Shown: one piece after another, positions 1 to 64,000 of the stretch
How the letters are laid out: each line of letters opens with the position of its first letter
Position numbering within the stretch: position 1 is the stretch's first letter
DNA from: Alphaproteobacteria bacterium MarineAlpha5_Bin12
GTDB taxonomy: Bacteria > Pseudomonadota > Alphaproteobacteria > HIMB59 > GCA-002718135
Length of the DNA: 64,000 bases
Assembly (NCBI GenBank): GCA_002937855.1
Contig: PTKS01000005.1
Location: 64,230-128,229, forward strand
Reading direction: 5' to 3'
Notes under the pieces: generated by a model
What the model saw: only the letters and a program-made list of their open reading frames with translations
The model's database searches: none
What the model was told of the DNA's origin: nothing
Position numbers and translations under genes: made by a program

Positions 1-114
1 TTTTTCTACATCTTTAATTAATGGCATTAAGGTTTCGGCAACATATCTTCCACCAAAATTTCCAAAAAAACCAGATTCATCTGGCCAGTTTTTAAAGCTA
101 TTTTTAATATTCAT
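1..114 (-). CDS. trpB: Tryptophan synthase beta subunit, N-terminal fragment (gene continues beyond the window start)
   Basis: Own translation of the minus strand from ATG at 114-112: [38 protein letters not shown]. The PDE.G.FG.FGG.YV.ETLM pattern is the typical TrpB N-terminus. It lies directly downstream of trpF. Confidence 0.8.
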
Positions 115-115
115 T

Positions 116-766
116 TTATTTTCTTATTATCTCAATTATTTCATTGATTTTATTTATGTTTTTTATACCCGGTTTACTTTCAACACCTGAGGATATATCT
201 AAACCATAAACAGATTTAATATTCACTGCATTTTTTATATTATATTTATTAATACCTCCAGATAAAAACCATTCTTTATTTATGGTGATTTTTTCTAAGA
301 TTTTCCAATTGAACGATTTCGCATTCCCTCCAGGCAACTCATTGCTTCTTCTTCCTTTGTAATCAAATAAATAGAAATCAGCCTCATTAAAATTATTTAA
401 ATTTATTGCGTCTTTTAAATTATTCAATTTTATAACCTTAATCACCTTAATATTCTTATTTTTCCTTTTAATTTTGTTAATGTACGAATTACTTTCTCTT
501 CCATGTAATTGGATAAACTTTAAATTAAGTTTGTCTATATGTTTTTGAAGATTATCTAATCTCATATTCACAAAAACCCCTACAGTTTTAATCTTTTTTT
601 TGTTAGCAATTTTAGATAATTTATATGCCTTAGTAATATCTACATATCTAGGACTTTTTTTGAAAAAAATTAATCCAAAATAATCAACATTTTTTTTTAT
701 TAAAAAATTTAATATTTTTGGATCCTTTATCCCACATATTTTTAATTTTTTAAATTTTTTCTTCAT
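116..766 (-). CDS. trpF: Phosphoribosylanthranilate isomerase
   Basis: 216 aa. N-terminal KICGI motif, C-terminal GLDISSGVE motif, adjacent to trpB. Confidence 0.85.
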
Positions 767-1439
767 TAATTAGATTTATTATTTTCATAGGATCTTTAGC
801 ATTTAAAATTGGTCTTCCTATGACTAAGTAATTTGCACCTAATTTTATTGCTTCTTTCGGTTGCATTATTCTTTTTTGATCATCTTTTGAAATATTATTA
901 TTTTTTAATCTAATTCCAGGAGTAATAATTTTTAATTTCTTCTTTGATATTTTTTTTACTATTTTAATTTCTTTTGGACTGCAAACTATTCCATCTATTT
1001 TAGATTTCAGTGCGACTTTAGTCATTTTACTTACAAGTTTTTTAGAATTATCTATATTATAAAATTTTTTTAAATCATTATTTTCTAAACTAGTTAAAAC
1101 TGAGACTCCTATTATTTTTGTTTTTTTTGAAACTTTTTTAGCTTCTTTTAGCATTTTTTCCCCACCAGATATGTGAACAGTTATCATATCTGGTTTAAGA
1201 TAGTTTAGAGCTTTCAAGCCTTTATTTACAGTATTTGGAATGTCGTGTAATTTTAAATCTAAAAAGATTTTTAAATTCTTTTTTTTTAAAAAATCATAAC
1301 CTTTTTTATTAAAATTGTAGAAAAATTCATATCCTACTTTTACTCCATATATTTTTTTTGATATTTTATTTAGAAGTTTTTTTATTTTGGATAAATCATT
1401 AGAATCTAAAGCTACAATAATTTTACTTTTTGTGAGCAT
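750..1439 (-). CDS. pyrF: Orotidine 5'-phosphate decarboxylase
   Basis: 229 aa. Motifs IVALD, KVG, DLKLHDIPNTV and VIGRPI are typical of PyrF. Confidence 0.9.
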   Translation of the reverse strand: MLTKSKIIVALDSNDLSKIKKLLNKISKKIYGVKVGYEFFYNFNKKGYDFLKKKNLKIFLDLKLHDIPNTVNKGLKALNYLKPDMITVHISGGEKMLKEAKKVSKKTKIIGVSVLTSLENNDLKKFYNIDNSKKLVSKMTKVALKSKIDGIVCSPKEIKIVKKISKKKLKIITPGIRLKNNNISKDDQKRIMQPKEAIKLGANYLVIGRPILNAKDPMKIINLINEEKI

Positions 1440-1450
1440 AAAAAAAATTT

Positions 1451-1738
1451 TTAATTATCATTAGAATTTATTTTTTTATTTAAAATTTTACCTGTTTTAA
1501 AGTGTACACTTTTTTTCTCTAAAACATTAATTATACTTCCTGTCTTAGGATTTCTTGCTTGTCTCGATTTATTAGTTTTTATTTTGAAAGTGCCAAAGCC
1601 TCTTATTTCTATTTTTTTATCTATATTTAGAGATTTTGTAATTTTATCGAAAAATATATTTATTATTTTTTCAACATCTGTAGGTTTTAGATTGGGGTAT
1701 TTAGAATTCAATTTAGTAATTAAATTTGATTTTTTCAT
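1451..1738 (-). CDS. ihfB: Integration host factor beta subunit (HU/IHF family DNA-binding protein)
   Basis: 95 aa. IEIRGFGTF...ARNPKTG...HFKTGK is the HU/IHF fold signature. The position immediately downstream of rpsA matches the classical rpsA-ihfB arrangement. Confidence 0.8.
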   Translation of the reverse strand: MKKSNLITKLNSKYPNLKPTDVEKIINIFFDKITKSLNIDKKIEIRGFGTFKIKTNKSRQARNPKTGSIINVLEKKSVHFKTGKILNKKINSNDN

Positions 1739-1749
1739 CTTAGATCTTA

Positions 1750-3453
1750 TTATTCTTTTGGTTTTAAAACCTTTCCTAAAATATCACCCAAAGATGCGCC
1801 TGAATCACTTGATCCGAATTGGCTCAATGCCTCTTTTTCTTCAATTATTTCTTTTTGCTTAATTGATAAATTAATTAAGTTTTTCTTAGTATCAAAAGAA
1901 ATTACAACTGAGTCAATTTTTTCACCAACTGCAAATCTTTCTACTTTTTGTTCATTTTTATCTTTCGCTAAATTAACTTTACTTATAAATCCATTATTTT
2001 GTTCATCAATTTTTACTGTTAATCCTTCTTCATTGATTGATAATATTTCACAAGTTACTTGAGAATTTTTAGGGAAATTACCCTTCATTTTTTCAAGTGG
2101 ACTTTCTTTAAGTTGTTTAATTCCTAAACTAATTCTTTCTTTTTCGATATCTATTTCTAATATTTTGACTTTTATCATTTTTCCTTTTGAGTAATTTGAT
2201 AAAACTTTTTCATAATTTTCTTCCCATGTTAAATCTGAGATGTGAACCATACCATCAATTTCATCAAGTACTTTGACAAAAATTCCAAAGTCAACGATAT
2301 TTACAATTTCCGATTCAAAGATATCTCCAATTTTAAATTTATCTTTGATTTGATCCCATGGGTTTTCTTTACATTGTTTTAATCCAAGGCTTATACGTTT
2401 TTTTTCATCATCAATTTCAAGAATTTTTGTTTTAATTTCATCATTAATATTCAAGATTTTTGAAGCATGAATATTTTTTTTAGTCCAGCTTAAATCTTGG
2501 CTATGTATTAAACCTTCAACATCTTTATCTAATTTAACAAATGCTCCATAGTCAGTTATAGCAGATACTACTCCCGAATATTCTTTTCCAACTTCATAAT
2601 TTTTACTTATTGATTCCCAAGGATCTAAGGTTAGTTGTTTTATTCCAAGGCTTAGACGTTTTTTTTCTTCATCAAATTTGAGTACAACAGTATTTATTTC
2701 TTCACCTATTTTTAAGAAGTCACTTGGATGATTAATTCTTCCCCATGTAATATCTGTAATATGTACTAATCCATCCATACCACCTAAATCAACAAATGCT
2801 CCATAGTCAGTTAGATTTTTTACTGTACCTTTTATTTGAGAGCCTTCTTTAATATTTGAAATTAATTCGTCTCTTGCTTCTTTTCTCTCTTCTTCTATGA
2901 TAGCTTTTCTTGAAACTACAATATTACCCCTTAATTTATCCATTTTAAGTATAACCAACTCTATAGATTTGTTTAATAATTCATTAAGATTTTTTATTGG
3001 TTTGTTGTCAATTTGGCTCCCAGGTAAAAATGCTGTAACTCCATTTAAATCTACAGATAAGCCACCTTTCACTTTATTAAAAGGGATTCCACTTATTTTT
3101 TTTCCACTTTTGAAACATTTTTCTAATTCATTCCATGATGCTTGTTTTACTGCTTTTTCTCTTGATAATCTTATTTCACCATTATTATCATCTAAATTAT
3201 CTAAGAAAACTTCAATTGTATCACCTATTTTAATTTCCGCCTCTTTCCCCATTCTATTAAATTCTGCAGTTGGTATTTTTCCTTCACTCTTTAGGCCCAC
3301 ATCGATTATTACATTATCTTTAGTAATTGAAACAACGTTTCCTTTTATTATTTTTTTTTCGTATTGCTGATTGTCTTTAAATGAATTGTCTATTAACTTA
3401 GAAAAATCCTCATTAGATATATTTAATTCATTTTTTTCGATATTTATTGGCAT
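1750..3453 (-). CDS. rpsA: 30S ribosomal protein S1
   Basis: 567 aa with six repeated S1 domains (recurring G..V.G.V..I..yGAFVdL motifs). cmk-rpsA synteny. Confidence 0.95.
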   Translation of the reverse strand: MPINIEKNELNISNEDFSKLIDNSFKDNQQYEKKIIKGNVVSITKDNVIIDVGLKSEGKIPTAEFNRMGKEAEIKIGDTIEVFLDNLDDNNGEIRLSREKAVKQASWNELEKCFKSGKKISGIPFNKVKGGLSVDLNGVTAFLPGSQIDNKPIKNLNELLNKSIELVILKMDKLRGNIVVSRKAIIEEERKEARDELISNIKEGSQIKGTVKNLTDYGAFVDLGGMDGLVHITDITWGRINHPSDFLKIGEEINTVVLKFDEEKKRLSLGIKQLTLDPWESISKNYEVGKEYSGVVSAITDYGAFVKLDKDVEGLIHSQDLSWTKKNIHASKILNINDEIKTKILEIDDEKKRISLGLKQCKENPWDQIKDKFKIGDIFESEIVNIVDFGIFVKVLDEIDGMVHISDLTWEENYEKVLSNYSKGKMIKVKILEIDIEKERISLGIKQLKESPLEKMKGNFPKNSQVTCEILSINEEGLTVKIDEQNNGFISKVNLAKDKNEQKVERFAVGEKIDSVVISFDTKKNLINLSIKQKEIIEEKEALSQFGSSDSGASLGDILGKVLKPKE

Positions 3454-4108
3454 TTTTTGATTTGTTAGATAATTTTTTTATTATTAGATTTTTTATTAAT
3501 TTCTTTGTATTTTGTAAGTTGCATGAATTATCTATGATTATTGCATTCTCAGGAATGATGAGTGGTGAATATTTTCTATTTTTATCTTTTTCATCTCTTA
3601 TTTTAATTTCATTTAAAACGTTGCTGTATATAATCCTTTCACCCCGATCAATCAACTCTTTATAACGTCTTTTTGCTCTAATTTTTTGATTAGTGTTAAT
3701 ATAAAGCTTAATATCAGCATTTTTGAATACAACCGAACCTATATCTCGGCCATCAATTACAAATCCAGGGTATTTTTTTAAATTAGCCTTGACCAATCTT
3801 TTTTGATTTAAGTTAATTAAGTTTCTAATTTTTTTAATTTTAGCTATTTCTGATGATTTTTTAGAAATTTTTAGAGATCTTAAAGATTTATTATTTGTAA
3901 AGTCAATCTTTTTATATTTGTCTATGAAATCTGAGATTTCTTTTTTTTTATTTAATACTATTTTTTTTTTAATAATTATCTTTGCTATTTTTCTATAGTA
4001 CATTCCAGAATCTATATGAAAAAAATTAAATTCTTTTTTTATAAATTTTGCTATAGTCCCTTTTCCCGAAGCCGCCTCACCATCAATAGTTATAATTATT
4101 GGTTTCAA
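3428..4108 (-). CDS. cmk: Cytidylate kinase
   Basis: 226 aa. P-loop ITIDGEAASGKGT, DGRDIGSVVF motif, aroA-cmk-rpsA synteny. Confidence 0.9.
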   Translation of the reverse strand: MKPIIITIDGEAASGKGTIAKFIKKEFNFFHIDSGMYYRKIAKIIIKKKIVLNKKKEISDFIDKYKKIDFTNNKSLRSLKISKKSSEIAKIKKIRNLINLNQKRLVKANLKKYPGFVIDGRDIGSVVFKNADIKLYINTNQKIRAKRRYKELIDRGERIIYSNVLNEIKIRDEKDKNRKYSPLIIPENAIIIDNSCNLQNTKKLIKNLIIKKLSNKSKNANKYRKK

Positions 4109-5421
4109 TTTAAAACTTTTACTCCTATCTTTTTAAATTCATTAATAAATTTAGGAAAACTGGTTTTAATATATTGTGCATCTTTTATAATTACTTCATT
4201 GTTACTTAACAATCCCATTATAAAAAAGGACATTGCTATTCTGTGATCTTTATTAGAATTTATTATAATTTTTTTATATTTTATATTTCTTAATTTCGGA
4301 TTTATAGTTATGCTATTATTTTTAATATTACACTTAACTCCAAATTTATCTAAATTTTTTTTTATTGATAAAAGTCTATTACTTTCCTTTATTTTTAGTT
4401 CTTCTAATCCATAAAATTTTGAAACAGTTTTTGCATTTGCAGCAGCTATTGAAAGAATTGGATATTCATCTATCATAGTTGGTGCAACATATCTATTAAG
4501 ATTGCATCCTTTAAGTTGACTATATTTTACATAAATGTCTCCAACTTTTTCTCCATTTAATTTTCTTATGTTTCTTATATCAATATTTGCATTCATTTTT
4601 TTTAAAGCTAACAACAAACCTGTTCTTGTTGGATTCAAGTTAATATTTTTTATCGATATTCTAGAATCTTTAATTAGTAGTGCTGCAACAATAAAAAATG
4701 AGGCTGAAGAAAAATCTCCCGGAACGGTTATATTAGAAGGTTTTAGTTCTTTTCGTCCTTTAATTGAAATTATTTTTAATCTATTTTTCTTTTTAATTTT
4801 TATATCACTTTTAAAGTTCTTTAACATAATTTCAGTATGATCTCTAGTTATAGATTTCTCATATATTTTAGATAATCCATTTGTGTTAAGGCATGCTAAA
4901 ACTATACCAGACTTAATCTGCGAAGATGGGTTAAGAATCTTATAATTTATATTATTTAAATAATTTTTTCCAATTATTGTGTATGGTAGTTTTTTATTTC
5001 TGTGTTCAAATTTAGCACCCATTTTTATCATAGGATTAATTATTCTATCCATAGGTCTTTTAGATAGAGATTTGTCTCCAAATATTTTTGTTTTAAAAGG
5101 TTGAGATGCTAAAAGTCCTGTTAACAGCCTTGCTGTTGTTCCAGAGTTTCCAAAATATAGATTTTTATTACTTTTTTTGAGTGAATTTAGACCTTTTCCA
5201 TAAATAATAATTTTATTATTCTTTTTTATTATTTTAACACCCAATGCTTTAAGTGAATTTATTGTGTTTTTGACATCTTCTGATTCTAGGAGGTTTGTAA
5301 TAATTGTTTTACCTTTTGATATTGAGGGGATTATAATAGCTCTGTGAGATATAGATTTATCCCCAGGTATTGTTACTTCACCCATTAGGGGTTTTGTTAT
5401 TTTCCGTACGATTATTTTCAT
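4105..5421 (-). CDS. aroA: 3-phosphoshikimate 1-carboxyvinyltransferase (EPSP synthase)
   Basis: 438 aa. Motifs PGDKSISHRA, GNSGTTARLL and DHRIAMSF. 4-nt overlap with cmk. Confidence 0.95.
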   Translation of the reverse strand: MKIIVRKITKPLMGEVTIPGDKSISHRAIIIPSISKGKTIITNLLESEDVKNTINSLKALGVKIIKKNNKIIIYGKGLNSLKKSNKNLYFGNSGTTARLLTGLLASQPFKTKIFGDKSLSKRPMDRIINPMIKMGAKFEHRNKKLPYTIIGKNYLNNINYKILNPSSQIKSGIVLACLNTNGLSKIYEKSITRDHTEIMLKNFKSDIKIKKKNRLKIISIKGRKELKPSNITVPGDFSSASFFIVAALLIKDSRISIKNINLNPTRTGLLLALKKMNANIDIRNIRKLNGEKVGDIYVKYSQLKGCNLNRYVAPTMIDEYPILSIAAANAKTVSKFYGLEELKIKESNRLLSIKKNLDKFGVKCNIKNNSITINPKLRNIKYKKIIINSNKDHRIAMSFFIMGLLSNNEVIIKDAQYIKTSFPKFINEFKKIGVKVLN

Positions 5422-5474
5422 AGCATAATTTTTTTAATATAAATTTTTTTTTATTTTATCTAGTTTTTGTTTTG

Positions 5475-6227
5475 CTACCCTAAACTAAAACCACTTCCAA
5501 GGTATGATGATTTAACTTCTTCATTTTCTATTACTTTATTAGGAAGTCCTGAGTCAATGATGCTTCCTTCGCTTGCTATATAAACAATATCAACAATATT
5601 TAAAGTTTCTCGAACATTGTGATCTGTTATAATTATTCCAATATTTTTCTTTTTTAATTCAGTAATAATTTTTTTTATATCTCCTATTGAAATAGGGTCA
5701 ATTCCTGTAAGAGGTTCATCCATCAATAGATATTCAGGATTTGCAGCTAATGTTCTAGCGATTTCTAGCCTTCTTTTTTCTCCTCCAGATAAAACAGCTG
5801 CACTAGACTTTCTTAAATGAGATATATCAAATTCATTTAATAAATTTTCTAATTTTATAAATCTTAATTTTTTATCTTTTTCGGAAATTTCTAATATTGA
5901 ATATATATTGTCTTCAACTGTCATTCCTCTAAATATAGACGATTCTTGCGGCAAATAACTAATACCCATATTTCCTCTTTGAAAAATTGGCATGTCAGTA
6001 ATTTTTTTTCCATTTAGTAAAACATCACCACTATCAGGTCTTGTAAGTCCAACTAAAATATGAAAAGCAGTTGTTTTACCTGCACCGTTTGGTCCCAACA
6101 AACCGACAACCTGACCTTTTTGAACATTTATGCTTATATTTCTAATTATAGGCTTATTTCTTATTGATTTAGATATTTTATTTAAACTTAATCCATGATT
6201 AATTATTTTAAAAACTTTATTACTCAT
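5475..6227 (-). CDS. lptB: LPS export ABC transporter ATP-binding protein
   Basis: 250 aa. Walker A GPNGAGKTT, signature LSGGEKRRLEIAR, Walker B LLMDEP. Downstream of lptC-lptA. Confidence 0.9.
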   Translation of the reverse strand: MSNKVFKIINHGLSLNKISKSIRNKPIIRNISINVQKGQVVGLLGPNGAGKTTAFHILVGLTRPDSGDVLLNGKKITDMPIFQRGNMGISYLPQESSIFRGMTVEDNIYSILEISEKDKKLRFIKLENLLNEFDISHLRKSSAAVLSGGEKRRLEIARTLAANPEYLLMDEPLTGIDPISIGDIKKIITELKKKNIGIIITDHNVRETLNIVDIVYIASEGSIIDSGLPNKVIENEEVKSSYLGSGFSLG

Positions 6228-6228
6228 T

Positions 6229-6894
6229 TTAATCTTCAGAACTTATTAAAAGTTGAACTTTATTATTGATTGATTTAATTGAGTAATTATTTGTTTCCAT
6301 ATTAATACTAGCATAATCACCAGTTGTGATTTCTTGTCCTTTAATTATTTTTACTTCATCAAAAAGTTCAAGTAAATTATTATCTTTTGAATAAATGGCT
6401 GATTTTGAATATGATTTCATATTTTGATTTTCTATATACACTTTTTTATTATCCTTAGCCTCAACTATATTAATATATTTTTCTTTATTAAATTCTTTAA
6501 TTTCCCCTTTGATTTCATCACTTTTAATAGTTAATTTTTCATTTGAAAAAAAACCATTTCCAGAAATAAAAAAATTCCCGCTTTCTATTTCATAAATTAT
6601 TTCATCACCAGTAATTATTGCGCCATCTAAAGTATCAATCTCAGCATTTTTCTTTGCAATTATTTTTACCAAATCATAAAGATCGTCTTTATAATAGGCT
6701 ATTACGTTTTCTGCTTTCAGATTAAAGTTTTGTGATTTAATTTTTACATTATCAATTAATTCATAATATTTTTCATTTTGATAAAGAGTTATACCACTAT
6801 CTGTGGTGATTTCAGTATCATAATTTAAATTTTCTTCTGCAAATAATTTTAAATTAATAAATATAATGTTTAAAATGATTAAAAATATTTTCAT
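6229..6894 (-). CDS. lptA: LPS transport periplasmic protein LptA (OstA-like)
   Basis: 221 aa. N-terminal signal-like segment and beta-rich repetitive sequence. Position between lptC and lptB. Confidence 0.6.
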   Translation of the reverse strand: MKIFLIILNIIFINLKLFAEENLNYDTEITTDSGITLYQNEKYYELIDNVKIKSQNFNLKAENVIAYYKDDLYDLVKIIAKKNAEIDTLDGAIITGDEIIYEIESGNFFISGNGFFSNEKLTIKSDEIKGEIKEFNKEKYINIVEAKDNKKVYIENQNMKSYSKSAIYSKDNNLLELFDEVKIIKGQEITTGDYASINMETNNYSIKSINNKVQLLISSED

Positions 6895-7331
6895 TGAATT
6901 AATATATTACTTTTTCCTTTGAAATTTATTATTTCACCTTTGTTTTTTACATCAAAACCGTTTGATGTTATTTGTAATTTTTTTGATTTAAAAAAAGTTT
7001 TTTCTTCACTAGAGGCATCAAAGCTTACTTGATTAAAATTTACCATATCGCTTTCAAGAATGAATTCACTTGATTTAAATTTTACATCTCCTTCTAAAAA
7101 TATTCTATTTTTAGATATAAAACTAGCCTTTTTTGCTATAACCTCTAAATTATCTTTATTTGATTTTTCTTTTGTAAATCTAGGATTAATAATATCTACA
7201 TCTGATCTAAATTCATTTATTTTTTCAATTTCTTCATCGAAAGAAAAATATAAATAAAATGATAATGATAAAATTATTAAAAATAAAAAAATTATATAAA
7301 TTTGTAAATTAATTTTAAATAAAAAATTCAC
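6891..7331 (-). CDS. lptC: LPS export system protein LptC-like (membrane-anchored)
   Basis: 146 aa with a single N-terminal TM segment. 4-nt overlap with lptA, downstream of kdsD. The call rests mainly on context. Confidence 0.5.
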   Translation of the reverse strand: MNFLFKINLQIYIIFLFLIILSLSFYLYFSFDEEIEKINEFRSDVDIINPRFTKEKSNKDNLEVIAKKASFISKNRIFLEGDVKFKSSEFILESDMVNFNQVSFDASSEEKTFFKSKKLQITSNGFDVKNKGEIINFKGKSNILIQ

Positions 7332-7334
7332 TTT

Positions 7335-8291
7335 TTAAGTTGTAATCCTCAAACAATCGTGAATATGAATAATTCCAATAGGCTTATTTTTTTTACATAT
7401 AAATAAACTTGTTATTTTTTTTCTATTCATTAAATTTAGTGCTTCTCCAATTAAAAAATTTTCATTTATTGTAAAAGGTTTCTTCTTCATAATACCCTTA
7501 ACTGATTTATTAATTAAATTTACATTCATTTTTCTTCTTAAATCACCGTCTGTAATTATACCTATCAATTTATTTTGTTTATTTAATACTCCTAAACAAC
7601 CAAAACTTTTTTTTGTCATTTCTATTAAAGCTTTATCCATCAACGAGTTTTCTTTTAAAAGTGGTAATTTTTTTCCAATATGCATTATCTCTGATACTTT
7701 TTTTAGGTCTTTTCCTATATTACCTCCCGGATGAAAAATTTTAAAATCTTCTCTATCAAATCCTTTAATTTTAAGTAAAGTTACAGCAATTGCATCTCCT
7801 AATACCAACATCATTGAGGTTGAAGTAGTAGGTGCTAGATTTAAAGGACATGCTTCCTTATTTTTTTTTAGAACAATACTAACTGTTGATTTCTTACATA
7901 AAAGACTATCAGAATTTGCTGTTATTGAAAAAAGTGGGACATTAAGTCTTTTTGCATAATTTATTATTGCATTTAGTTCAAATGATTTACCTGAATTAGA
8001 TATTGCTAATATGGAATCATTTTTTGTAATCATACCAAGATCACCATGCCCTGCTTCTGCAGGATGAACAAAAAAGGCTGGAGTGCCAGTAGATGCTAAT
8101 GTTGCTGTAATCTTATTAGCGATATGACCGCTTTTACCCATCCCTGTTACAATTATTCTTCCTTTAGTATTAGTAATACCTTCTACCAACTTAACAAAAT
8201 TTTTATTAAAATTTTTAGACAATGATTTGATGCCCACTATTTCTTCTCGAAGTACTCTATTAGCTTCTTTTATAATATATTTGTCCTTCAT
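7335..8291 (-). CDS. kdsD: Arabinose-5-phosphate isomerase (KpsF/GutQ family, SIS + tandem CBS)
   Basis: 318 aa. SIS motif VTGMGKSGHIA, C-terminal CBS pair, adjacent to lptCAB. Confidence 0.85.
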   Translation of the reverse strand: MKDKYIIKEANRVLREEIVGIKSLSKNFNKNFVKLVEGITNTKGRIIVTGMGKSGHIANKITATLASTGTPAFFVHPAEAGHGDLGMITKNDSILAISNSGKSFELNAIINYAKRLNVPLFSITANSDSLLCKKSTVSIVLKKNKEACPLNLAPTTSTSMMLVLGDAIAVTLLKIKGFDREDFKIFHPGGNIGKDLKKVSEIMHIGKKLPLLKENSLMDKALIEMTKKSFGCLGVLNKQNKLIGIITDGDLRRKMNVNLINKSVKGIMKKKPFTINENFLIGEALNLMNRKKITSLFICKKNKPIGIIHIHDCLRITT

Positions 8292-8292
8292 T

Positions 8293-8916
8293 TTAATGAC
8301 TAAAAATATCTTTCTGATCCCATCCTAATAAGTCTAATTCTGTTCTTTTATTAATAAAATTAAAACATGATTGAGATAATTTAATACGATTTTCTCTTAA
8401 TAACATTTCATCTAAAATTTTTTTTATTTTATGCAAATACATTACATCATTTGCTGCATATTTTAGTTGAGACTTAGATAATTTTTCTTTCCCCCAATCA
8501 GAAGTTTGTTGTGTTTTTGATATTTCAATATTTAGTAATTCTTTACATAAATCCTTTAAACCATGCTTATCGGTAAATGTTCTCGCTAATTTTGAAGCAA
8601 TTTTTGTACAATAAATTGGATTAACATTTATTTTGAAGTTGTAATTCAAAACACCAACATCAAATCTTGCATAATGAAAAATTTTTAATATTTTTTTGTC
8701 TTTAAGAATCTTAATTAAATTTGTTGGTTTAGCTTTTTGCTTTTTTTCAAGTTTGACTAAATGACAAATTCCATTGCCTGTTGATAATTGTATTAGACAT
8801 AGTCTATCTCTAATTGGATTAAGTCCCATTGTTTCTGTATCTATAGCAATAGACTTATTTATTTTTAATGATTTAGGAATATCTCCACTGTGTAATACAA
8901 TTTTCATTATATTCAA
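8293..8916 (-). CDS. 3'-5' exonuclease, RNase D-like (DEDDy family)
   Basis: 207 aa. IAIDTETMGL (Exo I) and YAANDVMYLHKI (Exo III, DEDDy) motifs. Confidence 0.7.
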   Translation of the reverse strand: MNIMKIVLHSGDIPKSLKINKSIAIDTETMGLNPIRDRLCLIQLSTGNGICHLVKLEKKQKAKPTNLIKILKDKKILKIFHYARFDVGVLNYNFKINVNPIYCTKIASKLARTFTDKHGLKDLCKELLNIEISKTQQTSDWGKEKLSKSQLKYAANDVMYLHKIKKILDEMLLRENRIKLSQSCFNFINKRTELDLLGWDQKDIFSH

Positions 8917-8966
8917 ATATAACCTTTTTTTCGTATATTAAAATGTTATATCACTTATAATAAAAG

Positions 8967-9881
8967 ATGGCAAAAACACTATTAATTTTTGGAGGGTCAG
9001 GATTTATTGGTAGCTATATAGTTAGAAGATTATCCAAATTAGGCTTCAGAATTATAATTCCAACTTCTAAACCCAGTAAAAGCAAGCATCTAAAACTTTC
9101 AGGTTCAGTGGGTCAAGTATTGCCAATCAAATTGAATTTTAAAAACTTCAATGAAATTAAGAAAATAATGAACAAATCAGATATTATTATAAACCTTAAA
9201 ACTGTTTGGTCAGAGTCTAAAAACAATTCTTATAAAAAAAATATATTTGATTTCAATAAATTAATAATTGATAATATCAAAGATTCTAAAATTGATAAAT
9301 ATATTTATTTTTCTGGAATAGGAACATCTATCAATTCATCTTCTAAAAGAACTATAGAAATAGCCAGGGTCGAAAATTATATAATATCTAATTTAAAAAA
9401 TTATTCAATAATTAGACCAAGTATTGTAATTGGTAGTTCAGACAAATTCATCTCAAAATTATCTGCAATAATAAAACTATCACTTTTAATTCCAATTTTT
9501 GGATCAGGAAAAAATAAGATTCAACCTACTTTTGTAGACGATGTGGCTTTAGCAGTAGAAAAATTAATTTTAAAAAAAATAAATGACAATAAAATTTATG
9601 AATTAGGTGGAAACTTAATATTATCATACAAAGAAGTATATAAATTAATTGCAAAAGAAATGAATTTAAAAAGGTTTTTTTTTCATATTAATTTTTTTTT
9701 CGCAAAAATAGGTGTTTATTTCATAGAAAAATTACCGATAGATTTATTAACAACTGAACAATTAGAATTATTTAAAGAGGATAATTTGGTGAGTGGTAAT
9801 TACTCAACATATAAGAATTTAGAAATACAACCAAAAGATACTAAACAATTAATTAAAAAAATAATAAAAAATTTAGAATAA
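8967..9881 (+). CDS. NAD(P)-dependent epimerase/dehydratase family protein (NDUFA9-like)
   Basis: 304 aa. N-terminal Rossmann motif IFGGSGFIGSYIV. Atypical SDR architecture. Confidence 0.6.
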   Translation: MAKTLLIFGGSGFIGSYIVRRLSKLGFRIIIPTSKPSKSKHLKLSGSVGQVLPIKLNFKNFNEIKKIMNKSDIIINLKTVWSESKNNSYKKNIFDFNKLIIDNIKDSKIDKYIYFSGIGTSINSSSKRTIEIARVENYIISNLKNYSIIRPSIVIGSSDKFISKLSAIIKLSLLIPIFGSGKNKIQPTFVDDVALAVEKLILKKINDNKIYELGGNLILSYKEVYKLIAKEMNLKRFFFHINFFFAKIGVYFIEKLPIDLLTTEQLELFKEDNLVSGNYSTYKNLEIQPKDTKQLIKKIIKNLE

Positions 9882-9885
9882 ATTT

Positions 9886-10617
9886 TTATTTTTTTAATAT
9901 ATATTCAATTGAATTTATAAGTTTTTTGAGATCATTTTTTTTTGATAAACTATGATCTCCATTCTTTATCAATCTTAATTCAATATTATTGTTTGGTATT
10001 ATTTTTAATATTTTTTGAGGAACATCAATTGGAACTACACTGTCCTTTAATCCATGTAATAAAATTATAGGTTTATTAAAACTAAATTTTTTGTTTAAAA
10101 TTAAATTTTTATTTCCATCATTAAAAAGTTTTTTAGTCCAAATATATGTATAATTCCACTTTCTTACTTTTATGACTTTATTTTTCTGAAGTTTAAGTTT
10201 ATTTTTTTTTGATAAACTTTTATATAAATCTTTTGTAAAATCTGGTGCAGCTGCAATTCCAATTAAACCACAAATTCTAGTTTTTCTTAATTTTGCAGCT
10301 AACATCATTAACCAGCCCCCCATACTACTTCCAATAAGTAATTGCGGTCCTTTTGTCTTATTATCAATAATATCTAATAAATCTTTCTTCCAATCTGAAA
10401 TTACAAATTCTTCAATTTTTCCATAAGATTTTCCATGCCCTCTACAATCAAATTTTACAAAAGATATTTTTTTTAATTTGGCATATTTTTCAATATATTT
10501 GGCTTTTTCACCAGACATATCTGAATTATATCCATGAATAAAAATAATTCCAGGATCACTCCCTATTGTTTTATTGAAGGCAATATATTGTTTTTGTTTA
10601 TTTATAAAATAAGACAT
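9886..10617 (-). CDS. Alpha/beta hydrolase
   Basis: 243 aa. Nucleophile elbow GSSMGG, HG oxyanion motif IFIHGY, C-terminal GDHS. Confidence 0.55.
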   Translation of the reverse strand: MSYFINKQKQYIAFNKTIGSDPGIIFIHGYNSDMSGEKAKYIEKYAKLKKISFVKFDCRGHGKSYGKIEEFVISDWKKDLLDIIDNKTKGPQLLIGSSMGGWLMMLAAKLRKTRICGLIGIAAAPDFTKDLYKSLSKKNKLKLQKNKVIKVRKWNYTYIWTKKLFNDGNKNLILNKKFSFNKPIILLHGLKDSVVPIDVPQKILKIIPNNNIELRLIKNGDHSLSKKNDLKKLINSIEYILKK

Positions 10618-10661
10618 AATGCTAATTATATTAATTAATTATAAAAAAATACATTAAATTT

Positions 10662-11789
10662 ATGAATAATAGTATACGTTTACTTCAGGTTTTACCCACC
10701 CTTAACTCTGGTGGCTTAGAAAGAGGAGCCATAGATATTGCTGAAGGTATATCAAAGCTAGGAAATATTTCTCTAGTTGCCTCTAATGGAGGAAGATTAG
10801 TAAATCAATTAGAACAAAAAGGAATTCAGCATCTTAAAATACCAGTTCATTCAAAAAATCCATTTACAATATATAAAAATATTTCAGTTTTAAAAAAAAT
10901 TATAGCTAATAAAAAAATAAATATAATTCATACAAGATCCAGAGCTCCAGCATGGTCAAGTTATTTTGCAAGTAAAAAGCTAATAAGGTCAGTATCCACT
11001 TATCATAATGCTTATAATTACAATAATAATTTTAAAAAAATATATAATTCAGGTTTAGGAAAGATGGATAAAGTAATTGCAATATCAAATTTTGTTAAAA
11101 ATAAAATTATTAAAAGTTATAACATACCAGAAAATAAAATAGATGTAATATATAGAGGTATTGATCAAAAAATATTTAATCTAGAAGAAATAAATAGAGA
11201 TATAATTCAAAGTTTTAAACAAAAATATAAGATTGTTTCTGATAAAAATATTGTTTTATTTCCAGGAAGACTAACTTCATGGAAAGGGCAAATTGAGTTT
11301 TTAGAAGTGCTCAAAAAGATAGAAAGAAATGACGTTTTTTGTTATTTTGTAGGTGATAATAAAAATACAAGTTATTCACAAAAACTTTTTAAATCAATTA
11401 AAAATTATAATTTAGAAAACAAATGTAAAATTTTGGGAAATATTGATGATATGAAAGTAATGTATAGTATTTCAAATATTGTCGTTAATGGTTCGCAGTA
11501 TCCAGAGGGTTTTGGTCGAGTTATTGCGGAAGCTATGAGTATGGGTAAACCAGTTATAGCATATAATCATGGTGCAGCCCCAGAATTGCTTGAAATTTAC
11601 AATGATAAATTCAAGATACCCTTAAATGATTGTCCAAAAATGATTGAGTCAATTAATGAAATTTTAAATATGCCTGAAGATTCAAAAAAAGAATTAGCAC
11701 TTAAATCATACGAATTTGTCAAAAAAAACTTTACTATAGAAGACATGATATCAAAAACATTTAATTTATATCAAAATTTGCTTAAATAA
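10662..11789 (+). CDS. Glycosyltransferase family 4 (GT-B, RfaB-like)
   Basis: 375 aa. N-terminal SGGLERGA and C-terminal EGFGRVIAEAMSMGKPVIA (E-x7-E region). Confidence 0.75.
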   Translation: MNNSIRLLQVLPTLNSGGLERGAIDIAEGISKLGNISLVASNGGRLVNQLEQKGIQHLKIPVHSKNPFTIYKNISVLKKIIANKKINIIHTRSRAPAWSSYFASKKLIRSVSTYHNAYNYNNNFKKIYNSGLGKMDKVIAISNFVKNKIIKSYNIPENKIDVIYRGIDQKIFNLEEINRDIIQSFKQKYKIVSDKNIVLFPGRLTSWKGQIEFLEVLKKIERNDVFCYFVGDNKNTSYSQKLFKSIKNYNLENKCKILGNIDDMKVMYSISNIVVNGSQYPEGFGRVIAEAMSMGKPVIAYNHGAAPELLEIYNDKFKIPLNDCPKMIESINEILNMPEDSKKELALKSYEFVKKNFTIEDMISKTFNLYQNLLK

Positions 11790-11794
11790 GTTTT

Positions 11795-12727
11795 ATGAAT
11801 AAAAAAATAATGATTATTAAGCATGGTTCTTTGGGCGATATAATTCTATCTCTTGGGGCTATAAAATCAATAAAAATGTATTTTAATGATTGTAAAATAT
11901 ATTTATTAACTTCTTCAAAATATTATGATTTAATGAAAAATTGTCCATATATCGATAAAATTATTATTGATGATAGAAATCCAATATATTTTTTTTTAAA
12001 AAATGTGGATTTAGCAAAAAAAATTTTTAAACACAATTTTCATTATATAATTGATCTTCAAAATTCTAAACGAACTTTTTTTTATAATATTTTATTTAGA
12101 TTATTTTCAAAAAGTATTATTTCAAGTTCTAGACCCATGGCTCATTTAAGATATACTATTCCTCCCCAAGGATATGAACATGTCACTACAGGATTAAAAA
12201 ATCAATTACATTTAATGAAAATAAAAAAATTTTATGAACCTGATATAGAGTGGCTTTCAAGTTCAAATGTTAATAATATTAAATTTGATAATTCATACGT
12301 AGTCATTATTCCTGGAACTTCAAAAAGAGGAGAAAAAAAAAGATGGCCGTCAGATAAATATGCAAAATTGACAAAATTTTTAATTGAAAAAGATTTATCT
12401 GTCGTAATAGTTGGAAATAAAAGTGATTATGAATCCGCACGACCAATTTTTGAAATGTGTCCTAAAGCATATAATTTAATTGATAAATCTCCGCCAGAAA
12501 TATTATATTCTCTAGCAAAAAATGCGAAATTTATTATTTCTAATGATACCGGACCAGCTCTTCTGGTCTCTTTATCGAGAACTCCTGTAGTATGGTTAGT
12601 AAATGAAAATGCGGTGTCTCTTTCAAATAAACCTATAGGAAAAATAATTAAAATATCTTCTAATTCAATACGAGATATAACTGTCGAAAAAGTTAAGGAA
12701 ATAGTTTTAAAAGAAAATTTAATTTAA
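11795..12727 (+). CDS. Glycosyltransferase family 9 (heptosyltransferase-like)
   Basis: 310 aa. N-terminal IIKHGSLGDIILS, K(R)WP motif RWPSDKY, C-terminal SNDTGPA. Confidence 0.7.
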   Translation: MNKKIMIIKHGSLGDIILSLGAIKSIKMYFNDCKIYLLTSSKYYDLMKNCPYIDKIIIDDRNPIYFFLKNVDLAKKIFKHNFHYIIDLQNSKRTFFYNILFRLFSKSIISSSRPMAHLRYTIPPQGYEHVTTGLKNQLHLMKIKKFYEPDIEWLSSSNVNNIKFDNSYVVIIPGTSKRGEKKRWPSDKYAKLTKFLIEKDLSVVIVGNKSDYESARPIFEMCPKAYNLIDKSPPEILYSLAKNAKFIISNDTGPALLVSLSRTPVVWLVNENAVSLSNKPIGKIIKISSNSIRDITVEKVKEIVLKENLI

Positions 12728-13771
12728 GTCTGTTAGTATTTCTTTATTAATTTCATTAATACCAAAAACGAGTTTTTGATGTTTAGTTTTCCATGGCATA
12801 TATTCCGTATAAATATATTCAGGTAAATTATCATTATCATATATTACTGTAACATATTTATTTAATCCGGCCGCTACATGTACACACCCTCCTTCAGGTG
12901 TAATTATTCTATCTGAATTATTAATAATATATAGCCAATCTTCATATTTAAAATAATCTAATACAAAAATATTTGTTTTTGAAATTTTTTTATTAAATTG
13001 TTCTAAATTTACAAAATCTAATATTTGTAACTTGTTATAGTTATTAGTTAATTTATAAAAATTTTTATCTTCATATTTTTCAGTTGTTAAAAAAATTAGA
13101 TAATCTTGATTTAAATTAATATTTTCTATTAATATTTTTAAATTTTCTAGAGTATAATATTTGTTTAACCATCTATTAGATAAGTGTAAAGTAATTATTT
13201 TTTTGGAAAGATAATTTAATTTTATTTTTGTATTTGGCAAAATTGGAATTTCTAAATTTTCATAATTAAATGACCTGTTAAATGTTTTTTCTATTAATGC
13301 ATACATCATTTTTGTTTGATGAAAATCTAAATTATTTTTAAATAATTTATTTCTATTAACTAAAATAATATGATTACAAAAAATTTTTGAGAGAAAATGA
13401 ATAAATATTTTAGAAAATTTATTTTTATACCTACTTTTAAGTATTAAAGTTGATTTATTTTTTGAATTAGAAAAAAAACATAAAAAATAACTAAGATTGG
13501 TTGGTGAAAAATTTACAAATAAATCAAATGATCTCTTCCTGATTTTTTTTAATATTTCATCATTTTTCCATAATTTATTTTTTTTATCTATAACAATCAT
13601 TTCATCAATCAATTCAGATTCTTTTAAAACCTTAGAATTTATAGGTGAAACTAATAAAGTGATTTTGCTATTAGGGAATTCCTTCCTAATTGATCTTAAA
13701 ATTGGAGTTGTCATAATTAAATCTCCAATTTTATCTATGCGACAAATACAAATTTCTTTTATTTCTCTCAT
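12719..13771 (-). CDS. Glycosyltransferase family 9-like protein
   Basis: 350 aa. N-terminal RIDKIGDLIMTTP resembles the GT9 N-terminus, and TPEGGCVHVAAG is the C-terminal motif region. Divergent. Confidence 0.55.
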   Translation of the reverse strand: MREIKEICICRIDKIGDLIMTTPILRSIRKEFPNSKITLLVSPINSKVLKESELIDEMIVIDKKNKLWKNDEILKKIRKRSFDLFVNFSPTNLSYFLCFFSNSKNKSTLILKSRYKNKFSKIFIHFLSKIFCNHIILVNRNKLFKNNLDFHQTKMMYALIEKTFNRSFNYENLEIPILPNTKIKLNYLSKKIITLHLSNRWLNKYYTLENLKILIENINLNQDYLIFLTTEKYEDKNFYKLTNNYNKLQILDFVNLEQFNKKISKTNIFVLDYFKYEDWLYIINNSDRIITPEGGCVHVAAGLNKYVTVIYDNDNLPEYIYTEYMPWKTKHQKLVFGINEINKEILTDLN

Positions 13772-13826
13772 TTTTTACTTTAATAATGTTATTACTACAT
13801 ATAAATAATCTCAGTAGAAACAAATA

Positions 13827-15737
13827 ATGATTAATATCACTTTACCAGATGGATCAATAAAGAAATATAGCGAAGTTGTTAGTGGGCTCAAAATAGCTGA
13901 GTCTATTAGCCAAAGTTTAGCAAAAAATTCTTTGGTCATAAAAATCAATAATAAACTTCAAGATCTGTCAATTAATATTGATTATGATTGTAGTGTAGAA
14001 ATAATAACTAAAAAATCACCCGAAGCCCTAGATATTATTAGACATGATGCAGCGCATGTAATGGCTGAAGCTGTCCAAGAGATTTTTCCAAAAACTAAAG
14101 TTGCAATTGGACCCACTATAAAAGATGGTTTTTATTATGATTTTGATAGTGATGTATCTTTTTCTCCTGATGATTTCAAAAAAATAGAGAAAAAGATGAG
14201 TCAAATTATAAAGAGAAATAATAAATTTGTAAGAGAGATATGGGACAGAAAAAAAGCTTTGAAGTTTTTTGAAGATAAAAATGAAATATATAAAGTTGAA
14301 ATTATTAAATCTTTAAATGAAGATGAAGACTTAACAATATACAAACAAGGTGAATGGGTTGATTTATGTAGAGGTCCTCACTCGATATCAACAGGTTTTA
14401 TAAATTATTCCTTCAAAATTATGAAAATAGCAGGCGCATATTGGAGAGGAAATTCAAAAAATAAAATGCTGCAAAGAATATATGCAACTGCATGGATTAA
14501 AGAAAATGATTTAATTGACTACATAAACCGAATAACTGAAGCAGAAAAAAGAGATCATCGTAAACTTGGCAATGAGTTAGAACTTTTTCATATCCAAGAA
14601 GAATCTATAGGAAATATTTTTTGGCATCCCAAAGGGTGGACATTGTATAGAATTTGCCAAGAGTATATGAGAAAAAAACTCAATCAGTCAAATTATAAAG
14701 AAGTTAGGACTCCATCACTAATTGATAAAAGATTGTGGGAAGAGTCAGGTCATTGGGAAAAATTTAGAGAAAATATGTTTATTACTCAAGGTGAGGATGA
14801 AAAACCCATGGCTTTAAAGCCAATGAATTGTCCTGCCCATGTACAAATCTTTAAACAAGGAATAAAAAGCTATCGAGATCTTCCTTATAGAATGTCAGAA
14901 TTTGGAAGCTGTCATAGAAATGAACCCTCAGGATCATTGCACGGGTTAATGAGGGTTAGAGGATTTACGCAGGATGACGCACATATTTTTTGTACTAAAG
15001 ATCAAATTAATTCAGAAACAGAAAGTTTTTGTAAACTTCTTACAGAAATTTATAATGATTTTGGATTTACAAAAATAAATATTAGATTTGCTGATAGACC
15101 AGAAAAACGAGCAGGGGATGACAGTACTTGGGACCAAGCAGAAAATGCGCTTGAGAATGCTATAAAAGCAATAGACCTTCCTTATCAGAAAGACCCCGGT
15201 GGTGGGGCTTTTTATGGTCCTAAGCTTGATTTTGTATTAACTGATACTTTAGGTCGAGAATGGCAATGTGGGACATTACAAGTTGATTTTGTTTTGCCAG
15301 AACGTTTAGATGCCTCTTATATTGATGAAAGAGGTTCAAAAGTAAGACCAGTAATGCTTCATAGAGCTATTTTAGGTTCTATGGAAAGATTTATTGGAGT
15401 TTTAATGGAAAGCACAGGTGGAAAGTTTCCTTTGTGGCTGGCACCTATACAGATAATGATAACAAATATTTCTGAAGAATCTATAGAATATGCCAAAAAA
15501 ATACATGAAATCTGTATTAATAGAAATTTAAGAGCTGAAATAGATATACGAAATGAACAACTAAATTATAAGATTAGGGAGCATAGTAATAAAAAAATAC
15601 CAATAATACTGGTAGTTGGAAGAAATGAAATGAAAGATCAGAATGTTTCAATTAGAAGGTTGGGTTCTGAAAAGCAAGAGATTGTAACATTAAAAAAAGC
15701 TATTGATGAAATTGAAAATGCATCGTATATGCCTTAA
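13827..15737 (+). CDS. thrS: Threonine--tRNA ligase
   Basis: 636 aa with TGS N-terminus. Class II motifs including CRGPH, FHIQEE, HRNEPSG and RGFTQDDAHIF. thrS-infC-rpmI-rplT synteny. Confidence 0.97.
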   Translation: MINITLPDGSIKKYSEVVSGLKIAESISQSLAKNSLVIKINNKLQDLSINIDYDCSVEIITKKSPEALDIIRHDAAHVMAEAVQEIFPKTKVAIGPTIKDGFYYDFDSDVSFSPDDFKKIEKKMSQIIKRNNKFVREIWDRKKALKFFEDKNEIYKVEIIKSLNEDEDLTIYKQGEWVDLCRGPHSISTGFINYSFKIMKIAGAYWRGNSKNKMLQRIYATAWIKENDLIDYINRITEAEKRDHRKLGNELELFHIQEESIGNIFWHPKGWTLYRICQEYMRKKLNQSNYKEVRTPSLIDKRLWEESGHWEKFRENMFITQGEDEKPMALKPMNCPAHVQIFKQGIKSYRDLPYRMSEFGSCHRNEPSGSLHGLMRVRGFTQDDAHIFCTKDQINSETESFCKLLTEIYNDFGFTKINIRFADRPEKRAGDDSTWDQAENALENAIKAIDLPYQKDPGGGAFYGPKLDFVLTDTLGREWQCGTLQVDFVLPERLDASYIDERGSKVRPVMLHRAILGSMERFIGVLMESTGGKFPLWLAPIQIMITNISEESIEYAKKIHEICINRNLRAEIDIRNEQLNYKIREHSNKKIPIILVVGRNEMKDQNVSIRRLGSEKQEIVTLKKAIDEIENASYMP

Positions 15738-15802
15738 TTACTAGACAATTATAATTTTTTCTGGTGAATTAGTCTAAATTTAATGAAAGAGATAAAAAAA
15801 AT

Positions 15803-16336
15803 TTGAATTTTCATTTTAAGTCAAAAAAAAATTCTGGACCAAGAATAAATGAAAGAATTGCGTCTCCTGAAGTAAGAGTTATTGGCGCAGATGGCAAACA
15901 GTTAGGTGTCTTATCAATCAGACAAGCTTTGAATGAGGCTGAACAAGCAGGTTTTGACTTAGTTGAAATTTCCCCTGAAGCTAAACCACCAGTATGTAAA
16001 ATCATTGATTATGGTAAATTAAAATACAAAGAGCAGAAGAAAAAAAATCAAGCGAAAAAGAAGCAAAAAACTATTGAAGTAAAAGAAATTAAAATAAGAC
16101 CAGGAATAGAAAAACATGACTATGATGTTAAAATGCGTGCATTATCAAAATTTATTGATGGGGGAAATAAGGTCAAAGTAACAATGCGATTTAGAGGAAG
16201 AGAGATGGAACATCAACATCTTGGCTTTGAGCTCCTTAAAAAACTAGAAGATGATGTTGTTGATATTGCAAAAATTGAGGTACCGCCTAAAACGTACGGC
16301 AAGCAAATTATGATGGTATTAGTACCAAATAAATAG
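15803..16336 (+). CDS. infC: Translation initiation factor IF-3
   Basis: 177 aa. INERI..PEVRVIG.DG.QLGV and DLVEISP..KPPVCKI motifs. The track start is TTG, and the exact non-ATG start is uncertain. Confidence 0.9.
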   Translation: MNFHFKSKKNSGPRINERIASPEVRVIGADGKQLGVLSIRQALNEAEQAGFDLVEISPEAKPPVCKIIDYGKLKYKEQKKKNQAKKKQKTIEVKEIKIRPGIEKHDYDVKMRALSKFIDGGNKVKVTMRFRGREMEHQHLGFELLKKLEDDVVDIAKIEVPPKTYGKQIMMVLVPNK

Positions 16337-16402
16337 TTTTATCACTATTGTGTTTTAAAAATTATTTGTTATAAACCTTAAAAATTTAAAATTATAAAAA
16401 TC

Positions 16403-16603
16403 ATGCCAAAATTAAAAACAAAAAGTAGTTTAAAAAAAAGATTTTCTAGAACAGGTAGTGGCAAATTAAAGATGTCATCTTCTGGTAAAAGGCATGGAAT
16501 GAGCAAAAGAAGTAAAAAATTTATTAGGAATACACGTGGTATGAAAATAATGTCTTCGCGTGATATGGCACGTATAGATCATATGTTACCGTACGATAAA
16601 TAA
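16403..16603 (+). CDS. rpmI: 50S ribosomal protein L35
   Basis: 66 aa. [12 protein letters not shown] start, basic composition, synteny. Confidence 0.9.
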
Positions 16604-16614
16604 AAGAGATTAAC

Positions 16615-16968
16615 ATGGCAAGAGTTTCAAGAGGAGTTACAGCAAAAGCAAAACATAAAAAGGTTTTTAAAAAAGCCAAAGGTCACTATGGAAGAAGAAA
16701 AAATGTTTTTCGTGTAGCAGTTCAAAGTGTTGAGCGATCTATGCAATATGCATATAGAGATAGAAGAAATAAAAAAAGAGACTTTAGAGGGCTTTGGATA
16801 CAAAGAATTAATGCTGGCGCACGCCTATATGGTATTACCTATTCTAAATTAATAAATGGTTTAAAAAAATCTCAAATTGATATTGATAGAAAGATTTTAG
16901 CTAATATTGCGGTAAATTACCCTGATACCTTTAAAGCTTTAGTGGAAAAAGCTCAATCTACTCGATAA
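16615..16968 (+). CDS. rplT: 50S ribosomal protein L20
   Basis: 117 aa. MARV(S/K)RGV..K..HKK start and YAYRDRR motif. Confidence 0.95.
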
Positions 16969-17003
16969 ATCTTATAATTTAATTTATAACTATTTTTGTA
17001 GAA

Positions 17004-18068
17004 ATGGATTTTTCAAAAATTGAAAAAGATACTTTAGAGCAAATTAATTCAATCAAAAATTTAGATGAATTGGAAAAAATTCGCTTGTCTTATTTAGGTA
17101 AAAAAGGGTTAATTTCACAGGAAATGAAAAATCTTGTTAATTTAGAAATTGACGAAAAAAAAGAATTGGGCAAAAAACTCAACACATTAAAAAATTTAAT
17201 CCAAAATAAAATTGAATCAAAAAGAATTGAAATACAAAATATAGATTTAAATAAAAAGATGTTAGATGAAAAACTTGATTTAACATTGCCTCCAAGAAAT
17301 TATTCAAATGGAAAAATTCATCCAATTAGTCAGACAATTAATAGTGTAATTAATATATTTTCAGGAATGGGATTCAGCGTGGCAGATGGACCAGATATTG
17401 AAACTGATTTTCATAATTTTACTGCTCTGAACATACCACCTAACCATCCTGCAAGAGAAATGCAAGATACTTTCTATATTACTAATGAAAAAAATAAGGA
17501 AAAATTAGTTTTAAGAACTCATACAAGTCCAGTTCAAATTAGAACAATGATGAACAAAGAACCTCCTATTAAAATCATTGTACCTGGAAGAACTTATAGA
17601 TGTGATTCTGACTCAACACATTCCCCAATGTTTCATCAATGTGAAGGTCTCTTGATTGATAAAGATTCTAATATGGCACATCTAAAAGGATGTTTAATAG
17701 ATTTTTTAAAGAACTTTTTTGAATTGGATGAATTAAAATTTCGCTTTAGACCAAGTTATTTTCCTTTTACAGAGCCTAGTGCCGAAATGGATATAGCATA
17801 TCGGAAAGAAAAAAATACCTTTAAATTTGGTGAAGGTGAGGATTGGTTAGAAATATTAGGATGTGGAATGGTTAATCCTATAGTTTTGGAAAATTGTGGA
17901 ATTGATTCCAAAAACTATAAAGGATTCGCTTTTGGACTTGGTATAGAAAGAATTGCAATGCTAAAATATGGTATAGCTGATTTAAGAAGCTTTTTTGAAA
18001 CAGATCTTAGATGGATAAAACATTATGGCTTTAATCCTTTGAACTTAACTTCAAAAAGTGGGCTATAA
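17004..18068 (+). CDS. pheS: Phenylalanine--tRNA ligase alpha subunit
   Basis: 354 aa. HPARE(M)QDTFY, LRTHTSPVQIR, FRPSYFPFTEPS and GLGIERIAML motifs. Confidence 0.95.
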   Translation: MDFSKIEKDTLEQINSIKNLDELEKIRLSYLGKKGLISQEMKNLVNLEIDEKKELGKKLNTLKNLIQNKIESKRIEIQNIDLNKKMLDEKLDLTLPPRNYSNGKIHPISQTINSVINIFSGMGFSVADGPDIETDFHNFTALNIPPNHPAREMQDTFYITNEKNKEKLVLRTHTSPVQIRTMMNKEPPIKIIVPGRTYRCDSDSTHSPMFHQCEGLLIDKDSNMAHLKGCLIDFLKNFFELDELKFRFRPSYFPFTEPSAEMDIAYRKEKNTFKFGEGEDWLEILGCGMVNPIVLENCGIDSKNYKGFAFGLGIERIAMLKYGIADLRSFFETDLRWIKHYGFNPLNLTSKSGL

Positions 18069-20473
18069 TGAAATTCACTTTATCTTGGTTAAAAGATTAC
18101 TTGAATACAAATTCAGAGATTGCTAAAATCTCTGACACACTTACAAATATTGGTTTGGAAGTTGAAAATATTTCAGATAGAACTGAGGAACTTCATCCTT
18201 TTACTGTTGCATACGTTAAAAATGCTAAGAAACATCCTAATGCAGATCGTTTAAAAGTATGCCAAGTTGAAACAAAAATAGGAACAGTTCAAGTTGTCTG
18301 TGGAGCTCCAAATGCACGAACTGGCATGAAGGGTATTTTTGCTCCTGAAGGAAGTTTTATTCCTGGAACTGGAATTACATTAAAAAAATCAAAAATTAGA
18401 GATGTTGAGTCTTCAGGTATGTTAGTTTCTGAAAAAGAAATGGGTATATCAGAAGAGCATGATGGTATTATTGAGGTTGATAATTCTCATAAAATTGGAG
18501 AACCTTTTTCAAAAATATATTCACTTGATGATCCAATTTTCGAAATAGCTATAACACCAAATAGAGGTGATTGTTTATCTGTAAGAGGAATTAGTCGTGA
18601 TCTTGCAGCTGCAGGTATAGGAAAATTAAAAAATATCAAAAAATATTTTCATAATGGAAAATTTGAAAGTCCTATTAAATGGAAAAGAGATTTTAATAAA
18701 AAAAATTCTTTTCTTTGTCCTGCTGTTGCTGGAGTATATTTTAAAGATATAAAGAATGGCCCCAGTCCTGACTGGCTAAAAAATAGACTATTAGCTATTG
18801 GATTAAGACCTATTTCTAAACTTGTAGATATAACAAATTATATTACATATGATCTCGGAAGACCTTTACATGTTTTCGATGCTGATAAAATAAATGGAAA
18901 CCTTAATATGAGATTAGCAAAAAATAATGAGTCAATTAAAGCCTTAGATGGAAAAAATTATAATTTAACAAATGATATGGTGGTAATCTCTGATGATCTA
19001 AAAATACAAGCAATAGGAGGCATTATGGGAGGTGAGGAAAGTAGTTGCACGGAAAGTACAAACAATGTTTTTCTTGAAGTAGCACTATTTGATCCTGAAT
19101 CGGTTGCAAAAACAGGTCGAAAACTTGATATAAAAAGTGATGCTAGATACAGATTTGAGAGAGGTGTTGATCCATATTCTATTGAATGGGGAGTTGAATT
19201 TGCGATAAAAATGATTTTAGAATTATGTGGAGGTGAAGTTAGTAAAATTACTAAAGCTGGAAATCATCAAATTTCAAAAAATAAAATAAAATATGCTTTT
19301 AACAAAGTTCACTTAATTGGAGGAATAGAAATTAATCAACAAAAACAAGTTAAAATTCTCAAAGATTTAGGTTTTGAAATTCAGAAAAAAAATAAAGATA
19401 CTTGTGTCATTTCTGTACCTTATCATAGACCTGATATTAAAGGAGAGGCAGACATAGTTGAAGAAATTTTAAGGATTTATGGGTATGATAAAATTAAACC
19501 CCTATCTGTTCAAAAAGAAAAAAATGATACATCTAATCCATTAAATTCTAATCAAGAAATATATTACAAATCAAGAAGATTAATTTCTTCCAGAGATTAT
19601 TTTGAGGTAGTTACTTGGTCTTTTATGTCAAATAAGTTTGCAAAATATTTTGATCAATATGAAAATATTTTAAAACTAGACAATCCTATAAGTAGTGATT
19701 TAGATGTAATGAGACCTTCAATTCTTCCAAATTTAATCCAGTCAATTATTAAAAATCAGTCTAGAAATTATAAGAGTGCTGGAATATTTGAGGTTGGCCC
19801 TCAATATGAAAATTGTTCTATTGAGGGGCAGCATCTTATGGCTTCAGGGATAAAATATGGAGAGAAATATAAAGAAAATTGGATTGATGAAAAAAGGAAA
19901 GTTGATGTATTCGATATTAAATCAGACATCTATTTTTTCTTATCTTCTCTTAATTTTCCAATTAATAGTTTACAGTTAGAAAATAATGCCCCTAAATGGT
20001 ACCACCCTGGTAAATCCTGTACTATAAAATTAGGCAAAACTCCGCTTGGTTTTTTTGGAGAAATTAGTCCAGTAATTAAAAATTTGTATGATATTAAAAC
20101 AAATGTTTGTGGTTTTGAAATTATGTTAGATAATCTAAGTAACTTTTATTCAAAAAAAATGTTAAAACCTTCAGAATTTATAAATAATCCATACCAAATA
20201 GTTGAAAGAGATTTTGCATTTATTGTTGATAAAAAGATAAAAAGTAATGAAATAGTAGATACGATTAAGAAAACTGTAAAAGATATAGTAATAGATGTGA
20301 TGGTTTTTGATGTATTTGAAGGTAAAAATATAACTGAAGATAAAAAAAGTATAGCTACAAAAGTTGTTTTACAACCAATAAAAGAAACCTTTAAAGAAAA
20401 AGATATTGAAGAAATTTGTATCAATATTGTAAATCAAGTAAAAAAACAAACCGGCGCTTTTATAAGAGAATAA
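18068..20473 (+). CDS. pheT: Phenylalanine--tRNA ligase beta subunit
   Basis: 801 aa. MKF(T)LSWLK start, tRNA-binding domain, B3/4 and B5 domains. TAATG overlap with pheS. Confidence 0.95.
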   Translation: MKFTLSWLKDYLNTNSEIAKISDTLTNIGLEVENISDRTEELHPFTVAYVKNAKKHPNADRLKVCQVETKIGTVQVVCGAPNARTGMKGIFAPEGSFIPGTGITLKKSKIRDVESSGMLVSEKEMGISEEHDGIIEVDNSHKIGEPFSKIYSLDDPIFEIAITPNRGDCLSVRGISRDLAAAGIGKLKNIKKYFHNGKFESPIKWKRDFNKKNSFLCPAVAGVYFKDIKNGPSPDWLKNRLLAIGLRPISKLVDITNYITYDLGRPLHVFDADKINGNLNMRLAKNNESIKALDGKNYNLTNDMVVISDDLKIQAIGGIMGGEESSCTESTNNVFLEVALFDPESVAKTGRKLDIKSDARYRFERGVDPYSIEWGVEFAIKMILELCGGEVSKITKAGNHQISKNKIKYAFNKVHLIGGIEINQQKQVKILKDLGFEIQKKNKDTCVISVPYHRPDIKGEADIVEEILRIYGYDKIKPLSVQKEKNDTSNPLNSNQEIYYKSRRLISSRDYFEVVTWSFMSNKFAKYFDQYENILKLDNPISSDLDVMRPSILPNLIQSIIKNQSRNYKSAGIFEVGPQYENCSIEGQHLMASGIKYGEKYKENWIDEKRKVDVFDIKSDIYFFLSSLNFPINSLQLENNAPKWYHPGKSCTIKLGKTPLGFFGEISPVIKNLYDIKTNVCGFEIMLDNLSNFYSKKMLKPSEFINNPYQIVERDFAFIVDKKIKSNEIVDTIKKTVKDIVIDVMVFDVFEGKNITEDKKSIATKVVLQPIKETFKEKDIEEICINIVNQVKKQTGAFIRE

Positions 20474-20476
20474 TAT

Positions 20477-22279
20477 ATGAAAGATCTTAGTAAGATCAGA
20501 AATTTTTCTATAATAGCTCATATTGATCATGGAAAATCAACATTGGCTGATAGGTTAATTCAATTATGTGGTGGTTTAACTGACAGAGAAATGAAAGAAC
20601 AAGTCTTAGACTCCATGGAAATTGAAAGAGAAAGAGGCATAACAATTAAAGCACAAACAGTTCGATTAGAATATCAATCTAAAGAAGGAAATAAATATAT
20701 ATTAAATTTAATGGATACGCCAGGTCATGTAGATTTTTCCTACGAAGTGTCTAGATCTTTAACAGCATGTGAGGGTTCTTTACTCATAGTAGACTCAACT
20801 CAAGGAGTTCAAGCTCAAACTCTTGCAAATGCCTATCAAGCTATAAATAATGATCATGAAATAATACCTGTACTTAATAAAAAAGATTTACCTGCTTCTG
20901 AACCAGAAAAAGTCAAAAATCAAATTGAAGATATTTTAGGAATAGACTCATCAGAAAGTTGTTTAATCTCTGCTAAAACAGGAGAAGGAGTAAAAGAACT
21001 TTTAGAACAAATAGTTTTAAAAATGCCACCACCCAAAGGAGACTCAAACAAACCTCTAAAAAGTTTGTTAGTTGATTCATGGTTTGACAGTTATCTTGGA
21101 GTGATAGTTCTAGTAAGGGTTATTGATGGAAAGTTATTTAAAGGTCAAAAAATAAGATTTCTAGCAACTGGTGCTACATACACTATAGATAGGGTCGGAA
21201 TTTTTAAACCAAAAACTGATGAGATTGATTTTTTAGGTCCAGGTGAAATTGGTTTTATTAATGCTAATATAAAAAGTGTTTCAGATTGCAGAGTTGGAGA
21301 CACAATTACAGATGAAAAAAAACCAGTAAAAGAGCCACTTGCAGGATTTAAACCATCTCAACCAGTAGTATTTTGTGGAATGTTCCCAGTAGATGCAGGT
21401 GATTTTGATCGATTAAGAGATAGTATGCAAAAACTTTCTTTAAATGATTCAAGTTTTGTTTATGAGGCTGAAGTGAGCCCAGCTTTAGGGCATGGTTTTC
21501 GTTGCGGTTTTTTAGGTTTGTTACACTTAGAAATTATTCAAGAAAGATTAGATAGAGAGTTTGATTTGAATTTAGTTACAACAGCTCCATCAGTAGTTTA
21601 TGAAATTTTATTAAGGGATAATAAAAAAATATCTCTCCATAATCCTACAGATATGCCCAATCCAATGAGTATAGATCATATTAAGGAACCATGGATTAAA
21701 GCTACTATAATAGTTCCTGATGAATATCTTGGACCAATCCTAGAATTGTGTAATGATAGAAGAGGTCAACAAGAAAATCTTACATATGTGAATTCTAGAG
21801 CTATGCTTTCTTATAAATTGCCTTTAAATGAAGTCGTGTTTGATTTTTATGATAGATTAAAATCAATCTCTAAAGGATATGCCAGTTTCGATTATGAAAT
21901 TGTGGGGTTTGAAAAAAATGATTTGGTAAAAGTAAGTATTCTAGTAAATAGTGAAGAAGTTGATGCGTTATCCCTTATAGTTCATAGAGATAGAGCTGAA
22001 AAGCGTGGAAGAGCACTTTGTGTGAGATTAAAAGAATTAATTCCTAGACAACAATTTAAAATTGCAGTTCAAGCTGCAATTGGAGGAAAAATTATTGCAA
22101 GAGAGACTGTTGCGTCTTACAGAAAGGATGTGACTCAAAAACTTTATGGAGGAGATGTTACTAGAAAAATGAAATTGCTTGAAAAACAAAAAAAAGGAAA
22201 AAAAAGAATGAGGCAATTTGGTAAAGTTGATATACCCCAGTCTGCATTTTTAAATGCTTTAAAAACAAGTGAAAATTAA
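20477..22279 (+). CDS. lepA: Elongation factor 4 (LepA)
   Basis: 600 aa. [20 protein letters not shown] and DTPGHVDF GTPase motifs, with the LepA-specific C-terminus. Confidence 0.97.
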
Positions 22280-22285
22280 TTTTAA

Positions 22286-23620
22286 ATGGAAAATCTAAAA
22301 AATAATATACCAGAATACAGCGTAAGTGAGTTTAATTCATTGATTAAAGAAACCATAAGTTCGGCATTTGATATGATTAAGATTCGTGGAGAAATTTCTA
22401 ATTTAAAAAAACCTAGTTCGGGTCATATATACTTTACTTTAAAGGATGAAGATTCTGTAATAAATGCTGTATTTTTTAAAAATAATGTTATCAACTCAAA
22501 TTTTAAAATTGAAGAAGGAATGGAGGTAGCCGCAATTGGGAAGATTAGTACATTTGCAAAATCCATTTCAACTTATCAAATTATTATTTCAAATATTGAA
22601 ATTGCAGGAGAGGGAGCATTATTAAAAATCGTAGAAAATTTAAAAAAAAAATTAATGAAAAATGGTTATTTTGATGAAACAAAAAAATTACCCATTCCCC
22701 TAATACCTGAAAGTATAGGGATCATTACATCTCCTACTGGGTCTGTAATAAAAGATATAATTCATAGAATTAATGACAGATTTCCTTTAGAAATTCAACT
22801 TTGGCCTGTACCTGTGCAGGGTATAGAATGCTCTCAAAAGATAATTGAAGCAATTAATGGATTTAATGATCAAAGTTTTATTGATAAACCTGATATAATT
22901 ATTATAGCAAGGGGTGGTGGTAGTATTGAAGATCTCATGCCATTTAATGATGAAGAATTAGCTAAAACTATATTTCACTCAAAAATTCCAATTATTTCTG
23001 CTATAGGTCATGAAACTGACAATCCTATTATTGATTATGTAAGTGATTTAAGGGCACCAACACCTTCAGCTGCTGCTGAAATGTCAGTTCCTGAGAGAAA
23101 AAAACTTAAAAAAAATCTTTCAATAATTATTAATAATATTGAAAAATCTAAAGATCAGATTATTGAAAGCAATAAAGAACATTTAAGTGGCTTAATTCGT
23201 TTAATACAAGATCCTTCAAAAGTACTTAATATTTTTTTTTCTGAACTAGATAAATTATTAGCTAGAAAAGAATTTGGAATAAAAAATTTAATTTTGAAGC
23301 AAAAAAGTAGAATAATTGAATTGAGTTCAAAAATACCACAACCATATGATAAGTTTGATAAGAAGAAGTCTAATTTTGATAGTTTATTTTATAAAATGAA
23401 TTCACTTTTTAATTTAAATATAAAAAATAACAAAGTTAAATTTGAAAATTTGTCTAGAATTTTAAAAATGTCATCATTGAATGAAAATTTAAATCGAGGT
23501 TATTCTATTATTATGAAAGGTAAAAATATTATTTCATCTGCTAAAGATCTTAAAACTAAAGATATTATTGATATAAAGCTTAAGGATGGCTTGGTTACTG
23601 CAAAAATTAAAAAAAATTAA
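22286..23620 (+). CDS. xseA: Exodeoxyribonuclease VII large subunit
   Basis: 444 aa. N-terminal OB fold (GEISN...SGHIYFTLKD), catalytic region IIIARGGGSIEDL and GHETD. Confidence 0.9.
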   Translation: MENLKNNIPEYSVSEFNSLIKETISSAFDMIKIRGEISNLKKPSSGHIYFTLKDEDSVINAVFFKNNVINSNFKIEEGMEVAAIGKISTFAKSISTYQIIISNIEIAGEGALLKIVENLKKKLMKNGYFDETKKLPIPLIPESIGIITSPTGSVIKDIIHRINDRFPLEIQLWPVPVQGIECSQKIIEAINGFNDQSFIDKPDIIIIARGGGSIEDLMPFNDEELAKTIFHSKIPIISAIGHETDNPIIDYVSDLRAPTPSAAAEMSVPERKKLKKNLSIIINNIEKSKDQIIESNKEHLSGLIRLIQDPSKVLNIFFSELDKLLARKEFGIKNLILKQKSRIIELSSKIPQPYDKFDKKKSNFDSLFYKMNSLFNLNIKNNKVKFENLSRILKMSSLNENLNRGYSIIMKGKNIISSAKDLKTKDIIDIKLKDGLVTAKIKKN

Positions 23621-24486
23621 CCCCATCTTTTATGATGCCATAACCAATTTCCAGGTTCTTTAATTATCCAGCTCTCTATTAATTTATGAATTTTTATCAT
23701 GGAACTTTTTTGATTTTTTAAATTAGATTTATTCAAATTTATTGGATCGTGTATAATCATTTTAAATTTTGCATTTTTTAATCTAATATTTTCTATTGGG
23801 TAAATTTTAAGTTTAAATTTTATTGCTAATTTAATGAATCCTATTTGTGTTTTAGCTAATTTACCAAATAATGGAATATTTTCTCCCGAAGAATCTTTTT
23901 GGTCAATTAGAAGTGCAATAGAATAACCATTTTTTATAGATTTTATCATATCTTGCGCACTCTTTTTTCCTTTTGGTGAAAGTAAAGACTTTTTGGAGTT
24001 GTAAGCTTTTTTTCTAATTTTTAAAATAAATTTATCAATAAATGGGTTATTAATATGTCTATATACAGAATTTAATTTAATACCAAATTTTATTAAAGTT
24101 GGGGCTAGAATTTCCCAGTTAGATTGATGTATTGCAATAAAGATAGCTTGTTCACTTTTTCCAATAATATTTTTTAAATTTTTTTTACCTTTGACTGAAA
24201 CCAAATTATTTTTATTTATTGAATTTAAATGGGCCATTTCAGCAACTGTACATCCTAAATTTTTCCAACTCATTTTAGAAATTTCATTAACATTCTTATT
24301 AAATTTATTAATTTTTTTTAGATTCTTTAAAATTGTAAAGTTAGTTTTTGTTAAAGGACCAAAAGATTTGAATATCATCCCATTTAAATTCGAAGCAACA
24401 TTAACTGGTAACATTTTGAAAAAATAATAAATAATAATAAAAATTATAAATTCTAAAGTATAAAAAATTTTTCTTTTTAGTTTCAT
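23617..24486 (-). CDS. Lipid A biosynthesis (Kdo2-lipid IVA) late acyltransferase, LpxL/HtrB family
   Basis: 289 aa. N-terminal TM segment and HQSNWE (H-x4-D/E acyltransferase motif). Adjacent to lpxK-waaA. Confidence 0.7.
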   Translation of the reverse strand: MKLKRKIFYTLEFIIFIIIYYFFKMLPVNVASNLNGMIFKSFGPLTKTNFTILKNLKKINKFNKNVNEISKMSWKNLGCTVAEMAHLNSINKNNLVSVKGKKNLKNIIGKSEQAIFIAIHQSNWEILAPTLIKFGIKLNSVYRHINNPFIDKFILKIRKKAYNSKKSLLSPKGKKSAQDMIKSIKNGYSIALLIDQKDSSGENIPLFGKLAKTQIGFIKLAIKFKLKIYPIENIRLKNAKFKMIIHDPINLNKSNLKNQKSSMIKIHKLIESWIIKEPGNWLWHHKRWG

Positions 24487-24497
24487 ATATTAAAAGT

Positions 24498-25487
24498 TTA
24501 ATTTAAAATTAAAGTTTCTAAAATATTATTCAAGATTTTTTTAAGATTTTCTTCTTCATCTAAAATTATTTCACCATCTAGTTTATGAACTATTTTTTTA
24601 TAATTTTTTGGAATTCTAACATAATCCTTTTTGGTTGTAACTAGTATAGACTGATTGTTATTTGCTATTTCTACAAGTTTTAAAAGATCATTTTCAGTAT
24701 AAATATAATGATCTGGAAAGTTAATCTTTTTTAATATTTTTGCACCTTGTTCATTGAGAGTATCAAAAAATTTTGTAGGATATGCTATTCCCGCAAATGC
24801 TGTAACGTTTTTGCCCTTAAAAATTTCTTCATTTTTTGAAACATCAAAAGTTGCATTAAAAAAAGGTATAGATACTGATAAAAATTTCTTAATATCAAGC
24901 TTATCTTCTCCAACTAATATAATTGCATCAGCTCTTTTAAGACCTCTCCTTATACTTTCCCTAAGTGGCCCACTTGGAAGAACTCTTTTATTTCCAAAAC
25001 CTTGTTTTCCATCTATTACGATAATCGAAAAATCTTTTTTAATAGTAGGATTCTGGAATCCGTCATCCATTATTATGCAATCAGCATTATTTTTTTTTGC
25101 TAATTTTGATGATCTAATTCTATTTGATCCAATCCATGTTGGTGCAACTTCTGAAAGAATTAAAGACTCATCCCCAACTTGCTCTGCAGAATGACCATCA
25201 TGAACTTTAATATTGTCTTTTATTTTACCTGCATATCCTCTTGTTAAAAAATGAGGATTGTATCCAGATAATTTAAGCATTTCACTTATTTTTAATGCCA
25301 CAGGAGTTTTTCCCGCACCACCGACAACTAAATTTCCTATGCAAATAACAGGGATATCTGATTGATTAGGTTTATTTAAAGCAATATAAATTTTACCTAC
25401 AAATCTATATATTAATGAGGCTGGATACAAGATAGCCGATAAAAAACTATCATTCTTACTATACCAAAATTTTGGAGCTTTAAGCAT
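24498..25487 (-). CDS. lpxK: Tetraacyldisaccharide 4'-kinase
   Basis: 329 aa. P-loop GNLVVGGAGKTP and SRGY-like TRGYAG motif. Confidence 0.85.
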   Translation of the reverse strand: MLKAPKFWYSKNDSFLSAILYPASLIYRFVGKIYIALNKPNQSDIPVICIGNLVVGGAGKTPVALKISEMLKLSGYNPHFLTRGYAGKIKDNIKVHDGHSAEQVGDESLILSEVAPTWIGSNRIRSSKLAKKNNADCIIMDDGFQNPTIKKDFSIIVIDGKQGFGNKRVLPSGPLRESIRRGLKRADAIILVGEDKLDIKKFLSVSIPFFNATFDVSKNEEIFKGKNVTAFAGIAYPTKFFDTLNEQGAKILKKINFPDHYIYTENDLLKLVEIANNNQSILVTTKKDYVRIPKNYKKIVHKLDGEIILDEEENLKKILNNILETLILN

Positions 25488-26739
25488 TGTTTTTAACTAA
25501 AAATGGTTTTAATTCTCTAATAAAATTATTAATTAAAATTTGATTTCTATTACTGTAATTTAAGGCATTATTCATTAATTTTTTTTCAGAATTTATATTT
25601 TTTAAAAGAATATTCAGATTTTTTATTATTTCAGAAGTTGATTTACAAATTATGCATGCTTTTTTTGATTTCATTTCTTCGAATATATCTCTCCAATTAT
25701 ATATTGATGAACCTGACAATATAGCACACTTTGATTTTGCTGGTTCAATTGGATTATGTCCTCCCATATCAATAAAAGATCCACCTAATATAACAATATC
25801 ACTTATATTATAATATATCTTCATTTCTCCTAAAGAATTTAATACAAAACATTTAAACTTAGAAAAAGATAGATTATTTAATTTAGTTGAACAATTAGGT
25901 ATATTTTTTTTTGCTATATTTAAAACATCAATAGCTCTTTCAGGATGTCTTGGGACAATAATAATTTTTATTCCAGAATTCTTATTAATTATAGGAGCAA
26001 TTTTTTCTAAAATTAACTCCTCTTCATTTTGATGCGTACTAGCTAGTAATATAATTTTTTTTGAACCCAGCTCTTTTTTTATTTTAATTAATTTATTTCT
26101 ATTAATTTTTTTTGCAAAGGCTGTTAATTTTAAATTTCCTATATAATTTAATTTTCTATTTGTAATTTTTTTTATTAATTTTAAATCATTTTTACTTTGA
26201 ACAAAAATTTTATCAAAATCATTAATTATTTGAGAAAAACTTTTTTTAATTATTTTCCATTTATCTAAAGATTTTGGTGATATTCTTAAATTTAATAATA
26301 CTTGTTTAATCTGCTTTTCTTTAATTGACTTGATAGTGTTTGGCCATATATCTGATTCTATCCATATTACAAAATTTGGCGACCAATGATTTAAAAATCT
26401 TACTACCCATGGTTTATGATCAATAGGTGCAAATTGATGTATAACTTTATTTCCAAACATTTGTTTGCAATATTTGTAAGCTGTTAAAGTAGAAGTTGTT
26501 ACTAAAACATTATTTTTTTTTAATAAATATTTAATTAATCCAGTTGCGGAGTTAAATTCTCCTACACTAGCAGCATGAATCCATATTAAGTTACCCTTTG
26601 GTCTTTTTAATTTTGATATTCCGTATCTCTCTCTATATCTTTTTGGATCCTCTTTATTTCTTCTAATTCTAAATATTAAATTAATTTTTACTAAAGGCAA
26701 TAAAATGTAAAATATATATTTATAACTTGATAAAATCAT
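25480..26739 (-). CDS. waaA: 3-deoxy-D-manno-octulosonic acid (Kdo) transferase
   Basis: 419 aa. WIHAASVGE motif, PRHPER motif, GGSF..GGHNPIEPA C-terminal motif. Confidence 0.85.
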   Translation of the reverse strand: MILSSYKYIFYILLPLVKINLIFRIRRNKEDPKRYRERYGISKLKRPKGNLIWIHAASVGEFNSATGLIKYLLKKNNVLVTTSTLTAYKYCKQMFGNKVIHQFAPIDHKPWVVRFLNHWSPNFVIWIESDIWPNTIKSIKEKQIKQVLLNLRISPKSLDKWKIIKKSFSQIINDFDKIFVQSKNDLKLIKKITNRKLNYIGNLKLTAFAKKINRNKLIKIKKELGSKKIILLASTHQNEEELILEKIAPIINKNSGIKIIIVPRHPERAIDVLNIAKKNIPNCSTKLNNLSFSKFKCFVLNSLGEMKIYYNISDIVILGGSFIDMGGHNPIEPAKSKCAILSGSSIYNWRDIFEEMKSKKACIICKSTSEIIKNLNILLKNINSEKKLMNNALNYSNRNQILINNFIRELKPFLVKNNA

Positions 26740-27407
26740 TTATTAACTAATTTTTTGGCTTCGCCAATATTTTTATTTAATTGTTTTTCCAACTCATATT
26801 GAAATTTTTTTTGCATATTTTTTGATATTTTTTTGTCTACATACATTGGTTTTGACCAAACAAAATAGCATTTAGAAAAGGGTAATGTAATTAAAAATTT
26901 GTCCCATGATTTTAGTTGCAAGTTTTTAGAAGACCAAAATCCACATGGAATAATTGGTATTTGCAAAGAACTAGCTATTTTTATTACTCCTTCAGAAACT
27001 TTTTGATTTGGGCCTCTTGGACCATCTGGAGTTATACCTATATATTCATTTTTCTTAACTAATTTAAAAATATTTTTAAGAGCCATATTAGATTTTTTTG
27101 ATGGCCTTTCAATGTTACGAAGTTTAAAATAACTTCCAATAATTGCACCAAATCTTCCGTCACTATGATCTGATGCTAGAATATTAATTTTTTTATTTTT
27201 AACCCAAGAATAAGAAATCATCATTAATTGGCTATGCCAAAAAACTAAAATAAATGGTTGATTTTTTTTCCAGAATTTTTTAGGAAATTTTTCATTCACT
27301 ATATTTATTTTTGATGTGTATCTGACTATAAAAATGAATATAACTGCTAGATAAGCTAAGAAATACTGAATAAGTTTATTTTTTTTAAAATTCTTCAACA
27401 TTATCAA
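26736..27407 (-). CDS. DUF374-type lysophospholipid acyltransferase-like protein
   Basis: 223 aa. FWHSQLMM, SDHSDGR and ITPDGPRGP motifs. The position between waaA and msbA is typical in alphaproteobacteria. Confidence 0.65.
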   Translation of the reverse strand: MIMLKNFKKNKLIQYFLAYLAVIFIFIVRYTSKINIVNEKFPKKFWKKNQPFILVFWHSQLMMISYSWVKNKKINILASDHSDGRFGAIIGSYFKLRNIERPSKKSNMALKNIFKLVKKNEYIGITPDGPRGPNQKVSEGVIKIASSLQIPIIPCGFWSSKNLQLKSWDKFLITLPFSKCYFVWSKPMYVDKKISKNMQKKFQYELEKQLNKNIGEAKKLVNK

Positions 27408-27408
27408 A

Positions 27409-29163
27409 CTATAAAACTTGGGTGTATAATTTTTTATAAAGTCCGTTATTGTTTAATAATTGTTTATGATTTCCCTGTTCAATAATTTTTCCTTTATCTA
27501 AAACATAAATTAAATCTGCATTTTCTATCGTTGTTAATCTATGTGCAACAATTAAAGAAGTTTTGTTTTTCATTAATAAATTTATAGCTTTTTGAACTTC
27601 CATTTCTGTTAAATTATCTAGGGAAGAAGTAGCTTCATCTAAAAGTAATATTTTAGAATTTTTTATTAATGCTCGCGCTATTGCTACTCTTTGCTTTTGC
27701 CCGCTAGAGAGTTTTATTCCATTTTCTCCTACTAATGAGTTATAGCCTTGAGGTAGTTCTTCTATAAATTCATTAGCTCCAGCATTACCTGAAGCAATTT
27801 TGATTTCTTCAAAATCAGAGTTTAATTTTCCAAATTGTATATTATTTTTAATTGTATCATTAAAAAGATTGGTATCTTGACTAACAAGTGAAATTGATCC
27901 TCTTAAAGAATCAATATTTATATTTCTGATATTTTGACCATCAATTAGTATTTCGCCTGTGTCAGGATCAAAAAATCTTAAAATTAAATTTACTATAGTA
28001 GACTTACCTGACCCCGTAGGACCAACAATAGCTACTTTTTTCCCAGCTGGAATATTTAATGAAAAATTTTCAAATAAATTATTTTGTCCAGGATAACTAA
28101 AACTAATATTCTTAATCAAAATTTCTCCATTCATTATTTCTAATTTTTTAGAATTATTTTCTGTTTCAATTTTGCTCTTTTTTAAATCTAATAGATTAAA
28201 AATTCTCTCAGCACCTGAAAGTCCTTCTTGTAAATTTGCATTTAAGTTGCCTATAGATTTTACTGGTTTATAAGCTAATAATAAACTTACTAAAAAACTC
28301 ATAAATTGGCCAGTCGACATATTGTCGTTTATTATTAAAATTCCTCCAATTAAAATTGCAACTGCAATTGCTAGACTTCCTATAAATTCCATAAGAGGAC
28401 TTATTCTTGAGGTTATTTTTGTAGATTTTAAATAATAGGATTTTGTTTTATTTATTGTATCCGAAGCTTTTTCAATAGCAAACATCTGTCTGCAATAAGC
28501 TTTAATTAATCTAATTCCTCTTATACTTTCTGCTAAAATATTTGAAAAAACCCCAACTTCTTTTTGTGTATCAAATGATACTTTCCGAATTTTTCTTCCT
28601 ATTTTAACTATTGGCCATATAGTTAGTGGAAAAGCAAAAAAAGAAAATAATGCAAGTTGCCAATTTTGATAAAACATATTTGTTATCAAAAAAATAATAA
28701 TTAAACTATCTTTAATTATCCCCGTTGTTGTTTTAACAATAGCCATTCTAACATAGTTAGTATCATTTATTAACCTAGATATTAATGCTCCCGAACTTGC
28801 ATCACCATAGTATGAAAGATCTATAAACATCAATTTATTAAATAATTGTTTTTGAAGCTTTGAGATGATTTCATGAGCAATTAATCCTACTTTTACTGTA
28901 TGAATATATGTTGCAATACCTTTAATTAAAGTAGAAAAAATAATTAATAGAGGAATTATTATTAACATGCTTCCATTTGAATTTATTAAAATGTCATCAA
29001 GCGCTGGTTGAACTAGCCATGCATGAAACCCTGTAGCTGCAGATGCAATAATCATCATAAATAATGCATAAAATAAAGTTGTCTTGTGTGAAGTAATATA
29101 ATCTTTTATTATCCTCTTTATTAAGATTGAGCTTCTTGAATTATTAATTGTATTTTCAGACAT
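27409..29163 (-). CDS. msbA: Lipid A export ABC transporter permease/ATPase
   Basis: 584 aa with six-TM N-domain. Walker A GPTGSGKST, signature LSSGQKQRVAIARA, Walker B LLLDEATS. Lipid A gene context. Confidence 0.8.
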   Translation of the reverse strand: MSENTINNSRSSILIKRIIKDYITSHKTTLFYALFMMIIASAATGFHAWLVQPALDDILINSNGSMLIIIPLLIIFSTLIKGIATYIHTVKVGLIAHEIISKLQKQLFNKLMFIDLSYYGDASSGALISRLINDTNYVRMAIVKTTTGIIKDSLIIIFLITNMFYQNWQLALFSFFAFPLTIWPIVKIGRKIRKVSFDTQKEVGVFSNILAESIRGIRLIKAYCRQMFAIEKASDTINKTKSYYLKSTKITSRISPLMEFIGSLAIAVAILIGGILIINDNMSTGQFMSFLVSLLLAYKPVKSIGNLNANLQEGLSGAERIFNLLDLKKSKIETENNSKKLEIMNGEILIKNISFSYPGQNNLFENFSLNIPAGKKVAIVGPTGSGKSTIVNLILRFFDPDTGEILIDGQNIRNINIDSLRGSISLVSQDTNLFNDTIKNNIQFGKLNSDFEEIKIASGNAGANEFIEELPQGYNSLVGENGIKLSSGQKQRVAIARALIKNSKILLLDEATSSLDNLTEMEVQKAINLLMKNKTSLIVAHRLTTIENADLIYVLDKGKIIEQGNHKQLLNNNGLYKKLYTQVL

Positions 29164-30049
29164 TTGATGAAGTTATTAAATATAAAAATATTATTAAGCC
29201 TAAATAATTATTGTATTTAAAATAATTTTCACAACTTTTTTTTGAACTCATATTCCATTTACTTAAAAAAAATAGAAGACTTATTAGAATCATAATTAAA
29301 ATAATAGAACTGATAAAAGACAAAGACATCATTAGATTTAAAATTAATATTGATAAAATAAATAAAGAATAAAATATCATTACTAAATACTTACCGTTAT
29401 TTCCAAATAAAATAGCTGTAGATTTTAAGTTAATCTTAATATCATCTATTCTATCTTGATAAGCATATATAGTATCATAACCCAAAGTCCAAAATATACA
29501 ACCTAAGTATAAAATCAATGTTTCTAAGGAATATATATGCTGAAATTGAGCTGCAGATATAAATATGCCCCAACTAAAGGTTACGCCTAAAATAAGTTGA
29601 GGCCAATTAGTAAATCTTTTCATTAGTGGGTAAATTAATATTAAAGGTAAAGAAGCTAATGATACTATAATCGCCATTATATTAAAATTTATTAAAATTA
29701 ATAATGAAAAAAATAAAAGCAATACCATAAATAAAAATGCTTCTAATGAATTAATTGCGCCACTAGTAATGGGCCTTTTTGAAGTTCTTTCGATTTTAAT
29801 ATCTATAAATCTATCAAAATAATCATTTATTATACATCCTGCGCTTCTCATAAAAAAAGACCCAAAAAAAAATAAAATATACCATTTGATTTCTTTAACA
29901 GAAAATACAGCTAGAGCGAACCAACATGGCCACATTAGAAGAAAAAAACCAATTGGTTTTTCAAATCTAATTAACTGTAATAAGCCTGATATTTTTTCTG
30001 GCAAAATATTATAAAGCCAAAAATGTGAAATTTGCTTTTTTTGTCTCAT
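29156..30049 (-). CDS. ubiA: 4-hydroxybenzoate polyprenyltransferase
   Basis: 297 aa polytopic membrane protein. NDYFDRFIDIKIERT (NDxxDxxxD) and YAYQDRIDD motifs. Confidence 0.85.
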   Translation of the reverse strand: MRQKKQISHFWLYNILPEKISGLLQLIRFEKPIGFFLLMWPCWFALAVFSVKEIKWYILFFFGSFFMRSAGCIINDYFDRFIDIKIERTSKRPITSGAINSLEAFLFMVLLLFFSLLILINFNIMAIIVSLASLPLILIYPLMKRFTNWPQLILGVTFSWGIFISAAQFQHIYSLETLILYLGCIFWTLGYDTIYAYQDRIDDIKINLKSTAILFGNNGKYLVMIFYSLFILSILILNLMMSLSFISSIILIMILISLLFFLSKWNMSSKKSCENYFKYNNYLGLIIFLYLITSSNV

Positions 30050-30086
30050 GTAATGTATATAAATAACTTTTTAAAAGAGAAAACAA

Positions 30087-30821
30087 ATGTATTCAAATAT
30101 TAAAAGAATTTATACTCAACATTCATTAAACTCTGATAATCATATAACTCTAACTTCTAGTCAGATCCACTATTTAAAGAATGTTTTGAGGGTTAAAATA
30201 AATGATTATATACGAATTTTTAATGGCTTAGATGGTGAATGGTTAGCAAAAGTACAAACAATTAAAAAAAAAGAAATTGATTTGATTTTAGAAAAAAAAA
30301 TTAAAGATCAAAATAATTTCTCAAGAATTGACATTTTTTTTTCTCCAATTAAAAAAGATAGAATAAATATACTAGTTCAAAAATGTACTGAATTAGGAAT
30401 AAAAAATTTTTTTCCAATTAAATCTGAAAGAACTAATATAAAAAATCTAAATATTAAAAATTTGCAGCAAAATGCAATTGAAGCTTCACAACAATCTGAA
30501 CGAATGGATATTCCCAAAATTAAAGAATTGAAAAGTTTGGAAGAGTGCATAAATTCATTGGATAAAGATTATTGTCTAATCTTCTGTGATGAGACAAAAA
30601 ATGAAAAAAACAACATCATTGATATAATGAAAAAAATCCATGATAAATTTAGTAAATGGGTTTTGATAATTGGTCCCGAAGGAGGATTCTCAGACAATGA
30701 TAGAAATAAAATTTTAAATTTTCAAAATACATACCCTGTTTCTCTAGGAAAAAGAATATTAAGATCAGATACTGCAGCTGCAGCAGCATTATTTTGTATG
30801 GAGAAATATATTAATTATTAG
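30087..30821 (+). CDS. rsmE: 16S rRNA (uracil1498-N3)-methyltransferase
   Basis: 244 aa. HYLKNVLR, QKCTELG, IIGPEGGFS and LGKRILRSDTAA motifs. Confidence 0.8.
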   Translation: MYSNIKRIYTQHSLNSDNHITLTSSQIHYLKNVLRVKINDYIRIFNGLDGEWLAKVQTIKKKEIDLILEKKIKDQNNFSRIDIFFSPIKKDRINILVQKCTELGIKNFFPIKSERTNIKNLNIKNLQQNAIEASQQSERMDIPKIKELKSLEECINSLDKDYCLIFCDETKNEKNNIIDIMKKIHDKFSKWVLIIGPEGGFSDNDRNKILNFQNTYPVSLGKRILRSDTAAAAALFCMEKYINY

Positions 30822-31008
30822 CTTTTTCTAAATATTTTTTTAAAGCCCAATTAGCAAAAAATAAAAACATAAATGCAGATAGTATGACAAGAACCGCAAT
30901 GCTTGCTCCAGACATTCCTTGTACAACGCAAACAGCGCATCTTGCACTTAATGGAATTGAAATTAAATAAAATAAAATTGATGAAATTGTTAAAAATAAT
31001 AGCTTCAT
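30811..31008 (-). CDS. Small membrane protein (two predicted TM segments, CxxC motif), function unknown
   Basis: 65 aa. 4-nt ATGA overlap with the upstream ctaB-like gene. Contains CAVC between hydrophobic stretches. No family recognised. Confidence 0.4.
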   Translation of the reverse strand: MKLLFLTISSILFYLISIPLSARCAVCVVQGMSGASIAVLVILSAFMFLFFANWALKKYLEKANN

Positions 31009-31913
31009 GTCATAATTCCATCCATTAGGATAATTATAAAAATTGCAAAAAGATGTAATATTGAGAATTTAAATATTTTTTTTGAAATTTTAAGTTCCTG
31101 ATGGGTGTTTTCTTCTTTTAATAAATTGTAACACAAATAAATATAATAAAGGCTTAAGATAGTTGATACAATAAAATATGATAAACCATAAAAACCAAAA
31201 ATATATGGTGAAGCAACAGTTAAGGCATAAATAATTGAATAAATAAAGATGTTAATTTTTGTTACCCTAACTCCAGATATAACCGGAAGCATAGGTATCT
31301 TGGCTTTTTCATAATCATCAGATCTATATAAACTTAATGACCAAAAATGAGATGGTGTCCAAAAAAAGATAATTAAAAATAAAATAATTGGTTCTAAACT
31401 TATTCCTCCAGTTGCTATAGCCCAACCAATCACTGGAGGCAGTGCGCCTGCCGCACCTCCAATTACTATATTTTGTGGAGTTTTTCTTTTAAGCCATATT
31501 GTATAAATTAAAACGTAAAACAATATTGTAGATGTTAATATCAAAGCAGCAATAAAATTTGAAAAAATGAATAAAGCTATAATTGAAATTATTGACGTGA
31601 TAAGACCAAAAATCAGTGCTTGCTTTTTTGTTATTATCCCTGAAGGAATTGGCCTCAAACAGGTTCTTTCCATTAGAGCATCTAAATCTGATTCATACCA
31701 CATATTAAGAGTTCCTGCTGCACCAGCTCCCAATGCTACTGCTAAGAGTGAAATTATTGAACTAACTAAATTAATTTGTGTGGGAGCAATTAAAAGACCT
31801 ACAACACAAGTAAAAATAACTAGAGACATAACTCTAGGTTTCATTAATTGAAACAGACCTTTTATGATTTGATAGGGTAAAGGTTTTTTAGAAATAATTT
31901 CAGATAGTTGCAT
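31005..31913 (-). CDS. ctaB: Protoheme IX farnesyltransferase (heme O synthase)
   Basis: 302 aa UbiA-superfamily membrane protein. MWYESDLDALMERT and TPSHFW.L motifs. Last large gene of the oxidase cluster. Confidence 0.9.
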   Translation of the reverse strand: MQLSEIISKKPLPYQIIKGLFQLMKPRVMSLVIFTCVVGLLIAPTQINLVSSIISLLAVALGAGAAGTLNMWYESDLDALMERTCLRPIPSGIITKKQALIFGLITSIISIIALFIFSNFIAALILTSTILFYVLIYTIWLKRKTPQNIVIGGAAGALPPVIGWAIATGGISLEPIILFLIIFFWTPSHFWSLSLYRSDDYEKAKIPMLPVISGVRVTKINIFIYSIIYALTVASPYIFGFYGLSYFIVSTILSLYYIYLCYNLLKEENTHQELKISKKIFKFSILHLFAIFIIILMDGIMT

Positions 31914-32237
31914 TTACATACCAACCATAAAATATACCATTCTAGTCCATAAAGTGTACCCAGACTCAGATATCATAAAAACCATTAGGAATAGTATTGC
32001 AATACAAGGGAGAAGAATTGCATAAATAAGTGCCAATCTTTCCCAAACCATATGCATAAATATGGCACATATAAAACCTGCTTTTAGCATCATAAATATT
32101 AATATTAAGGACCATCTAAGCATTCCTTGAAGTTGATACCAATCTACCGCATATGAAAATGCACTCAATACAAACAATAAACCCCATATCCAAAGATAAA
32201 TTCCTATAGGATGTTGCTGTCCTTCTTTTGAAGCCAT
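31914..32237 (-). CDS. Cytochrome c oxidase subunit IV family protein (prokaryotic type)
   Basis: 107 aa with three TM segments. Pattern and position after subunit III match bacterial subunit IV (CoxQ/CtaF-like). Confidence 0.6.
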   Translation of the reverse strand: MASKEGQQHPIGIYLWIWGLLFVLSAFSYAVDWYQLQGMLRWSLILIFMMLKAGFICAIFMHMVWERLALIYAILLPCIAILFLMVFMISESGYTLWTRMVYFMVGM

Positions 32238-32250
32238 TAATTAATCTCCT

Positions 32251-32973
32251 TTACCATAAATAAAAAAATGCAAAAATAAATACCCAAACTAAATCTACAA
32301 AGTGCCAATATAATCCCATTATTTCTATTGCTTCGTAGTCTGATTTTTGGGAAGTGAAAAATCCTCTTCTACCTGTATCAAAATCTCCTCGCCACACTTT
32401 TCTTGCCATTATAAATAAGAAAATTACCCCAATAGTAACGTGAGTTCCATGAAAACCAGTAACCATAAAAAATACAGCTCCAAATTGAGGAGCACCAAAT
32501 GGGTTGTCCCAAGGCCTTACACCCTCTTGTATTAACTTTGTCCATTCGAAGGCTTGCATACCAACAAAACTTGCTCCAAATATTGCTGTAATCAAAATCA
32601 GTATAGCACAAGGGATTCGTTTTTTTTCATAACCATATTTAACTGCCATTGCCATAGTTCCACTGCTCGTGATCAATATAAAAGTCATAATAGCAATTAA
32701 TAATAATGGGACGCTTACATGACCGACATGAAGAGCAAAAACTTCACTGGCATTAGGCCATTCAACTTTTGTCGATTTTCTAACTGTCATATAAGAAATT
32801 AAAAAGATACTAAATACAAATGTATCACTGACTAAAAAAATCCACATCATAGCTTTACCCCAGGGAACCCCTTTAAATGCTTTTTGATCAGATGACCAAT
32901 CAGCGGCAACACCTTTGTTACCTTTGATGTGAGGTGGTATTGTTATTGGTTCTGTAGATGATGATTCTTCCAT
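32251..32973 (-). CDS. Cytochrome c oxidase subunit III (CoxP-like)
   Basis: 240 aa. FFMVTGFHGTHVTIG and YWHFVDLVWVFIF motifs. Confidence 0.85.
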   Translation of the reverse strand: MEESSSTEPITIPPHIKGNKGVAADWSSDQKAFKGVPWGKAMMWIFLVSDTFVFSIFLISYMTVRKSTKVEWPNASEVFALHVGHVSVPLLLIAIMTFILITSSGTMAMAVKYGYEKKRIPCAILILITAIFGASFVGMQAFEWTKLIQEGVRPWDNPFGAPQFGAVFFMVTGFHGTHVTIGVIFLFIMARKVWRGDFDTGRRGFFTSQKSDYEAIEIMGLYWHFVDLVWVFIFAFFYLW

Positions 32974-32983
32974 AACTTTTCCT

Positions 32984-33619
32984 TTACGATAATAACATTA
33001 ATAAAAATAAAACTACCCAAACTACTAGTAAAAAATGCCAATAGATCGCACATAATTCAACAGAATGTTGAACTTTTTTTATTACGACTTCTTGAGGTAC
33101 CCATACTTTTTTTATTGTCATATTTAAATATATTAACCCGCCCAGTAGATGCAATCCGTGCAAAGTAGTAAATAAATAAAAATATGCATTTGCCGGATTT
33201 GTTGATACAAAATATCCTAAATCAATCATCTGTTTCCAAACTAATAATTGTCCAAATAAAAAAATAAAAGATAATATACCAATTAACAAAAATCTTTTTT
33301 TAACTAATTCAAAATTTTTCTTCTTTGACTCAAATTGTGCACTGATAAAAACAATACTGGTGATAATTAGAGTAAGAGTATTAAACCATAGCAAAAAGGG
33401 TTCATGCATTCTTTGCCAATCCGGATAAACCATTCTATCAGCATAAGTAACAATGAATAAACAAAAGAATATTGTACTTACAGTCATAATAAACCTTAGA
33501 CCTAACTTACCTTTAGACAAATTCAAAGTTTGACCCTCATGTAGATCATCTAATTTTGCCTGATCTGGATCCCAAGGCTTTTGAGTTAAAAGTTTAAATA
33601 TACTTTCTTTTTTTTTCAC
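32984..33619 (-). CDS. Cytochrome c oxidase subunit III-like protein (second copy, CoxO-like)
   Basis: 211 aa. TLHGLHLLGG and YWHFLLVVWV motifs. 4-nt overlap with subunit I. Confidence 0.7.
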   Translation of the reverse strand: MKKKESIFKLLTQKPWDPDQAKLDDLHEGQTLNLSKGKLGLRFIMTVSTIFFCLFIVTYADRMVYPDWQRMHEPFLLWFNTLTLIITSIVFISAQFESKKKNFELVKKRFLLIGILSFIFLFGQLLVWKQMIDLGYFVSTNPANAYFYLFTTLHGLHLLGGLIYLNMTIKKVWVPQEVVIKKVQHSVELCAIYWHFLLVVWVVLFLLMLLS

Positions 33620-35406
33620 GTTTGCTCAGCCTTTGCCTCTGGCACTTCATTAGGAGCTACATTCTGAGGAATAAAATCTTCTTTAGCTCCTGGTACACTA
33701 AAGTCATAGGCCCATCTATAAACTACTGGTAGCTCTTTACCAAAATTACCATGACCAGGAGGAACATCTGGTGTTTGCCATTCCAAAGAGCAGGCTTGCC
33801 AAGGATTTTTTCCTGCGAGCTTTCCAAATTTGGAACTAACTATAATATTATATAAAAATACTATTTGAGCAAAACCGACAGTTAAAGCAGCAATAGTAAT
33901 AAATTGATTTAAACCTTCAGCTGAAGTTGGAATAAATTCACTATTGTACATCTCATAATATCTTCTAGGAACTCCGATAAATCCAAGATAGTGCATTGGA
34001 AAATAAATTGCATAGGATCCTAAAAAACTTACCCAAAAATGAAACTGTCCCATACCTTCATGTAAGTAACGTCCTGTTATTAGAGGGAACCAGTGATATA
34101 TTGCTCCAAAAACTACCAATACAGGCGCTATTCCCATTACCATATGAAAATGTGCTACAACAAAGTATGTATCAGAAAGAGGAACATCTACGATTACATT
34201 CCCTAAGAATAGACCTGTAATTCCACCATTAACAAAAGTAACTATAAATGCCAATGCAAACAACATAGGTAAAGTAAGTCTAATATTACCTCTCCATAAT
34301 GTTAAAACCCAATTGTAAACTTTTATAGCAGTTGGAACAGCAATGATAAGTGTAGTAGTTGCAAAAAAGAATCCAAACCAAGGATTCATTCCACTGACGT
34401 ACATATGATGGGCCCAAACAATAAAACTAAGAGCTCCAATGAAAACAATCGCCCATACCATCATTCGATAACCAAAAATATTTTTTCTTGCGTGAACAGA
34501 AATTAGGTCCGATACAATTCCAAAAGCTGGTAGTGCAACAATATAAACTTCAGGATGTCCAAAAAACCAAAAAAGATGTTGAAATAAAATAGGGCTACCT
34601 CCTCCGTATTCTAATTTTTCTCCTAATTCTACCATAGTAGGCATAAAAAAACTTGTTCCAAGCAAGCTATCAAGAGTCATCATTATGCATGATACAATTA
34701 AAGCAGGAAATGCAAAAAGCGCTAGAACTGTCGCAGTGAAAATTCCCCAGACAGTTAAAGGCATTCTCATTAGAGTCATTCCTCTTGTTCTTGCTTGTAA
34801 AATTGTGATCACATAATTTAATCCGCCCATAGTAAAGCCTACTACGAAAACTGAAAGAGATATCAGCATTAAAACTATACCCCAGCCGCTTCCAGGTGTT
34901 CCTTGGGTTATTGCTTGTGGGGGATAAAGAGTCCATCCAGCGCCCGTTGGACCTCCAGGGACAAAAAAACTAGCAACTAATATTAATACCGCTAGAAAAT
35001 AAATCCAGAAACTAATCATATTTACATAAGGAAATACCATATCCCTTGCACCGACCATCAGAGGAATTAAAAAATTTCCAAAACCTCCAAGAAACAATGC
35101 TGTTAAAAGATATATAACCATAATCATACCATGCATTGTGACAAACTGATAATATTCAGCGGGCCCTAAGAAAGAAAAAGTTTCTGGGAATCCAAGTTGT
35201 AATCTCATCATCCAGGATAAAACCATTGCTACTAATCCGATTGCAATCGCTGTTAAAGAATACTGAATGCCTATGACTTTTGCATCTTGGCAAAAGATCC
35301 ATCTAGTTATAAAACTATTTGCGTGATATAAATCTTGAGGCTTAACCTCTAAATCAGGGACGGAATTACTTTTATTTACTGCTTCATCTAAATTATCAGG
35401 AACCAT
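33616..35406 (-). CDS. Cytochrome c oxidase subunit I (heme-copper oxidase catalytic subunit)
   Basis: 596 aa. Motifs WFFGHPEVYI, HHMY and VAHFHMV with 12+ TM helices. Confidence 0.97.
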   Translation of the reverse strand: MVPDNLDEAVNKSNSVPDLEVKPQDLYHANSFITRWIFCQDAKVIGIQYSLTAIAIGLVAMVLSWMMRLQLGFPETFSFLGPAEYYQFVTMHGMIMVIYLLTALFLGGFGNFLIPLMVGARDMVFPYVNMISFWIYFLAVLILVASFFVPGGPTGAGWTLYPPQAITQGTPGSGWGIVLMLISLSVFVVGFTMGGLNYVITILQARTRGMTLMRMPLTVWGIFTATVLALFAFPALIVSCIMMTLDSLLGTSFFMPTMVELGEKLEYGGGSPILFQHLFWFFGHPEVYIVALPAFGIVSDLISVHARKNIFGYRMMVWAIVFIGALSFIVWAHHMYVSGMNPWFGFFFATTTLIIAVPTAIKVYNWVLTLWRGNIRLTLPMLFALAFIVTFVNGGITGLFLGNVIVDVPLSDTYFVVAHFHMVMGIAPVLVVFGAIYHWFPLITGRYLHEGMGQFHFWVSFLGSYAIYFPMHYLGFIGVPRRYYEMYNSEFIPTSAEGLNQFITIAALTVGFAQIVFLYNIIVSSKFGKLAGKNPWQACSLEWQTPDVPPGHGNFGKELPVVYRWAYDFSVPGAKEDFIPQNVAPNEVPEAKAEQT

Positions 35407-35480
35407 TAATTAATCTCCTCGTTATTAATATAGTTAATTTTATCTAGGATTAAAATAATATTTGCAAAGTTTTTAATCAT

Positions 35481-36311
35481 TTATTTAGCTACTATTTCAA
35501 TTTCTTTATTATCATTATTTCTTGCCATCATTTCTTCAAATGTTTCTTGTTCCTGAAGCCATGCTTGATAATCCTCTTGTTCATCTACTGATACCCAACC
35601 TCTCATAGCATAGTGGCCTGTACCACAATACTCTGCACATAAAATTTCAAAATATCCTGTACGAGTTGGTGTGAACCAATAATATGTAACTGAGCCTGGG
35701 ACCATATCCATTTTTGCTCTAAATTGAGGTACATAAAAATTATGAAGAACATCTATTGATCTTAGAAGTACTTTTGTTGGCCTATCAATTAATAAGTGAA
35801 TGTCATCACCATCAATCAAAACATCATCTTGACCATTTGGGTCGTTTGGATTTATACCGAAAGGATTATCATCAGTAATATTCATAATATCAGATGTTCC
35901 TAGCTTATTGTCTTCTCCTGGCAAACGATAACTGAAGTACCATTGCTGAGCCATAACTTCGATTTCATAAGCATCTTTAGGAACAGTTACATATTGATTC
36001 CATACAACTAGACCAGGTGCTAACAAAGCCGCTACACCTAAAGCTGTTAATATAGTCAACCACCATTCCAATTTCGGGTTTTCAGGTTCATAGTCTGCTC
36101 TTCTATTTTTTTGATAACGAAATTTCCATACACAGTATGCACTAAATAAACATATTGCTACAAAAACTGATCCAGTAACCCAAAATGTTAAAATAATAGT
36201 ATCATCAATATTACCCCAATTTGATGCAACTTCCGTCCACCACCATGGACTAAAAAAATGAAAAAGTATTGAGCCAACCGTAACCAAAGTAAGCATTATT
36301 GCTACAAACAT
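35481..36311 (-). CDS. Cytochrome c oxidase subunit II (CuA domain, no fused cytochrome c)
   Basis: 276 aa with two N-terminal TM segments. DVLHNFYVP and CAEYCGTGHYAM form a complete CuA site. Confidence 0.9.
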   Translation of the reverse strand: MFVAIMLTLVTVGSILFHFFSPWWWTEVASNWGNIDDTIILTFWVTGSVFVAICLFSAYCVWKFRYQKNRRADYEPENPKLEWWLTILTALGVAALLAPGLVVWNQYVTVPKDAYEIEVMAQQWYFSYRLPGEDNKLGTSDIMNITDDNPFGINPNDPNGQDDVLIDGDDIHLLIDRPTKVLLRSIDVLHNFYVPQFRAKMDMVPGSVTYYWFTPTRTGYFEILCAEYCGTGHYAMRGWVSVDEQEDYQAWLQEQETFEEMMARNNDNKEIEIVAK

Positions 36312-36495
36312 CTTTTTTTCCTATCGAAATGAAAATTTATATTCTTCTACATTTTTTGTTAATCTAACACAATTAATTTATTATACATAAGAGGCTTTTT
36401 TTTGTAGATATTTTTAAATTGACTTATTGAAAAAAATTACTATTTTTACCGTATACTTACATAAAAATTATTAAAAAAAATTAGGACTAATTTAA

Positions 36496-36921
36496 ATGAA
36501 AATAATACTTATCTTTTTTACCCTTATTTTACCAACTTCTTTGTTGGCAGAAGATGTAACTATAGAAATGCTCAACAAATTAGATGGTGAAAATATGGTA
36601 TTTTCGAAAAAAATTGTAAAAATCGATGTTGGGGATACTGTTTTTTGGAAATCTACAGACCCAGGACATAATGTAGAGTTTATCAAAAAAGGAGTTCCTG
36701 AAGGTGTGGAAAAATTTAAATCTAAGGTCGGAAAAGATACAGAGTATAATTTTACCATTCCTGGAATTTATGCATATTGGTGCACACCGCACAAAAGTAT
36801 GGGCATGATAGGTTTTGTGATAGTAGGCAATGATTTGTCAAATATTGAATCAATAAATAAGTTAAAATATATTGGCGCTTCAAAAAAAGTAGCGCAAAAA
36901 TTATTACCTGAACTAAAATAA
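36496..36921 (+). CDS. Pseudoazurin-like blue (type 1) copper protein
   Basis: 141 aa with signal peptide. GHNVE and YWCTPHKSMGM supply the His, Cys, His and Met type 1 copper ligands. Divergent from the oxidase operon. Confidence 0.8.
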   Translation: MKIILIFFTLILPTSLLAEDVTIEMLNKLDGENMVFSKKIVKIDVGDTVFWKSTDPGHNVEFIKKGVPEGVEKFKSKVGKDTEYNFTIPGIYAYWCTPHKSMGMIGFVIVGNDLSNIESINKLKYIGASKKVAQKLLPELK

Positions 36922-36961
36922 TTTTTAACATTTTTCATTACATTAGTTTATTATTTAATAA

Positions 36962-37531
36962 ATGAAAAATTTTAGTTTTAGAAATAAAACCACAACTTAT
37001 TTTATTTTTAATATTTTATTAATTTTGCTATTATTATTAATCTCATATCCTTTGTATAGAGCAATTTCCTTTTTTAGTAACTATACTGGAATGAATAAAT
37101 TGGGTGATAATGAATTTGTAAAAAATAGTATCATCCTTGAAACAAAAAATAACGATCCAATAATTTTAGACAGGACTCTTAATATAGTTTTTAAAGCTGA
37201 GGTTGATGAAAATTTAAATTGGAATTTTGAAGCTTTGGAAAAGAATGCAGAAATTAAGATTGGAGAAAATAAAATTGTAAAGTATAAAGGTACAAATATT
37301 TCAAATAATACTATTACATCAACAGCTGATTTTAAAACAAATCCAGAAAATGCTTTTCCTTATTTAATTAAAACTGAATGCTTTTGTTTTCAAGAACAAA
37401 CTTTAGACCCAGGCGAAAGTGAAATTTTTACAATGATTTTTTATATTGATCCTTCATTAGATAATGACTCTAAATTTGATGAACTAAAAGAAGTGGTATT
37501 TACATATAAGTTTTCAGAAATAAAGAGTTAA
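36962..37531 (+). CDS. ctaG: Cytochrome c oxidase assembly protein CtaG/Cox11
   Basis: 189 aa with N-terminal TM anchor. The KTECFCFQEQTL motif is the Cox11 CFCF copper site. Confidence 0.85.
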   Translation: MKNFSFRNKTTTYFIFNILLILLLLLISYPLYRAISFFSNYTGMNKLGDNEFVKNSIILETKNNDPIILDRTLNIVFKAEVDENLNWNFEALEKNAEIKIGENKIVKYKGTNISNNTITSTADFKTNPENAFPYLIKTECFCFQEQTLDPGESEIFTMIFYIDPSLDNDSKFDELKEVVFTYKFSEIKS

Positions 37532-37589
37532 TTAGATTTTTTTTATATTTGTTTTTTATTAAGGGCATCTAATATATAATCCTTGGTAT

Positions 37590-38966
37590 ATGGAATATTT
37601 CAGTACAAGAAACTCAAATCTCAATAAAAATTTTAGAGATATCGTTATGGAAGGTCTTTCAATTGATGGGGGGCTTTATATGCCAAGGGAGTGGCCCAAA
37701 GTTACCTTACATTCTTTGAAAAACTTACAATATGATGAGGTGGCTTTTGAAGTTATTCATCCTTATTGTAATGAAAGTATTAGCGAAGAGTCTCTTAGAT
37801 CAATAATTAAAAACACATATAAATCATTTCACCATCTGAAAACTGCTCCACTGACATCTCTTGAAGGCAATAAATTAATATTGGAGCTTTTTTATGGTCC
37901 AACCTTTGCTTTTAAAGATTATGCGCTTCAATTTTTAGGAAATCTTTTTGAGCATTTTTTAAAAAATGAAAAAAAACAAATATCTATAATTGGTGCTACT
38001 TCAGGAGATACTGGCTCAGCAGCGATAGATGCATGTAAATTTAAAAAAAATATAAATCTATTTATGTTATTTCCTCATAATAAAATATCAGAAGTTCAAA
38101 GAAAACAAATGACAACAGTTATTGATAAAAATATACATTGCATAGCTGTAGAGGGTAATTTTGATGATTGTCAAAAAATAATAAAAAATTTGTTTGCTGA
38201 TAAGGATTTAAGAAAACAAACAAATCTTGCAGCTGTAAATTCAATTAATTGGGCCAGAATAATTGCTCAAACAGTTTATTATTATTGGGCAGCTTTACAA
38301 CTCACAAAAGATTTTTCAAAATTGAATTTTATAGTACCTTCTGGAAATTTTGGAAATATTTATGCCGCAAATGTAGCAAAAAAAATGGGCTTAAATATTG
38401 ATAAATTGTTCATTGCTACAAATTCCAATGACATATTACATAGAACAATATCAAAGGGAGATATGAGTATTCAAAAAGTTAAAAAAACTTATAGCCCAAG
38501 TATGGACATCCAAATATCAAGTAATTTTGAAAGACAGCTCTTTGAGTCAATGGATTATGATAGTGAAAAACTGAGCAATCTCATGGATGAATTTTTAAAT
38601 AAAGGAAGTTATGGTCTCAGTCGGGAAATTATAAAGAAATTAAAAAATTTATATATTTCCAATGTTGTGAGCGATCAAGATATCCTCAAAAATATAAAGT
38701 ACTATTATAATAAATACAAATATTTAGCAGATCCACACACTGCAACTGGATTAAGCTTATTAAAAAAAATCAAAGATACTTCAGTTCCACATATTAGTTT
38801 AGCCTGTGCCCATCCATCAAAGTTTTCCAGTGCTATTAAAAAAGCAATCGGAAAGGAGCCTCAATATCCTGATTCTCTGAAGAATATTTTTGAAAAAAAA
38901 GAAAAATTCACTATATTAAAAAATGATATAAAAAAAATTAAAAGCTATATTTTAAAATCAATTTAA
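37590..38966 (+). CDS. thrC: Threonine synthase (long form)
   Basis: 458 aa. MEYFSTR start, PTFAFKD (PLP lysine), ATSGDTGSAA and SGNFGN motifs. Confidence 0.9.
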   Translation: MEYFSTRNSNLNKNFRDIVMEGLSIDGGLYMPREWPKVTLHSLKNLQYDEVAFEVIHPYCNESISEESLRSIIKNTYKSFHHLKTAPLTSLEGNKLILELFYGPTFAFKDYALQFLGNLFEHFLKNEKKQISIIGATSGDTGSAAIDACKFKKNINLFMLFPHNKISEVQRKQMTTVIDKNIHCIAVEGNFDDCQKIIKNLFADKDLRKQTNLAAVNSINWARIIAQTVYYYWAALQLTKDFSKLNFIVPSGNFGNIYAANVAKKMGLNIDKLFIATNSNDILHRTISKGDMSIQKVKKTYSPSMDIQISSNFERQLFESMDYDSEKLSNLMDEFLNKGSYGLSREIIKKLKNLYISNVVSDQDILKNIKYYYNKYKYLADPHTATGLSLLKKIKDTSVPHISLACAHPSKFSSAIKKAIGKEPQYPDSLKNIFEKKEKFTILKNDIKKIKSYILKSI

Positions 38967-38968
38967 CT

Positions 38969-40222
38969 ATGCGAAAATTTTCAAAATTAGATAATGGTCT
39001 AAGAATCTTCACTCACTTCATGCCTGCAGTAGAATCAGTTACTTTTGGGGTTTTTAATGATGTGGGTAGCAGAGATGAAGATGAGAGTATTAATGGCACT
39101 GCACACTTTTTGGAGCACATGGCTTTTAAGGGAACTAAAACAAAGTCTGCTTTTCAGATTATGCAAACTATTGAAAAAGTGGGCGGATATATAAATGCAT
39201 ACACTTCAGAAGAAATAACAGCTTATTGGGTAAAATTATTAGCTGAAGATTTAAATACTGGAATAGAAATAATTTCTGATATTTTACAAAACTCAATATT
39301 TGAAGAAAAAGAATTAGAAAGGGAGAGAGGAGTCATCCTCCAAGAAATAGGGATGTACTTAGATGATCCTGGTCAAATGGTTGGAGATTACTGGCAAAGA
39401 ACAGCTTTTCCAAATCAACCAATAGGTAGATTAATATTAGGAAAAAAAGAAATAATTCAGTCAATTGAAAGAGAAAAAATAGTAAATTTTATGAAAAATA
39501 ATTACAATCCATCTAAAATGGTTGTTAGTGCTGCTGGAAAGATAGATCATGATAAATTTGTTGAAAAAATATCTAACTCTATGAAAAATCTTCCTAACGG
39601 GAAATCTCAGGATAGAATAAGTGCATCATATGTAGGAGGCGAGTACAGAGAAGATAAAAAATTAGAACAAGTTCATCTTGTTTTAGGATTTAAAGGATTA
39701 GATTATCATAGTGATGATTTTCACGCACTTGGAATTTATTCAGCAATTATGGGAGCAGGAGGATCATCTAGATTATTTCAAGAAATCAGAGAAAAAAGAG
39801 GGCTTGTATATAGTATATATGCAGGGATGGATTCTTTTTCTGACGGTGGAACCTTTCAAGTTGTTGCAGGCACTGGAAAAAATGAAATTAAAGAACTGCT
39901 ACCTGTTTTGTGTGATGAATTAATCAATTCACCAAAAAATTTATCTACTGAAGAAATAGAAAAAAGTAAAGCACAATTAAAAGCTAGCACACTTATGAGT
40001 ATAGAATCTACAAGAACAAATGCTGTGGTTGGTGCGTATCAATTAATACGATATGGAAAATTAATTGATATCAAAGAAAGAATAGAAAAAATAAATAATG
40101 TAACAAAAGAATCAATTGAAAAAGTAGCTAAAAAAATATTAACATCTAATCCCACAGTTGCATCCATAGGACCAGTAACTAATTTAGAGAGTATAGATAA
40201 GATAAAGTCTAGATTTAATTAA
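38969..40222 (+). CDS. M16 family zinc peptidase (pitrilysin/MPP-like)
   Basis: 417 aa. Inverted zinc motif HFLEHMAFKGT and downstream ERGVILQE. Confidence 0.85.
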   Translation: MRKFSKLDNGLRIFTHFMPAVESVTFGVFNDVGSRDEDESINGTAHFLEHMAFKGTKTKSAFQIMQTIEKVGGYINAYTSEEITAYWVKLLAEDLNTGIEIISDILQNSIFEEKELERERGVILQEIGMYLDDPGQMVGDYWQRTAFPNQPIGRLILGKKEIIQSIEREKIVNFMKNNYNPSKMVVSAAGKIDHDKFVEKISNSMKNLPNGKSQDRISASYVGGEYREDKKLEQVHLVLGFKGLDYHSDDFHALGIYSAIMGAGGSSRLFQEIREKRGLVYSIYAGMDSFSDGGTFQVVAGTGKNEIKELLPVLCDELINSPKNLSTEEIEKSKAQLKASTLMSIESTRTNAVVGAYQLIRYGKLIDIKERIEKINNVTKESIEKVAKKILTSNPTVASIGPVTNLESIDKIKSRFN

Positions 40223-40770
40223 GCGTTTCCAGATTTATTACTGATTGAATATGGGTTAACACCAATAATATTATAGGCCTTTTCCCATTTTCTAGAATTG
40301 TTTTCATCGAAAATAAAATGACTGTTAACAGCTGCTGTCATCCAACCATTTCGTGAAATTTCTTTTTCTAGTTGTCCTGGACCCCATCCAGTATAACCTA
40401 AGGCCAACATACTTATTTTTGGACCTTGACCTTTTGATAAGTCATCAAAAAAATCAGCTGTGCTTGTTAGTGCGACTCCACTGTCTATTACTAGTGATTC
40501 ATCTTTTACAAAATCGTCTGTGTGAAGAATAAATCCTCTGCTTGTTTCAACGGGTCCTCCATAATGAAAATATATTTTTTTATTTTTTACAGACTTATCT
40601 ATACCAAGTTGACTCAACAGATTGGGGTACATATCTATTTCTAAAGTCTTATTTATTATGATTCCCATAGACCCTTCTTTTGAATGAGCACATAGATATA
40701 TTACAGACTTGTAGAAACGTTCATCTTGCATATTTGGCAAGGATACTAGAATTTGACCAGTTAAGTTCAT
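40219..40770 (-). CDS. YqgE/AlgH family protein (UPF0301)
   Basis: 183 aa. P.M.D..F..SVIYLC.H...G.MG.IINK N-terminus and GY.GWGPGQLE motif. Confidence 0.8.
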   Translation of the reverse strand: MNLTGQILVSLPNMQDERFYKSVIYLCAHSKEGSMGIIINKTLEIDMYPNLLSQLGIDKSVKNKKIYFHYGGPVETSRGFILHTDDFVKDESLVIDSGVALTSTADFFDDLSKGQGPKISMLALGYTGWGPGQLEKEISRNGWMTAAVNSHFIFDENNSRKWEKAYNIIGVNPYSISNKSGNA

Positions 40771-40850
40771 AGATTATATTAGTTCATAAAGTAATTAATG
40801 CCAAATAAAATTTGATTAAAGTTATATTAAACTAATATATAATAATAAAT

Positions 40851-42914
40851 ATGATTAAAAAAATCTTAATTACTTTTTTGCTTTTGCCGTTTTTCTTCTC
40901 TATTTCTGCTAATTCCTTAGAGTCAGAATGGCAATTTACTGAAAAAGCAAAGTTGAGAATTATATCTCCTTATTTAAATACTGGAGAAAATCATGAGATA
41001 ACTCTGGGTTTAGAATATAAATTAGAAGATGGCTGGAAGACCTATTGGAAATCTCCAGGTGCAGGAGGTTTTCCACAAACTATTGATTATTCTGAATCAA
41101 CAAATGTTAATAATTTGAAAATACTATGGCCAACACCACAATCTTTTTCTATTCTTGGATTACATTCATTGGGTTATGAAAATAATATAATTTTTCCAAT
41201 AACAATAAACATAGCAGATCTTTATCAACCGACCCTTTTAAAATTGAAAATTCACTTTTTAGTTTGCAAGGATATTTGTATACCTGGGGATGCAAACTTA
41301 AGTCTTTTTATACCTAATGGAAAAGAACAACTTTTCAGCAAGCATATAAACTCAATTGAAAAATACATTTCTTTATCTCCAATACAAGATGCAAAATCAT
41401 TAAATATTAGTGTTCAAAATCCCATCCTTTACAATGAAGAAAAAAAATCAATTTTTGAATTTGATGTGATACAAAAAAATCAATTTATTAACCCCCAAAT
41501 TCATCTTGATAGCTCTATGGGGCTCCCAGTGGAAAAACCAAAAATTAAATTTGATGAAAATCTCAAAAAATTAACTGCAACTTTTTTTTACGAAGATACA
41601 TTTATAGACTTGGATAAAAATGATATTGTTATTCATATCGCCGATACCCCTTTAGTATATGAAGAAAAAGTTAAATTTCAAACTAAAGATTTTAATGAAT
41701 ATTCAAATTCAAAAGACCATTTAGTCCAAATCATATTCATCGCTATTTTAGGTGGGTTAATTTTAAATATTATGCCTTGTGTTTTACCAGTTTTGTCTAT
41801 CAAGTTAATATCTGTTACACGTTATTCAGGCAAGGAAAACACAATGATTCGCCGAGGATTTTTAAGCACTGCATTGGGAATTATTGTATCATTTATTTTG
41901 CTTGGAGTTTTTTTACTTTTACTAAAAATCTCTGGCCAACAAATAGGATGGGGTATACAGTTTCAAGAGCCATTATTTTTAATGGCTATCGCATTAATTC
42001 TTTTATTATTTTCTTTTAATTTAATTGATTTGTTTGAAATACCCACTCCAAATTTAAAAATATTAGGATCATCAAACAACACATTATTTTCTGATTTTAT
42101 AACTGGCTTTTTTGCTACATTAATGGCCACACCCTGTTCGGCACCCTTTGTTGGGACAGCTGTAGCTTTCGCTTTTACCCAAAATTCATTTTTATTGATG
42201 CTTACATTCTTCTTTATGAGTCTAGGTATGTCATTACCATATTTGGTAATTGCAGCGTTCCCTGACTTAGTAAAATTTTTACCCAGTTCTGGAAACTGGA
42301 TGATTTGGGTTAGAAGAGCGATGTCTATTTTACTTTTTTTAACGTTTATATGGATATTATCCATTTTAAACAATCATTTTAATGATCTATTCATTGGATG
42401 GACAGTCTTATTAAGTTCTTTAATTTTATTGTTTTTAATTTTGAATAAAAAAAATATATTAAAAAATGGTCCCTCACTTATAACAATTTTATTTATTATA
42501 TTTATTTATTTTTTATCATCGTTTAACAATTTTTTTAACAAGAATTTTGAATCATCAAAAACTGATTGGAACAATTTTAACCAAACATTATTAGAAAATT
42601 TGATAAAAGAAGAAAAAATTGTTTTTATAGATATTACTGCTGATTGGTGTATTACTTGTCAGTATAACAAACAAAAAGTCATAAATACTAAGGAAATAAA
42701 AGATTTATTTGAAAAATTTGAGGTTGTTAAAATCAAGGGTGATTGGACCCTCCCGAATAAAGAAATAGAAGACTTCTTAAATAGTTATAACAAGTTTGGG
42801 ATACCATTTAACATAATATATGGTAAAAATTCAAAGGAGGGCATTATTTTTTCTGAATTATTAACAAAAAAAGAAATAAAAAATGCTCTAAATGAATTAA
42901 GGAATGATGAATGA
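40851..42914 (+). CDS. Thiol:disulfide interchange protein DsbD/ScsB-like
   Basis: 687 aa. Signal peptide, periplasmic N-domain, central TM domain with MPCVLPVLS and ATPCSAPF, C-terminal thioredoxin fold with WCITCQ. Confidence 0.8.
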   Translation: MIKKILITFLLLPFFFSISANSLESEWQFTEKAKLRIISPYLNTGENHEITLGLEYKLEDGWKTYWKSPGAGGFPQTIDYSESTNVNNLKILWPTPQSFSILGLHSLGYENNIIFPITINIADLYQPTLLKLKIHFLVCKDICIPGDANLSLFIPNGKEQLFSKHINSIEKYISLSPIQDAKSLNISVQNPILYNEEKKSIFEFDVIQKNQFINPQIHLDSSMGLPVEKPKIKFDENLKKLTATFFYEDTFIDLDKNDIVIHIADTPLVYEEKVKFQTKDFNEYSNSKDHLVQIIFIAILGGLILNIMPCVLPVLSIKLISVTRYSGKENTMIRRGFLSTALGIIVSFILLGVFLLLLKISGQQIGWGIQFQEPLFLMAIALILLLFSFNLIDLFEIPTPNLKILGSSNNTLFSDFITGFFATLMATPCSAPFVGTAVAFAFTQNSFLLMLTFFFMSLGMSLPYLVIAAFPDLVKFLPSSGNWMIWVRRAMSILLFLTFIWILSILNNHFNDLFIGWTVLLSSLILLFLILNKKNILKNGPSLITILFIIFIYFLSSFNNFFNKNFESSKTDWNNFNQTLLENLIKEEKIVFIDITADWCITCQYNKQKVINTKEIKDLFEKFEVVKIKGDWTLPNKEIEDFLNSYNKFGIPFNIIYGKNSKEGIIFSELLTKKEIKNALNELRNDE

Positions 42915-43390
42915 TTGATGTTATAAAAAATATGCCTGAAATAAAAATAAAGATTGTTGAAGATGGTAAAATTTCTGACTCATCTTCCACTGAGATTGGA
43001 AAAAACAAACGGATAATTATTTTTGGAGTTCCTGGCGCTTTCACATCTACTTGCTCAGAAAAACATTTACCTGGTTATATTGATATGGCGATTACTTTAA
43101 AATCAAAAGGAATAGAATCCATTTATTGTTTAGCTGTTAATGATCCATATGTGATGCAAGCTTGGCAGTCCCAGTACAAAGAGGGAAATAAAGTAAACAT
43201 GATTGCTGATGGAAATTCTGATCTAACAAAATCTTTAGAATTAGATAAAGATTATTCATCTTCTTTTATGGGTATTAGAAGTAAGCGTTTTTCATTGTTA
43301 GCTGATAATAATAAGATAAATGTCCTTAACATTGAAAAACCTGGTGAATTTAAAATCAGTTCTGCTGAATATATTATTAATCAAATTTAA
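42911..43390 (+). CDS. Peroxiredoxin (Prx5-like)
   Basis: 159 aa. The GVPGAFTSTCS peroxidatic Cys motif is typical of Prx5-type peroxiredoxins. 4-nt overlap with the dsbD-like gene. Confidence 0.85.
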   Translation: MIDVIKNMPEIKIKIVEDGKISDSSSTEIGKNKRIIIFGVPGAFTSTCSEKHLPGYIDMAITLKSKGIESIYCLAVNDPYVMQAWQSQYKEGNKVNMIADGNSDLTKSLELDKDYSSSFMGIRSKRFSLLADNNKINVLNIEKPGEFKISSAEYIINQI

Positions 43391-43397
43391 AAGGTAG

Positions 43398-44405
43398 GTG
43401 GGGATGAAAGAAAAATTATTATCACTTGAAGAGATTTACAATTTGGCAAAAAAGGTTTTAATAGATAATGGGTGTAATGAGATAAATGCACATGCTGTTG
43501 CTGAAACAGTGACGAACGCAGAAAAAGATGGATCAGTTTCACATGGATTGTTTAGAATACCAGGCTACGTAGCTTCTTTAAAAAGTAAAAAGGTTAATGG
43601 TAATGCTGAGCCAAAAATAGAAAAAATTTCACCATGTGTTATTAGAATTGATGGAGATAATGGTTTTGCACCAACATCGATTAAAGTGGGAATACCTCTT
43701 GTTGCAGAAATAACAAAAAAGATTGGTGTGGGAATTTTGACTTTAAAAAATATTCATCATTTTGCAGCTCTTTGGCATGAAACTGAATCTCTTGCGGAAG
43801 AAGGTTTGGTTGGAATGGCATGCACTGCTTATAAGCCTAGTGTTGCCCCTGCTGGAGCAAAACTTCCTTTATTTGGAACTAACCCAATTTCCTTTGCTTG
43901 GCCTAGACCCGGAAAAACACCTGCAGTTTTCGATATGGCGACATCAACTATGGCACTTGGAGAAGTGCAAATTGCTGCTAGGGAAGGTCAAAAAGTTCCA
44001 CTTGGCACAGGCTTAAATGCTAAAGGAGAACAAACAACAAACCCAGATGAAATAGCAAATGGTGGAGTTTTGTTAACTTTTGGAGGTTATAAGGGATCAG
44101 CTATAGCTATGATGGTTGAGCTACTTTCGGCGGGGTTGGTTGGAGATCTATTTAGTTTTGAGGCTAAGGAGGTAGATAACAATGATGGTGGCCCAGCACG
44201 TGGAGGAGAATTTATTCTAGCAATGTCACCAGAATTAATTGCTGGAAAAAACTGGGCAGATCATTCAGAAGGTTTTTTTGAAAAGATGCTTTCACTTGAG
44301 GGTGTAAGACTTCCAGGACAAAGAAGACATAAAAACAGATTGTCAAACGAACCAAGAAATATCAACGCTGAACTTATTGCAAAAATTAAGAGCTTAATAC
44401 TATGA
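43398..44405 (+). CDS. Ldh2 family (malate/L-lactate/ketimine reductase type 2) oxidoreductase
   Basis: 335 aa. SHGL.R, HFGA-like HHFAALW, NP(I)SFA.P and GYKGSAIAMMVELL motifs. The ATG at 43404 may be the true start instead of the GTG at 43398. Confidence 0.75.
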   Translation: MGMKEKLLSLEEIYNLAKKVLIDNGCNEINAHAVAETVTNAEKDGSVSHGLFRIPGYVASLKSKKVNGNAEPKIEKISPCVIRIDGDNGFAPTSIKVGIPLVAEITKKIGVGILTLKNIHHFAALWHETESLAEEGLVGMACTAYKPSVAPAGAKLPLFGTNPISFAWPRPGKTPAVFDMATSTMALGEVQIAAREGQKVPLGTGLNAKGEQTTNPDEIANGGVLLTFGGYKGSAIAMMVELLSAGLVGDLFSFEAKEVDNNDGGPARGGEFILAMSPELIAGKNWADHSEGFFEKMLSLEGVRLPGQRRHKNRLSNEPRNINAELIAKIKSLIL

Positions 44406-45187
44406 AAAATTTTTCTAATATTATTTTAACTCAAACTAAGGACGGTATTGCGAGATTAACTTTAAATGAACCCAAAACTTATAACGCTCTTTCATTTGAC
44501 ATGATTAGATCATTATTACAAATTTTAAAAAAATTAAATAAGGATAAAAAAGTAAAAGTGATAATTATAGAAGGATCTGGAAAAGGATTTAGCGCTGGAC
44601 ATAATTTAAAGGAATTGAGGTCTTTAAAAGGAAAACCACAATATAAAAAAATATTTACCTTATGTTCTGATTTAATGATGGAAATAACTTTTAATAATAA
44701 ACCTGTGATAGCAAAGGTACACGGTGCCGCATTTGCTGCAGGCTGTCAATTGGTAGCGAGTTGTGATCTTGCTTTCAGCACGAAAGAGGCAATATTTTCT
44801 ACACCTGGTGTTAATATCGGGTTATTTTGCAGCACGCCAATGGTGGCATTAAGTAGAAAAGTAAACAGAAAGATATCTATGAAAATGCTATTAACTGGTG
44901 AACACATTTCTGCTGATTACGCTAAGGAAATTGGACTTATTAATGACTGTTATAAATCAACAAATTTAGAGGATGAAGTAATTAAAATTGCTAAAAAAAT
45001 CACTTCAAAATCAAGCCTAGTTTTAAAAATTGGAAAAAAAGCATTTTATAACCAGTTGGAAATGCCCATCAAAACAGCATATAAATATACTAGTAAAATT
45101 ATGACAGAAAATATGATGACATTGGATGCCAAGGAAGGTATCAACTCTTTTTTAGAAAAAAGATCTCCAAATTGGAAAAACAAATAA
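44402..45187 (+). CDS. Enoyl-CoA hydratase/isomerase family protein
   Basis: 261 aa. FSAGHNLKE and GAAFAAGCQLVASCDL crotonase-fold motifs. Confidence 0.85.
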   Translation: MKNFSNIILTQTKDGIARLTLNEPKTYNALSFDMIRSLLQILKKLNKDKKVKVIIIEGSGKGFSAGHNLKELRSLKGKPQYKKIFTLCSDLMMEITFNNKPVIAKVHGAAFAAGCQLVASCDLAFSTKEAIFSTPGVNIGLFCSTPMVALSRKVNRKISMKMLLTGEHISADYAKEIGLINDCYKSTNLEDEVIKIAKKITSKSSLVLKIGKKAFYNQLEMPIKTAYKYTSKIMTENMMTLDAKEGINSFLEKRSPNWKNK

Positions 45188-45579
45188 AGGAAATACTAAC
45201 CTCAACGAAGACAATAGCTCTTGTAGGCGCTAGCTCAAGAGAAGATAAAGATTCGTTTAAGGTTATGCAATACCTTCAAAATAATGGTTATAAAGTAATT
45301 CCCATAAACCCCTTTAATTTAGGAAAAAAAATTTTGGGAGAAAATGTTTACAGTAGTTTAGAAGAAGTTGAAATTAATATCGATTTAGTTGATATATTTC
45401 GCCCATCTGATGAAACACCCAATCTAGCGCATCAAACAGTTAAAATTGGGGCTAAAACACTTTGGTTGCAATTAGGTATTTTTAATACCGAAGCCAAAAA
45501 AATTGTTGAAACTGCAAAAATTAATTTTATTGAAAACAAATGTACAAAGAAAGAATTTGAAAAGATAATCAATAAATAA
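45172..45579 (+). CDS. CoA-binding domain protein (YccU-like)
   Basis: 135 aa. IALVGAS....K.S..V...L...GY.VIPINP pattern. Confidence 0.7.
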   Translation: MEKQIKEILTSTKTIALVGASSREDKDSFKVMQYLQNNGYKVIPINPFNLGKKILGENVYSSLEEVEINIDLVDIFRPSDETPNLAHQTVKIGAKTLWLQLGIFNTEAKKIVETAKINFIENKCTKKEFEKIINK

Positions 45580-45626
45580 TTAAATTAATTTATTGTAATA
45601 TAATATTTTTCGATTAAATTTAAAAA

Positions 45627-46661
45627 ATGAATTTTAATCATTTCTTAACAAGTTATATGCCAGATCCATCTATTGGATCAAAAAAGCATTTTCAGGATAT
45701 GATTGCTCAATCTGTTCTCGCAGAAGAGTTAAATTATCAAACTGTATCAGTTCCAGAACATCATTTAGTTAACCTTCTGATGATGCCATCACCATTGCAA
45801 ATGGCAGTGAAAATTGCAAGCGTGACAAAAAAAATTAATATTGCGACTAGTGTCGTGGTACTTCCTTTGCATGATATGCGCATATATGCAGGAGAAGTTG
45901 CTACTGCGGATATATTAACCGAAGGTAGACTCACGCTTGGTGTTGGTAGGGGAGCTTTTAGTTGGGAGATGGATAGACTTGGATCACCCATCAATAAGTC
46001 AAAAGAAAAATTTCAAGAGTCTTTAGAAGTCTTAAGACATCTTCTTGATGAAGAAGAAGTGAGTTGGAATGGTAAATATTATAAATTTGAACCAATAACT
46101 ATTATGCCGAGACCAATAAGCAAACCCATTCCAATTATGATCGCTGCCATGGATCCTGTAAGTATAATGGATGCTGCAGCAAGAGGATTTCATGTCCAAT
46201 CGACAGTTTTGTCAGGAAGTAAGGAAATACTTTTAGAGAGAACAACAGCATTTAAAGAAGGGGCAAAATTATTAGGAGAAAAAGGTAAAATGTTAAAGCT
46301 TTCTATGCAAAGGGTAGCATACGCTGCCAGAGATGAGAAAGATGCGGAAGAAAAAAATTTAATGGCATACGAATATTACAAAAGATTTGATAATATGTTT
46401 ACCGGACCCGGTTTGGTGAACAGGGGATTAATAAAACCTATAGAGCGCAATCAAACATTGGAAGAAATGAAAGAAAATTTAATAATTTGTCCAGTTAATC
46501 AAATGATTGATAAATTAAGTGTTTATGCTGAAGCAGGGGTTGATGATTTTATTGTAAGCTCAAGCTTTGGTCAAAATCAAGAAGATATAATTGAGTCAAT
46601 GCACAGAATAAGTGAAAATGTAATGCCTAGCCTTAAAAACGTAAAGTCTCGCGTCGCTTAG
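45627..46661 (+). CDS. LLM-class (luciferase-like) flavin-dependent oxidoreductase
   Basis: 344 aa TIM-barrel LLM pattern: vPEHH, LGVGRGA, W.G.yY.f....i.PrP. Confidence 0.75.
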   Translation: MNFNHFLTSYMPDPSIGSKKHFQDMIAQSVLAEELNYQTVSVPEHHLVNLLMMPSPLQMAVKIASVTKKINIATSVVVLPLHDMRIYAGEVATADILTEGRLTLGVGRGAFSWEMDRLGSPINKSKEKFQESLEVLRHLLDEEEVSWNGKYYKFEPITIMPRPISKPIPIMIAAMDPVSIMDAAARGFHVQSTVLSGSKEILLERTTAFKEGAKLLGEKGKMLKLSMQRVAYAARDEKDAEEKNLMAYEYYKRFDNMFTGPGLVNRGLIKPIERNQTLEEMKENLIICPVNQMIDKLSVYAEAGVDDFIVSSSFGQNQEDIIESMHRISENVMPSLKNVKSRVA

Positions 46662-46662
46662 A

Positions 46663-47439
46663 ATGTTTATATCCCATGATGTTTCCGGTCGTGGAGATCC
46701 AATAATTTTTATACATGGTGTTGGATCAAGAAAATCCTCGTGGAACTCAATAAAAGAAAAATTAAACGACCAATATCGATGTGTAAGTTATGATTTGAGA
46801 GGTCACGGAGAATCTCCATTACCAAAAGACAATATTTTTTTTTTAAATGATTTGGTAGATGATCTCGAGCAACTTCGTTTGCAATTAGATTTAAATAAAA
46901 TTCACTTAGTTGGACACTCTCTTGGGGGTCAAATTGGACCAGCTTACGCAAAGAAGTATCCTAAAAATGTTCTAACTCTTACTATGCTGTCTACAGCTGC
47001 ATTTAGAACAGACTCTGAAAAACAGAAAATTTATGATTTAATTCACATCATGAAAACAAAAGGACTTGATGAAGTACTTCCTACACTGATTAGCAGGTGG
47101 TATACCGATAACTTTGCAAAAGAAAACCCTCAATTTGTTGCCAATAGAATTAAAATGATACAAGAGATGGAGCTTGAAACCTTCTGCCAAGTTTTTTGGA
47201 TTTATGCAGATTGCATGATGGAGAATTGGATTCACGAAATAAAAATTCCAACTTTAGTGATGACCGGAGAGAATGATCTCTCATGTAATCCGCGTATAAA
47301 TAAAATGATTGTGGAGGCAATGCCAAATGCTCGCTTGGAAATTTTACGGGATTTGCGACATAGTATTACCGGAGAGAAGCCTGATTTAGTTGCAATAAAA
47401 ATAAGAAACTTTTATGAAGAAGTAGAAAATGCAAAATAA
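46663..47439 (+). CDS. Alpha/beta hydrolase
   Basis: 258 aa. IFIHGVG, nucleophile elbow GHSLGG, C-terminal LRHS. Confidence 0.75.
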   Translation: MFISHDVSGRGDPIIFIHGVGSRKSSWNSIKEKLNDQYRCVSYDLRGHGESPLPKDNIFFLNDLVDDLEQLRLQLDLNKIHLVGHSLGGQIGPAYAKKYPKNVLTLTMLSTAAFRTDSEKQKIYDLIHIMKTKGLDEVLPTLISRWYTDNFAKENPQFVANRIKMIQEMELETFCQVFWIYADCMMENWIHEIKIPTLVMTGENDLSCNPRINKMIVEAMPNARLEILRDLRHSITGEKPDLVAIKIRNFYEEVENAK

Positions 47440-47899
47440 TAACCAACAAGATTTAAAACAAAAATTATCATTAATGATTCAAAATCTTAATGAAGGTAAG
47501 CTAGAGGAAGTTAAGAACATGGGAAAAGAACTCTTAAAGAATCACAAAAATGCCGCTATTTATAACATTCTCGGGATAACCGCTTATAATGAAAAAAATA
47601 TCAAAGAAGCCATTCAGAATTTTAAAACCGCTCTTCAAATAAGTGAGAATAATTTTGACGCTCATAATAATCTTGGAAAAATCTACAAAGAGGAAGGTAA
47701 TTTAAAAGAGTCTATTGATTCCTATAAAAAAGCAATTGCAATAAAACCTGATTTTAATCAAGGTCATATTAATCTTGGTCTGGCATTATTAGAAAGGGGA
47801 GATTTGAGAGAGGGACTTGAATCTATCTATGGGATTGAGGGATTGGTTAAATTTAACAGCAAAAATTACAAGGTGATAGATAAGTTATGCAAAGAATAG
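47429..47899 (+). CDS. Tetratricopeptide (TPR) repeat protein
   Basis: 156 aa with three consecutive 34-aa TPR-like units (A.YN.LG..Y...G....AI..Y.KAL.I.P). Confidence 0.75.
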   Translation: MQNNNQQDLKQKLSLMIQNLNEGKLEEVKNMGKELLKNHKNAAIYNILGITAYNEKNIKEAIQNFKTALQISENNFDAHNNLGKIYKEEGNLKESIDSYKKAIAIKPDFNQGHINLGLALLERGDLREGLESIYGIEGLVKFNSKNYKVIDKLCKE

Positions 47900-48480
47900 A
47901 AATTGATAATTCTAAAAAACCAAATTTCATAGGCGCATGGAATATAAATGATAATGTTTTATGTAAAAATTTGATAGATTATTTTGAAAGCAATACAGCA
48001 AGTCATAAAAAAGGATTAACAGGTGCAGGAGCCGATGAAAAAATTAAAAAATCAATTGATTTGAGAATTACGGCTAAAACAGTTAATGAAAATAATACCT
48101 TAAAAGAATACATGAATAAAATTCATGGTTGTTATCTTGATTACTTGGAACAGTGGTCTTTTTTAAAAACCTTTGTTAAAGAAGTAGAGATAGGGGCTTT
48201 TAACATTCAAAAATATGAAACAGGCGGACATTTTGGTAGTGTTCACTCAGAAAGGACATCTCTGAAATCAGCCCACCGAATATTCGTCTTTATGACTTAT
48301 TTAAATGATGTTGAGGATGGGGGTTGCACCACATTTGATTATTTTGGAATAAAGGTCAAACCAGAACTCGGAAAAACAATCATTTGGCCAGCGGAATGGA
48401 CGCATGCTCATGCGGGTGAAACAGTTAAATCTGGGAACAAATATATTATCACGGGGTGGATGCATTTTCCTGTTTCTTAA
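47887..48480 (+). CDS. 2OG-Fe(II) oxygenase-like protein (prolyl 4-hydroxylase-like)
   Basis: 197 aa. GGHFGSVHSE (H-x-E), FMTYLNDVEDGGCTTF and distal THAHAG resemble the P4H-type double-stranded beta-helix. Overlaps the TPR gene. Confidence 0.6.
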   Translation: MQRIEIDNSKKPNFIGAWNINDNVLCKNLIDYFESNTASHKKGLTGAGADEKIKKSIDLRITAKTVNENNTLKEYMNKIHGCYLDYLEQWSFLKTFVKEVEIGAFNIQKYETGGHFGSVHSERTSLKSAHRIFVFMTYLNDVEDGGCTTFDYFGIKVKPELGKTIIWPAEWTHAHAGETVKSGNKYIITGWMHFPVS

Positions 48481-48585
48481 ACTTCTATTTCATTTCAACA
48501 TTACTCTTGGTTGGCGGTAGGATAATCTTGATGCAATACTTAGTAGTTTAAAAATTCTTTTTCAAATTCAAGTGTAAATCTGAAT

Positions 48586-48897
48586 TTATACTCCTGCGTT
48601 AAATTTAATTATTGTCATAATGTAAGTTATTAAAGTAACAAGAAAAATTAGAGGCATTATATTTTGTCGTTGTATCATCAATTCAAAGGTTTTAAGAATT
48701 GATATTCTAGTCATAATAATGTGTAGAATTATTCTAGCCACAAGAAGATAAAAATAACATTCAAGTAATAGACTTGGTTTAAGGGGATTAAATTTTCTCC
48801 ATCTTCTATAAGCAAGTATAACATAAAATTTGTATACTTTTTCAATCCATGGTAAATTTTTTTTATCTTGTTTTATTCTTTTTAATTTTGTTGTCAT
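48586..48897 (-). CDS. Hypothetical membrane protein, last gene of the minus-strand island operon
   Basis: 103 aa. Basic N-terminus followed by two to three hydrophobic segments. 4-nt overlap with the upstream DUF2130-type gene. No family recognised. Confidence 0.4.
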   Translation of the reverse strand: MTTKLKRIKQDKKNLPWIEKVYKFYVILAYRRWRKFNPLKPSLLLECYFYLLVARIILHIIMTRISILKTFELMIQRQNIMPLIFLVTLITYIMTIIKFNAGV

Positions 48898-50009
48898 TTT
48901 TTTTGGGGACTTGGTAATTCCAGTTTCTCGACATTTTTTATAGAATTCCCAGCAATACCTTTTAAAGACCCATAAATATTTGACGTACTTTTTATGATCG
49001 TTGTGTGTAGTTTCTCTCTTTTAGACCATTGTGTATTAAAGGATCTTTTTTCAGATTCTAGATCTTCTTGAAGCTTAATGAAGCTATTTACTATTGTCTC
49101 GACTTCATTACGAAATTCATGACTGATTATGTAATTATACATAAGAGAAGTTTTATTGGTTCTGTTTTTTTGAGATCCTATGATATTAGATACCTCGCAC
49201 GTCATAATGCGCAATGAATGAATAAGAAATTTAAATTGTGTAATGTTACATACCCATACGTTTTTTAATTGTTGTCCTGCAAGCAAATTTTTTGGAAGAA
49301 CATCAGTAACTATAACAGCAATCTGACATCCGCTGTTTTTTGCATCTTCCTTAACTTTTTCAATCCAAGAATTTTGAAATTCCTTAGCTCTTTTACTTTC
49401 TATACATATTTTACCAGCTATTTCTCCATTTATCATGACTTCATGCACAACATCAGCACCTCTTGCCCCTTTCTTTATTTCCGTTATGTTATCTTCTGGA
49501 AATTCTTTTCGCATCCATTCTTCAATTTGAATTTCCTGAGCTTCACCCTGAAGTTGCACAGAGCCTTGGCCAGCACGTTTTTGCATTTTTTCTAAATCGG
49601 AGCGTAATTGTTCTATTTTTATAGTTTTCTCTTGTATTAGCGTATCCTTCTTATCGAGCTCTAGTCCCAGTTTATCTTCATATTGCAGAGCAATCTCACT
49701 TTCCATTTCTTTATTTTTTCTCTCCAAAGACTGCATCTTTGTTTTCATTTTATTAAATTCTACTACTTTCTCAGAATAAGTTTTTAATTCTAAGTCCTTT
49801 TGTTTCATTTCTTCTTCATATTCATTAACAATTTTATTTTTCAATTTTTTTTCTGTTTCTTTTCGAGCCTTCTCTCTTTCCTGGTCAATCTTTTTGTCAA
49901 AAGTATGTTGCATTTCCTCTTGATAGGCAGAGGCTATAGCTTTTTTTATATCGACTTTCTCATGACAATGAGGACAGCGAATATGTTGAGTATCTTTATT
50001 TTGTGTCAT
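48894..50009 (-). CDS. DUF2130-type protein: N-terminal Zn-ribbon-like CPHC, long coiled coil, C-terminal PD-(D/E)XK-like domain
   Basis: 371 aa. IRCPHCHEKV, about 130 aa of K/E/Q-rich heptad-like sequence, then SVQLQGEAQE..FPED.ITEIKKGARGADVVHEV....GKICIESKRAKEF. I recognise this as the DUF2130 pattern with a D...E-S-K nuclease-fold motif. Confidence 0.7.
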   Translation of the reverse strand: MTQNKDTQHIRCPHCHEKVDIKKAIASAYQEEMQHTFDKKIDQEREKARKETEKKLKNKIVNEYEEEMKQKDLELKTYSEKVVEFNKMKTKMQSLERKNKEMESEIALQYEDKLGLELDKKDTLIQEKTIKIEQLRSDLEKMQKRAGQGSVQLQGEAQEIQIEEWMRKEFPEDNITEIKKGARGADVVHEVMINGEIAGKICIESKRAKEFQNSWIEKVKEDAKNSGCQIAVIVTDVLPKNLLAGQQLKNVWVCNITQFKFLIHSLRIMTCEVSNIIGSQKNRTNKTSLMYNYIISHEFRNEVETIVNSFIKLQEDLESEKRSFNTQWSKREKLHTTIIKSTSNIYGSLKGIAGNSIKNVEKLELPSPQKK

Positions 50010-50010
50010 T

Positions 50011-50115
50011 TTAAAAGAACCATTTCATTAAGAAGTAAATTAAAACAACAAAACCAATGATAGAAATTATAAACGACAATGCACTACCAAAAAGACCAAA
50101 TATGAAGTTTAACAT
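50011..50115 (-). CDS. Unlisted 34-aa single-pass TM peptide (MLNFIFGLFGSALSFIISIIGFVVLIYFLMKWFF)
   Basis: Own translation. Its ATG overlaps the upstream stop as TAATG (50117-50113 on the minus strand). Its TAA stop (50013-50011) sits 1 nt before the DUF2130 ATG (50009). The ORF exactly fills the apparent 105-nt gap. Confidence 0.5.
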   Translation of the reverse strand: MLNFIFGLFGSALSFIISIIGFVVLIYFLMKWFF

Positions 50116-51068
50116 TATAATTCCTCTTGCATTTTTTTAGAGAAACAACTGAAATGAATAATAGTTTCATCTAACATAAGTATTGTGGCACAAATATCTT
50201 TATTATTAATTGTAAATAATTGACCCAGGCCAGAATTTTTACACTGTTTGGCAATAGAATTATTTGCATTAAAAATAATATTATTTGCATCTTTTATTGT
50301 TGGTATTAAATTATCTCTTTTTCTATTTTCCATTTCATCTAATGCATAACTTTTAAGTATTTGTGGATATAGTGATTGGAAAATATTTTTATTTGAAAAT
50401 AATTCAAAACCTAGAATATTTTTACCTATTGCAAAAATAACACCTATTGCATCTTCAGGCATTGTAAGATGCTTAAGATAATTTTCCATTAATAGTTCAT
50501 TATTTTTATAGAGATCTTGCATACTTTCACTTGAAGAGTAAGTATCAAAAGAATTAAATTTTTTATTTATTTGTTCCCATGTTTGTTCCTGATCTGCTGC
50601 TTCATTATAGTTTGAAGAAATATCTTCATCTATATTTTTTTGCATTTTTTCCATTTTTGCAAATCTACCTTTTGCAAACATAGAAGAATTTCGTGAAGCA
50701 AATTGTCTAGATGTTCTACTCCATCTACCTTTTTCACTGCAAAGAACATTTAGTTTCATTTTTGTTATTCCAGGAATAATAGAAGATACTGTTGCAATTC
50801 TATTTTGCTTTAATTCAAAACCAGCTATTGTTTGACCATCAATGATAAAAATTGGAGTAGTATGAAAATTTTCAACCTCAACTTCAGGTACATATCCTTC
50901 ATCACTAATTTCAGTAATTTTTAAATTATTTTCATTTAAAGCTTTTGTAAAATGAGTAATATTTTGTTTAATATTTTCACCTATAATGGGGAAAACACTC
51001 AAGTTTTTATAGGTTTTTAAAGTACCTATTGAAATTTTTTCAAGTGTATTGTTATTTTTTTTCATCAT
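50115..51068 (-). CDS. DUF6569/ARPP-1-like protein, first gene of the minus-strand island operon
   Basis: 317 aa. The N-terminal pattern NLSVFPI...F(T)KALNENNLKITEISDEGYVPEVEVEN....PIFIIDGQTIAGFELKQNR......IP....KLNVLCSEKGRWS matches my memory of this family's conserved core (L.VFPL, V.E.v.N, ll.dGE.l.GakQnR, v.C.E.gRW). Confidence 0.6.
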   Translation of the reverse strand: MMKKNNNTLEKISIGTLKTYKNLSVFPIIGENIKQNITHFTKALNENNLKITEISDEGYVPEVEVENFHTTPIFIIDGQTIAGFELKQNRIATVSSIIPGITKMKLNVLCSEKGRWSRTSRQFASRNSSMFAKGRFAKMEKMQKNIDEDISSNYNEAADQEQTWEQINKKFNSFDTYSSSESMQDLYKNNELLMENYLKHLTMPEDAIGVIFAIGKNILGFELFSNKNIFQSLYPQILKSYALDEMENRKRDNLIPTIKDANNIIFNANNSIAKQCKNSGLGQLFTINNKDICATILMLDETIIHFSCFSKKMQEEL

Positions 51069-51140
51069 TAAGTATTTTCTGTTAATCTTAACAATAAAAA
51101 TTTTTTTTTGATATTCTAGTGGTAGAAAGAAATTTTTTAT

Positions 51141-51165
51141 TTATTATTATTATTATTATTATTAT
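51141..51165. repeat. Perfect trinucleotide microsatellite (TTA/ATT), about 8 units
   Basis: Direct reading: ttattattattattattattattat, ending at the ATG (51164) of the ATPase gene. It lies inside the 95-nt divergent intergenic region. Confidence 0.9.
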
Positions 51166-53416
51166 GATTGAGAAATTTCAAATAAGTAATTTTAAAGGAT
51201 TTAATGAACCTTTATCTTTAGATATTGCACCTATTACACTTATTTTTGGACCTAATAGCGTTGGAAAATCTTCAATTATTGAAGGTTTGCAAATGATAAA
51301 ACACAGTGGTCCAAATGATCTACAAACATATCTAGAAAATAGACTTGATCTTGGAAGACCAGATGAAATTCTCTCCAGGCAAAATAAAAGCATTAATCCA
51401 AACATTACGTATTCATTTTCTTTTAATTATGCAGGTTTGAATAAACCAAAAGGACCACTTCTTAATAATCTTGAAAGTATTGGAATTAAGAAAAATTTTA
51501 ATCTTACAAAAGATAATATTTATGTGAATAATAAAATTTCTATATTATTTAATAAAAGATTATTTTTTTCACTTAAACTGGGATTCAAAACTAACAAACC
51601 TGAGGAGGTTGAAAAATTAAATCAATTAGAGGGTAAAATAGATTTAATTGATTTAGTACAAATTACTGACAGAATTCCAGAAAACGATCCTTTTTGGAGT
51701 ACATCGCAGCAAGCAGTTTTCACTATAGACACAATTAGTGATAATGATGAGTACTGGGATGATATTTTAAATTTTTTAACTAGAAAAAACATAAGTACAG
51801 AAATATCTAATAAAATTGACTTTGTTATTAATGAAAGAAATCAGAATTCAAGATCTAAGGAGATTACAAAAAGTGAATTAGAGACTTTAATCAAACAATA
51901 TAATGAAAATATAAATTTATTAAAAAAAGGAAATAAAGAAATAATAAATTTTATAAATAAAGTGATTATTGAAAAAGAGTTTAAAGATTTACCTTATAAA
52001 AAATATTTATTAAATTATTTAATCAATAATAAAAAATATGTAAAAAGTGATAAAATTATTTCTCTATTAAAAGAAAATGAAGATACAGTTCCTAATTTAA
52101 ATAAAAAAAGTAATCTTTGGGAGATGGTGACAAATGATTATATTGATAATCTAAATTTAATTAATCAAAAGGAAAAAAATGAGAAAGAAATATTAAAATA
52201 TCTAATCGAAGATATTAACAACAAACTTATCGCAGATGTTGGACTTTCATTAATAAGAGGCGTGACAATAAAAGGTGATAAGGAATATAAATTTGACATT
52301 AATGACGAGTTAATCAACGCTCAATTACAAGCTTCTTTAGATGAAGTAAAAAAAAATGTTGAGAAAATAGATGATATTAATTATTCTATTTCAACTGAAA
52401 ATAGTGATACTTTTAAAGATTTTTCTATAAAAAAACTTAGAGACATTAATATTTTAATTAGTGCATGGTCAAGAACATTACAATTAAGTCAAGAATTAGG
52501 TCCTACGGGTAGAAAAGAAATTAAATCTTCAATCATAAAAGATATTAAACGTAATCTTATTATTGAAGTGGAAGTCAAAGGTTCGGAAAAACAGAGAATT
52601 TTTTATTATAGAAAAAAAAATACACTAATTGATCTATTTACATTAGCAATTGAATCAAATAATCGTAAAGTTGATAATCTATTTCCCAATCTAGAAGAAA
52701 TTATTGATCATTGTGATTCTTTGATAGAAGAAAATCTTGGCAATTTTACTTTTGTCCCATGTTTTCGAAGTTATGAGAGAGTTTATAGATCTACAAGAAA
52801 ATCAATATCAGCAAATCTTGACATAAGTACTTCTACTGCAGATCTTGTCGAAACGTTATCAAGAGATAAGGAATTACTAAAAAAACTTAATGATTGGTTA
52901 AAACAATCAACGCTTAATTCTGAAATTGTTATAGAAGAAGGATCAGATTCAAGAATCATGTATGTCATAGAAGGAGAGAATAAAGTTAAAATAAATATTG
53001 CAGATGCTGGCTCAGGTATTCGAAATTTAATTCCTATCATTGCTGTTATCATTAACGCTAACAGAAAAATTCATCCCTATAGACGAAAAGGAATGGAGAC
53101 AAAGCCTATAATTGCCTTAGAAGAACCAGAGGTTAATTTACATCCCAGACTTCAAATTGATTTAGCAAGCTTTGTTGCAAATTTTAGTAATAAAAGAGAT
53201 TTTATTATTGAAACACATAGTGAGCTGATGATGAGAAAAATTCAACAACTTATAAGAGATAAGGAATCAAATCTTACCTATGAAGATGTTAAGGTTTATT
53301 GTGTTAGAAAAAACCAGGAAGGACATTATGTTGATGAAATAAGAATTGATAGCAATGGAAAGTTTCTTGATGAATGGCCTCATGGTTATTTTAATGAAAG
53401 AATTGAACTTCTGTAA
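51164..53416 (+). CDS. ABC/SMC-like (AAA_15/AAA_21-type) ATPase with very long inter-motif insert and DUF3696-like C-terminus
   Basis: The N-terminus FQISNFKGF...LIFGPNSVGKSS (Walker A at about 51248) is typical when translation starts at ATG 51164. Walker B/D-loop IALEEPEVNLHP lies at about 53111, with H-loop ETHS. The tail G.FLDEWPHGYFNER is DUF3696-like. About 610 aa of K/E/N-rich sequence separate Walker A from Walker B. The track start GTG 51119 is probably upstream of the real start. Confidence 0.8.
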   Translation: MIEKFQISNFKGFNEPLSLDIAPITLIFGPNSVGKSSIIEGLQMIKHSGPNDLQTYLENRLDLGRPDEILSRQNKSINPNITYSFSFNYAGLNKPKGPLLNNLESIGIKKNFNLTKDNIYVNNKISILFNKRLFFSLKLGFKTNKPEEVEKLNQLEGKIDLIDLVQITDRIPENDPFWSTSQQAVFTIDTISDNDEYWDDILNFLTRKNISTEISNKIDFVINERNQNSRSKEITKSELETLIKQYNENINLLKKGNKEIINFINKVIIEKEFKDLPYKKYLLNYLINNKKYVKSDKIISLLKENEDTVPNLNKKSNLWEMVTNDYIDNLNLINQKEKNEKEILKYLIEDINNKLIADVGLSLIRGVTIKGDKEYKFDINDELINAQLQASLDEVKKNVEKIDDINYSISTENSDTFKDFSIKKLRDINILISAWSRTLQLSQELGPTGRKEIKSSIIKDIKRNLIIEVEVKGSEKQRIFYYRKKNTLIDLFTLAIESNNRKVDNLFPNLEEIIDHCDSLIEENLGNFTFVPCFRSYERVYRSTRKSISANLDISTSTADLVETLSRDKELLKKLNDWLKQSTLNSEIVIEEGSDSRIMYVIEGENKVKINIADAGSGIRNLIPIIAVIINANRKIHPYRRKGMETKPIIALEEPEVNLHPRLQIDLASFVANFSNKRDFIIETHSELMMRKIQQLIRDKESNLTYEDVKVYCVRKNQEGHYVDEIRIDSNGKFLDEWPHGYFNERIELL

Positions 53417-53418
53417 AG

Positions 53419-54579
53419 ATGATTTATAATTATGCACTTACACATTATTGTTGTGAATCAGCAGTATTTGAGGAAAAAACATTTCAAAACTTAGTTAATC
53501 TTTTCCAAAAAACAAGGGATGAAAATATAATTTTAATTATAGATAAAAACAAATATTTAATTGATTGTTTGTTAAAAGGTTTAAAAAGTTATTATAAAAC
53601 TAGTTCTGATGAATATTCATATTTTACTGAAATTTTATTGACTTTAGATGATAAGAATAAAATTTATAGACATGATTTTATTTATGATGAAAATAATGTA
53701 AAAGAATTTATTGAATCAATTAAGAGTTCAGGAATTATTATAGATGCGATAATTGTAGACAAAGAAGAAGAAAATACATTTAAAAACGCAATACCTATTG
53801 AAAAGTTTTCTCTAGAACATCAAAATGATAAAGAAAGAATTACAGTAAATAAAAATGGTATCAACCTTATAGATCATGAAATCAATTCACTTGATACAAT
53901 TTATCAAAGAATTGTCTGGGATTCTGTTGTTTTTAAGTATTATGATTATAATTTAGGTAATGGAACATTTAAAACTGAAGAAATTCGAAATCTTGATTTA
54001 ATAAAAAACAACTCAGAGAATGAATCTTCCAAATGGAAAATTTTTAATAATGATATTACATCGCACAAATTAAGACAAATTAATAAATTTAAATTAGGAT
54101 TTCAAAATCTTATAAAAGCTATAAAATCCATAAGTAAAAAAATTAAAAAAGAAAAAAATGTCTTAATTGAGGTATTCACACCTCAACCTTTAAAAAATTT
54201 AAAATCACTAAATGCTGAAGATAAAATTAAAAATATGCAACAAAATCTTTTAATGCTTCAGCTTTTAGACGAAAAGATATGTAGCGAGATTCAAGAGGAA
54301 AATATTAGTTTAAAAATTTATTTTTATGACTCTTTATTAGATGGAAAAAGTAAATATGGTAGCGCCGAACATAATCGTCTGTTTTTTTCCTTGTCTTCCA
54401 ATCAAATTGATGTTGCAAAAGGCCTTGATATATATGACTTAAAAACAAAAGAAATTCAGCAAGGAAAATGGCGTTTTTTAGGTTCTAAGGAAGATACACA
54501 ACAGGACATAAGCAACAGAAACCCATTAGATATAAAGAAATACAAAGAAAATATTGAACATTATTTGGGAAATTTATAA
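53419..54579 (+). CDS. Hypothetical protein, tightly coupled partner of the ATPase (no recognisable domain)
   Basis: 386 aa ORF starting 2 nt after the ATPase stop. I found no nuclease, Toprim, HNH, TIR, Sir2 or TM motif. Coding status is supported by length and coupling only. Confidence 0.5.
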   Translation: MIYNYALTHYCCESAVFEEKTFQNLVNLFQKTRDENIILIIDKNKYLIDCLLKGLKSYYKTSSDEYSYFTEILLTLDDKNKIYRHDFIYDENNVKEFIESIKSSGIIIDAIIVDKEEENTFKNAIPIEKFSLEHQNDKERITVNKNGINLIDHEINSLDTIYQRIVWDSVVFKYYDYNLGNGTFKTEEIRNLDLIKNNSENESSKWKIFNNDITSHKLRQINKFKLGFQNLIKAIKSISKKIKKEKNVLIEVFTPQPLKNLKSLNAEDKIKNMQQNLLMLQLLDEKICSEIQEENISLKIYFYDSLLDGKSKYGSAEHNRLFFSLSSNQIDVAKGLDIYDLKTKEIQQGKWRFLGSKEDTQQDISNRNPLDIKKYKENIEHYLGNL

Positions 54580-54585
54580 ATTACA

Positions 54586-54615
54586 CTTGAATCTTAATTA
54601 GTATTTGCTATATTT
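54586..54615 (+). promoter_or_regulatory. Candidate promoter upstream of the sigma gene: CTTGAAT - N16 - TGCTATATT
   Basis: Direct reading. CTTGAA lies at 54586-54591 and TG-C-TATATT at 54606-54614, about 25 nt upstream of ATG 54639. It fits either an extended -10 sigma-70 promoter or a sigma-32-type CTTGAA/CTAT element. Confidence 0.35.
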
Positions 54616-54638
54616 AATTATAGGCAAAGCAGCCTGAA

Positions 54639-55457
54639 ATGTATAATTCAATAGCGGGCCAGCTGCGGGTCCCAGAGCCTCTTAAAGATGAACTTGGAAA
54701 GAAATCCAAGGAACCTCTATTATCATATCAAGAAGAGATCGATTTATTCAATAAATATAGATCTTATAATGATAAAAAAAGTTACGAGAGAATATTTTTT
54801 TCTCATATAAGGCTAGTCAATAAATTTGCTAAATTATTTGCAAAATCTAATCCTGAGCTATTTTATGAATTACAAAGTGAAGGTTTTAAGGGGTTAGCAA
54901 TAGCTATAAAAAAATTTGATATTTCAAAATCTAGACTCTGTACATATGCTTCTTATTGGATCCTTCATTCTATTGATACATTTTTTGTCCAAAATAACTT
55001 TGGTAATATTCATCTAGGAAAAAGCTTTACAGAAAAAAAAGTTTTTTATTTGTTAAAAAAATCTTTTATTGAACCAGATAAAATCAAAGAAGAAGATTTA
55101 ATAAAAATTGCTAAAGAAAATAAATTAAGTGTGGCAAAAATTAAAGATATAGTCGCACTAATTTCATACAATCATTTAAATGCAGAAGATGTATCGGTGA
55201 TTGATGATAGACCTAATCAACTTGATAATATAATTACAAAAGAATCATTTAACATTAATTTAAAAATTTTTAAAAAAAGAGTATCTGAGTTAAACAAGAG
55301 AGATAAAAGAATATTTGAGAAAAAACACTTTTTAAATAAAACATATAAAGAAATAGCCAAAGAAGAGGGTATTTCTTTTCAGCGAGTTAGTCAGATAGAT
55401 AATAGAAGTATTGATAACCTTAAATCACAACTCAAAAACTGTTATGAGGCTGCTTAA
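54639..55457 (+). CDS. Sigma-70 family RNA polymerase sigma factor, divergent RpoH (sigma-32)-like
   Basis: 272 aa, collinear with RpoH. Region 2 is IRLVNKFAK...ELQSEGFKGLAIAIKKFD...YASYWILHSI. An RpoH-box-like segment is GKSFTEKKVFYLLKK. Region 4.2 HTH is TYKEIAKEEGISFQRVSQIDNRSIDNLK. Confidence 0.75.
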   Translation: MYNSIAGQLRVPEPLKDELGKKSKEPLLSYQEEIDLFNKYRSYNDKKSYERIFFSHIRLVNKFAKLFAKSNPELFYELQSEGFKGLAIAIKKFDISKSRLCTYASYWILHSIDTFFVQNNFGNIHLGKSFTEKKVFYLLKKSFIEPDKIKEEDLIKIAKENKLSVAKIKDIVALISYNHLNAEDVSVIDDRPNQLDNIITKESFNINLKIFKKRVSELNKRDKRIFEKKHFLNKTYKEIAKEEGISFQRVSQIDNRSIDNLKSQLKNCYEAA

Positions 55458-55459
55458 TA

Positions 55460-55470
55460 TGCTATATAAT
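55460..55470 (+). promoter_or_regulatory. Candidate -10 element upstream of the TerB-GHKL operon: TGCTATATAAT
   Basis: It shares the 8-mer TGCTATAT with the sigma-gene upstream region at nearly identical distance from the ATG (34 vs 33 nt). It contains a perfect TATAAT at 55465-55470. The AT-rich background makes chance -10 matches common. Confidence 0.3.
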
Positions 55471-55493
55471 TCTATTAAAAAAACGGAAAAAAA

Positions 55494-55865
55494 ATGGATA
55501 ATCAAAACACTACAAATGAATTCAAAATACGAATTCTTATTTTACTTGCCATTGCTGATAAAGACTTTCATAAAGATGAGGATAAGATGATTAAGTCTTT
55601 ACTAAAGAAACGTAATGTTGATATGCAAAATTATGAAACAATTAAAAATGAAATTTTCAATTCAGAAGATAATTTTGATAATTTATGTAGAGATTCTTTA
55701 AAAAAAATTAATAATGAAGATGATCAACAAGATTTATTAAAAATTCTTTTTTTATTATCAATGGCTGATCTAATTCTTCATGAAGATGAACTTCGCTTCA
55801 TTGAGCTTTGTGCTGTTGAATGGGGTATATATGGAAACAATTTAAAAGAAATGATTAATAATTAG
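55494..55865 (+). CDS. TerB-like small helical protein
   Basis: 123 aa. Two repeats of the hydrophobic-ADxxxHxDE pattern (LLAIADKDFHKDEDKMI and LLSMADLILHEDELRFI), as in TerB/DjlA-N type domains. Its stop lies 2 nt before the GHKL gene. Confidence 0.5.
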   Translation: MDNQNTTNEFKIRILILLAIADKDFHKDEDKMIKSLLKKRNVDMQNYETIKNEIFNSEDNFDNLCRDSLKKINNEDDQQDLLKILFLLSMADLILHEDELRFIELCAVEWGIYGNNLKEMINN

Positions 55866-55867
55866 TT

Positions 55868-57178
55868 ATGAATATAGAATTAATTCCTAGACCAAGTAGC
55901 ATGATCATTGCATTGAGATCATTTGGATATACACCTGAATCAGCTATTGCTGATATTATTGATAATTCAATTGCAGCAAATGCAAAAAATATTGATGTTA
56001 CAACATATGATGGCGGGGATAATAAAAATAACAATTATGTTTCAATATGTGATGACGGAAAAGGATTAAATGAAAAAGAATTAATTGAAAAAGCAATGCC
56101 TTGGGGGGCAAAGGATGAGCCAAGAGAATATTGCGATCTTGGAAAATTTGGATTTGGATTGAAATCTGCATCATTATCTCAATGTAAAAAATTAACTGTT
56201 ATTTCAAAAGGAAGTGAAGGAAAAATCAATTTAAAAAAATGGGATGTAGATCATGTTCAAAAAACAGATAAATGGGAAATAACTGATGAAATTACAGATG
56301 ATTTAAAACCACACATAAAAAAAATTGACCATAAACAAACAGGAACTTTAGTCTTGTGGCAAAATTTAGATAAACTTTATGAAGCCGATACTTACAATAA
56401 AAAATTTCAACACAGAATAATGAAGCGTGTCCAAAGGTTAGCTGAAAAACATATATCAATGATTTTTCATAACTTCGCTGATAATATAAATTTTACTTTA
56501 CAAGATGGCAAATTTCCCGTTGTAGCTTGGGACCCTTTTCACACTAATAATATTCAAACAATTGCAACGCCTTTAGAAACATTAGAATACAAAGATAGTA
56601 CAATTTCCATTATGTCTTTTATTCTTCCAGAAGAAAAATTCTTTGAAGATGAACAATATCATGGACCAACAGGTGATTGGAATGACAGACAAGGAATATA
56701 TATTTATAGAAAGGAAAGATTAATTGTGCCAGGAGGATGGCATAACATAGAATTAAGAAATAGACCTATATTAAGAAGAGAAAAATATAACCGTTTAAGA
56801 ATATTAGTTAATTATGATGGCAAAAATGATAATGATTGGAGACTAGATGTTAGAAAAAATAGTGTAATTATTCCTGGAGCTATAAAATACAAACTTAGTC
56901 AAATTGTTGAAGAACAATTAGAAAAATTACAAAAAAAGAATTTTAAATCAACACCCGTTATTAAATCTGGTGAAATTACTCCTTGGCTTATTCGAAATAA
57001 TTATGGAAAATTAAGTGCTAAAATAGACAGGAGCAATTTATTAGTTAAAAAGATTATGGATACTAATAAATTCAATAAAGATGAATTTGAAAATCTTTTA
57101 AAAATTTTAGAAAAAACTATCCCATTAGAAAATATTGATTTTAATAATTCTAGTGAGAAACTAATCCAAGAAAATTAA
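55868..57178 (+). CDS. GHKL (HATPase_c_3, MORC/paraMORC-like) ATPase
   Basis: 436 aa. N-box AIADIIDNSIAANA, G1 box ICDDGKGLNEKEL, G2 box GKFGFGLKSAS. Confidence 0.8.
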   Translation: MNIELIPRPSSMIIALRSFGYTPESAIADIIDNSIAANAKNIDVTTYDGGDNKNNNYVSICDDGKGLNEKELIEKAMPWGAKDEPREYCDLGKFGFGLKSASLSQCKKLTVISKGSEGKINLKKWDVDHVQKTDKWEITDEITDDLKPHIKKIDHKQTGTLVLWQNLDKLYEADTYNKKFQHRIMKRVQRLAEKHISMIFHNFADNINFTLQDGKFPVVAWDPFHTNNIQTIATPLETLEYKDSTISIMSFILPEEKFFEDEQYHGPTGDWNDRQGIYIYRKERLIVPGGWHNIELRNRPILRREKYNRLRILVNYDGKNDNDWRLDVRKNSVIIPGAIKYKLSQIVEEQLEKLQKKNFKSTPVIKSGEITPWLIRNNYGKLSAKIDRSNLLVKKIMDTNKFNKDEFENLLKILEKTIPLENIDFNNSSEKLIQEN

Positions 57179-57195
57179 GATATGGTAAAAATATA

Positions 57196-60141
57196 ATGAG
57201 TGCAGATGATTATAGATCAGCAAGACAGGCTATAATAAATATTATTAAACCAGATAATATAGAGGAAAATAAAGTTCCTACTGAGCAAGAAGCTGAAAAA
57301 CTAATTGATCAAACAATTGATAATATTTTCAATTTACAACCTCGATGGAAAGAAACTGTCGATAGAAAAATACTCCTAAAAGATTTGTTGCAACAAATGA
57401 CCGTTTTATTTCCTGATAAAGAAGTTATTTTTAAAAAAAGTGAAGGTAGTGATCATAAAGAATGGTTTGAAGATAAATGGAAAGAAGGTAAAATTAAATG
57501 GAATTATTATAAGAGATACCAAGAATATCTTGAATATTATTCAGACATGCCACCTTTAACAATTTCGAAATTGGATAGATTAACTACTAAAATTATTGAA
57601 CAAATTGAAGATCCAGAAAGAGACGATACATCATGGGATATAAGAGGATCGGTTATAGGTCAGGTTCAATCTGGTAAAACAGCAAACTATATAGGTTTAA
57701 TTAATAAGGCTCTAGATGCTGGCTATAAAAGAATTATTATTTTATGTGGACTTAACAATGACTTGAGATCGCAAACTCAACAAAGAATAGAAGAGGGGGT
57801 TACAGGACGAGCTTATTCTCAATCTGCTGGTTTACAGAACTTTAAAGTAGGGGTTGGTAACATTAATAATTTTTCTGATATTGATGGAAAAGTTCAACTT
57901 TGTACCACAAGGGACGATAACGGTGATTTCAATACAACAAGAGCAAGATCATTTCAACCTTCAGATGACACCCCTGTTATTCTAATAATTAAAAAAAATG
58001 TATCTGTTCTTGAAAACGTTCTTTTGTGGATTCTCAAATATGAAAGCCAAAATACTTGGCATGAAGAAAAAGATCCTTGGGAGTGGAGACAAAGACTAAA
58101 AAAAGATATTGAATCAATTGAAATTGACAATCGCAAAACAAAAGTCCCTCGTGTCAAAAACAGACCTGTTCTTTTGATAGATGATGAATGTGATCAAGCA
58201 TCTATTGATACAAATCTTGATACTGACATGTTACAAGGTGAACCAGATCCTGAACATGACCCAACATTAACGAATAAGTTAATAAGAAGAATTCTTGATG
58301 CTTACGATAAATCTGTTTATGTTGGTTATACAGCTACGCCATATGCCAATGTTTTTATTGATCCAAGACTAAAATCAAAACAAGCTGGAAAGGATATCTT
58401 TCCAGAAGATTTTATAATTAACCTTCCTGCACCAAGTAGTTATATTGGTCCTGCGCAAATTTTTTCAGATATAGAAAAAAAATCTAACGTGATTAATAGT
58501 ATTTCAGATTATTTAGATGAAGGTGAAGATCCAAATGATAGAGCTGCATCAGGATGGATGCCTCCAAGGCATGATATTAATCATATACCACAATATAAAA
58601 ACCAAAATGAATTGCCAACTTCTCTCAAAGAAGCAATAATATCTTTTCTCATATCTTGTGCAGTAAGAAAATTAAGGGGTTATGATAAGGGAAATAGTAT
58701 GCTTGTTCATGTTTCAAGATTTGTATCTGTTTCAGAAAGAGCTGGAAACCAAATTCAAGAATTTATTAATGATCTAGAGTCTATTAATGTAGGAAATTTC
58801 TCTTATGAAAGTTTAATTAAAGAAATTTGGGATTCTAAATTTACTAATCATATAAATGATAATTTTAATTTTGATAAAAACAAAATTAAATTTGATGATG
58901 TTTATTTAATTATTCAGCAATCATTACAAACTAATAAAACTGTAGTAGAACTTGTTAATGGATCTGCTTTAAGCAAAAGTGAATACGACAAATCATTAAA
59001 AGCAAATAAAAATATTATTGCTGTAGGTGGACAAAGATTATCAAGAGGTCTTACGTTGAAGAGCCTTATGATTAGTTATTTTCTAAGAACAGCCAGAAGA
59101 CCACTTACTGATACAATGACACAAATGGGTCGATGGTTTGGATATAGACCTAACTATAGTGATTTGTGTAAACTTTACATAACTGATGAATTAGAGCAAA
59201 ACTTCAGAGACTTTGCGATTGCAGACTATGAGTTTAGAAATAAAATTGAAGAAATGAATGAGCAAGAGAGAACTCCTAAGAATTATCAATTAATGGTGCA
59301 AAGAGATCCAAACTATGCTTTATCTTCAAGAAACAAGCTTCACTATACAAGTGTGGTAAGACTGGATTTTAGTGATTATCATGGACAAACAATTGTTCTC
59401 CATAAGGATAATTCTTCGGAAGCTAAAAATAATAGAGATAGTGTAAGAGATTTAGTTCTCTCTTTAAATAAACCAGATCAAAATAGAGAAAATAAAAATA
59501 ATTGTTATTTATGGAAAAAAACTGAAAGTAAAAAAATTATTAAATTTTTACAGAAATATAAAACACACGAAAATAATACAAAAATTCATACTGAAAGTTT
59601 TATTGATTATATTCAAAGGATGAATAATTATGGTGAGTTAAAATTTTGGTCCGTTGGTATAATTTCCAAGACATCAACTGAAGATAAAGTAAGATTAATA
59701 CATAATGATTTAGTTAACTTTCCTGTTAATTGTATGGAAAGATCACCAAATAAAAAAAATAAAAAAACTGATGATAAAAATACACATACTATAGGAATTT
59801 TGGATCAAGAAATTGATGAATCCTTTGATTTAAATAATGCAGAATATAATGCTGCTATAGAAAAATGGGAATTGGAAGATGGTAGAAGATTAAATAAATC
59901 AAAAAGATTTTATTACAGATGGGCAAGAGGACGTGCATATTTAGATAACTATTATCAAGATATAGAAAACGATAATTATCATAGAGGTCAATTATTAATT
60001 TATCCTATTATAAATCCAAAAGAACCAAAAAAAGATCAATTACCTATGATAGGAATAACTATAACTTTTCCTGGATTAAGTACTAATGATAGCAGAGAAG
60101 TTATTATGTCAAACTTTCAAGCAGAAAGAATACATGAATAA
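57196..60141 (+). CDS. Z1 domain protein (SF2 helicase-like NTPase)
   Basis: 981 aa. Walker A GQVQSGKTANY and Walker B LLIDDECDQAS. The Z1 signature is VGGQRLSRGLTLKSLMISYFLR....DTMTQMGRWFGYRPNYSDLCKLY. Confidence 0.85.
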   Translation: MSADDYRSARQAIINIIKPDNIEENKVPTEQEAEKLIDQTIDNIFNLQPRWKETVDRKILLKDLLQQMTVLFPDKEVIFKKSEGSDHKEWFEDKWKEGKIKWNYYKRYQEYLEYYSDMPPLTISKLDRLTTKIIEQIEDPERDDTSWDIRGSVIGQVQSGKTANYIGLINKALDAGYKRIIILCGLNNDLRSQTQQRIEEGVTGRAYSQSAGLQNFKVGVGNINNFSDIDGKVQLCTTRDDNGDFNTTRARSFQPSDDTPVILIIKKNVSVLENVLLWILKYESQNTWHEEKDPWEWRQRLKKDIESIEIDNRKTKVPRVKNRPVLLIDDECDQASIDTNLDTDMLQGEPDPEHDPTLTNKLIRRILDAYDKSVYVGYTATPYANVFIDPRLKSKQAGKDIFPEDFIINLPAPSSYIGPAQIFSDIEKKSNVINSISDYLDEGEDPNDRAASGWMPPRHDINHIPQYKNQNELPTSLKEAIISFLISCAVRKLRGYDKGNSMLVHVSRFVSVSERAGNQIQEFINDLESINVGNFSYESLIKEIWDSKFTNHINDNFNFDKNKIKFDDVYLIIQQSLQTNKTVVELVNGSALSKSEYDKSLKANKNIIAVGGQRLSRGLTLKSLMISYFLRTARRPLTDTMTQMGRWFGYRPNYSDLCKLYITDELEQNFRDFAIADYEFRNKIEEMNEQERTPKNYQLMVQRDPNYALSSRNKLHYTSVVRLDFSDYHGQTIVLHKDNSSEAKNNRDSVRDLVLSLNKPDQNRENKNNCYLWKKTESKKIIKFLQKYKTHENNTKIHTESFIDYIQRMNNYGELKFWSVGIISKTSTEDKVRLIHNDLVNFPVNCMERSPNKKNKKTDDKNTHTIGILDQEIDESFDLNNAEYNAAIEKWELEDGRRLNKSKRFYYRWARGRAYLDNYYQDIENDNYHRGQLLIYPIINPKEPKKDQLPMIGITITFPGLSTNDSREVIMSNFQAERIHE

Positions 60142-61147
60142 TGAAAGTACTGATATTTTTAAAGATACTTTAGATTCAGTTAAAACTTCTATTAAACAAT
60201 CAGGATTGATAGCTAAACTACTTCCTTTAGAAAATAACAATAGGATATTTGCAGCTTATAAATTACCAGAAAAACAAATTAGCCTTATTGCAGAAGTTCC
60301 AACTAAATTTGTTAAATTTGAAAAGCAATTTGAATCAAAAGGATTCAGCGTTACAAATAAAAAAAAAGATACCAATAATGATGTTACGCAAGTTATTATT
60401 TCTTTGATTGATAATAATTATAAGGATGTTTTTTTTGAAATTACTGAGCTTTTTATTAAAAAAATTAAAAATATAAAAGATGACAGAGATTTTTATAATA
60501 TCCTTATTGAAAGAATAGAAATATATTCAAATTTTTTTGATAAACATTCAAAACAAGGATTACTTATTAATGCACAACAAGGCCTTTATGCTGAATTAGA
60601 TATTATGGAAAATTTTTTCATCAAATATTTTAACATACCTCTTACTCTTGAAATGTGGCAAGCCCCTCAAAGTGGGTTACATGATTTTACTTATAAGGGT
60701 GTTTCTATGGAAGTAAAATCAACTCATAAATTTCCAGCTCAAGACGTAAGTATTTCAAGCGAATTTCAACTAAATGACAAAAGAGTTTCTAATTTATATC
60801 TTGCTGTACTAGAGGTTAAGCGAGGATCAATTGGAGGAGAAAGTATAAGAGAAAAAATTGAAAAAATTAGAGAATTAATTGCGTCTCAAAACTCAGAATT
60901 AAATACTAAATTCAATGATCTTCTTAATAAATATGGTTATTATGATGCTCATTCACACAACTATTATGTAAGTTTTAAAACTAATTTAGTTCATTATTAC
61001 AAAGTTGTGGAAAATTTTCCACGAATACTACCTGACAGAATTTTAGATGGTGTTAAAAGTATTAGATATAAAATAGATTTAAATAAATGTGTAAATTTTA
61101 TCACTGAAGGAAGTTCTATTAAACAAAATTTTAAAGATGTCGTATAA
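60134..61147 (+). CDS. PD-(D/E)XK motif protein (restriction-endonuclease fold)
   Basis: GLHDF...VSMEVKST gives the D...E-x-K motif. The ATG at 60134 overlaps the Z1 stop (ATGAATAA), and the track ORF start at 60086 is an alternative. The position between Z1 and AIPR is as in the known neighbourhood. Confidence 0.7.
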   Translation: MNNESTDIFKDTLDSVKTSIKQSGLIAKLLPLENNNRIFAAYKLPEKQISLIAEVPTKFVKFEKQFESKGFSVTNKKKDTNNDVTQVIISLIDNNYKDVFFEITELFIKKIKNIKDDRDFYNILIERIEIYSNFFDKHSKQGLLINAQQGLYAELDIMENFFIKYFNIPLTLEMWQAPQSGLHDFTYKGVSMEVKSTHKFPAQDVSISSEFQLNDKRVSNLYLAVLEVKRGSIGGESIREKIEKIRELIASQNSELNTKFNDLLNKYGYYDAHSHNYYVSFKTNLVHYYKVVENFPRILPDRILDGVKSIRYKIDLNKCVNFITEGSSIKQNFKDVV

Positions 61148-63167
61148 TCAAGAACTTAAAAATTTTTCTTATAAAATTCATAGTAGTTCAATTGAACTTG
61201 ATACTTTTAAAGAAAATGGATTTTCACATGCTTGTTGTCAAATACTTTCTGATTCAGGAGTTATAGAAAACTATGAAATTTTACATTTTGAAAAAAAAAT
61301 TTACAACACTGAAATTAAAATTAATGGATATGGACTTGATGATGAAAAAGAAAATTTAGATTTATTTGTATGTCATTTTGAAGGATCAATTAATCCAAAA
61401 AAAATTGAATCATCTAAATTAAAAACTGCAGGAAAAAAAATATCCAATTTTTTTAAAGAATCTCTTAAAGGATTATCTAATAATCTTCCAAAGAATTCTG
61501 ATCCTTATTCTGTAGCAAGATTAATTAAAGATATAGAAAAAAAACTTAACAGAGTAAGGATATTTATTTTTACAGATGGAACTAGTGATATTAAAACCAT
61601 TATCACTGATAAAGTTTCGGGTATTGATGTTACTATTGAATTTTTTGATCTTGGAAAATTATATGAATTGTCGGTTCTTGGAAGTGTAACTGATAATATA
61701 AAAGTAAAATTTGATACAAATATAGACAAGATTGAATGTATTAAGTCTTCTACTACACCAAAAGACTTAGAAAGTTATCTTGCTATTATCCCTGGAGAAA
61801 CTTTATATAGACTTTATGAAGCTTGGGGATCTCAATTAATGGAACTAAATGTAAGATCATTTCTTCAATCAACAGGAAAAGTAAATAAAGGTATTAGAAC
61901 AACACTTCTAGAAGAACCAAACATGTTTTTTTCTTACAATAATGGAATAGCTGCAACCGCAGAAAAAATTAAATTTTCAATAGGGGAAGATGGCAGGCAA
62001 TATATAAATGAAATAATTGGATTTCAGATAGTAAATGGAGGGCAAACAACAGCAAGTATTCATAGATCAAAAAAAGTAGATGGTATTGATTTGAGTGAAA
62101 TTTCAGTACCAACAAAAATTTCTGTTATAAAAAAAGAAGATATACGTAAGGTGGTTCCTTTAATTTCTCGTTATTCAAATAGTCAGAATGCTGTTAAACA
62201 ATCTGATTTTCATTCTGATAATGTTTATCACAAAAAAATTGATGAAATAAGTAAAAAAATTTTTATCCCTGGGGAAAGTGGTAGATGGTTTTTTGAAAGA
62301 AAATCTGGTGAATATCAAAATGAAAAATTTCGACATAGTGCTAATTCAGATAGTAAAAATAGATTTAATAAACTCATTCCAACATTTAGAAAAATTTCAA
62401 AGGAAGATTTGGCTAAATACATTAATTGTTGGGAAGGATTGCCTTATGTTGTCTGTACCGGAGTGCAGAAAAATTTTATTCATTTTATGAATAACCATGC
62501 TGTTGAAGCAGTTAAAGAAAAGATAATTGATAATGATTATTTCAAAGATATCATTTCTCAATCAATAATTTTTAGAAGTGTTGAAAAAATAATTAAGTCA
62601 TCTGATGTACCAGCATATAGATCTCAAGTTTGTACTTATACAGTTTCATTACTTTCTAATTTATCTAGAAAAAATTTTAATCTTGCAGCAGTTTGGCAGG
62701 ATCAACAAATTTCTAATGAATTAAATGAAATGTTAATTTTATGGGTTAATAAAGTATATGATAAACTTCGAAAAAGTGCAGACTCTAAAAATAAAAATCC
62801 CTCTGAATGGTTTAAAAAAATGGAATGTTGGAAAGAATTAAAAAATCAAAATTTTTCAATCTCAGGTAATAATGTTCCTATTGAACTAAAAGGTTCAAAA
62901 AAAGTTATTAAAACGAAAAAATTTATTGTTGATGATGATTATAAAGAAAATATGAGAAAATGTAAAAGTGTCTCTCCTAATGGGTGGCTTAAAATAGCTG
63001 AATTCATTCAAGATGATCCTGACTTAAGCAAAGAATTTCATGGCATGTGTTTAACTCTTAAAGATATGGCTAATGATGATTGGTATGAAGACCCAACTCC
63101 TCATATTGCTGAAGAAGCTTCTGCTATAATTGATTTAGCAGTTGATCAAGGTATAATTAGAATTTAA
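61137..63167 (+). CDS. AIPR (abortive infection phage resistance) family protein
   Basis: 676 aa. The core VRSFLQ.TGKVNKGIRTTL...P..FFSYNNGIAATA...IVNGGQTTASI is the AIPR signature. 11-nt overlap with the preceding gene. Confidence 0.85.
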   Translation: MSYNQELKNFSYKIHSSSIELDTFKENGFSHACCQILSDSGVIENYEILHFEKKIYNTEIKINGYGLDDEKENLDLFVCHFEGSINPKKIESSKLKTAGKKISNFFKESLKGLSNNLPKNSDPYSVARLIKDIEKKLNRVRIFIFTDGTSDIKTIITDKVSGIDVTIEFFDLGKLYELSVLGSVTDNIKVKFDTNIDKIECIKSSTTPKDLESYLAIIPGETLYRLYEAWGSQLMELNVRSFLQSTGKVNKGIRTTLLEEPNMFFSYNNGIAATAEKIKFSIGEDGRQYINEIIGFQIVNGGQTTASIHRSKKVDGIDLSEISVPTKISVIKKEDIRKVVPLISRYSNSQNAVKQSDFHSDNVYHKKIDEISKKIFIPGESGRWFFERKSGEYQNEKFRHSANSDSKNRFNKLIPTFRKISKEDLAKYINCWEGLPYVVCTGVQKNFIHFMNNHAVEAVKEKIIDNDYFKDIISQSIIFRSVEKIIKSSDVPAYRSQVCTYTVSLLSNLSRKNFNLAAVWQDQQISNELNEMLILWVNKVYDKLRKSADSKNKNPSEWFKKMECWKELKNQNFSISGNNVPIELKGSKKVIKTKKFIVDDDYKENMRKCKSVSPNGWLKIAEFIQDDPDLSKEFHGMCLTLKDMANDDWYEDPTPHIAEEASAIIDLAVDQGIIRI

Positions 63168-63199
63168 TAATTTAAACAAAAAGAAAATTATAATTTCAT

Positions 63200-64000
63200 A
63201 TGTATATTAAAATCGTAGATCTATTTGCTGGAATAGGGGGTATAAGATTAGGAGTCGAAAATGCTGCAAAAAAACTTAAGATAAAAACAGAAACAGTTTT
63301 TGCATGTGATATCAATGAAAAAGCAAGATCAGTCTATAGAGAAAATTTTATAAAACCCGATATTCAGGGCGACATAAGATCAATTGATAATTATAAAAAA
63401 ACTATTGGCAAACATGATCTTTTGCTAGCAGGTTTTCCTTGCCCGCCTTTTTCTCTTGCCGGTGTTGTTAAGAGAAAATTTTTAAACAAAAAACATGGAT
63501 TTGCAGATCGTAAAGGAAACTTATTTCCAGATATTATTAAAGTTTTGGAACAAACAAAACCAAAAGCATTTCTTTTAGAAAATGTTAGTCATCTTAAGAG
63601 TCATAATAAGGGTAAAACTTTTGCTAGAATATTAAAAGCTCTCGAAGATGTAAAGTATAAAACCATTAAAACAGAAATTTTAAACGCTAAAGATTTTGGT
63701 TTACCTCAATCAAGAAAACGTGTTTTTATTATAGGATTTAGAAAAAAAACTCTATTTAATTTTCCTTCATCAATAAATTCAAAAACCTCTGTAAATGATA
63801 TTTTACAAAAGAAAGTGGATGACAAGTATTTTATAACAAAAAAATTATGGAAGAGTCACAAAGAAAGAAAAGAAAGAAACAAAAGAAGAGGGGTAGGATT
63901 TGGCTATAGTCTTGTGAAAAATACTGACAGTTATACTCGCACATTAAGTGCTAGATATTACAAGGATGGCAGCGAGATACTTCTTAAAGTAAAAGGAAGT
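63200..64000 (+). CDS. dcm: DNA (cytosine-5)-methyltransferase, 3'-truncated by the window edge
   Basis: Own translation from ATG 63200, open to the window end (267 codons). Motif I is IVDLFAGIGGIRLG, motif IV GFPCPPFSLAG, motif VI LLENV, motif VIII QSRKRVFIIG, then TLSARYYKDGSE. Confidence 0.9.
   Translation, partial: MYIKIVDLFAGIGGIRLGVENAAKKLKIKTETVFACDINEKARSVYRENFIKPDIQGDIRSIDNYKKTIGKHDLLLAGFPCPPFSLAGVVKRKFLNKKHGFADRKGNLFPDIIKVLEQTKPKAFLLENVSHLKSHNKGKTFARILKALEDVKYKTIKTEILNAKDFGLPQSRKRVFIIGFRKKTLFNFPSSINSKTSVNDILQKKVDDKYFITKKLWKSHKERKERNKRRGVGFGYSLVKNTDSYTRTLSARYYKDGSEILLKVKGS

What the first reader, a model, noticed from the sequence alone, without database searches (positions are those of the whole stretch)
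54639..55457. Divergent RpoH-like sigma factor embedded between defence modules
The protein is collinear with sigma-32, including an RpoH-box-like segment (FTEKKVFYLLKK) and a region 4.2 HTH. Normally invariant stretches are altered, however (ELQSEGFKGLAIAI instead of DLIQEGNIGLMKAV). It sits as a separate unit between the ATPase pair and the TerB-GHKL-Z1-AIPR-Dcm cluster, all on the same strand. An island-borne alternative sigma could act as a dedicated switch for the neighbouring defence genes or be a relic of a mobile element. Alternatively it is the host's heat-shock sigma marooned next to an insertion hot spot.
Basis: partly seen in the sequence, partly recalled or inferred. Interest (0 to 1): 0.6.

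Follow-up and report, generated by a model that had tools for sequence, protein, structure and literature searches.

The report
RpoH-like sigma inside Mza defence cassette
The gene is a real but highly divergent heat-shock-type sigma factor that is a fixed part of a known anti-phage gene cluster (Mza), where it replaces the usual, unrelated sigma protein; it is probably not the cell's own heat-shock regulator.

Summary
The ORF 54639-55457 (+, 272 aa) is real, and the quoted motifs are at residues 77-90 and 130-141. It belongs to the sigma-70 family and is closest to sigma-32, but scores far below the RpoH cut-offs (92 vs 241 bits; 83 vs 323).

The downstream genes are MzaB, MzaC, MzaD and MzaE of the known Mza anti-phage system. 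That system's first gene, MzaA, is already known to be a sigma-70-family protein. Canonical MzaA is a 630-750 aa ankyrin-sigma fusion without an RpoH box. Here its position is held by a short RpoH-derived sigma plus a small TerB protein.

Seven lineages with sigma context carry a relative of this sigma (57% down to about 31% identity). In all seven TerB follows it, and in the six with longer contigs it sits in the same cassette.

A canonical RpoH occurs in sister MarineAlpha5 bins, in a housekeeping locus, and in the same metagenomes. The "marooned host rpoH" reading is therefore unlikely.

New here is a position-conserved sigma-70-like promoter before the sigma gene. An mRNA stem around its start codon shows compensatory changes.

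The function (dedicated transcription switch versus sensor or decoy) is inferred, not shown. Verdict: a new variant of a known kind, of moderate interest.

The parts
54639..55457 (+). RpoH-derived sigma-70-family sigma factor, 272 aa. It is the positional equivalent of MzaA.
   Evidence: The best family is sigma-32, below cut-off. Regions 2.2, 2.3, 2.4 and 4.2 are the most conserved across 8 family members.
54587..54614 (+). Promoter-like site TTGAAT-16-TATATT preceded by TG (extended -10), in front of the sigma gene.
   Evidence: Listed. Generic promoter matches in the region are at chance level (104 vs 101.6). The evidence is therefore positional conservation: (C/G)TTGAAT followed, 15-17 nt later, by a TATATT-like hexamer in all 7 lineages.
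54622..54680 (+). Candidate mRNA stem enclosing the sigma start codon. AGGC (54622-54625) pairs with GCCU (54677-54680). GCAGC (54629-54633) pairs with GCUGC (54662-54666).
   Evidence: RNAalifold. Pair counts: 89.6% of cells paired against 39% or less when slid, 4 pairs and 8 cells with compensatory change, 0/500 shuffles. Single-sequence folds are not unusually stable. No Rfam match.
55494..55865 (+). TerB-domain protein, 123 aa. It always follows the sigma and is candidate partner or regulator of it.
   Evidence: Pfam TerB 29.8 bits. It is present after the sigma in all 7 lineages and overlaps the sigma's 3' end in L027 and in P0009's contig. Alignment A6 shows two conserved D..H..E motifs.
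55868..57178 (+). MzaB (GHKL/MutL-like ATPase).
   Evidence: PADLOC MzaB 170 bits. Pfam HATPase_c_3.
57196..60141 (+). MzaC (helicase-Z1 protein).
   Evidence: PADLOC MzaC 484 bits. Pfam Z1.
60086..61147 (+). MzaD (DUF4420, putative PD-(D/E)XK nuclease).
   Evidence: PADLOC MzaD 57 bits. Pfam DUF4420 190 bits.
61137..63167 (+). MzaE (AIPR protein).
   Evidence: PADLOC MzaE 315 bits. Pfam AIPR and AIPR_N.
63200..64000 (+). Dcm-type cytosine-5 DNA methyltransferase. It runs off the window end.
   Evidence: Translation shows FAGIGG, GFPCPPFS and ENV motifs. Pfam DNA_methylase on the full gene in L003.
51164..53416 (+). AAA_15/AAA_21 ABC-type ATPase (PDC-M55A / NsnB / AriA-like). The likely true start is the ATG at 51164, not the GTG at 51119.
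   Evidence: The conserved N-terminus MIEKFQISNFKG is seen in all lineages.
53419..54579 (+). 386-aa partner of the ATPase. It matches no family.
   Evidence: It is syntenic in all lineages at 27-64% identity.
50115..51068 (-). ARPP-1 domain protein, first gene of the divergent operon.
   Evidence: Pfam ARPP-1 224 bits. Syntenic in all lineages.
50011..50115 (-). Unannotated 34-aa hydrophobic peptide ORF between ARPP-1 and DUF2130.
   Evidence: Translation MLNFIFGLFGSALSFIISIIGFVVLIYFLMKWFF*. It is conserved in 6 lineages.
48894..50009 (-). DUF2130 protein.
   Evidence: Pfam DUF2130 172 bits. It is the most conserved cassette gene, at 59-77% identity.
48586..48897 (-). 103-aa protein, last gene of the divergent operon and left edge of the conserved block.
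   Evidence: Syntenic at 30-49% identity. No Pfam hit.

Best explanation
The ORF encodes a functional alternative sigma factor that descends from the sigma-32 (RpoH) lineage. It has been captured as the first gene of a variant Mza anti-phage cassette: sigma, TerB, MzaB GHKL ATPase, MzaC helicase-Z1, MzaD PD-(D/E)XK, MzaE AIPR and Dcm methyltransferase. It occupies the place that in canonical Mza is held by MzaA, an ankyrin-sigma-70 fusion.

**Shown**
- Family, position and co-inheritance with the cassette in the six lineages with extended context (TerB follows it in all seven).
- The conservation pattern across sigma regions.
- A conserved promoter-like site of its own.
- A covarying mRNA stem around its start codon.

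**Inferred**
- The protein binds host core RNA polymerase. Regions 2.2 and 2.3 and the box-like segment are kept.
- It directs the polymerase to cassette promoters of non-canonical specificity. Region 2.4 reads NNFGN and region 4.2 reads FQRVSQID, where canonical RpoH proteins have (R/A)ERVRQ(I/L)E.
- It thereby acts as the cassette's own expression switch, timing or inducing the potentially self-toxic restriction-like genes.
- The co-translated TerB protein holds or releases it, like an anti-sigma or sensor partner.
- The 5' stem limits its translation until a trigger arrives.
For: **Sigma identity and RpoH affinity**
- Searches give the sigma-70 family assignment with sigma-32 as best match.
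- In the exhaustive search, all 8 non-family hits that were checked (P0011-P0018) score highest on the sigma-32 models, 7 of them above the NF005143 cut-off.
- The RpoH-box-like segment is present here but deleted in canonical MzaA.

**Mza context**
- PADLOC assigns MzaB-E.
- NCBIfam names MzaA as an 'MZA anti-phage system associated sigma-70 family RNA polymerase sigma factor'.
- Canonical loci L011 and L012 have a sigma directly upstream of MzaB.
- The literature states 'mzaA (a sigma factor)' (PMC9523054).

**Co-inheritance**
- The same block is found in the window, L009, L013/L008, L014, L027 and L030; L026 is a shorter fragment of it. The block is h103, DUF2130, ARPP-1 on one strand. On the other strand it is ATPase, partner, sigma, TerB, MzaB-E and Dcm.
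- Sigma identity falls from 57% to 31% across these lineages.
- P0009 is also followed by TerB.
- Flanks outside the block differ from those of the window.

**Rarity**
- Only 4 of 1.84 billion representatives reach E<=1e-30.
- The island proteins are singletons in their 90% clusters, whereas flanking genes have 10-24 variants.

**Function retained**
- Mean pairwise identity by region: 2.3 0.60, 2.2 0.53, 4.2 0.51, 2.4 0.47, against 0.16 for the linker.

**Own regulation**
- Promoter-like site and mRNA stem.

**Not the host RpoH**
- Canonical RpoH P0278 comes from MarineAlpha5_Bin7, Bin8 and one more MAG. It lies in an rluD-like/rpoH/purA/hisS locus.
- P0278 is found in 3 of the same samples as the cassette sigma and is only 29% identical to it.
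- AT-rich canonical RpoHs still pass the sigma-32 cut-off at 301 and 304 bits.

**Tight sigma-TerB coupling**
- The two ORFs overlap in two lineages.
Against: - No experiment or expression data exist for this locus.
- No promoter motif that could be assigned to this sigma was found repeated in the cassette. Generic promoter scans are at chance level.
- The sigma's own promoter looks sigma-70-like and stays the same in L030, whose regions 2.4 and 4.2 differ. The sigma therefore probably does not drive itself.
- Nothing shows that TerB binds the sigma.
- The sigma evolves faster (43-57% identity) than MzaB-E (53-72%). This also fits an arms-race sensor.
- The function of MzaA in canonical Mza was not found described in the searchable literature.
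- A canonical rpoH was shown in sister bins and in the same samples, not on the same genome as the window.
- The AlphaFold model is of only moderate quality (pLDDT 66).
Confidence: 0.6

Rival explanations
1. Sensor or decoy. The sigma-like protein does not mainly direct transcription. It sits on or near RNA polymerase as bait for phage proteins that hijack host sigma factors or core. Its modification or capture, perhaps relayed through TerB, then licenses the MzaBCDE nuclease/ATPase machinery.
For: - It is among the fastest-evolving cassette proteins (43-57% identity against 53-72% for MzaB-E).
- Canonical MzaA carries ankyrin protein-interaction repeats, which suggests protein sensing.
- No cassette promoter motif specific to it was found.
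- TerB is more conserved than the sigma.
Against: - The DNA-recognition segments (region 2.4 NNFGN, region 4.2 QRVSQI) are among the best conserved parts. A pure bait would not need that.
- No known precedent was found in the literature searched.
Confidence: 0.2
2. It is the host's own, fast-evolved heat-shock sigma (the only rpoH), which happens to lie next to an insertion hot spot.
For: - NCBI's pipeline named it RpoH.
- The best family and structure matches are sigma-32.
- SAR11-like genomes have very few sigma factors (own knowledge).
- The region behaves as an assembly break point in several metagenomes.
- A canonical rpoH was not shown on the same genome.
Against: - Scores are about a third of the RpoH cut-offs. 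AT-rich canonical RpoHs still pass them.
- Every relative lies inside the cassette, and none was found elsewhere among 1.84 billion representatives.
- Sister MarineAlpha5 bins have a canonical RpoH in a housekeeping locus. That same protein is in 3 of the samples holding the cassette.
- The position equals that of MzaA in canonical Mza.
Confidence: 0.05
3. Non-functional relic or passenger gene carried along with a mobile element.
For: - Pfam region 2 falls below threshold.
- Normally invariant residues of region 2.2 are altered.
Against: - The reading frame is intact in all 7 lineages down to about 31% identity.
- Conservation is concentrated in the functional sigma regions.
- The promoter and the 5' stem are conserved, with compensatory changes.
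- No relatives occur on viral contigs.
Confidence: 0.05

Closest known systems
MzaA of the MzaABCDE anti-phage system (NCBIfam NF041931; PADLOC PDLC02203). I attribute the system to Gao et al. 2020 from memory and via PMC9523054; that paper could not be read here.
   Same: It is a sigma-70-family protein encoded at the head of mzaBCDE, with a Dcm methyltransferase nearby. Regions 2 and 4 are present.
   Different: Canonical MzaA is 627-750 aa with N-terminal ankyrin repeats, region 1.2 and region 3, and no RpoH box.

The window protein is 272 aa and RpoH-like. It does not hit the PADLOC MzaA model, and NCBIfam MzaA is not among its 25 best families; relatives score 44.5 bits or less against a cut-off of 800. 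A TerB gene lies between it and mzaB.
RpoH / sigma-32 (TIGR02392, NF005143; structure 8hkc_E)
   Same: It has the same length class and is collinear through regions 2.1-4.2. It keeps a box-like segment after region 2.4. RpoH is the best sequence and fold match.
   Different: - Scores are far below cut-off, and identity to the MarineAlpha5 canonical RpoH is 29%.
- Regions 2.2, 2.4 and 4.2 are altered.
- The genomic context is a defence cassette, not the rluD-like/rpoH/purA locus.
ECF sigma DdvS with its anti-sigma DdvA, which control a CBASS/CRISPR-Cas island in Myxococcus (PMC11506125, seen). Also the CalpL-CalpT-CalpS sigma/anti-sigma output of type III CRISPR (own knowledge).
   Same: A dedicated sigma factor with a co-encoded small partner is tied to an immune locus.
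   Different: Those are group 4 (ECF) sigmas with recognisable anti-sigma domains. Here the sigma is group 3 and RpoH-like, and the partner is a TerB-domain protein with no known anti-sigma role.
Controller (C) proteins of restriction-modification systems (own knowledge)
   Same: A system-encoded transcription factor could delay or limit expression of the toxic restriction genes relative to the methyltransferase.
   Different: C proteins are small HTH dimers, not sigma factors. No operator logic was demonstrated here.
E. coli rpoH mRNA thermosensor (own knowledge)
   Same: A base-paired structure involves the translation start region and early coding sequence of a sigma-32-type gene.
   Different: There is no sequence or Rfam relationship. 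The stem is short, with 9-11 pairs. Its stability in single sequences is not exceptional, and its trigger is unknown.

Membership tests
Sigma-70 family | Passes the superfamily HMM and has region 2 and region 4 domains. | tested here: met
   TIGR02937 68.6 bits vs 42.9. Sigma70_r4 28.8 vs 24.1. Sigma70_r2 20.7 vs 24, slightly below. The predicted fold is all-helical and matches sigma chains.
RpoH / sigma-32 | Score at or above the curated cut-off of the RpoH models. | tested here: not met
   NF005143 91.7 vs 241. TIGR02392 83.3 vs 323.1. NF005693 72.3 vs 315. Cassette relatives score 92-126 bits.
RpoH / sigma-32 | RpoH box Q(R/K)(K/R)LFFNLR immediately after region 2.4. | tested here: inconclusive
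   EKKVFYLLK lies at the homologous position, with 3 identical and 4 conservative positions. K133, F136 and L139 are invariant in the family.
RpoH / sigma-32 | Housekeeping genomic position, conserved in relatives independently of accessory genes. | tested here: not met
   All relatives lie in the Mza-type cassette. The canonical RpoH of sister bins sits in an rluD-like/rpoH/purA/hisS locus.
RpoH / sigma-32 | Drives the heat-shock regulon. | not testable with these tools
   This needs expression data or genome-wide promoter analysis of a complete genome.
MzaA (Mza system sigma) | Score at or above the cut-off of NF041931, or a hit to PADLOC PDLC02203. | tested here: not met
   The window protein does not hit PDLC02203, and NF041931 is not among the 25 best NCBIfam families listed for it. 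Relatives reach 18-44.5 bits on NF041931 (cut-off 800) and 31-37.5 bits on PDLC02203. Canonical MzaA scores 243 and 195 bits on PDLC02203.
MzaA (Mza system sigma) | Sigma-family gene at the head of mzaBCDE. | tested here: met
   The sigma is followed by TerB and then MzaB-E, with gaps of 36, 2 and 17 nt and then overlapping ORFs. The layout matches L011 and L012 except for TerB.
MzaA (Mza system sigma) | Ankyrin repeats followed by regions 1.2, 2, 3 and 4. | tested here: not met
   The 272-aa protein has no ankyrin repeats and no region 1.2 hit. Compare for canonical MzaA.
Mza anti-phage system | MzaB, MzaC, MzaD and MzaE present in order. | tested here: met
   PADLOC 170, 484, 57 and 315 bits. 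Identity to plasmid-borne Mza proteins is 24-35%.
Sigma / anti-sigma pair | The co-encoded partner binds and inhibits the sigma. | not testable with these tools
   There is only genetic coupling: TerB is always adjacent and overlaps the sigma gene in two lineages. TerB has no recognised anti-sigma domain.
Known RNA families (Rfam 15) | Covariance-model match for the 5' stem. | tested here: not met
   No match at E<=1 in 47000-64000.

The most novel reading that the evidence does not exclude
An RpoH-derived sigma, its TerB partner and a start-codon-masking mRNA stem together form an infection-sensing module. It replaces the ankyrin-MzaA in SAR11-like bacteria. On phage attack, translation of the sigma is unmasked and/or TerB releases it. 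RNA polymerase is then redirected to switch on the whole conserved super-cassette, or to shut down host and phage transcription. The super-cassette comprises Mza plus the ATPase pair plus the ARPP-1/peptide/DUF2130 operon.
Probability: 0.15. Interest if true: 0.7.

Novelty: new variant of a known kind. Interest (0 to 1): 0.45.

Why it matters
**What MzaA-type sigmas do is unknown.** Mza is a defence system described as validated (PMC9523054), but I found no description of its mechanism in the searchable literature, including what its sigma-family subunit does. This variant shows that the sigma slot can be filled by an unrelated sigma lineage: RpoH-type plus TerB instead of an ankyrin-sigma-70 fusion. 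That suggests the sigma activity itself is what the system needs, not a particular protein.

**It gives a small test case.** The variant offers a compact, separable sigma/partner pair for experiments.

**Annotation is misleading.** PGAP calls the protein RpoH, and the PADLOC MzaA model does not detect it. Genome surveys could therefore overcount heat-shock sigmas and miss the MzaA-position gene of such Mza systems.

**It bears on SAR11-like biology.** From my own knowledge, streamlined SAR11-like genomes have very few sigma factors and few defence systems. A third, island-borne sigma in such a genome is therefore notable.

Tried and rejected
**1. Regulon motif search.**
- Scanning the cassettes of 5 lineages for the CTTGAAT-type site found only the position-conserved one before the sigma.
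- The generic promoter scan is at chance level, 104 against 101.6.
- The intergenic footprints are described under item 7 of the full report. They could not be tied to this sigma.

**2. Empty-site test for the island.** Four related contigs with flanks at least 90% identical all end inside DUF2130 or the 2OG gene. Neither presence nor absence could be shown.

**3. Finding a canonical rpoH in the very same genome.** Only sister bins and the same samples could be shown.

**4. TerB hidden in canonical MzaA.** No similarity was found, and Pfam shows ankyrin repeats instead.

**5. Phage origin.** No relatives were found in IMG/VR.

**6. Rfam.** Nothing matched.

**7. Single-sequence RNA folding.** Z-scores ran from -1.4 to +1.3, so this gives no independent support for the stem.

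**8. Literature.**
- Gao et al. 2020 (PMC7985843) is not held.
- The PADLOC paper does not mention Mza.
- No mechanistic paper on MzaA was found.
- The ARPP-1 / DUF2130 search returned only unrelated ARPP-16/19 papers.

**9. An early assumption corrected.** I first took GCA_002719835.1 to be MarineAlpha5_Bin12. That 17-kb contig is deposited under 'Candidatus Neomarinimicrobiota bacterium'. The Bin12 protein is PPR41267.1.
Full report
**1.

- The ORF at 54639-55457 (+) starts with ATG and encodes 272 aa.
- The protein passes the sigma-70 superfamily model (TIGR02937, 68.6 vs 42.9 bits) and Pfam Sigma70_r4. Region 2 is just below threshold.
- Its best full-length matches are the sigma-32 models, at about a third of their cut-offs: 91.7 vs 241, 83.3 vs 323 and 72.3 vs 315.
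- A family profile finds E. coli sigma-32 (8hkc_E) as the best solved structure, at 94 bits over residues 17-285, ahead of RpoS at 68 bits.
- An AlphaFold model of moderate quality (pLDDT 66, all-helical) also matches 8hkc_E best.
- An alignment with canonical RpoHs shows collinearity through regions 2.1-2.4, a degenerate RpoH-box-like segment and region 4.2. It agrees with the 8hkc_E sequence printed.

**2. What the neighbours are**

- PADLOC identifies the four genes after TerB as MzaB (170 bits), MzaC (484), MzaD (57) and MzaE (315). A Dcm methyltransferase follows.
- NCBIfam holds a model named 'MZA anti-phage system associated sigma-70 family RNA polymerase sigma factor MzaA' (NF041931).
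- PMC9523054 states 'mzaA (a sigma factor)' and cites Gao et al. 2020 for the system.
- On alphaproteobacterial plasmids (L011 Neorhizobium, L012 Thalassospira) a 'sigma-70 family RNA polymerase sigma factor' of 627 or 750 aa lies directly upstream of MzaB-C-D-E. Dcm, Vsr and a restriction endonuclease are nearby.

**3. How this sigma differs from MzaA**

- Canonical MzaA has N-terminal ankyrin repeats, then regions 1.2, 2, 3 and 4. It scores 243 and 195 bits on the PADLOC MzaA model.
- The window protein gets no hit on that model. Its relatives get 31-37.5 bits there and 18-44.5 bits on NF041931, whose cut-off is 800.
- BLASTP against L012 MzaA aligns only regions 2.2-2.3.
- In alignment A3, canonical MzaA has a deletion exactly where RpoH and the window family have the box segment.
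- The exhaustive profile search of 1.84 billion representatives returned 21,955 hits at E<=0.001, but only four at E<=1e-30. After that comes a plateau near 120 bits. All eight plateau hits tested (P0011-P0018) score best on the sigma-32 models, and seven pass the NF005143 cut-off.
- The family is thus a rare, fast-evolving offshoot of the RpoH lineage, not of MzaA. A TerB-domain gene is interposed before mzaB, and canonical MzaA contains no TerB.

**4. Co-inheritance with the cassette**

Context was recovered for every relative found.

| Lineage | Sigma identity to the window | Notes |
|---|---|---|
| L009/L025 | 57% | |
| L013 | 46% | L008 is a frameshift-ridden long-read copy of the same lineage |
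| L014 = L007 | 43% | |
| L026 | 43% | fragment |
| L027 (protein P0010) | 35% | |
| L030 (protein P0052) | 31% | |
| P0009 | 39% | 1.4-kb contig on which TerB follows the sigma |

- All longer loci share one collinear block. On one strand: h103, DUF2130, a 34-aa peptide and ARPP-1. On the other: ATPase, partner, sigma, TerB, MzaB-C-D-E, sometimes Vsr or EcoRII-C, and Dcm.
- Genes outside the block are not shared with the window.
- Within the block, the sigma, the ATPase and its partner evolve fastest (43-57% identity in the closer lineages) and MzaB-E evolve more slowly (53-72%).
- Within the sigma, conservation is concentrated where a working sigma needs it:

| Sigma region | Mean pairwise identity |
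|---|---|
| 2.3 | 0.60 |
| 2.2 | 0.53 |
| Box-like segment | 0.51 |
| 4.2 | 0.51 |
| 2.4 | 0.47 |
| 3 | 0.31 |
| Linker | 0.16 |

- The melting aromatics Y103, Y106 and W107 are kept. Region 4.2 reads ISFQRVSQID where canonical RpoH proteins have IS(R/A)ERVRQ(I/L)E. That argues for an altered but conserved -35 specificity (inference).
- No relatives occur on viral contigs.

**5. Not the host's heat-shock sigma, with one gap**

- Window housekeeping proteins (PheT, ThrC) cluster at 90% identity or more with a 'Pelagibacteraceae bacterium' MAG, so the host is SAR11-like.
- Flanking genes have 10-24 sequence variants in their 90% clusters. The sigma, TerB and MzaC are singletons.
- A profile of AT-rich canonical RpoHs retrieved P0278. 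It is annotated RpoH in MarineAlpha5_Bin8, Bin7 and a third MAG.
- P0278 lies in a pseudouridine-synthase/rpoH/purA/hisS locus. It occurs in three of the same samples as the cassette sigma: ERZ2782926, JGI 3300020473 and ERZ976275. It is 29% identical to the window protein.
- AT-rich canonical RpoHs still pass the sigma-32 cut-off at 301 and 304 bits. Base composition therefore does not explain the divergence.
- The gap: a canonical rpoH was not shown on the same genome as the window. The window itself holds no other sigma.

**6. New features around the gene**

- In the 59-nt gap before the sigma, all seven lineages keep (C/G)TTGAAT followed, 15-17 nt later, by a TATATT-like hexamer (CATATT in L030). 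In the window this is TTGAAT-16-TATATT at 54587-54614, preceded by TG.
- The site looks sigma-70-like. It is unchanged in L030, whose sigma has different regions 2.4 and 4.2. It is therefore probably read by a host sigma (inference).
- Just downstream, the 5' leader AGGC..GCAGC (54622-54633) pairs with GCUGC..GCCU in codons 8-14 (54662-54680) and encloses the start codon.
- The pairing is maintained by compensatory changes:
  - AGAC/GUCU in L014, L026 and L030.
  - GGAGC/GCUCC in L027, through a synonymous Leu codon.
  - AGAGC/GCUCU in L030.
- On seven sequences, 89.6% of cells pair, against 39% or less for slid controls. Four pairs and eight cells show double changes, and 0 of 500 shuffles reach this.
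- The coding arm uses G+C-rich codons (CTG, CGG, GTC) where the surrounding DNA is about 26% G+C.
- Caveats: only seven sequences, single-sequence folds are not unusually stable, and there is no Rfam match. A predicted start site about 7 nt after the -10 would put the stem at the very 5' end of the transcript (inference).

**7. What could not be established**

- No promoter motif attributable to this sigma recurs in the cassette.
- The ARPP-1/ATPase intergenic region holds conserved blocks. One is the palindrome TTCTA-N4-TAGAA (51114-51127) in four lineages, absent from L027 and L030, whose sigmas have different region 4.2 sequences. This is anecdotal.
- After the sigma stop codon a TGnTATAT element is conserved before TerB.
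- Attempts to find an island-free allele failed. Related contigs end inside DUF2130 or the 2OG gene. That fits a hypervariable region but proves nothing.

**8. Interpretation**

- Most likely, this is the sigma subunit of a variant Mza system, recruited from the RpoH lineage and paired with TerB. It probably acts as the cassette's own transcription switch.
- The identity and context part of that statement is well supported. The mechanism is inferred.
- The main rival is a sensor or decoy role on RNA polymerase. Fast evolution and the ankyrin domain of canonical MzaA support it. Conservation of the DNA-reading helices argues against it.
- Dedicated sigma and partner pairs controlling immune loci are known for ECF sigmas (DdvS/DdvA, PMC11506125). 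CalpS/CalpT is a second example, from my own knowledge.

**9. Verdict**

- This is a new variant of a known kind.
- The finding is real and biologically coherent, but its headline ('sigma factor next to defence genes') is already a described feature of Mza.
- The variant architecture, the mis-annotation as RpoH, the conserved super-cassette and the covarying leader stem give it moderate interest.

Noticed in passing
window 50011-50115 (-): An unannotated 34-aa hydrophobic peptide ORF (MLNFIFGLFGSALSFIISIIGFVVLIYFLMKWFF) lies between ARPP-1 and DUF2130. Its ATG overlaps the ARPP-1 stop codon. It is conserved in six lineages.
   Followed up: partly
window 48586-64000; L009, L013, L014, L027, L030: Three modules stay collinear with the Mza part in the six lineages with extended context, down to about 30% protein identity: ARPP-1/peptide/DUF2130/103-aa, the ATPase+partner pair, and sigma-TerB-MzaBCDE-Dcm. 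Canonical plasmid Mza loci have none of the first two modules. These may form one functional super-cassette.
   Followed up: partly
window 51114-51127: The palindrome TTCTA-GTGG-TAGAA sits in the divergent ARPP-1/ATPase intergenic region. It lies at fixed spacing from an AACAAT block. It is conserved in four lineages and absent in L027 and L030. It could be an operator overlapping a leftward -35.
   Followed up: partly
window 51119-51163: The listed GTG start of the ATPase ORF gives a poly-Ile N-terminus read from a run of about eight ATT repeats. The conserved start is the ATG at 51164. The ATT run is longer in the window than in the other lineages, so it is a possible variable simple repeat in the 5' leader.
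   Followed up: no
L037, L039, L040 (ends inside DUF2130); L041 (end inside the 2OG gene); L003-L005 (starts inside DUF2130): Independent metagenome assemblies break at the left edge of the cassette, mostly inside DUF2130. This suggests strain-level heterogeneity or a hypervariable region boundary there.
   Followed up: partly
window 55440-55457 and homologues: The sigma ends in Y-x-A-A (window, L013/L008, L014, L026) but not in L009, L027 or L030. The end resembles an ssrA-like C-terminal 'AA' degron. This is pure speculation.
   Followed up: no
window 55458-55493 and homologues: A conserved TGnTATAT (extended -10-like) element lies immediately after the sigma stop codon, 20-25 nt before the TerB start, in five lineages.
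   Followed up: no
L027 6480-7142: In the most divergent full cassette of the core family, an extra 220-aa ORF sits between TerB and MzaB. In the same locus TerB (GTG start) overlaps the end of the sigma gene.
   Followed up: no
L002 (GCA_002719835.1, PBEW01000049.1): The same island proteins are deposited under two taxonomies. One is 'Alphaproteobacteria bacterium MarineAlpha5_Bin12' (PPR accessions). The other is 'Candidatus Neomarinimicrobiota bacterium' (MBI accessions). The 17-kb island contig was probably mis-binned in one MAG.
   Followed up: partly
L007/L014 18574-20876; L009 16411-17810; L013 18554-20755: The end of the cassette varies between lineages: Dcm alone in the window, Vsr+Dcm in L009, EcoRII-C+Dcm in L014, and Vsr+EcoRII-C+Dcm in L013/L008. 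A SIR2 gene follows in L007.
   Followed up: no

What the first reader, a model, noticed from the sequence alone, without database searches (positions are those of the whole stretch)
55494..64000. TerB-capped paraMORC(GHKL)-Z1-PD-(D/E)XK-AIPR-Dcm cluster: a poorly characterised multi-component R-M/Abi-like system
Six co-directional genes are joined by gaps of 2 to 32 nt or by overlaps (ATGAATAA at 60134-60141, and an 11-nt overlap at 61137-61147). The association of a C5-methyltransferase with a GHKL ATPase, a Z1 SF2-like NTPase, a PD-(D/E)XK protein and an AIPR protein is a recurrent neighbourhood in comparative genomics of defence islands and of prokaryotic MORC-like ATPases. I am not aware of a mechanistic characterisation. 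The local novelty is the small TerB-like protein whose stop lies 2 nt before the GHKL start. No vsr is visible within the window, though it could lie downstream. TerB domains have been linked computationally to DNA-processing and stress systems, so it may be a regulatory or sensing cap.
Basis: partly seen in the sequence, partly recalled or inferred. Interest (0 to 1): 0.65.

Follow-up and report, generated by a model that had tools for sequence, protein, structure and literature searches.

The report
TerB-led variant of Mza defence operon
The cluster is a distant relative of the already known and experimentally validated Mza anti-phage system with its usual cytosine methyltransferase, but it belongs to a rare marine sub-type that carries an extra small TerB-like protein directly in front of the ATPase gene and a short sigma factor in place of the usual large one.

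Summary

It is short and lacks ankyrin repeats, and its Mza core does not group with the ankyrin-sigma clade.

The TerB-like ORF is real. It passes Pfam's threshold, its best fold match is the TerB-family structure 2H5N, and dN/dS is 0.04-0.21. It belongs to a tiny family: 28 clusters among 1.84 billion representatives. In all 12 contexts seen, the next gene is an MzaB-like ATPase, usually overlapping or 0-4 nt away. Five of these show no sigma gene where the upstream DNA was readable.

I therefore read it as an MzaB-coupled accessory subunit, not a sigma partner. No vsr lies downstream in this strain.

Verdict: a new variant of a known kind, of moderate interest.

The parts
54585..54613 (+). 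Promoter-like element upstream of the sigma gene: ACTTGAAT (-35-like), a 16-nt spacer, then CTATAT
   Evidence: CTTGAA lies 53-55 nt before the sigma ATG in all 6 lineages compared, including cassettes whose proteins are only 26-30% identical. The motif is not over-represented in the window. Function is inferred from conservation only.
54639..55457 (+). Short sigma-70-family factor (272 aa) in the position of MzaA
   Evidence: Pfam Sigma70_r4 scores 28.8 bits; r2 is weaker. NCBIfam TIGR02937 scores 68.6 against a cut-off of 42.9. The best named match is RpoH-type, far below cut-off, and no MzaA row appears among the 25 best of 35 families listed. There is no PADLOC hit even at E<=10. hhalign aligns it only to regions 2-4 of canonical MzaA at 16% identity. 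It is conserved upstream of the TerB-like gene in 7 related loci.
55494..55865 (+). TerB-like protein (123 aa), the gene immediately 5' of MzaB
   Evidence: Pfam TerB E=8e-7, 29.8 bits against 24.4. D22, E29, D92, E99 and W110 are invariant across 25 family members. Profile against PDB: 2H5N E=0.003. The AF2 model has pLDDT 83, and its top Foldseek hit is 2H5N at TM about 0.6. dN/dS is 0.04-0.21. An MzaB-like gene follows in every context seen.
55868..57178 (+). MzaB-like GHKL (MutL/MORC-type) ATPase, 436 aa, with a short C-terminal tail
   Evidence: PADLOC MzaB 1.4e-50. NCBIfam NF041932 scores 241 bits, below the equivalog cut-off of 850. The N-box and DxGxG/G2 motifs are visible in the sequence. 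The tail after the conserved Pro419 is 17 aa, against a median of 72 aa in non-TerB loci.
57196..60141 (+). [not shown]
60134..61147 (+). MzaD-like DUF4420 PD-(D/E)XK nuclease, 337 aa
   Evidence: Pfam DUF4420 5.8e-56. PADLOC MzaD 4e-16. NCBIfam NF041934 scores 125 bits. A D...EVK motif is present. E. coli MzaD is reported to cut phage DNA.
61137..63167 (+). MzaE-like AIPR protein, 676 aa
   Evidence: Pfam AIPR_N plus AIPR. PADLOC MzaE 2.4e-94. NCBIfam NF041935 scores 437 bits.
63200..64000 (+). C5 cytosine DNA methyltransferase (Dcm), cut by the window end; the complete protein is 322 aa
   Evidence: Pfam DNA_methylase 2.4e-66 for the fragment and 1.1e-88 for the full protein from the identical contig L088. 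Motifs I, IV (PC), VI (ENV), VIII and X are present in the L088 translation.
51119..54579 (+). AAA_15 ATPase (765 aa) plus an unannotated 386-aa partner; co-inherited upstream neighbours whose membership in the system is uncertain
   Evidence: AAA_15/AAA_21 by Pfam; PADLOC PDC-M55A 1e-37, NsnB and AriA-like. They sit in the same place in all 7 sigma-carrying loci and diverge together with the Mza genes. They are absent from 79 other Mza loci and from the TerB-MzaB loci that show no sigma gene.

Best explanation
The cluster is an Mza-type anti-phage operon, with an MzaB-C-D-E core and the Dcm methyltransferase that almost always accompanies this core. It belongs to a rare, so far marine-only sub-lineage.

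Shown by the data:
- The four core genes are distant relatives of MzaB-E.
- Dcm is the constant partner, while Vsr and an EcoRII-C nuclease come and go among relatives.
- The 123-aa protein is a TerB-superfamily member under purifying selection.
- Its small family is found directly 5' of an MzaB-like gene in every context examined, with or without a sigma gene.
- The window's clade also carries a short sigma factor where canonical systems carry the ankyrin-sigma70 protein MzaA, and this clade does not group with the ankyrin-sigma clade.

Inferred:
- Dcm marks host DNA.
- The TerB-like protein is made together with MzaB and acts as its accessory subunit. It probably gates or localises the ATPase/nuclease machine through the site formed by its two invariant Asp-x6-Glu pairs.
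- The sigma factor drives or tunes transcription from the conserved CTTGAA promoter-like element in front of its own gene.
For: Core identity. Published validation and MzaD nuclease activity without growth arrest.

Survey of 80 diverse GTDB loci: 63 have the complete BCDE set, and 60 of those have Dcm in the locus. Vsr is present in 46 of 80.

TerB assignment. Purifying selection.

Family size and fusions: 28 clusters among 1.84 billion representatives. The family includes an N-terminal fusion to a UvrD-type helicase and fusions to Top1-type zinc ribbons.

Linkage to MzaB: 7 sigma-carrying loci plus 5 of 5 informative distant members (L096, L097, L099, L103, L104/105). The junctions are overlaps or gaps of 0-4 nt in most cases. 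In L099 the order is Dcm, TerB-like, MzaB. In L097 and L104 the TerB-like gene is the first gene after a divergent intergenic region.

TerB-linked MzaBs separate from all others in 99 of 100 neighbour-joining bootstraps.

Recombination pattern: between L003 and L001 the TerB-like protein (83%) tracks MzaB (95%) rather than sigma (62%).
Against: No physical interaction, activity or phenotype was tested. The role of the TerB-like protein is inferred from gene order alone.

Tight coupling to MzaB is not universal: the gap is 32 nt in L093 and 14 nt in L095.

The Dcm gene has been exchanged independently of the Mza genes: window against L095 is 73% for Dcm but 29-49% for the other cassette genes from AAA_15 to MzaE. 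That fits poorly with a restriction complex tuned to one methylation site.

None of the four core proteins reaches the NCBIfam equivalog cut-offs, so function is extrapolated from distant relatives.

Foldseek E-values for the TerB fold are not significant (0.23). Only the probability, the TM-score and the agreement with the sequence profile support it.

The neighbour-joining grouping of AT-rich marine sequences could be inflated by composition or long branches.
Confidence: 0.6

Rival explanations
1. The sigma factor and the TerB-like protein form a sigma/anti-sigma-like or sensor pair that together replace the ankyrin-sigma70 protein MzaA. The TerB-like protein holds or releases the sigma factor in response to infection and so switches the operon on.
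For: The two genes are adjacent in 7 related loci and occupy the MzaA position. Canonical MzaA has an extra N-terminal protein-binding (ankyrin) domain that the short sigma lacks. A conserved promoter-like motif precedes the sigma gene.
Against: Five more distant TerB-like genes sit directly before MzaB with no sigma gene visible in the upstream DNA that could be read. Junctions with MzaB are tighter than with sigma, where the gap is 29-45 nt and has its own ribosome-binding site. Relatives are fused to a helicase or to DNA-binding zinc ribbons, not to sigma or anti-sigma domains. There is no profile similarity to any part of MzaA.
Confidence: 0.15
2. The TerB-like protein tethers or directs the Mza complex to the inner face of the membrane, or senses a membrane or metal signal there, as proposed for TerB proteins in Shango and Bunzi. 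The complex would then meet phage DNA at its point of entry.
For: TerB domains occur in the validated defence systems Shango (TerB plus ATPase plus helicase) and Bunzi. TerB is reported to be membrane-associated. The acidic pairs of the domain are invariant.
Against: There is no transmembrane segment or signal peptide; the longest hydrophobic run is about 10 residues (sequence). It has no similarity to the PADLOC Shango or Bunzi models, even at E<=10. This explanation does not exclude the accessory-subunit reading; it is one version of it.
Confidence: 0.15
3. The genes are not one system. Dcm is the remnant of an EcoRII-type restriction-modification unit, the sigma factor belongs with the upstream AAA_15 pair, and all of them merely sit next to Mza in a defence island.
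For: Relatives carry EcoRII-C and/or Vsr next to Dcm. The Dcm module is swapped independently. The AAA_15 pair and the sigma gene are always found together in this clade and are absent elsewhere. A putative promoter lies between the AAA_15 pair and the sigma gene.
Against: Dcm accompanies the BCDE core in 60 of 63 complete loci across many phyla and is present in every variant of this cassette, while EcoRII-C and Vsr are optional. The gene order from AAA_15 to Dcm is kept down to 26-47% identity at a site whose flanking genes are 93-99% identical (L003 against L095). That argues for one co-inherited unit.
Confidence: 0.1

Closest known systems
Mza (mzaABCDE) anti-phage system, attributed to Gao et al. 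2020; PADLOC MzaB-E models and NCBIfam NF041931-NF041935
   Different: All four core proteins score far below the NCBIfam equivalog cut-offs. The upstream sigma is 272 aa with no ankyrin repeats and is RpoH-like rather than RpoD-like. An extra TerB-like gene lies between the sigma gene and MzaB. MzaB lacks most of the roughly 72-aa C-terminal tail. The TerB-linked MzaBs form a separate branch from the ankyrin-sigma clade.
Dcm/Vsr-linked paraMORC - SFII helicase - RE-fold nuclease - AIPR operons (Iyer, Abhiman and Aravind 2008, PMC2292703)
   Same: It shows the general neighbourhood and the proposed logic: a GHKL ATPase working with a helicase and a nuclease in a methylase-linked restriction system.
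   Different: That paper does not contain the word 'sigma' (0 occurrences) or 'TerB' (0 occurrences). I did not test which paraMORC family MzaB belongs to.
[not shown]
   Same: It shares a core of cytosine methyltransferase, a PD-(D/E)XK protein and a restriction-modification-associated protein, plus AIPR and a MORC-type ATPase. That paper notes that the sigma factor mzaA is present in only a few such systems.
   Different: No TerB-like component is described there.
Shango (TerB-like protein plus ATPase plus DEAD/DEAH helicase)
   Same: A small TerB-domain protein is encoded at the head of an operon with an ATPase and an SF2-type helicase, and the operon has validated anti-phage activity.
   Different: There is no sequence match to the PADLOC Shango models. 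The ATPase and helicase families differ, and Shango has no nuclease, AIPR or Dcm. The resemblance is an analogy in architecture, not membership.
EcoRII-type Dcm/Vsr restriction-modification module
   Same: Relatives of this cassette carry EcoRII-C plus Dcm, with or without Vsr, after MzaE.
   Different: The window strain has Dcm only, with no nuclease and no Vsr (L088). CCWGG is not depleted in the window: 49 sites against 32 expected.

Membership tests
Mza (mzaABCDE) | MzaB GHKL/MutL-type ATPase | tested here: met
   PADLOC MzaB 1.4e-50 over 7-425. NCBIfam NF041932 scores 241 bits, a family-level match only, against an equivalog cut-off of 850.
[not shown]
   PADLOC MzaC 1.7e-145. NCBIfam NF041933 scores 603 bits against a cut-off of 1500.
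Mza (mzaABCDE) | MzaD DUF4420 PD-(D/E)XK protein | tested here: met
   Pfam DUF4420 5.8e-56. PADLOC MzaD 4e-16. NCBIfam scores 125 bits against a cut-off of 420.
Mza (mzaABCDE) | MzaE AIPR protein | tested here: met
   PADLOC MzaE 2.4e-94. NCBIfam scores 437 bits against a cut-off of 1050.
Mza (mzaABCDE) | MzaA: ankyrin-repeat plus RpoD-like sigma-70 protein (about 500-900 aa) directly upstream of MzaB | tested here: not met
   The upstream sigma is 272 aa with no ankyrin repeats. It has no PADLOC hit at E<=10, and its best NCBIfam match is RpoH-type. Canonical MzaA proteins from 8 loci show ankyrin repeats (6 of the 8) plus sigma regions (all 8), and the 5 of these scanned against NCBIfam match NF041931. 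The gene directly before MzaB here is the TerB-like gene.
Mza (mzaABCDE) | Protection against phage | not testable with these tools
   Only relatives from Salmonella and E. coli have been tested.
TerB superfamily (PF05099) | Profile match above the curated threshold | tested here: met
   29.8 bits against 24.4. The L006 orthologue scores 29.3 bits. Distant family members score 26.7-45 bits.
TerB superfamily (PF05099) | All-helical TerB fold | tested here: inconclusive
   The AF2 model has pLDDT 83 and seven helices. The top Foldseek PDB hit is the TerB-family structure 2H5N, with probability 0.98 and TM 0.58-0.60, but E=0.23. The first, shallower model found nothing.
TerB superfamily (PF05099) | Two acidic Asp...Glu motifs (recalled from the literature on TerB; not checked against a paper here) | tested here: met
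   D22/E29 and D92/E99 are invariant in 25 family members.
Tellurite-resistance ter operon TerB | Encoded among terZABCDE-type genes | tested here: not met
   The neighbours are a sigma factor and MzaB-E in all contexts. No Ter genes were seen.
Shango | SngA/B/C protein families | tested here: not met
   The TerB-like protein has no PADLOC match at E<=10. The neighbouring ATPase and helicase match Mza models instead.
RpoH (sigma-32) | Equivalog-level match to RpoH | tested here: not met
   TIGR02392 scores 83 bits against a cut-off of 323. NF005143 scores 92 bits against 241. It does qualify as a sigma-70-family protein: TIGR02937 scores 68.6 against 42.9.
Type II EcoRII-like restriction-modification | A cognate restriction endonuclease next to Dcm | tested here: not met
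   There is no nuclease between MzaE and Dcm or after Dcm in this strain. It is present in the relatives L001, L003 and L005.

The most novel reading that the evidence does not exclude
Mza-type systems may have recruited a sigma factor twice independently: the ankyrin-RpoD-like MzaA in one clade, and a short RpoH-like sigma in this marine clade. That would imply that a sigma factor is not just a regulator but a functional part of Mza immunity. For example, it could act as an RNA-polymerase-binding sensor or decoy that detects phage takeover of host transcription. In the marine lineage the TerB-like protein would be the MzaB-bound receiver of that signal. The whole 9-gene cassette (the AAA_15 pair, sigma, TerB-like, MzaBCDE and Dcm) would then be one sigma-controlled, exchangeable immune module in streamlined ocean bacteria.
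Probability: 0.12. Interest if true: 0.75.

Novelty: new variant of a known kind. Interest (0 to 1): 0.45.

Why it matters
Mza is a validated defence system, but its mechanism is largely unknown. In particular, the papers I could read give no explanation of why it carries a sigma factor.

This locus defines a natural variant in which the large ankyrin-sigma protein is replaced by a minimal sigma factor plus a separate small protein that is tied to the ATPase gene. That gives two small, separable handles for dissecting how the MzaB/C/D/E machine is switched on.

It also adds a third defence context for TerB domains, after Shango and Bunzi, again next to an ATPase and an SF2 NTPase. This strengthens the idea that TerB domains are general adaptors of DNA-processing immune complexes.

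Finally, the mosaic identities show whole-cassette and single-module exchange at one chromosomal site in abundant, uncultured marine Alphaproteobacteria.

Tried and rejected
- **Split-off piece of MzaA or of the MzaB tail:** rejected. hhalign probability was 0.05% against MzaA and 0.2% against the MzaB family. The tail-loss correlation is only partial: TerB-linked tails are 5-58 aa against a median of 72.
- **Spurious ORF:** rejected on conservation, dN/dS, a ribosome-binding site and the Pfam match.
- **TerB genes in other Mza loci:** a narrow family HMM found none in 79 diverse loci apart from L006. Pfam TerB was not among the 25 of 27 matched families listed for 75 unclassified upstream ORFs. 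Two single-member families were not displayed, so a weak hit cannot be fully excluded.
- **Collection scans:** the metagenome pattern scan with the TerB-like alignment returned one locus. The viral-contig scan returned none.
- **Methylation-site inference:** CCWGG depletion, tested as a hint to Dcm specificity, was not seen.
- **RNA families:** Rfam found no RNA family at 48000-64000.
- **Promoter motif:** it is not enriched in the window. Its only support is conservation across orthologous loci.
- **Papers:** Gao et al. 2020 and Anantharaman et al. 2012 are not in the held library. Statements about them rest on citing papers or on memory. Searches for newer Mza mechanistic work found only the 2022 preprint.
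Full report
**1. The observation.**
The six co-directional ORFs lie at the stated coordinates. I read every junction in the sequence.
- The TerB-like stop codon and the GHKL start are 2 nt apart.
- The DUF4420 and AIPR genes overlap by 11 nt at 61137-61147.
- The gap before Dcm, which starts at 63200, is 32 nt.

Pfam confirms each domain above its gathering score, including TerB at 29.8 bits against 24.4.

**2. What the core is.**
PADLOC assigns the four middle genes to MzaB (1.4e-50), MzaC (1.7e-145), MzaD (4e-16) and MzaE (2.4e-94). NCBIfam gives the same four names, but all scores are far below the equivalog cut-offs. These are therefore distant relatives, not orthologues, of the reference system.

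Papers held here list mzaABCDE among validated defence systems and attribute it to Gao et al. 2020. A 2022 preprint reports three things for the E. coli system:
- It protects against T4 carrying unmodified or hydroxymethyl cytosine by 10^3- to 10^4-fold.
- It causes no growth arrest.
- Purified MzaD cuts phage DNA.

The neighbourhood itself was described in 2008 as a paraMORC/helicase/nuclease/AIPR restriction-modification system.

**3.
A 272-aa sigma-70-family gene lies at 54639-55457, 36 nt upstream and on the same strand. One paper describes mzaA as a sigma factor.

I fetched 80 diverse MzaB-containing loci from GTDB species representatives and classified their genes.
- 63 loci hold the complete BCDE set, and 60 of those have a Dcm in the locus.
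- 46 of the 80 have Vsr.
- 14 have a large sigma-family protein directly before MzaB.

Eight of those 14 were scanned individually. Six combine N-terminal ankyrin repeats with RpoD-like sigma regions, and the other two (L034, L067) show sigma regions without ankyrin. The five of them scanned against NCBIfam all match the MzaA model NF041931. Three more were recognised from a pooled scan.

The window's sigma is different. It has no ankyrin repeats, its best named match is RpoH-type and far below cut-off, it has no PADLOC hit even at E<=10, and it shares only generic region 2-4 similarity with MzaA.

In neighbour-joining trees the ankyrin-sigma systems form a nearly exclusive clade, and the window's clade is a separate long branch. 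This suggests that the sigma factor was recruited independently in the two groups.

**4. The TerB-like protein is real and belongs to the TerB superfamily.**
The source is a marine metagenome-assembled genome named Alphaproteobacteria bacterium MarineAlpha5_Bin12.

Evidence that it is a real, conserved gene:
- Orthologues of 123-126 aa occur in at least six lineages, down to 31% identity.
- A conserved ribosome-binding site precedes the start codon.
- dN/dS is 0.04-0.21 for the five of six informative pairs; the most divergent pair (33% identity, saturated dS) gives 0.54.

Evidence for the TerB assignment:
- In a 25-member alignment reaching 20% identity, the invariant residues are D22, E29, I72, D92, E99 and W110, that is, two Asp-x6-Glu pairs.
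- A profile of that alignment finds the TerB-family structures 2H5N (E=0.003, full length), 2OU3 (0.019) and 2JXU (0.4) among its top four PDB hits.
- The aligned 2H5N segment is itself a Pfam TerB member.
- An AlphaFold2 model built from the same alignment has pLDDT 83 and pTM 0.77. Its best Foldseek match is 2H5N, with probability 0.98 and TM 0.58-0.60 over the whole length, although E is only 0.23.

**5. The key result: the TerB-like family is tied to MzaB.**
A profile search of 1.84 billion representative proteins found only 28 clusters at E<=0.001. Nearly all are standalone proteins of 111-125 aa.

Genomic context could be read for five of the distant members: L096, L097/98, L099, L103 and L104/105. 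In all five the next gene is an MzaB-like GHKL ATPase (phmmer 1e-9 to 1e-54 against the window's MzaB). The junction is an overlap or a gap of 0-4 nt. Where the contig continues, MzaC follows.

None of the five shows a sigma gene in the upstream DNA that could be read:
- L099 has the C-terminal end of a Dcm gene directly upstream.
- L097 and L104 have a divergent intergenic region.
- In L096, L103 and L105 only about 130-460 nt of upstream sequence is available.

Together with the seven sigma-carrying loci (window, L093, L003/L005, L001, L006, L095), every context seen places the TerB-like gene immediately 5' of MzaB.

Further observations point the same way.
- TerB-linked MzaBs separate from the other 79 in 99 of 100 bootstraps.
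- They tend to lack the conserved C-terminal tail, with 5-58 aa against a median of 72.
- The few fusion proteins in the family join the TerB-like domain to a UvrD-type helicase, in an operon with further helicases and a Dcm, or to Top1-type zinc ribbons.
- In the survey of 80 GTDB loci the family appears only in L006, so this is a rare sub-type.

**6. The surroundings.**
In the sigma-carrying clade the conserved block is:
- DUF2130 and ARPP-1 on the minus strand;
- an AAA_15 ATPase with a 333-392-aa partner that has no family match;
- the sigma factor;
- the TerB-like protein;
- MzaBCDE;
- optionally Vsr and/or EcoRII-C;
- Dcm.

Per-gene identities are mosaic.
- L003 and L095 share 99% and 93% identity in DUF2130 and ARPP-1, but only 26-54% from AAA_15 to Dcm. 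The nine-gene cassette therefore behaves as a divergent allele at one site.
- The window's Dcm is 73% identical to that of L095, while the cassette genes from AAA_15 to MzaE are 29-49% identical. The methyltransferase has therefore been exchanged on its own.
- Between L003 and L001 identity rises from 42% (the AAA_15 partner) through 62% (sigma) and 83% (TerB-like) to 95% (MzaB). Between L006 and L095 the gradient runs the other way. Recombination breakpoints therefore fall near the sigma/TerB boundary.

A contig identical to the window shows that Dcm (322 aa) is followed by bactofilin and VIT/VWA genes. There is no vsr in this strain.

A CTTGAA motif lies 53-55 nt before the sigma start codon in all six lineages, followed 16-17 nt later by a CTATAT-like hexamer. 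I read this as the promoter of a transcription unit that starts at the sigma gene. The motif is not enriched in the window.

**7. How it most likely works.**
Shown: the identities, the gene order and the linkages described above.

Inferred from the families and from the published E. coli data:
- Dcm methylates host DNA.
- MzaB (a GHKL clamp) and MzaC (an SF2 NTPase) engage unmarked DNA, and MzaD cuts it.
- The role of MzaE is unclear.
- The TerB-like protein is produced with MzaB and acts as its accessory subunit, gating or localising the complex through its conserved acidic site.
- The sigma factor controls expression of the unit.

The independent exchange of Dcm is the main observation that fits poorly with a site-specific restriction model.

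Rivals, in order of weight:
- a sigma/TerB regulatory pair;
- a membrane-tethering or sensing role, as suggested for Shango and Bunzi;
- independent systems lying side by side.

**8. Novelty and score.**
The core is known. The TerB-led sub-lineage, its minimal sigma factor and the tight TerB-MzaB pairing were not described in any paper I could search, but two key papers could not be read.

I rate it a new variant of a known kind, with interest 0.45. It would not astonish a specialist, but it gives a small, testable handle on how Mza is regulated.

Noticed in passing
window 51119-54579 (+): An AAA_15/AAA_21 ATPase (765 aa; PADLOC PDC-M55A 1e-37, NsnB and AriA-like; a DUF3696-like C-terminus) is followed, 2 nt later, by a 386-aa protein with no family match in Pfam, PADLOC or NCBIfam. 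The pair is conserved upstream of the sigma gene in all 7 related loci and is absent from 79 other Mza loci. It may be a separate two-gene defence system or part of the cassette.
   Followed up: partly
window 48586-51068 (-): A 103-aa ORF, a DUF2130 protein (371 aa, with an N-terminal CxxC motif and a coiled coil) and an ARPP-1 protein (317 aa) lie divergent from the cassette. They have no PADLOC match. An ARPP-1 homologue (E=3e-32) paired with RmuC lies in the same relative position next to a distant TerB-MzaB-MzaC locus (L104 2734-4782), so the association recurs.
   Followed up: partly
L003 against L095, L001, L006 and the window (whole cassette): Per-gene identities are mosaic. The flanking DUF2130 and ARPP-1 genes are 93-99% identical, while the nine cassette genes are 26-54% identical. 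This indicates allelic replacement at one site. Gradients in opposite directions in two other pairs indicate recombination near the sigma/TerB boundary.
   Followed up: yes
window 63200-64000; L088 14091-15059; L095 17456-18424: The Dcm of this strain is 73% identical to that of L095 although the cassette genes from AAA_15 to MzaE are 29-49% identical. Vsr and an EcoRII-C nuclease are present or absent in different relatives. The methylation module is exchanged independently of the Mza genes.
   Followed up: partly
window 55458-55493: Directly after the sigma stop codon, an ATGCTATAT(A/T) element (extended -10-like) is well conserved in three lineages, weaker in the L006/L095 lineage and absent in L093. 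An AGGAA-type ribosome-binding site before the TerB-like start is likewise seen in all but L093. This may be an internal promoter that drives TerB-MzaBCDE without the sigma gene.
   Followed up: no
L101 655-10439: A 760-aa fusion of the TerB-like domain to a UvrD/REP helicase heads an operon with a 1018-aa SF2 helicase, an MZB (DUF1998) protein and a NERD helicase. A Dcm lies on the opposite strand. This looks like an undescribed helicase-rich defence-like locus.
   Followed up: no
L095 18442-20932; L001 19441-20178: A SIR2-domain gene lies on the opposite strand after Dcm (directly in L001; after a 151-aa gene in L095), and in L095 a phage-type integrase follows. The downstream flanks differ between lineages: bactofilin in the window, and Sel1/MORN genes in L093. 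This suggests a variable or mobile region.
   Followed up: no
L027, L039, L061, L066, L074, L081 (gene directly upstream of MzaB): Canonical MzaA proteins combine N-terminal ankyrin repeats with a full RpoD-like sigma factor, including region 1.2 and, in some, the non-essential region. Two other loci (L034, L067) have a long sigma factor without ankyrin repeats.
   Followed up: partly
window 41941-41967 (-): A textbook sigma-32-type promoter match (CTTGAAA, 13 nt, CCCCAT) lies antisense inside the + strand ORF 40851-42914. It was not examined further.
   Followed up: no
window 1-64000: CCWGG occurs 49 times against 32.3 +/- 5.6 expected from shuffles. The EcoRII/Dcm-type site is, if anything, enriched rather than avoided.
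   Followed up: no
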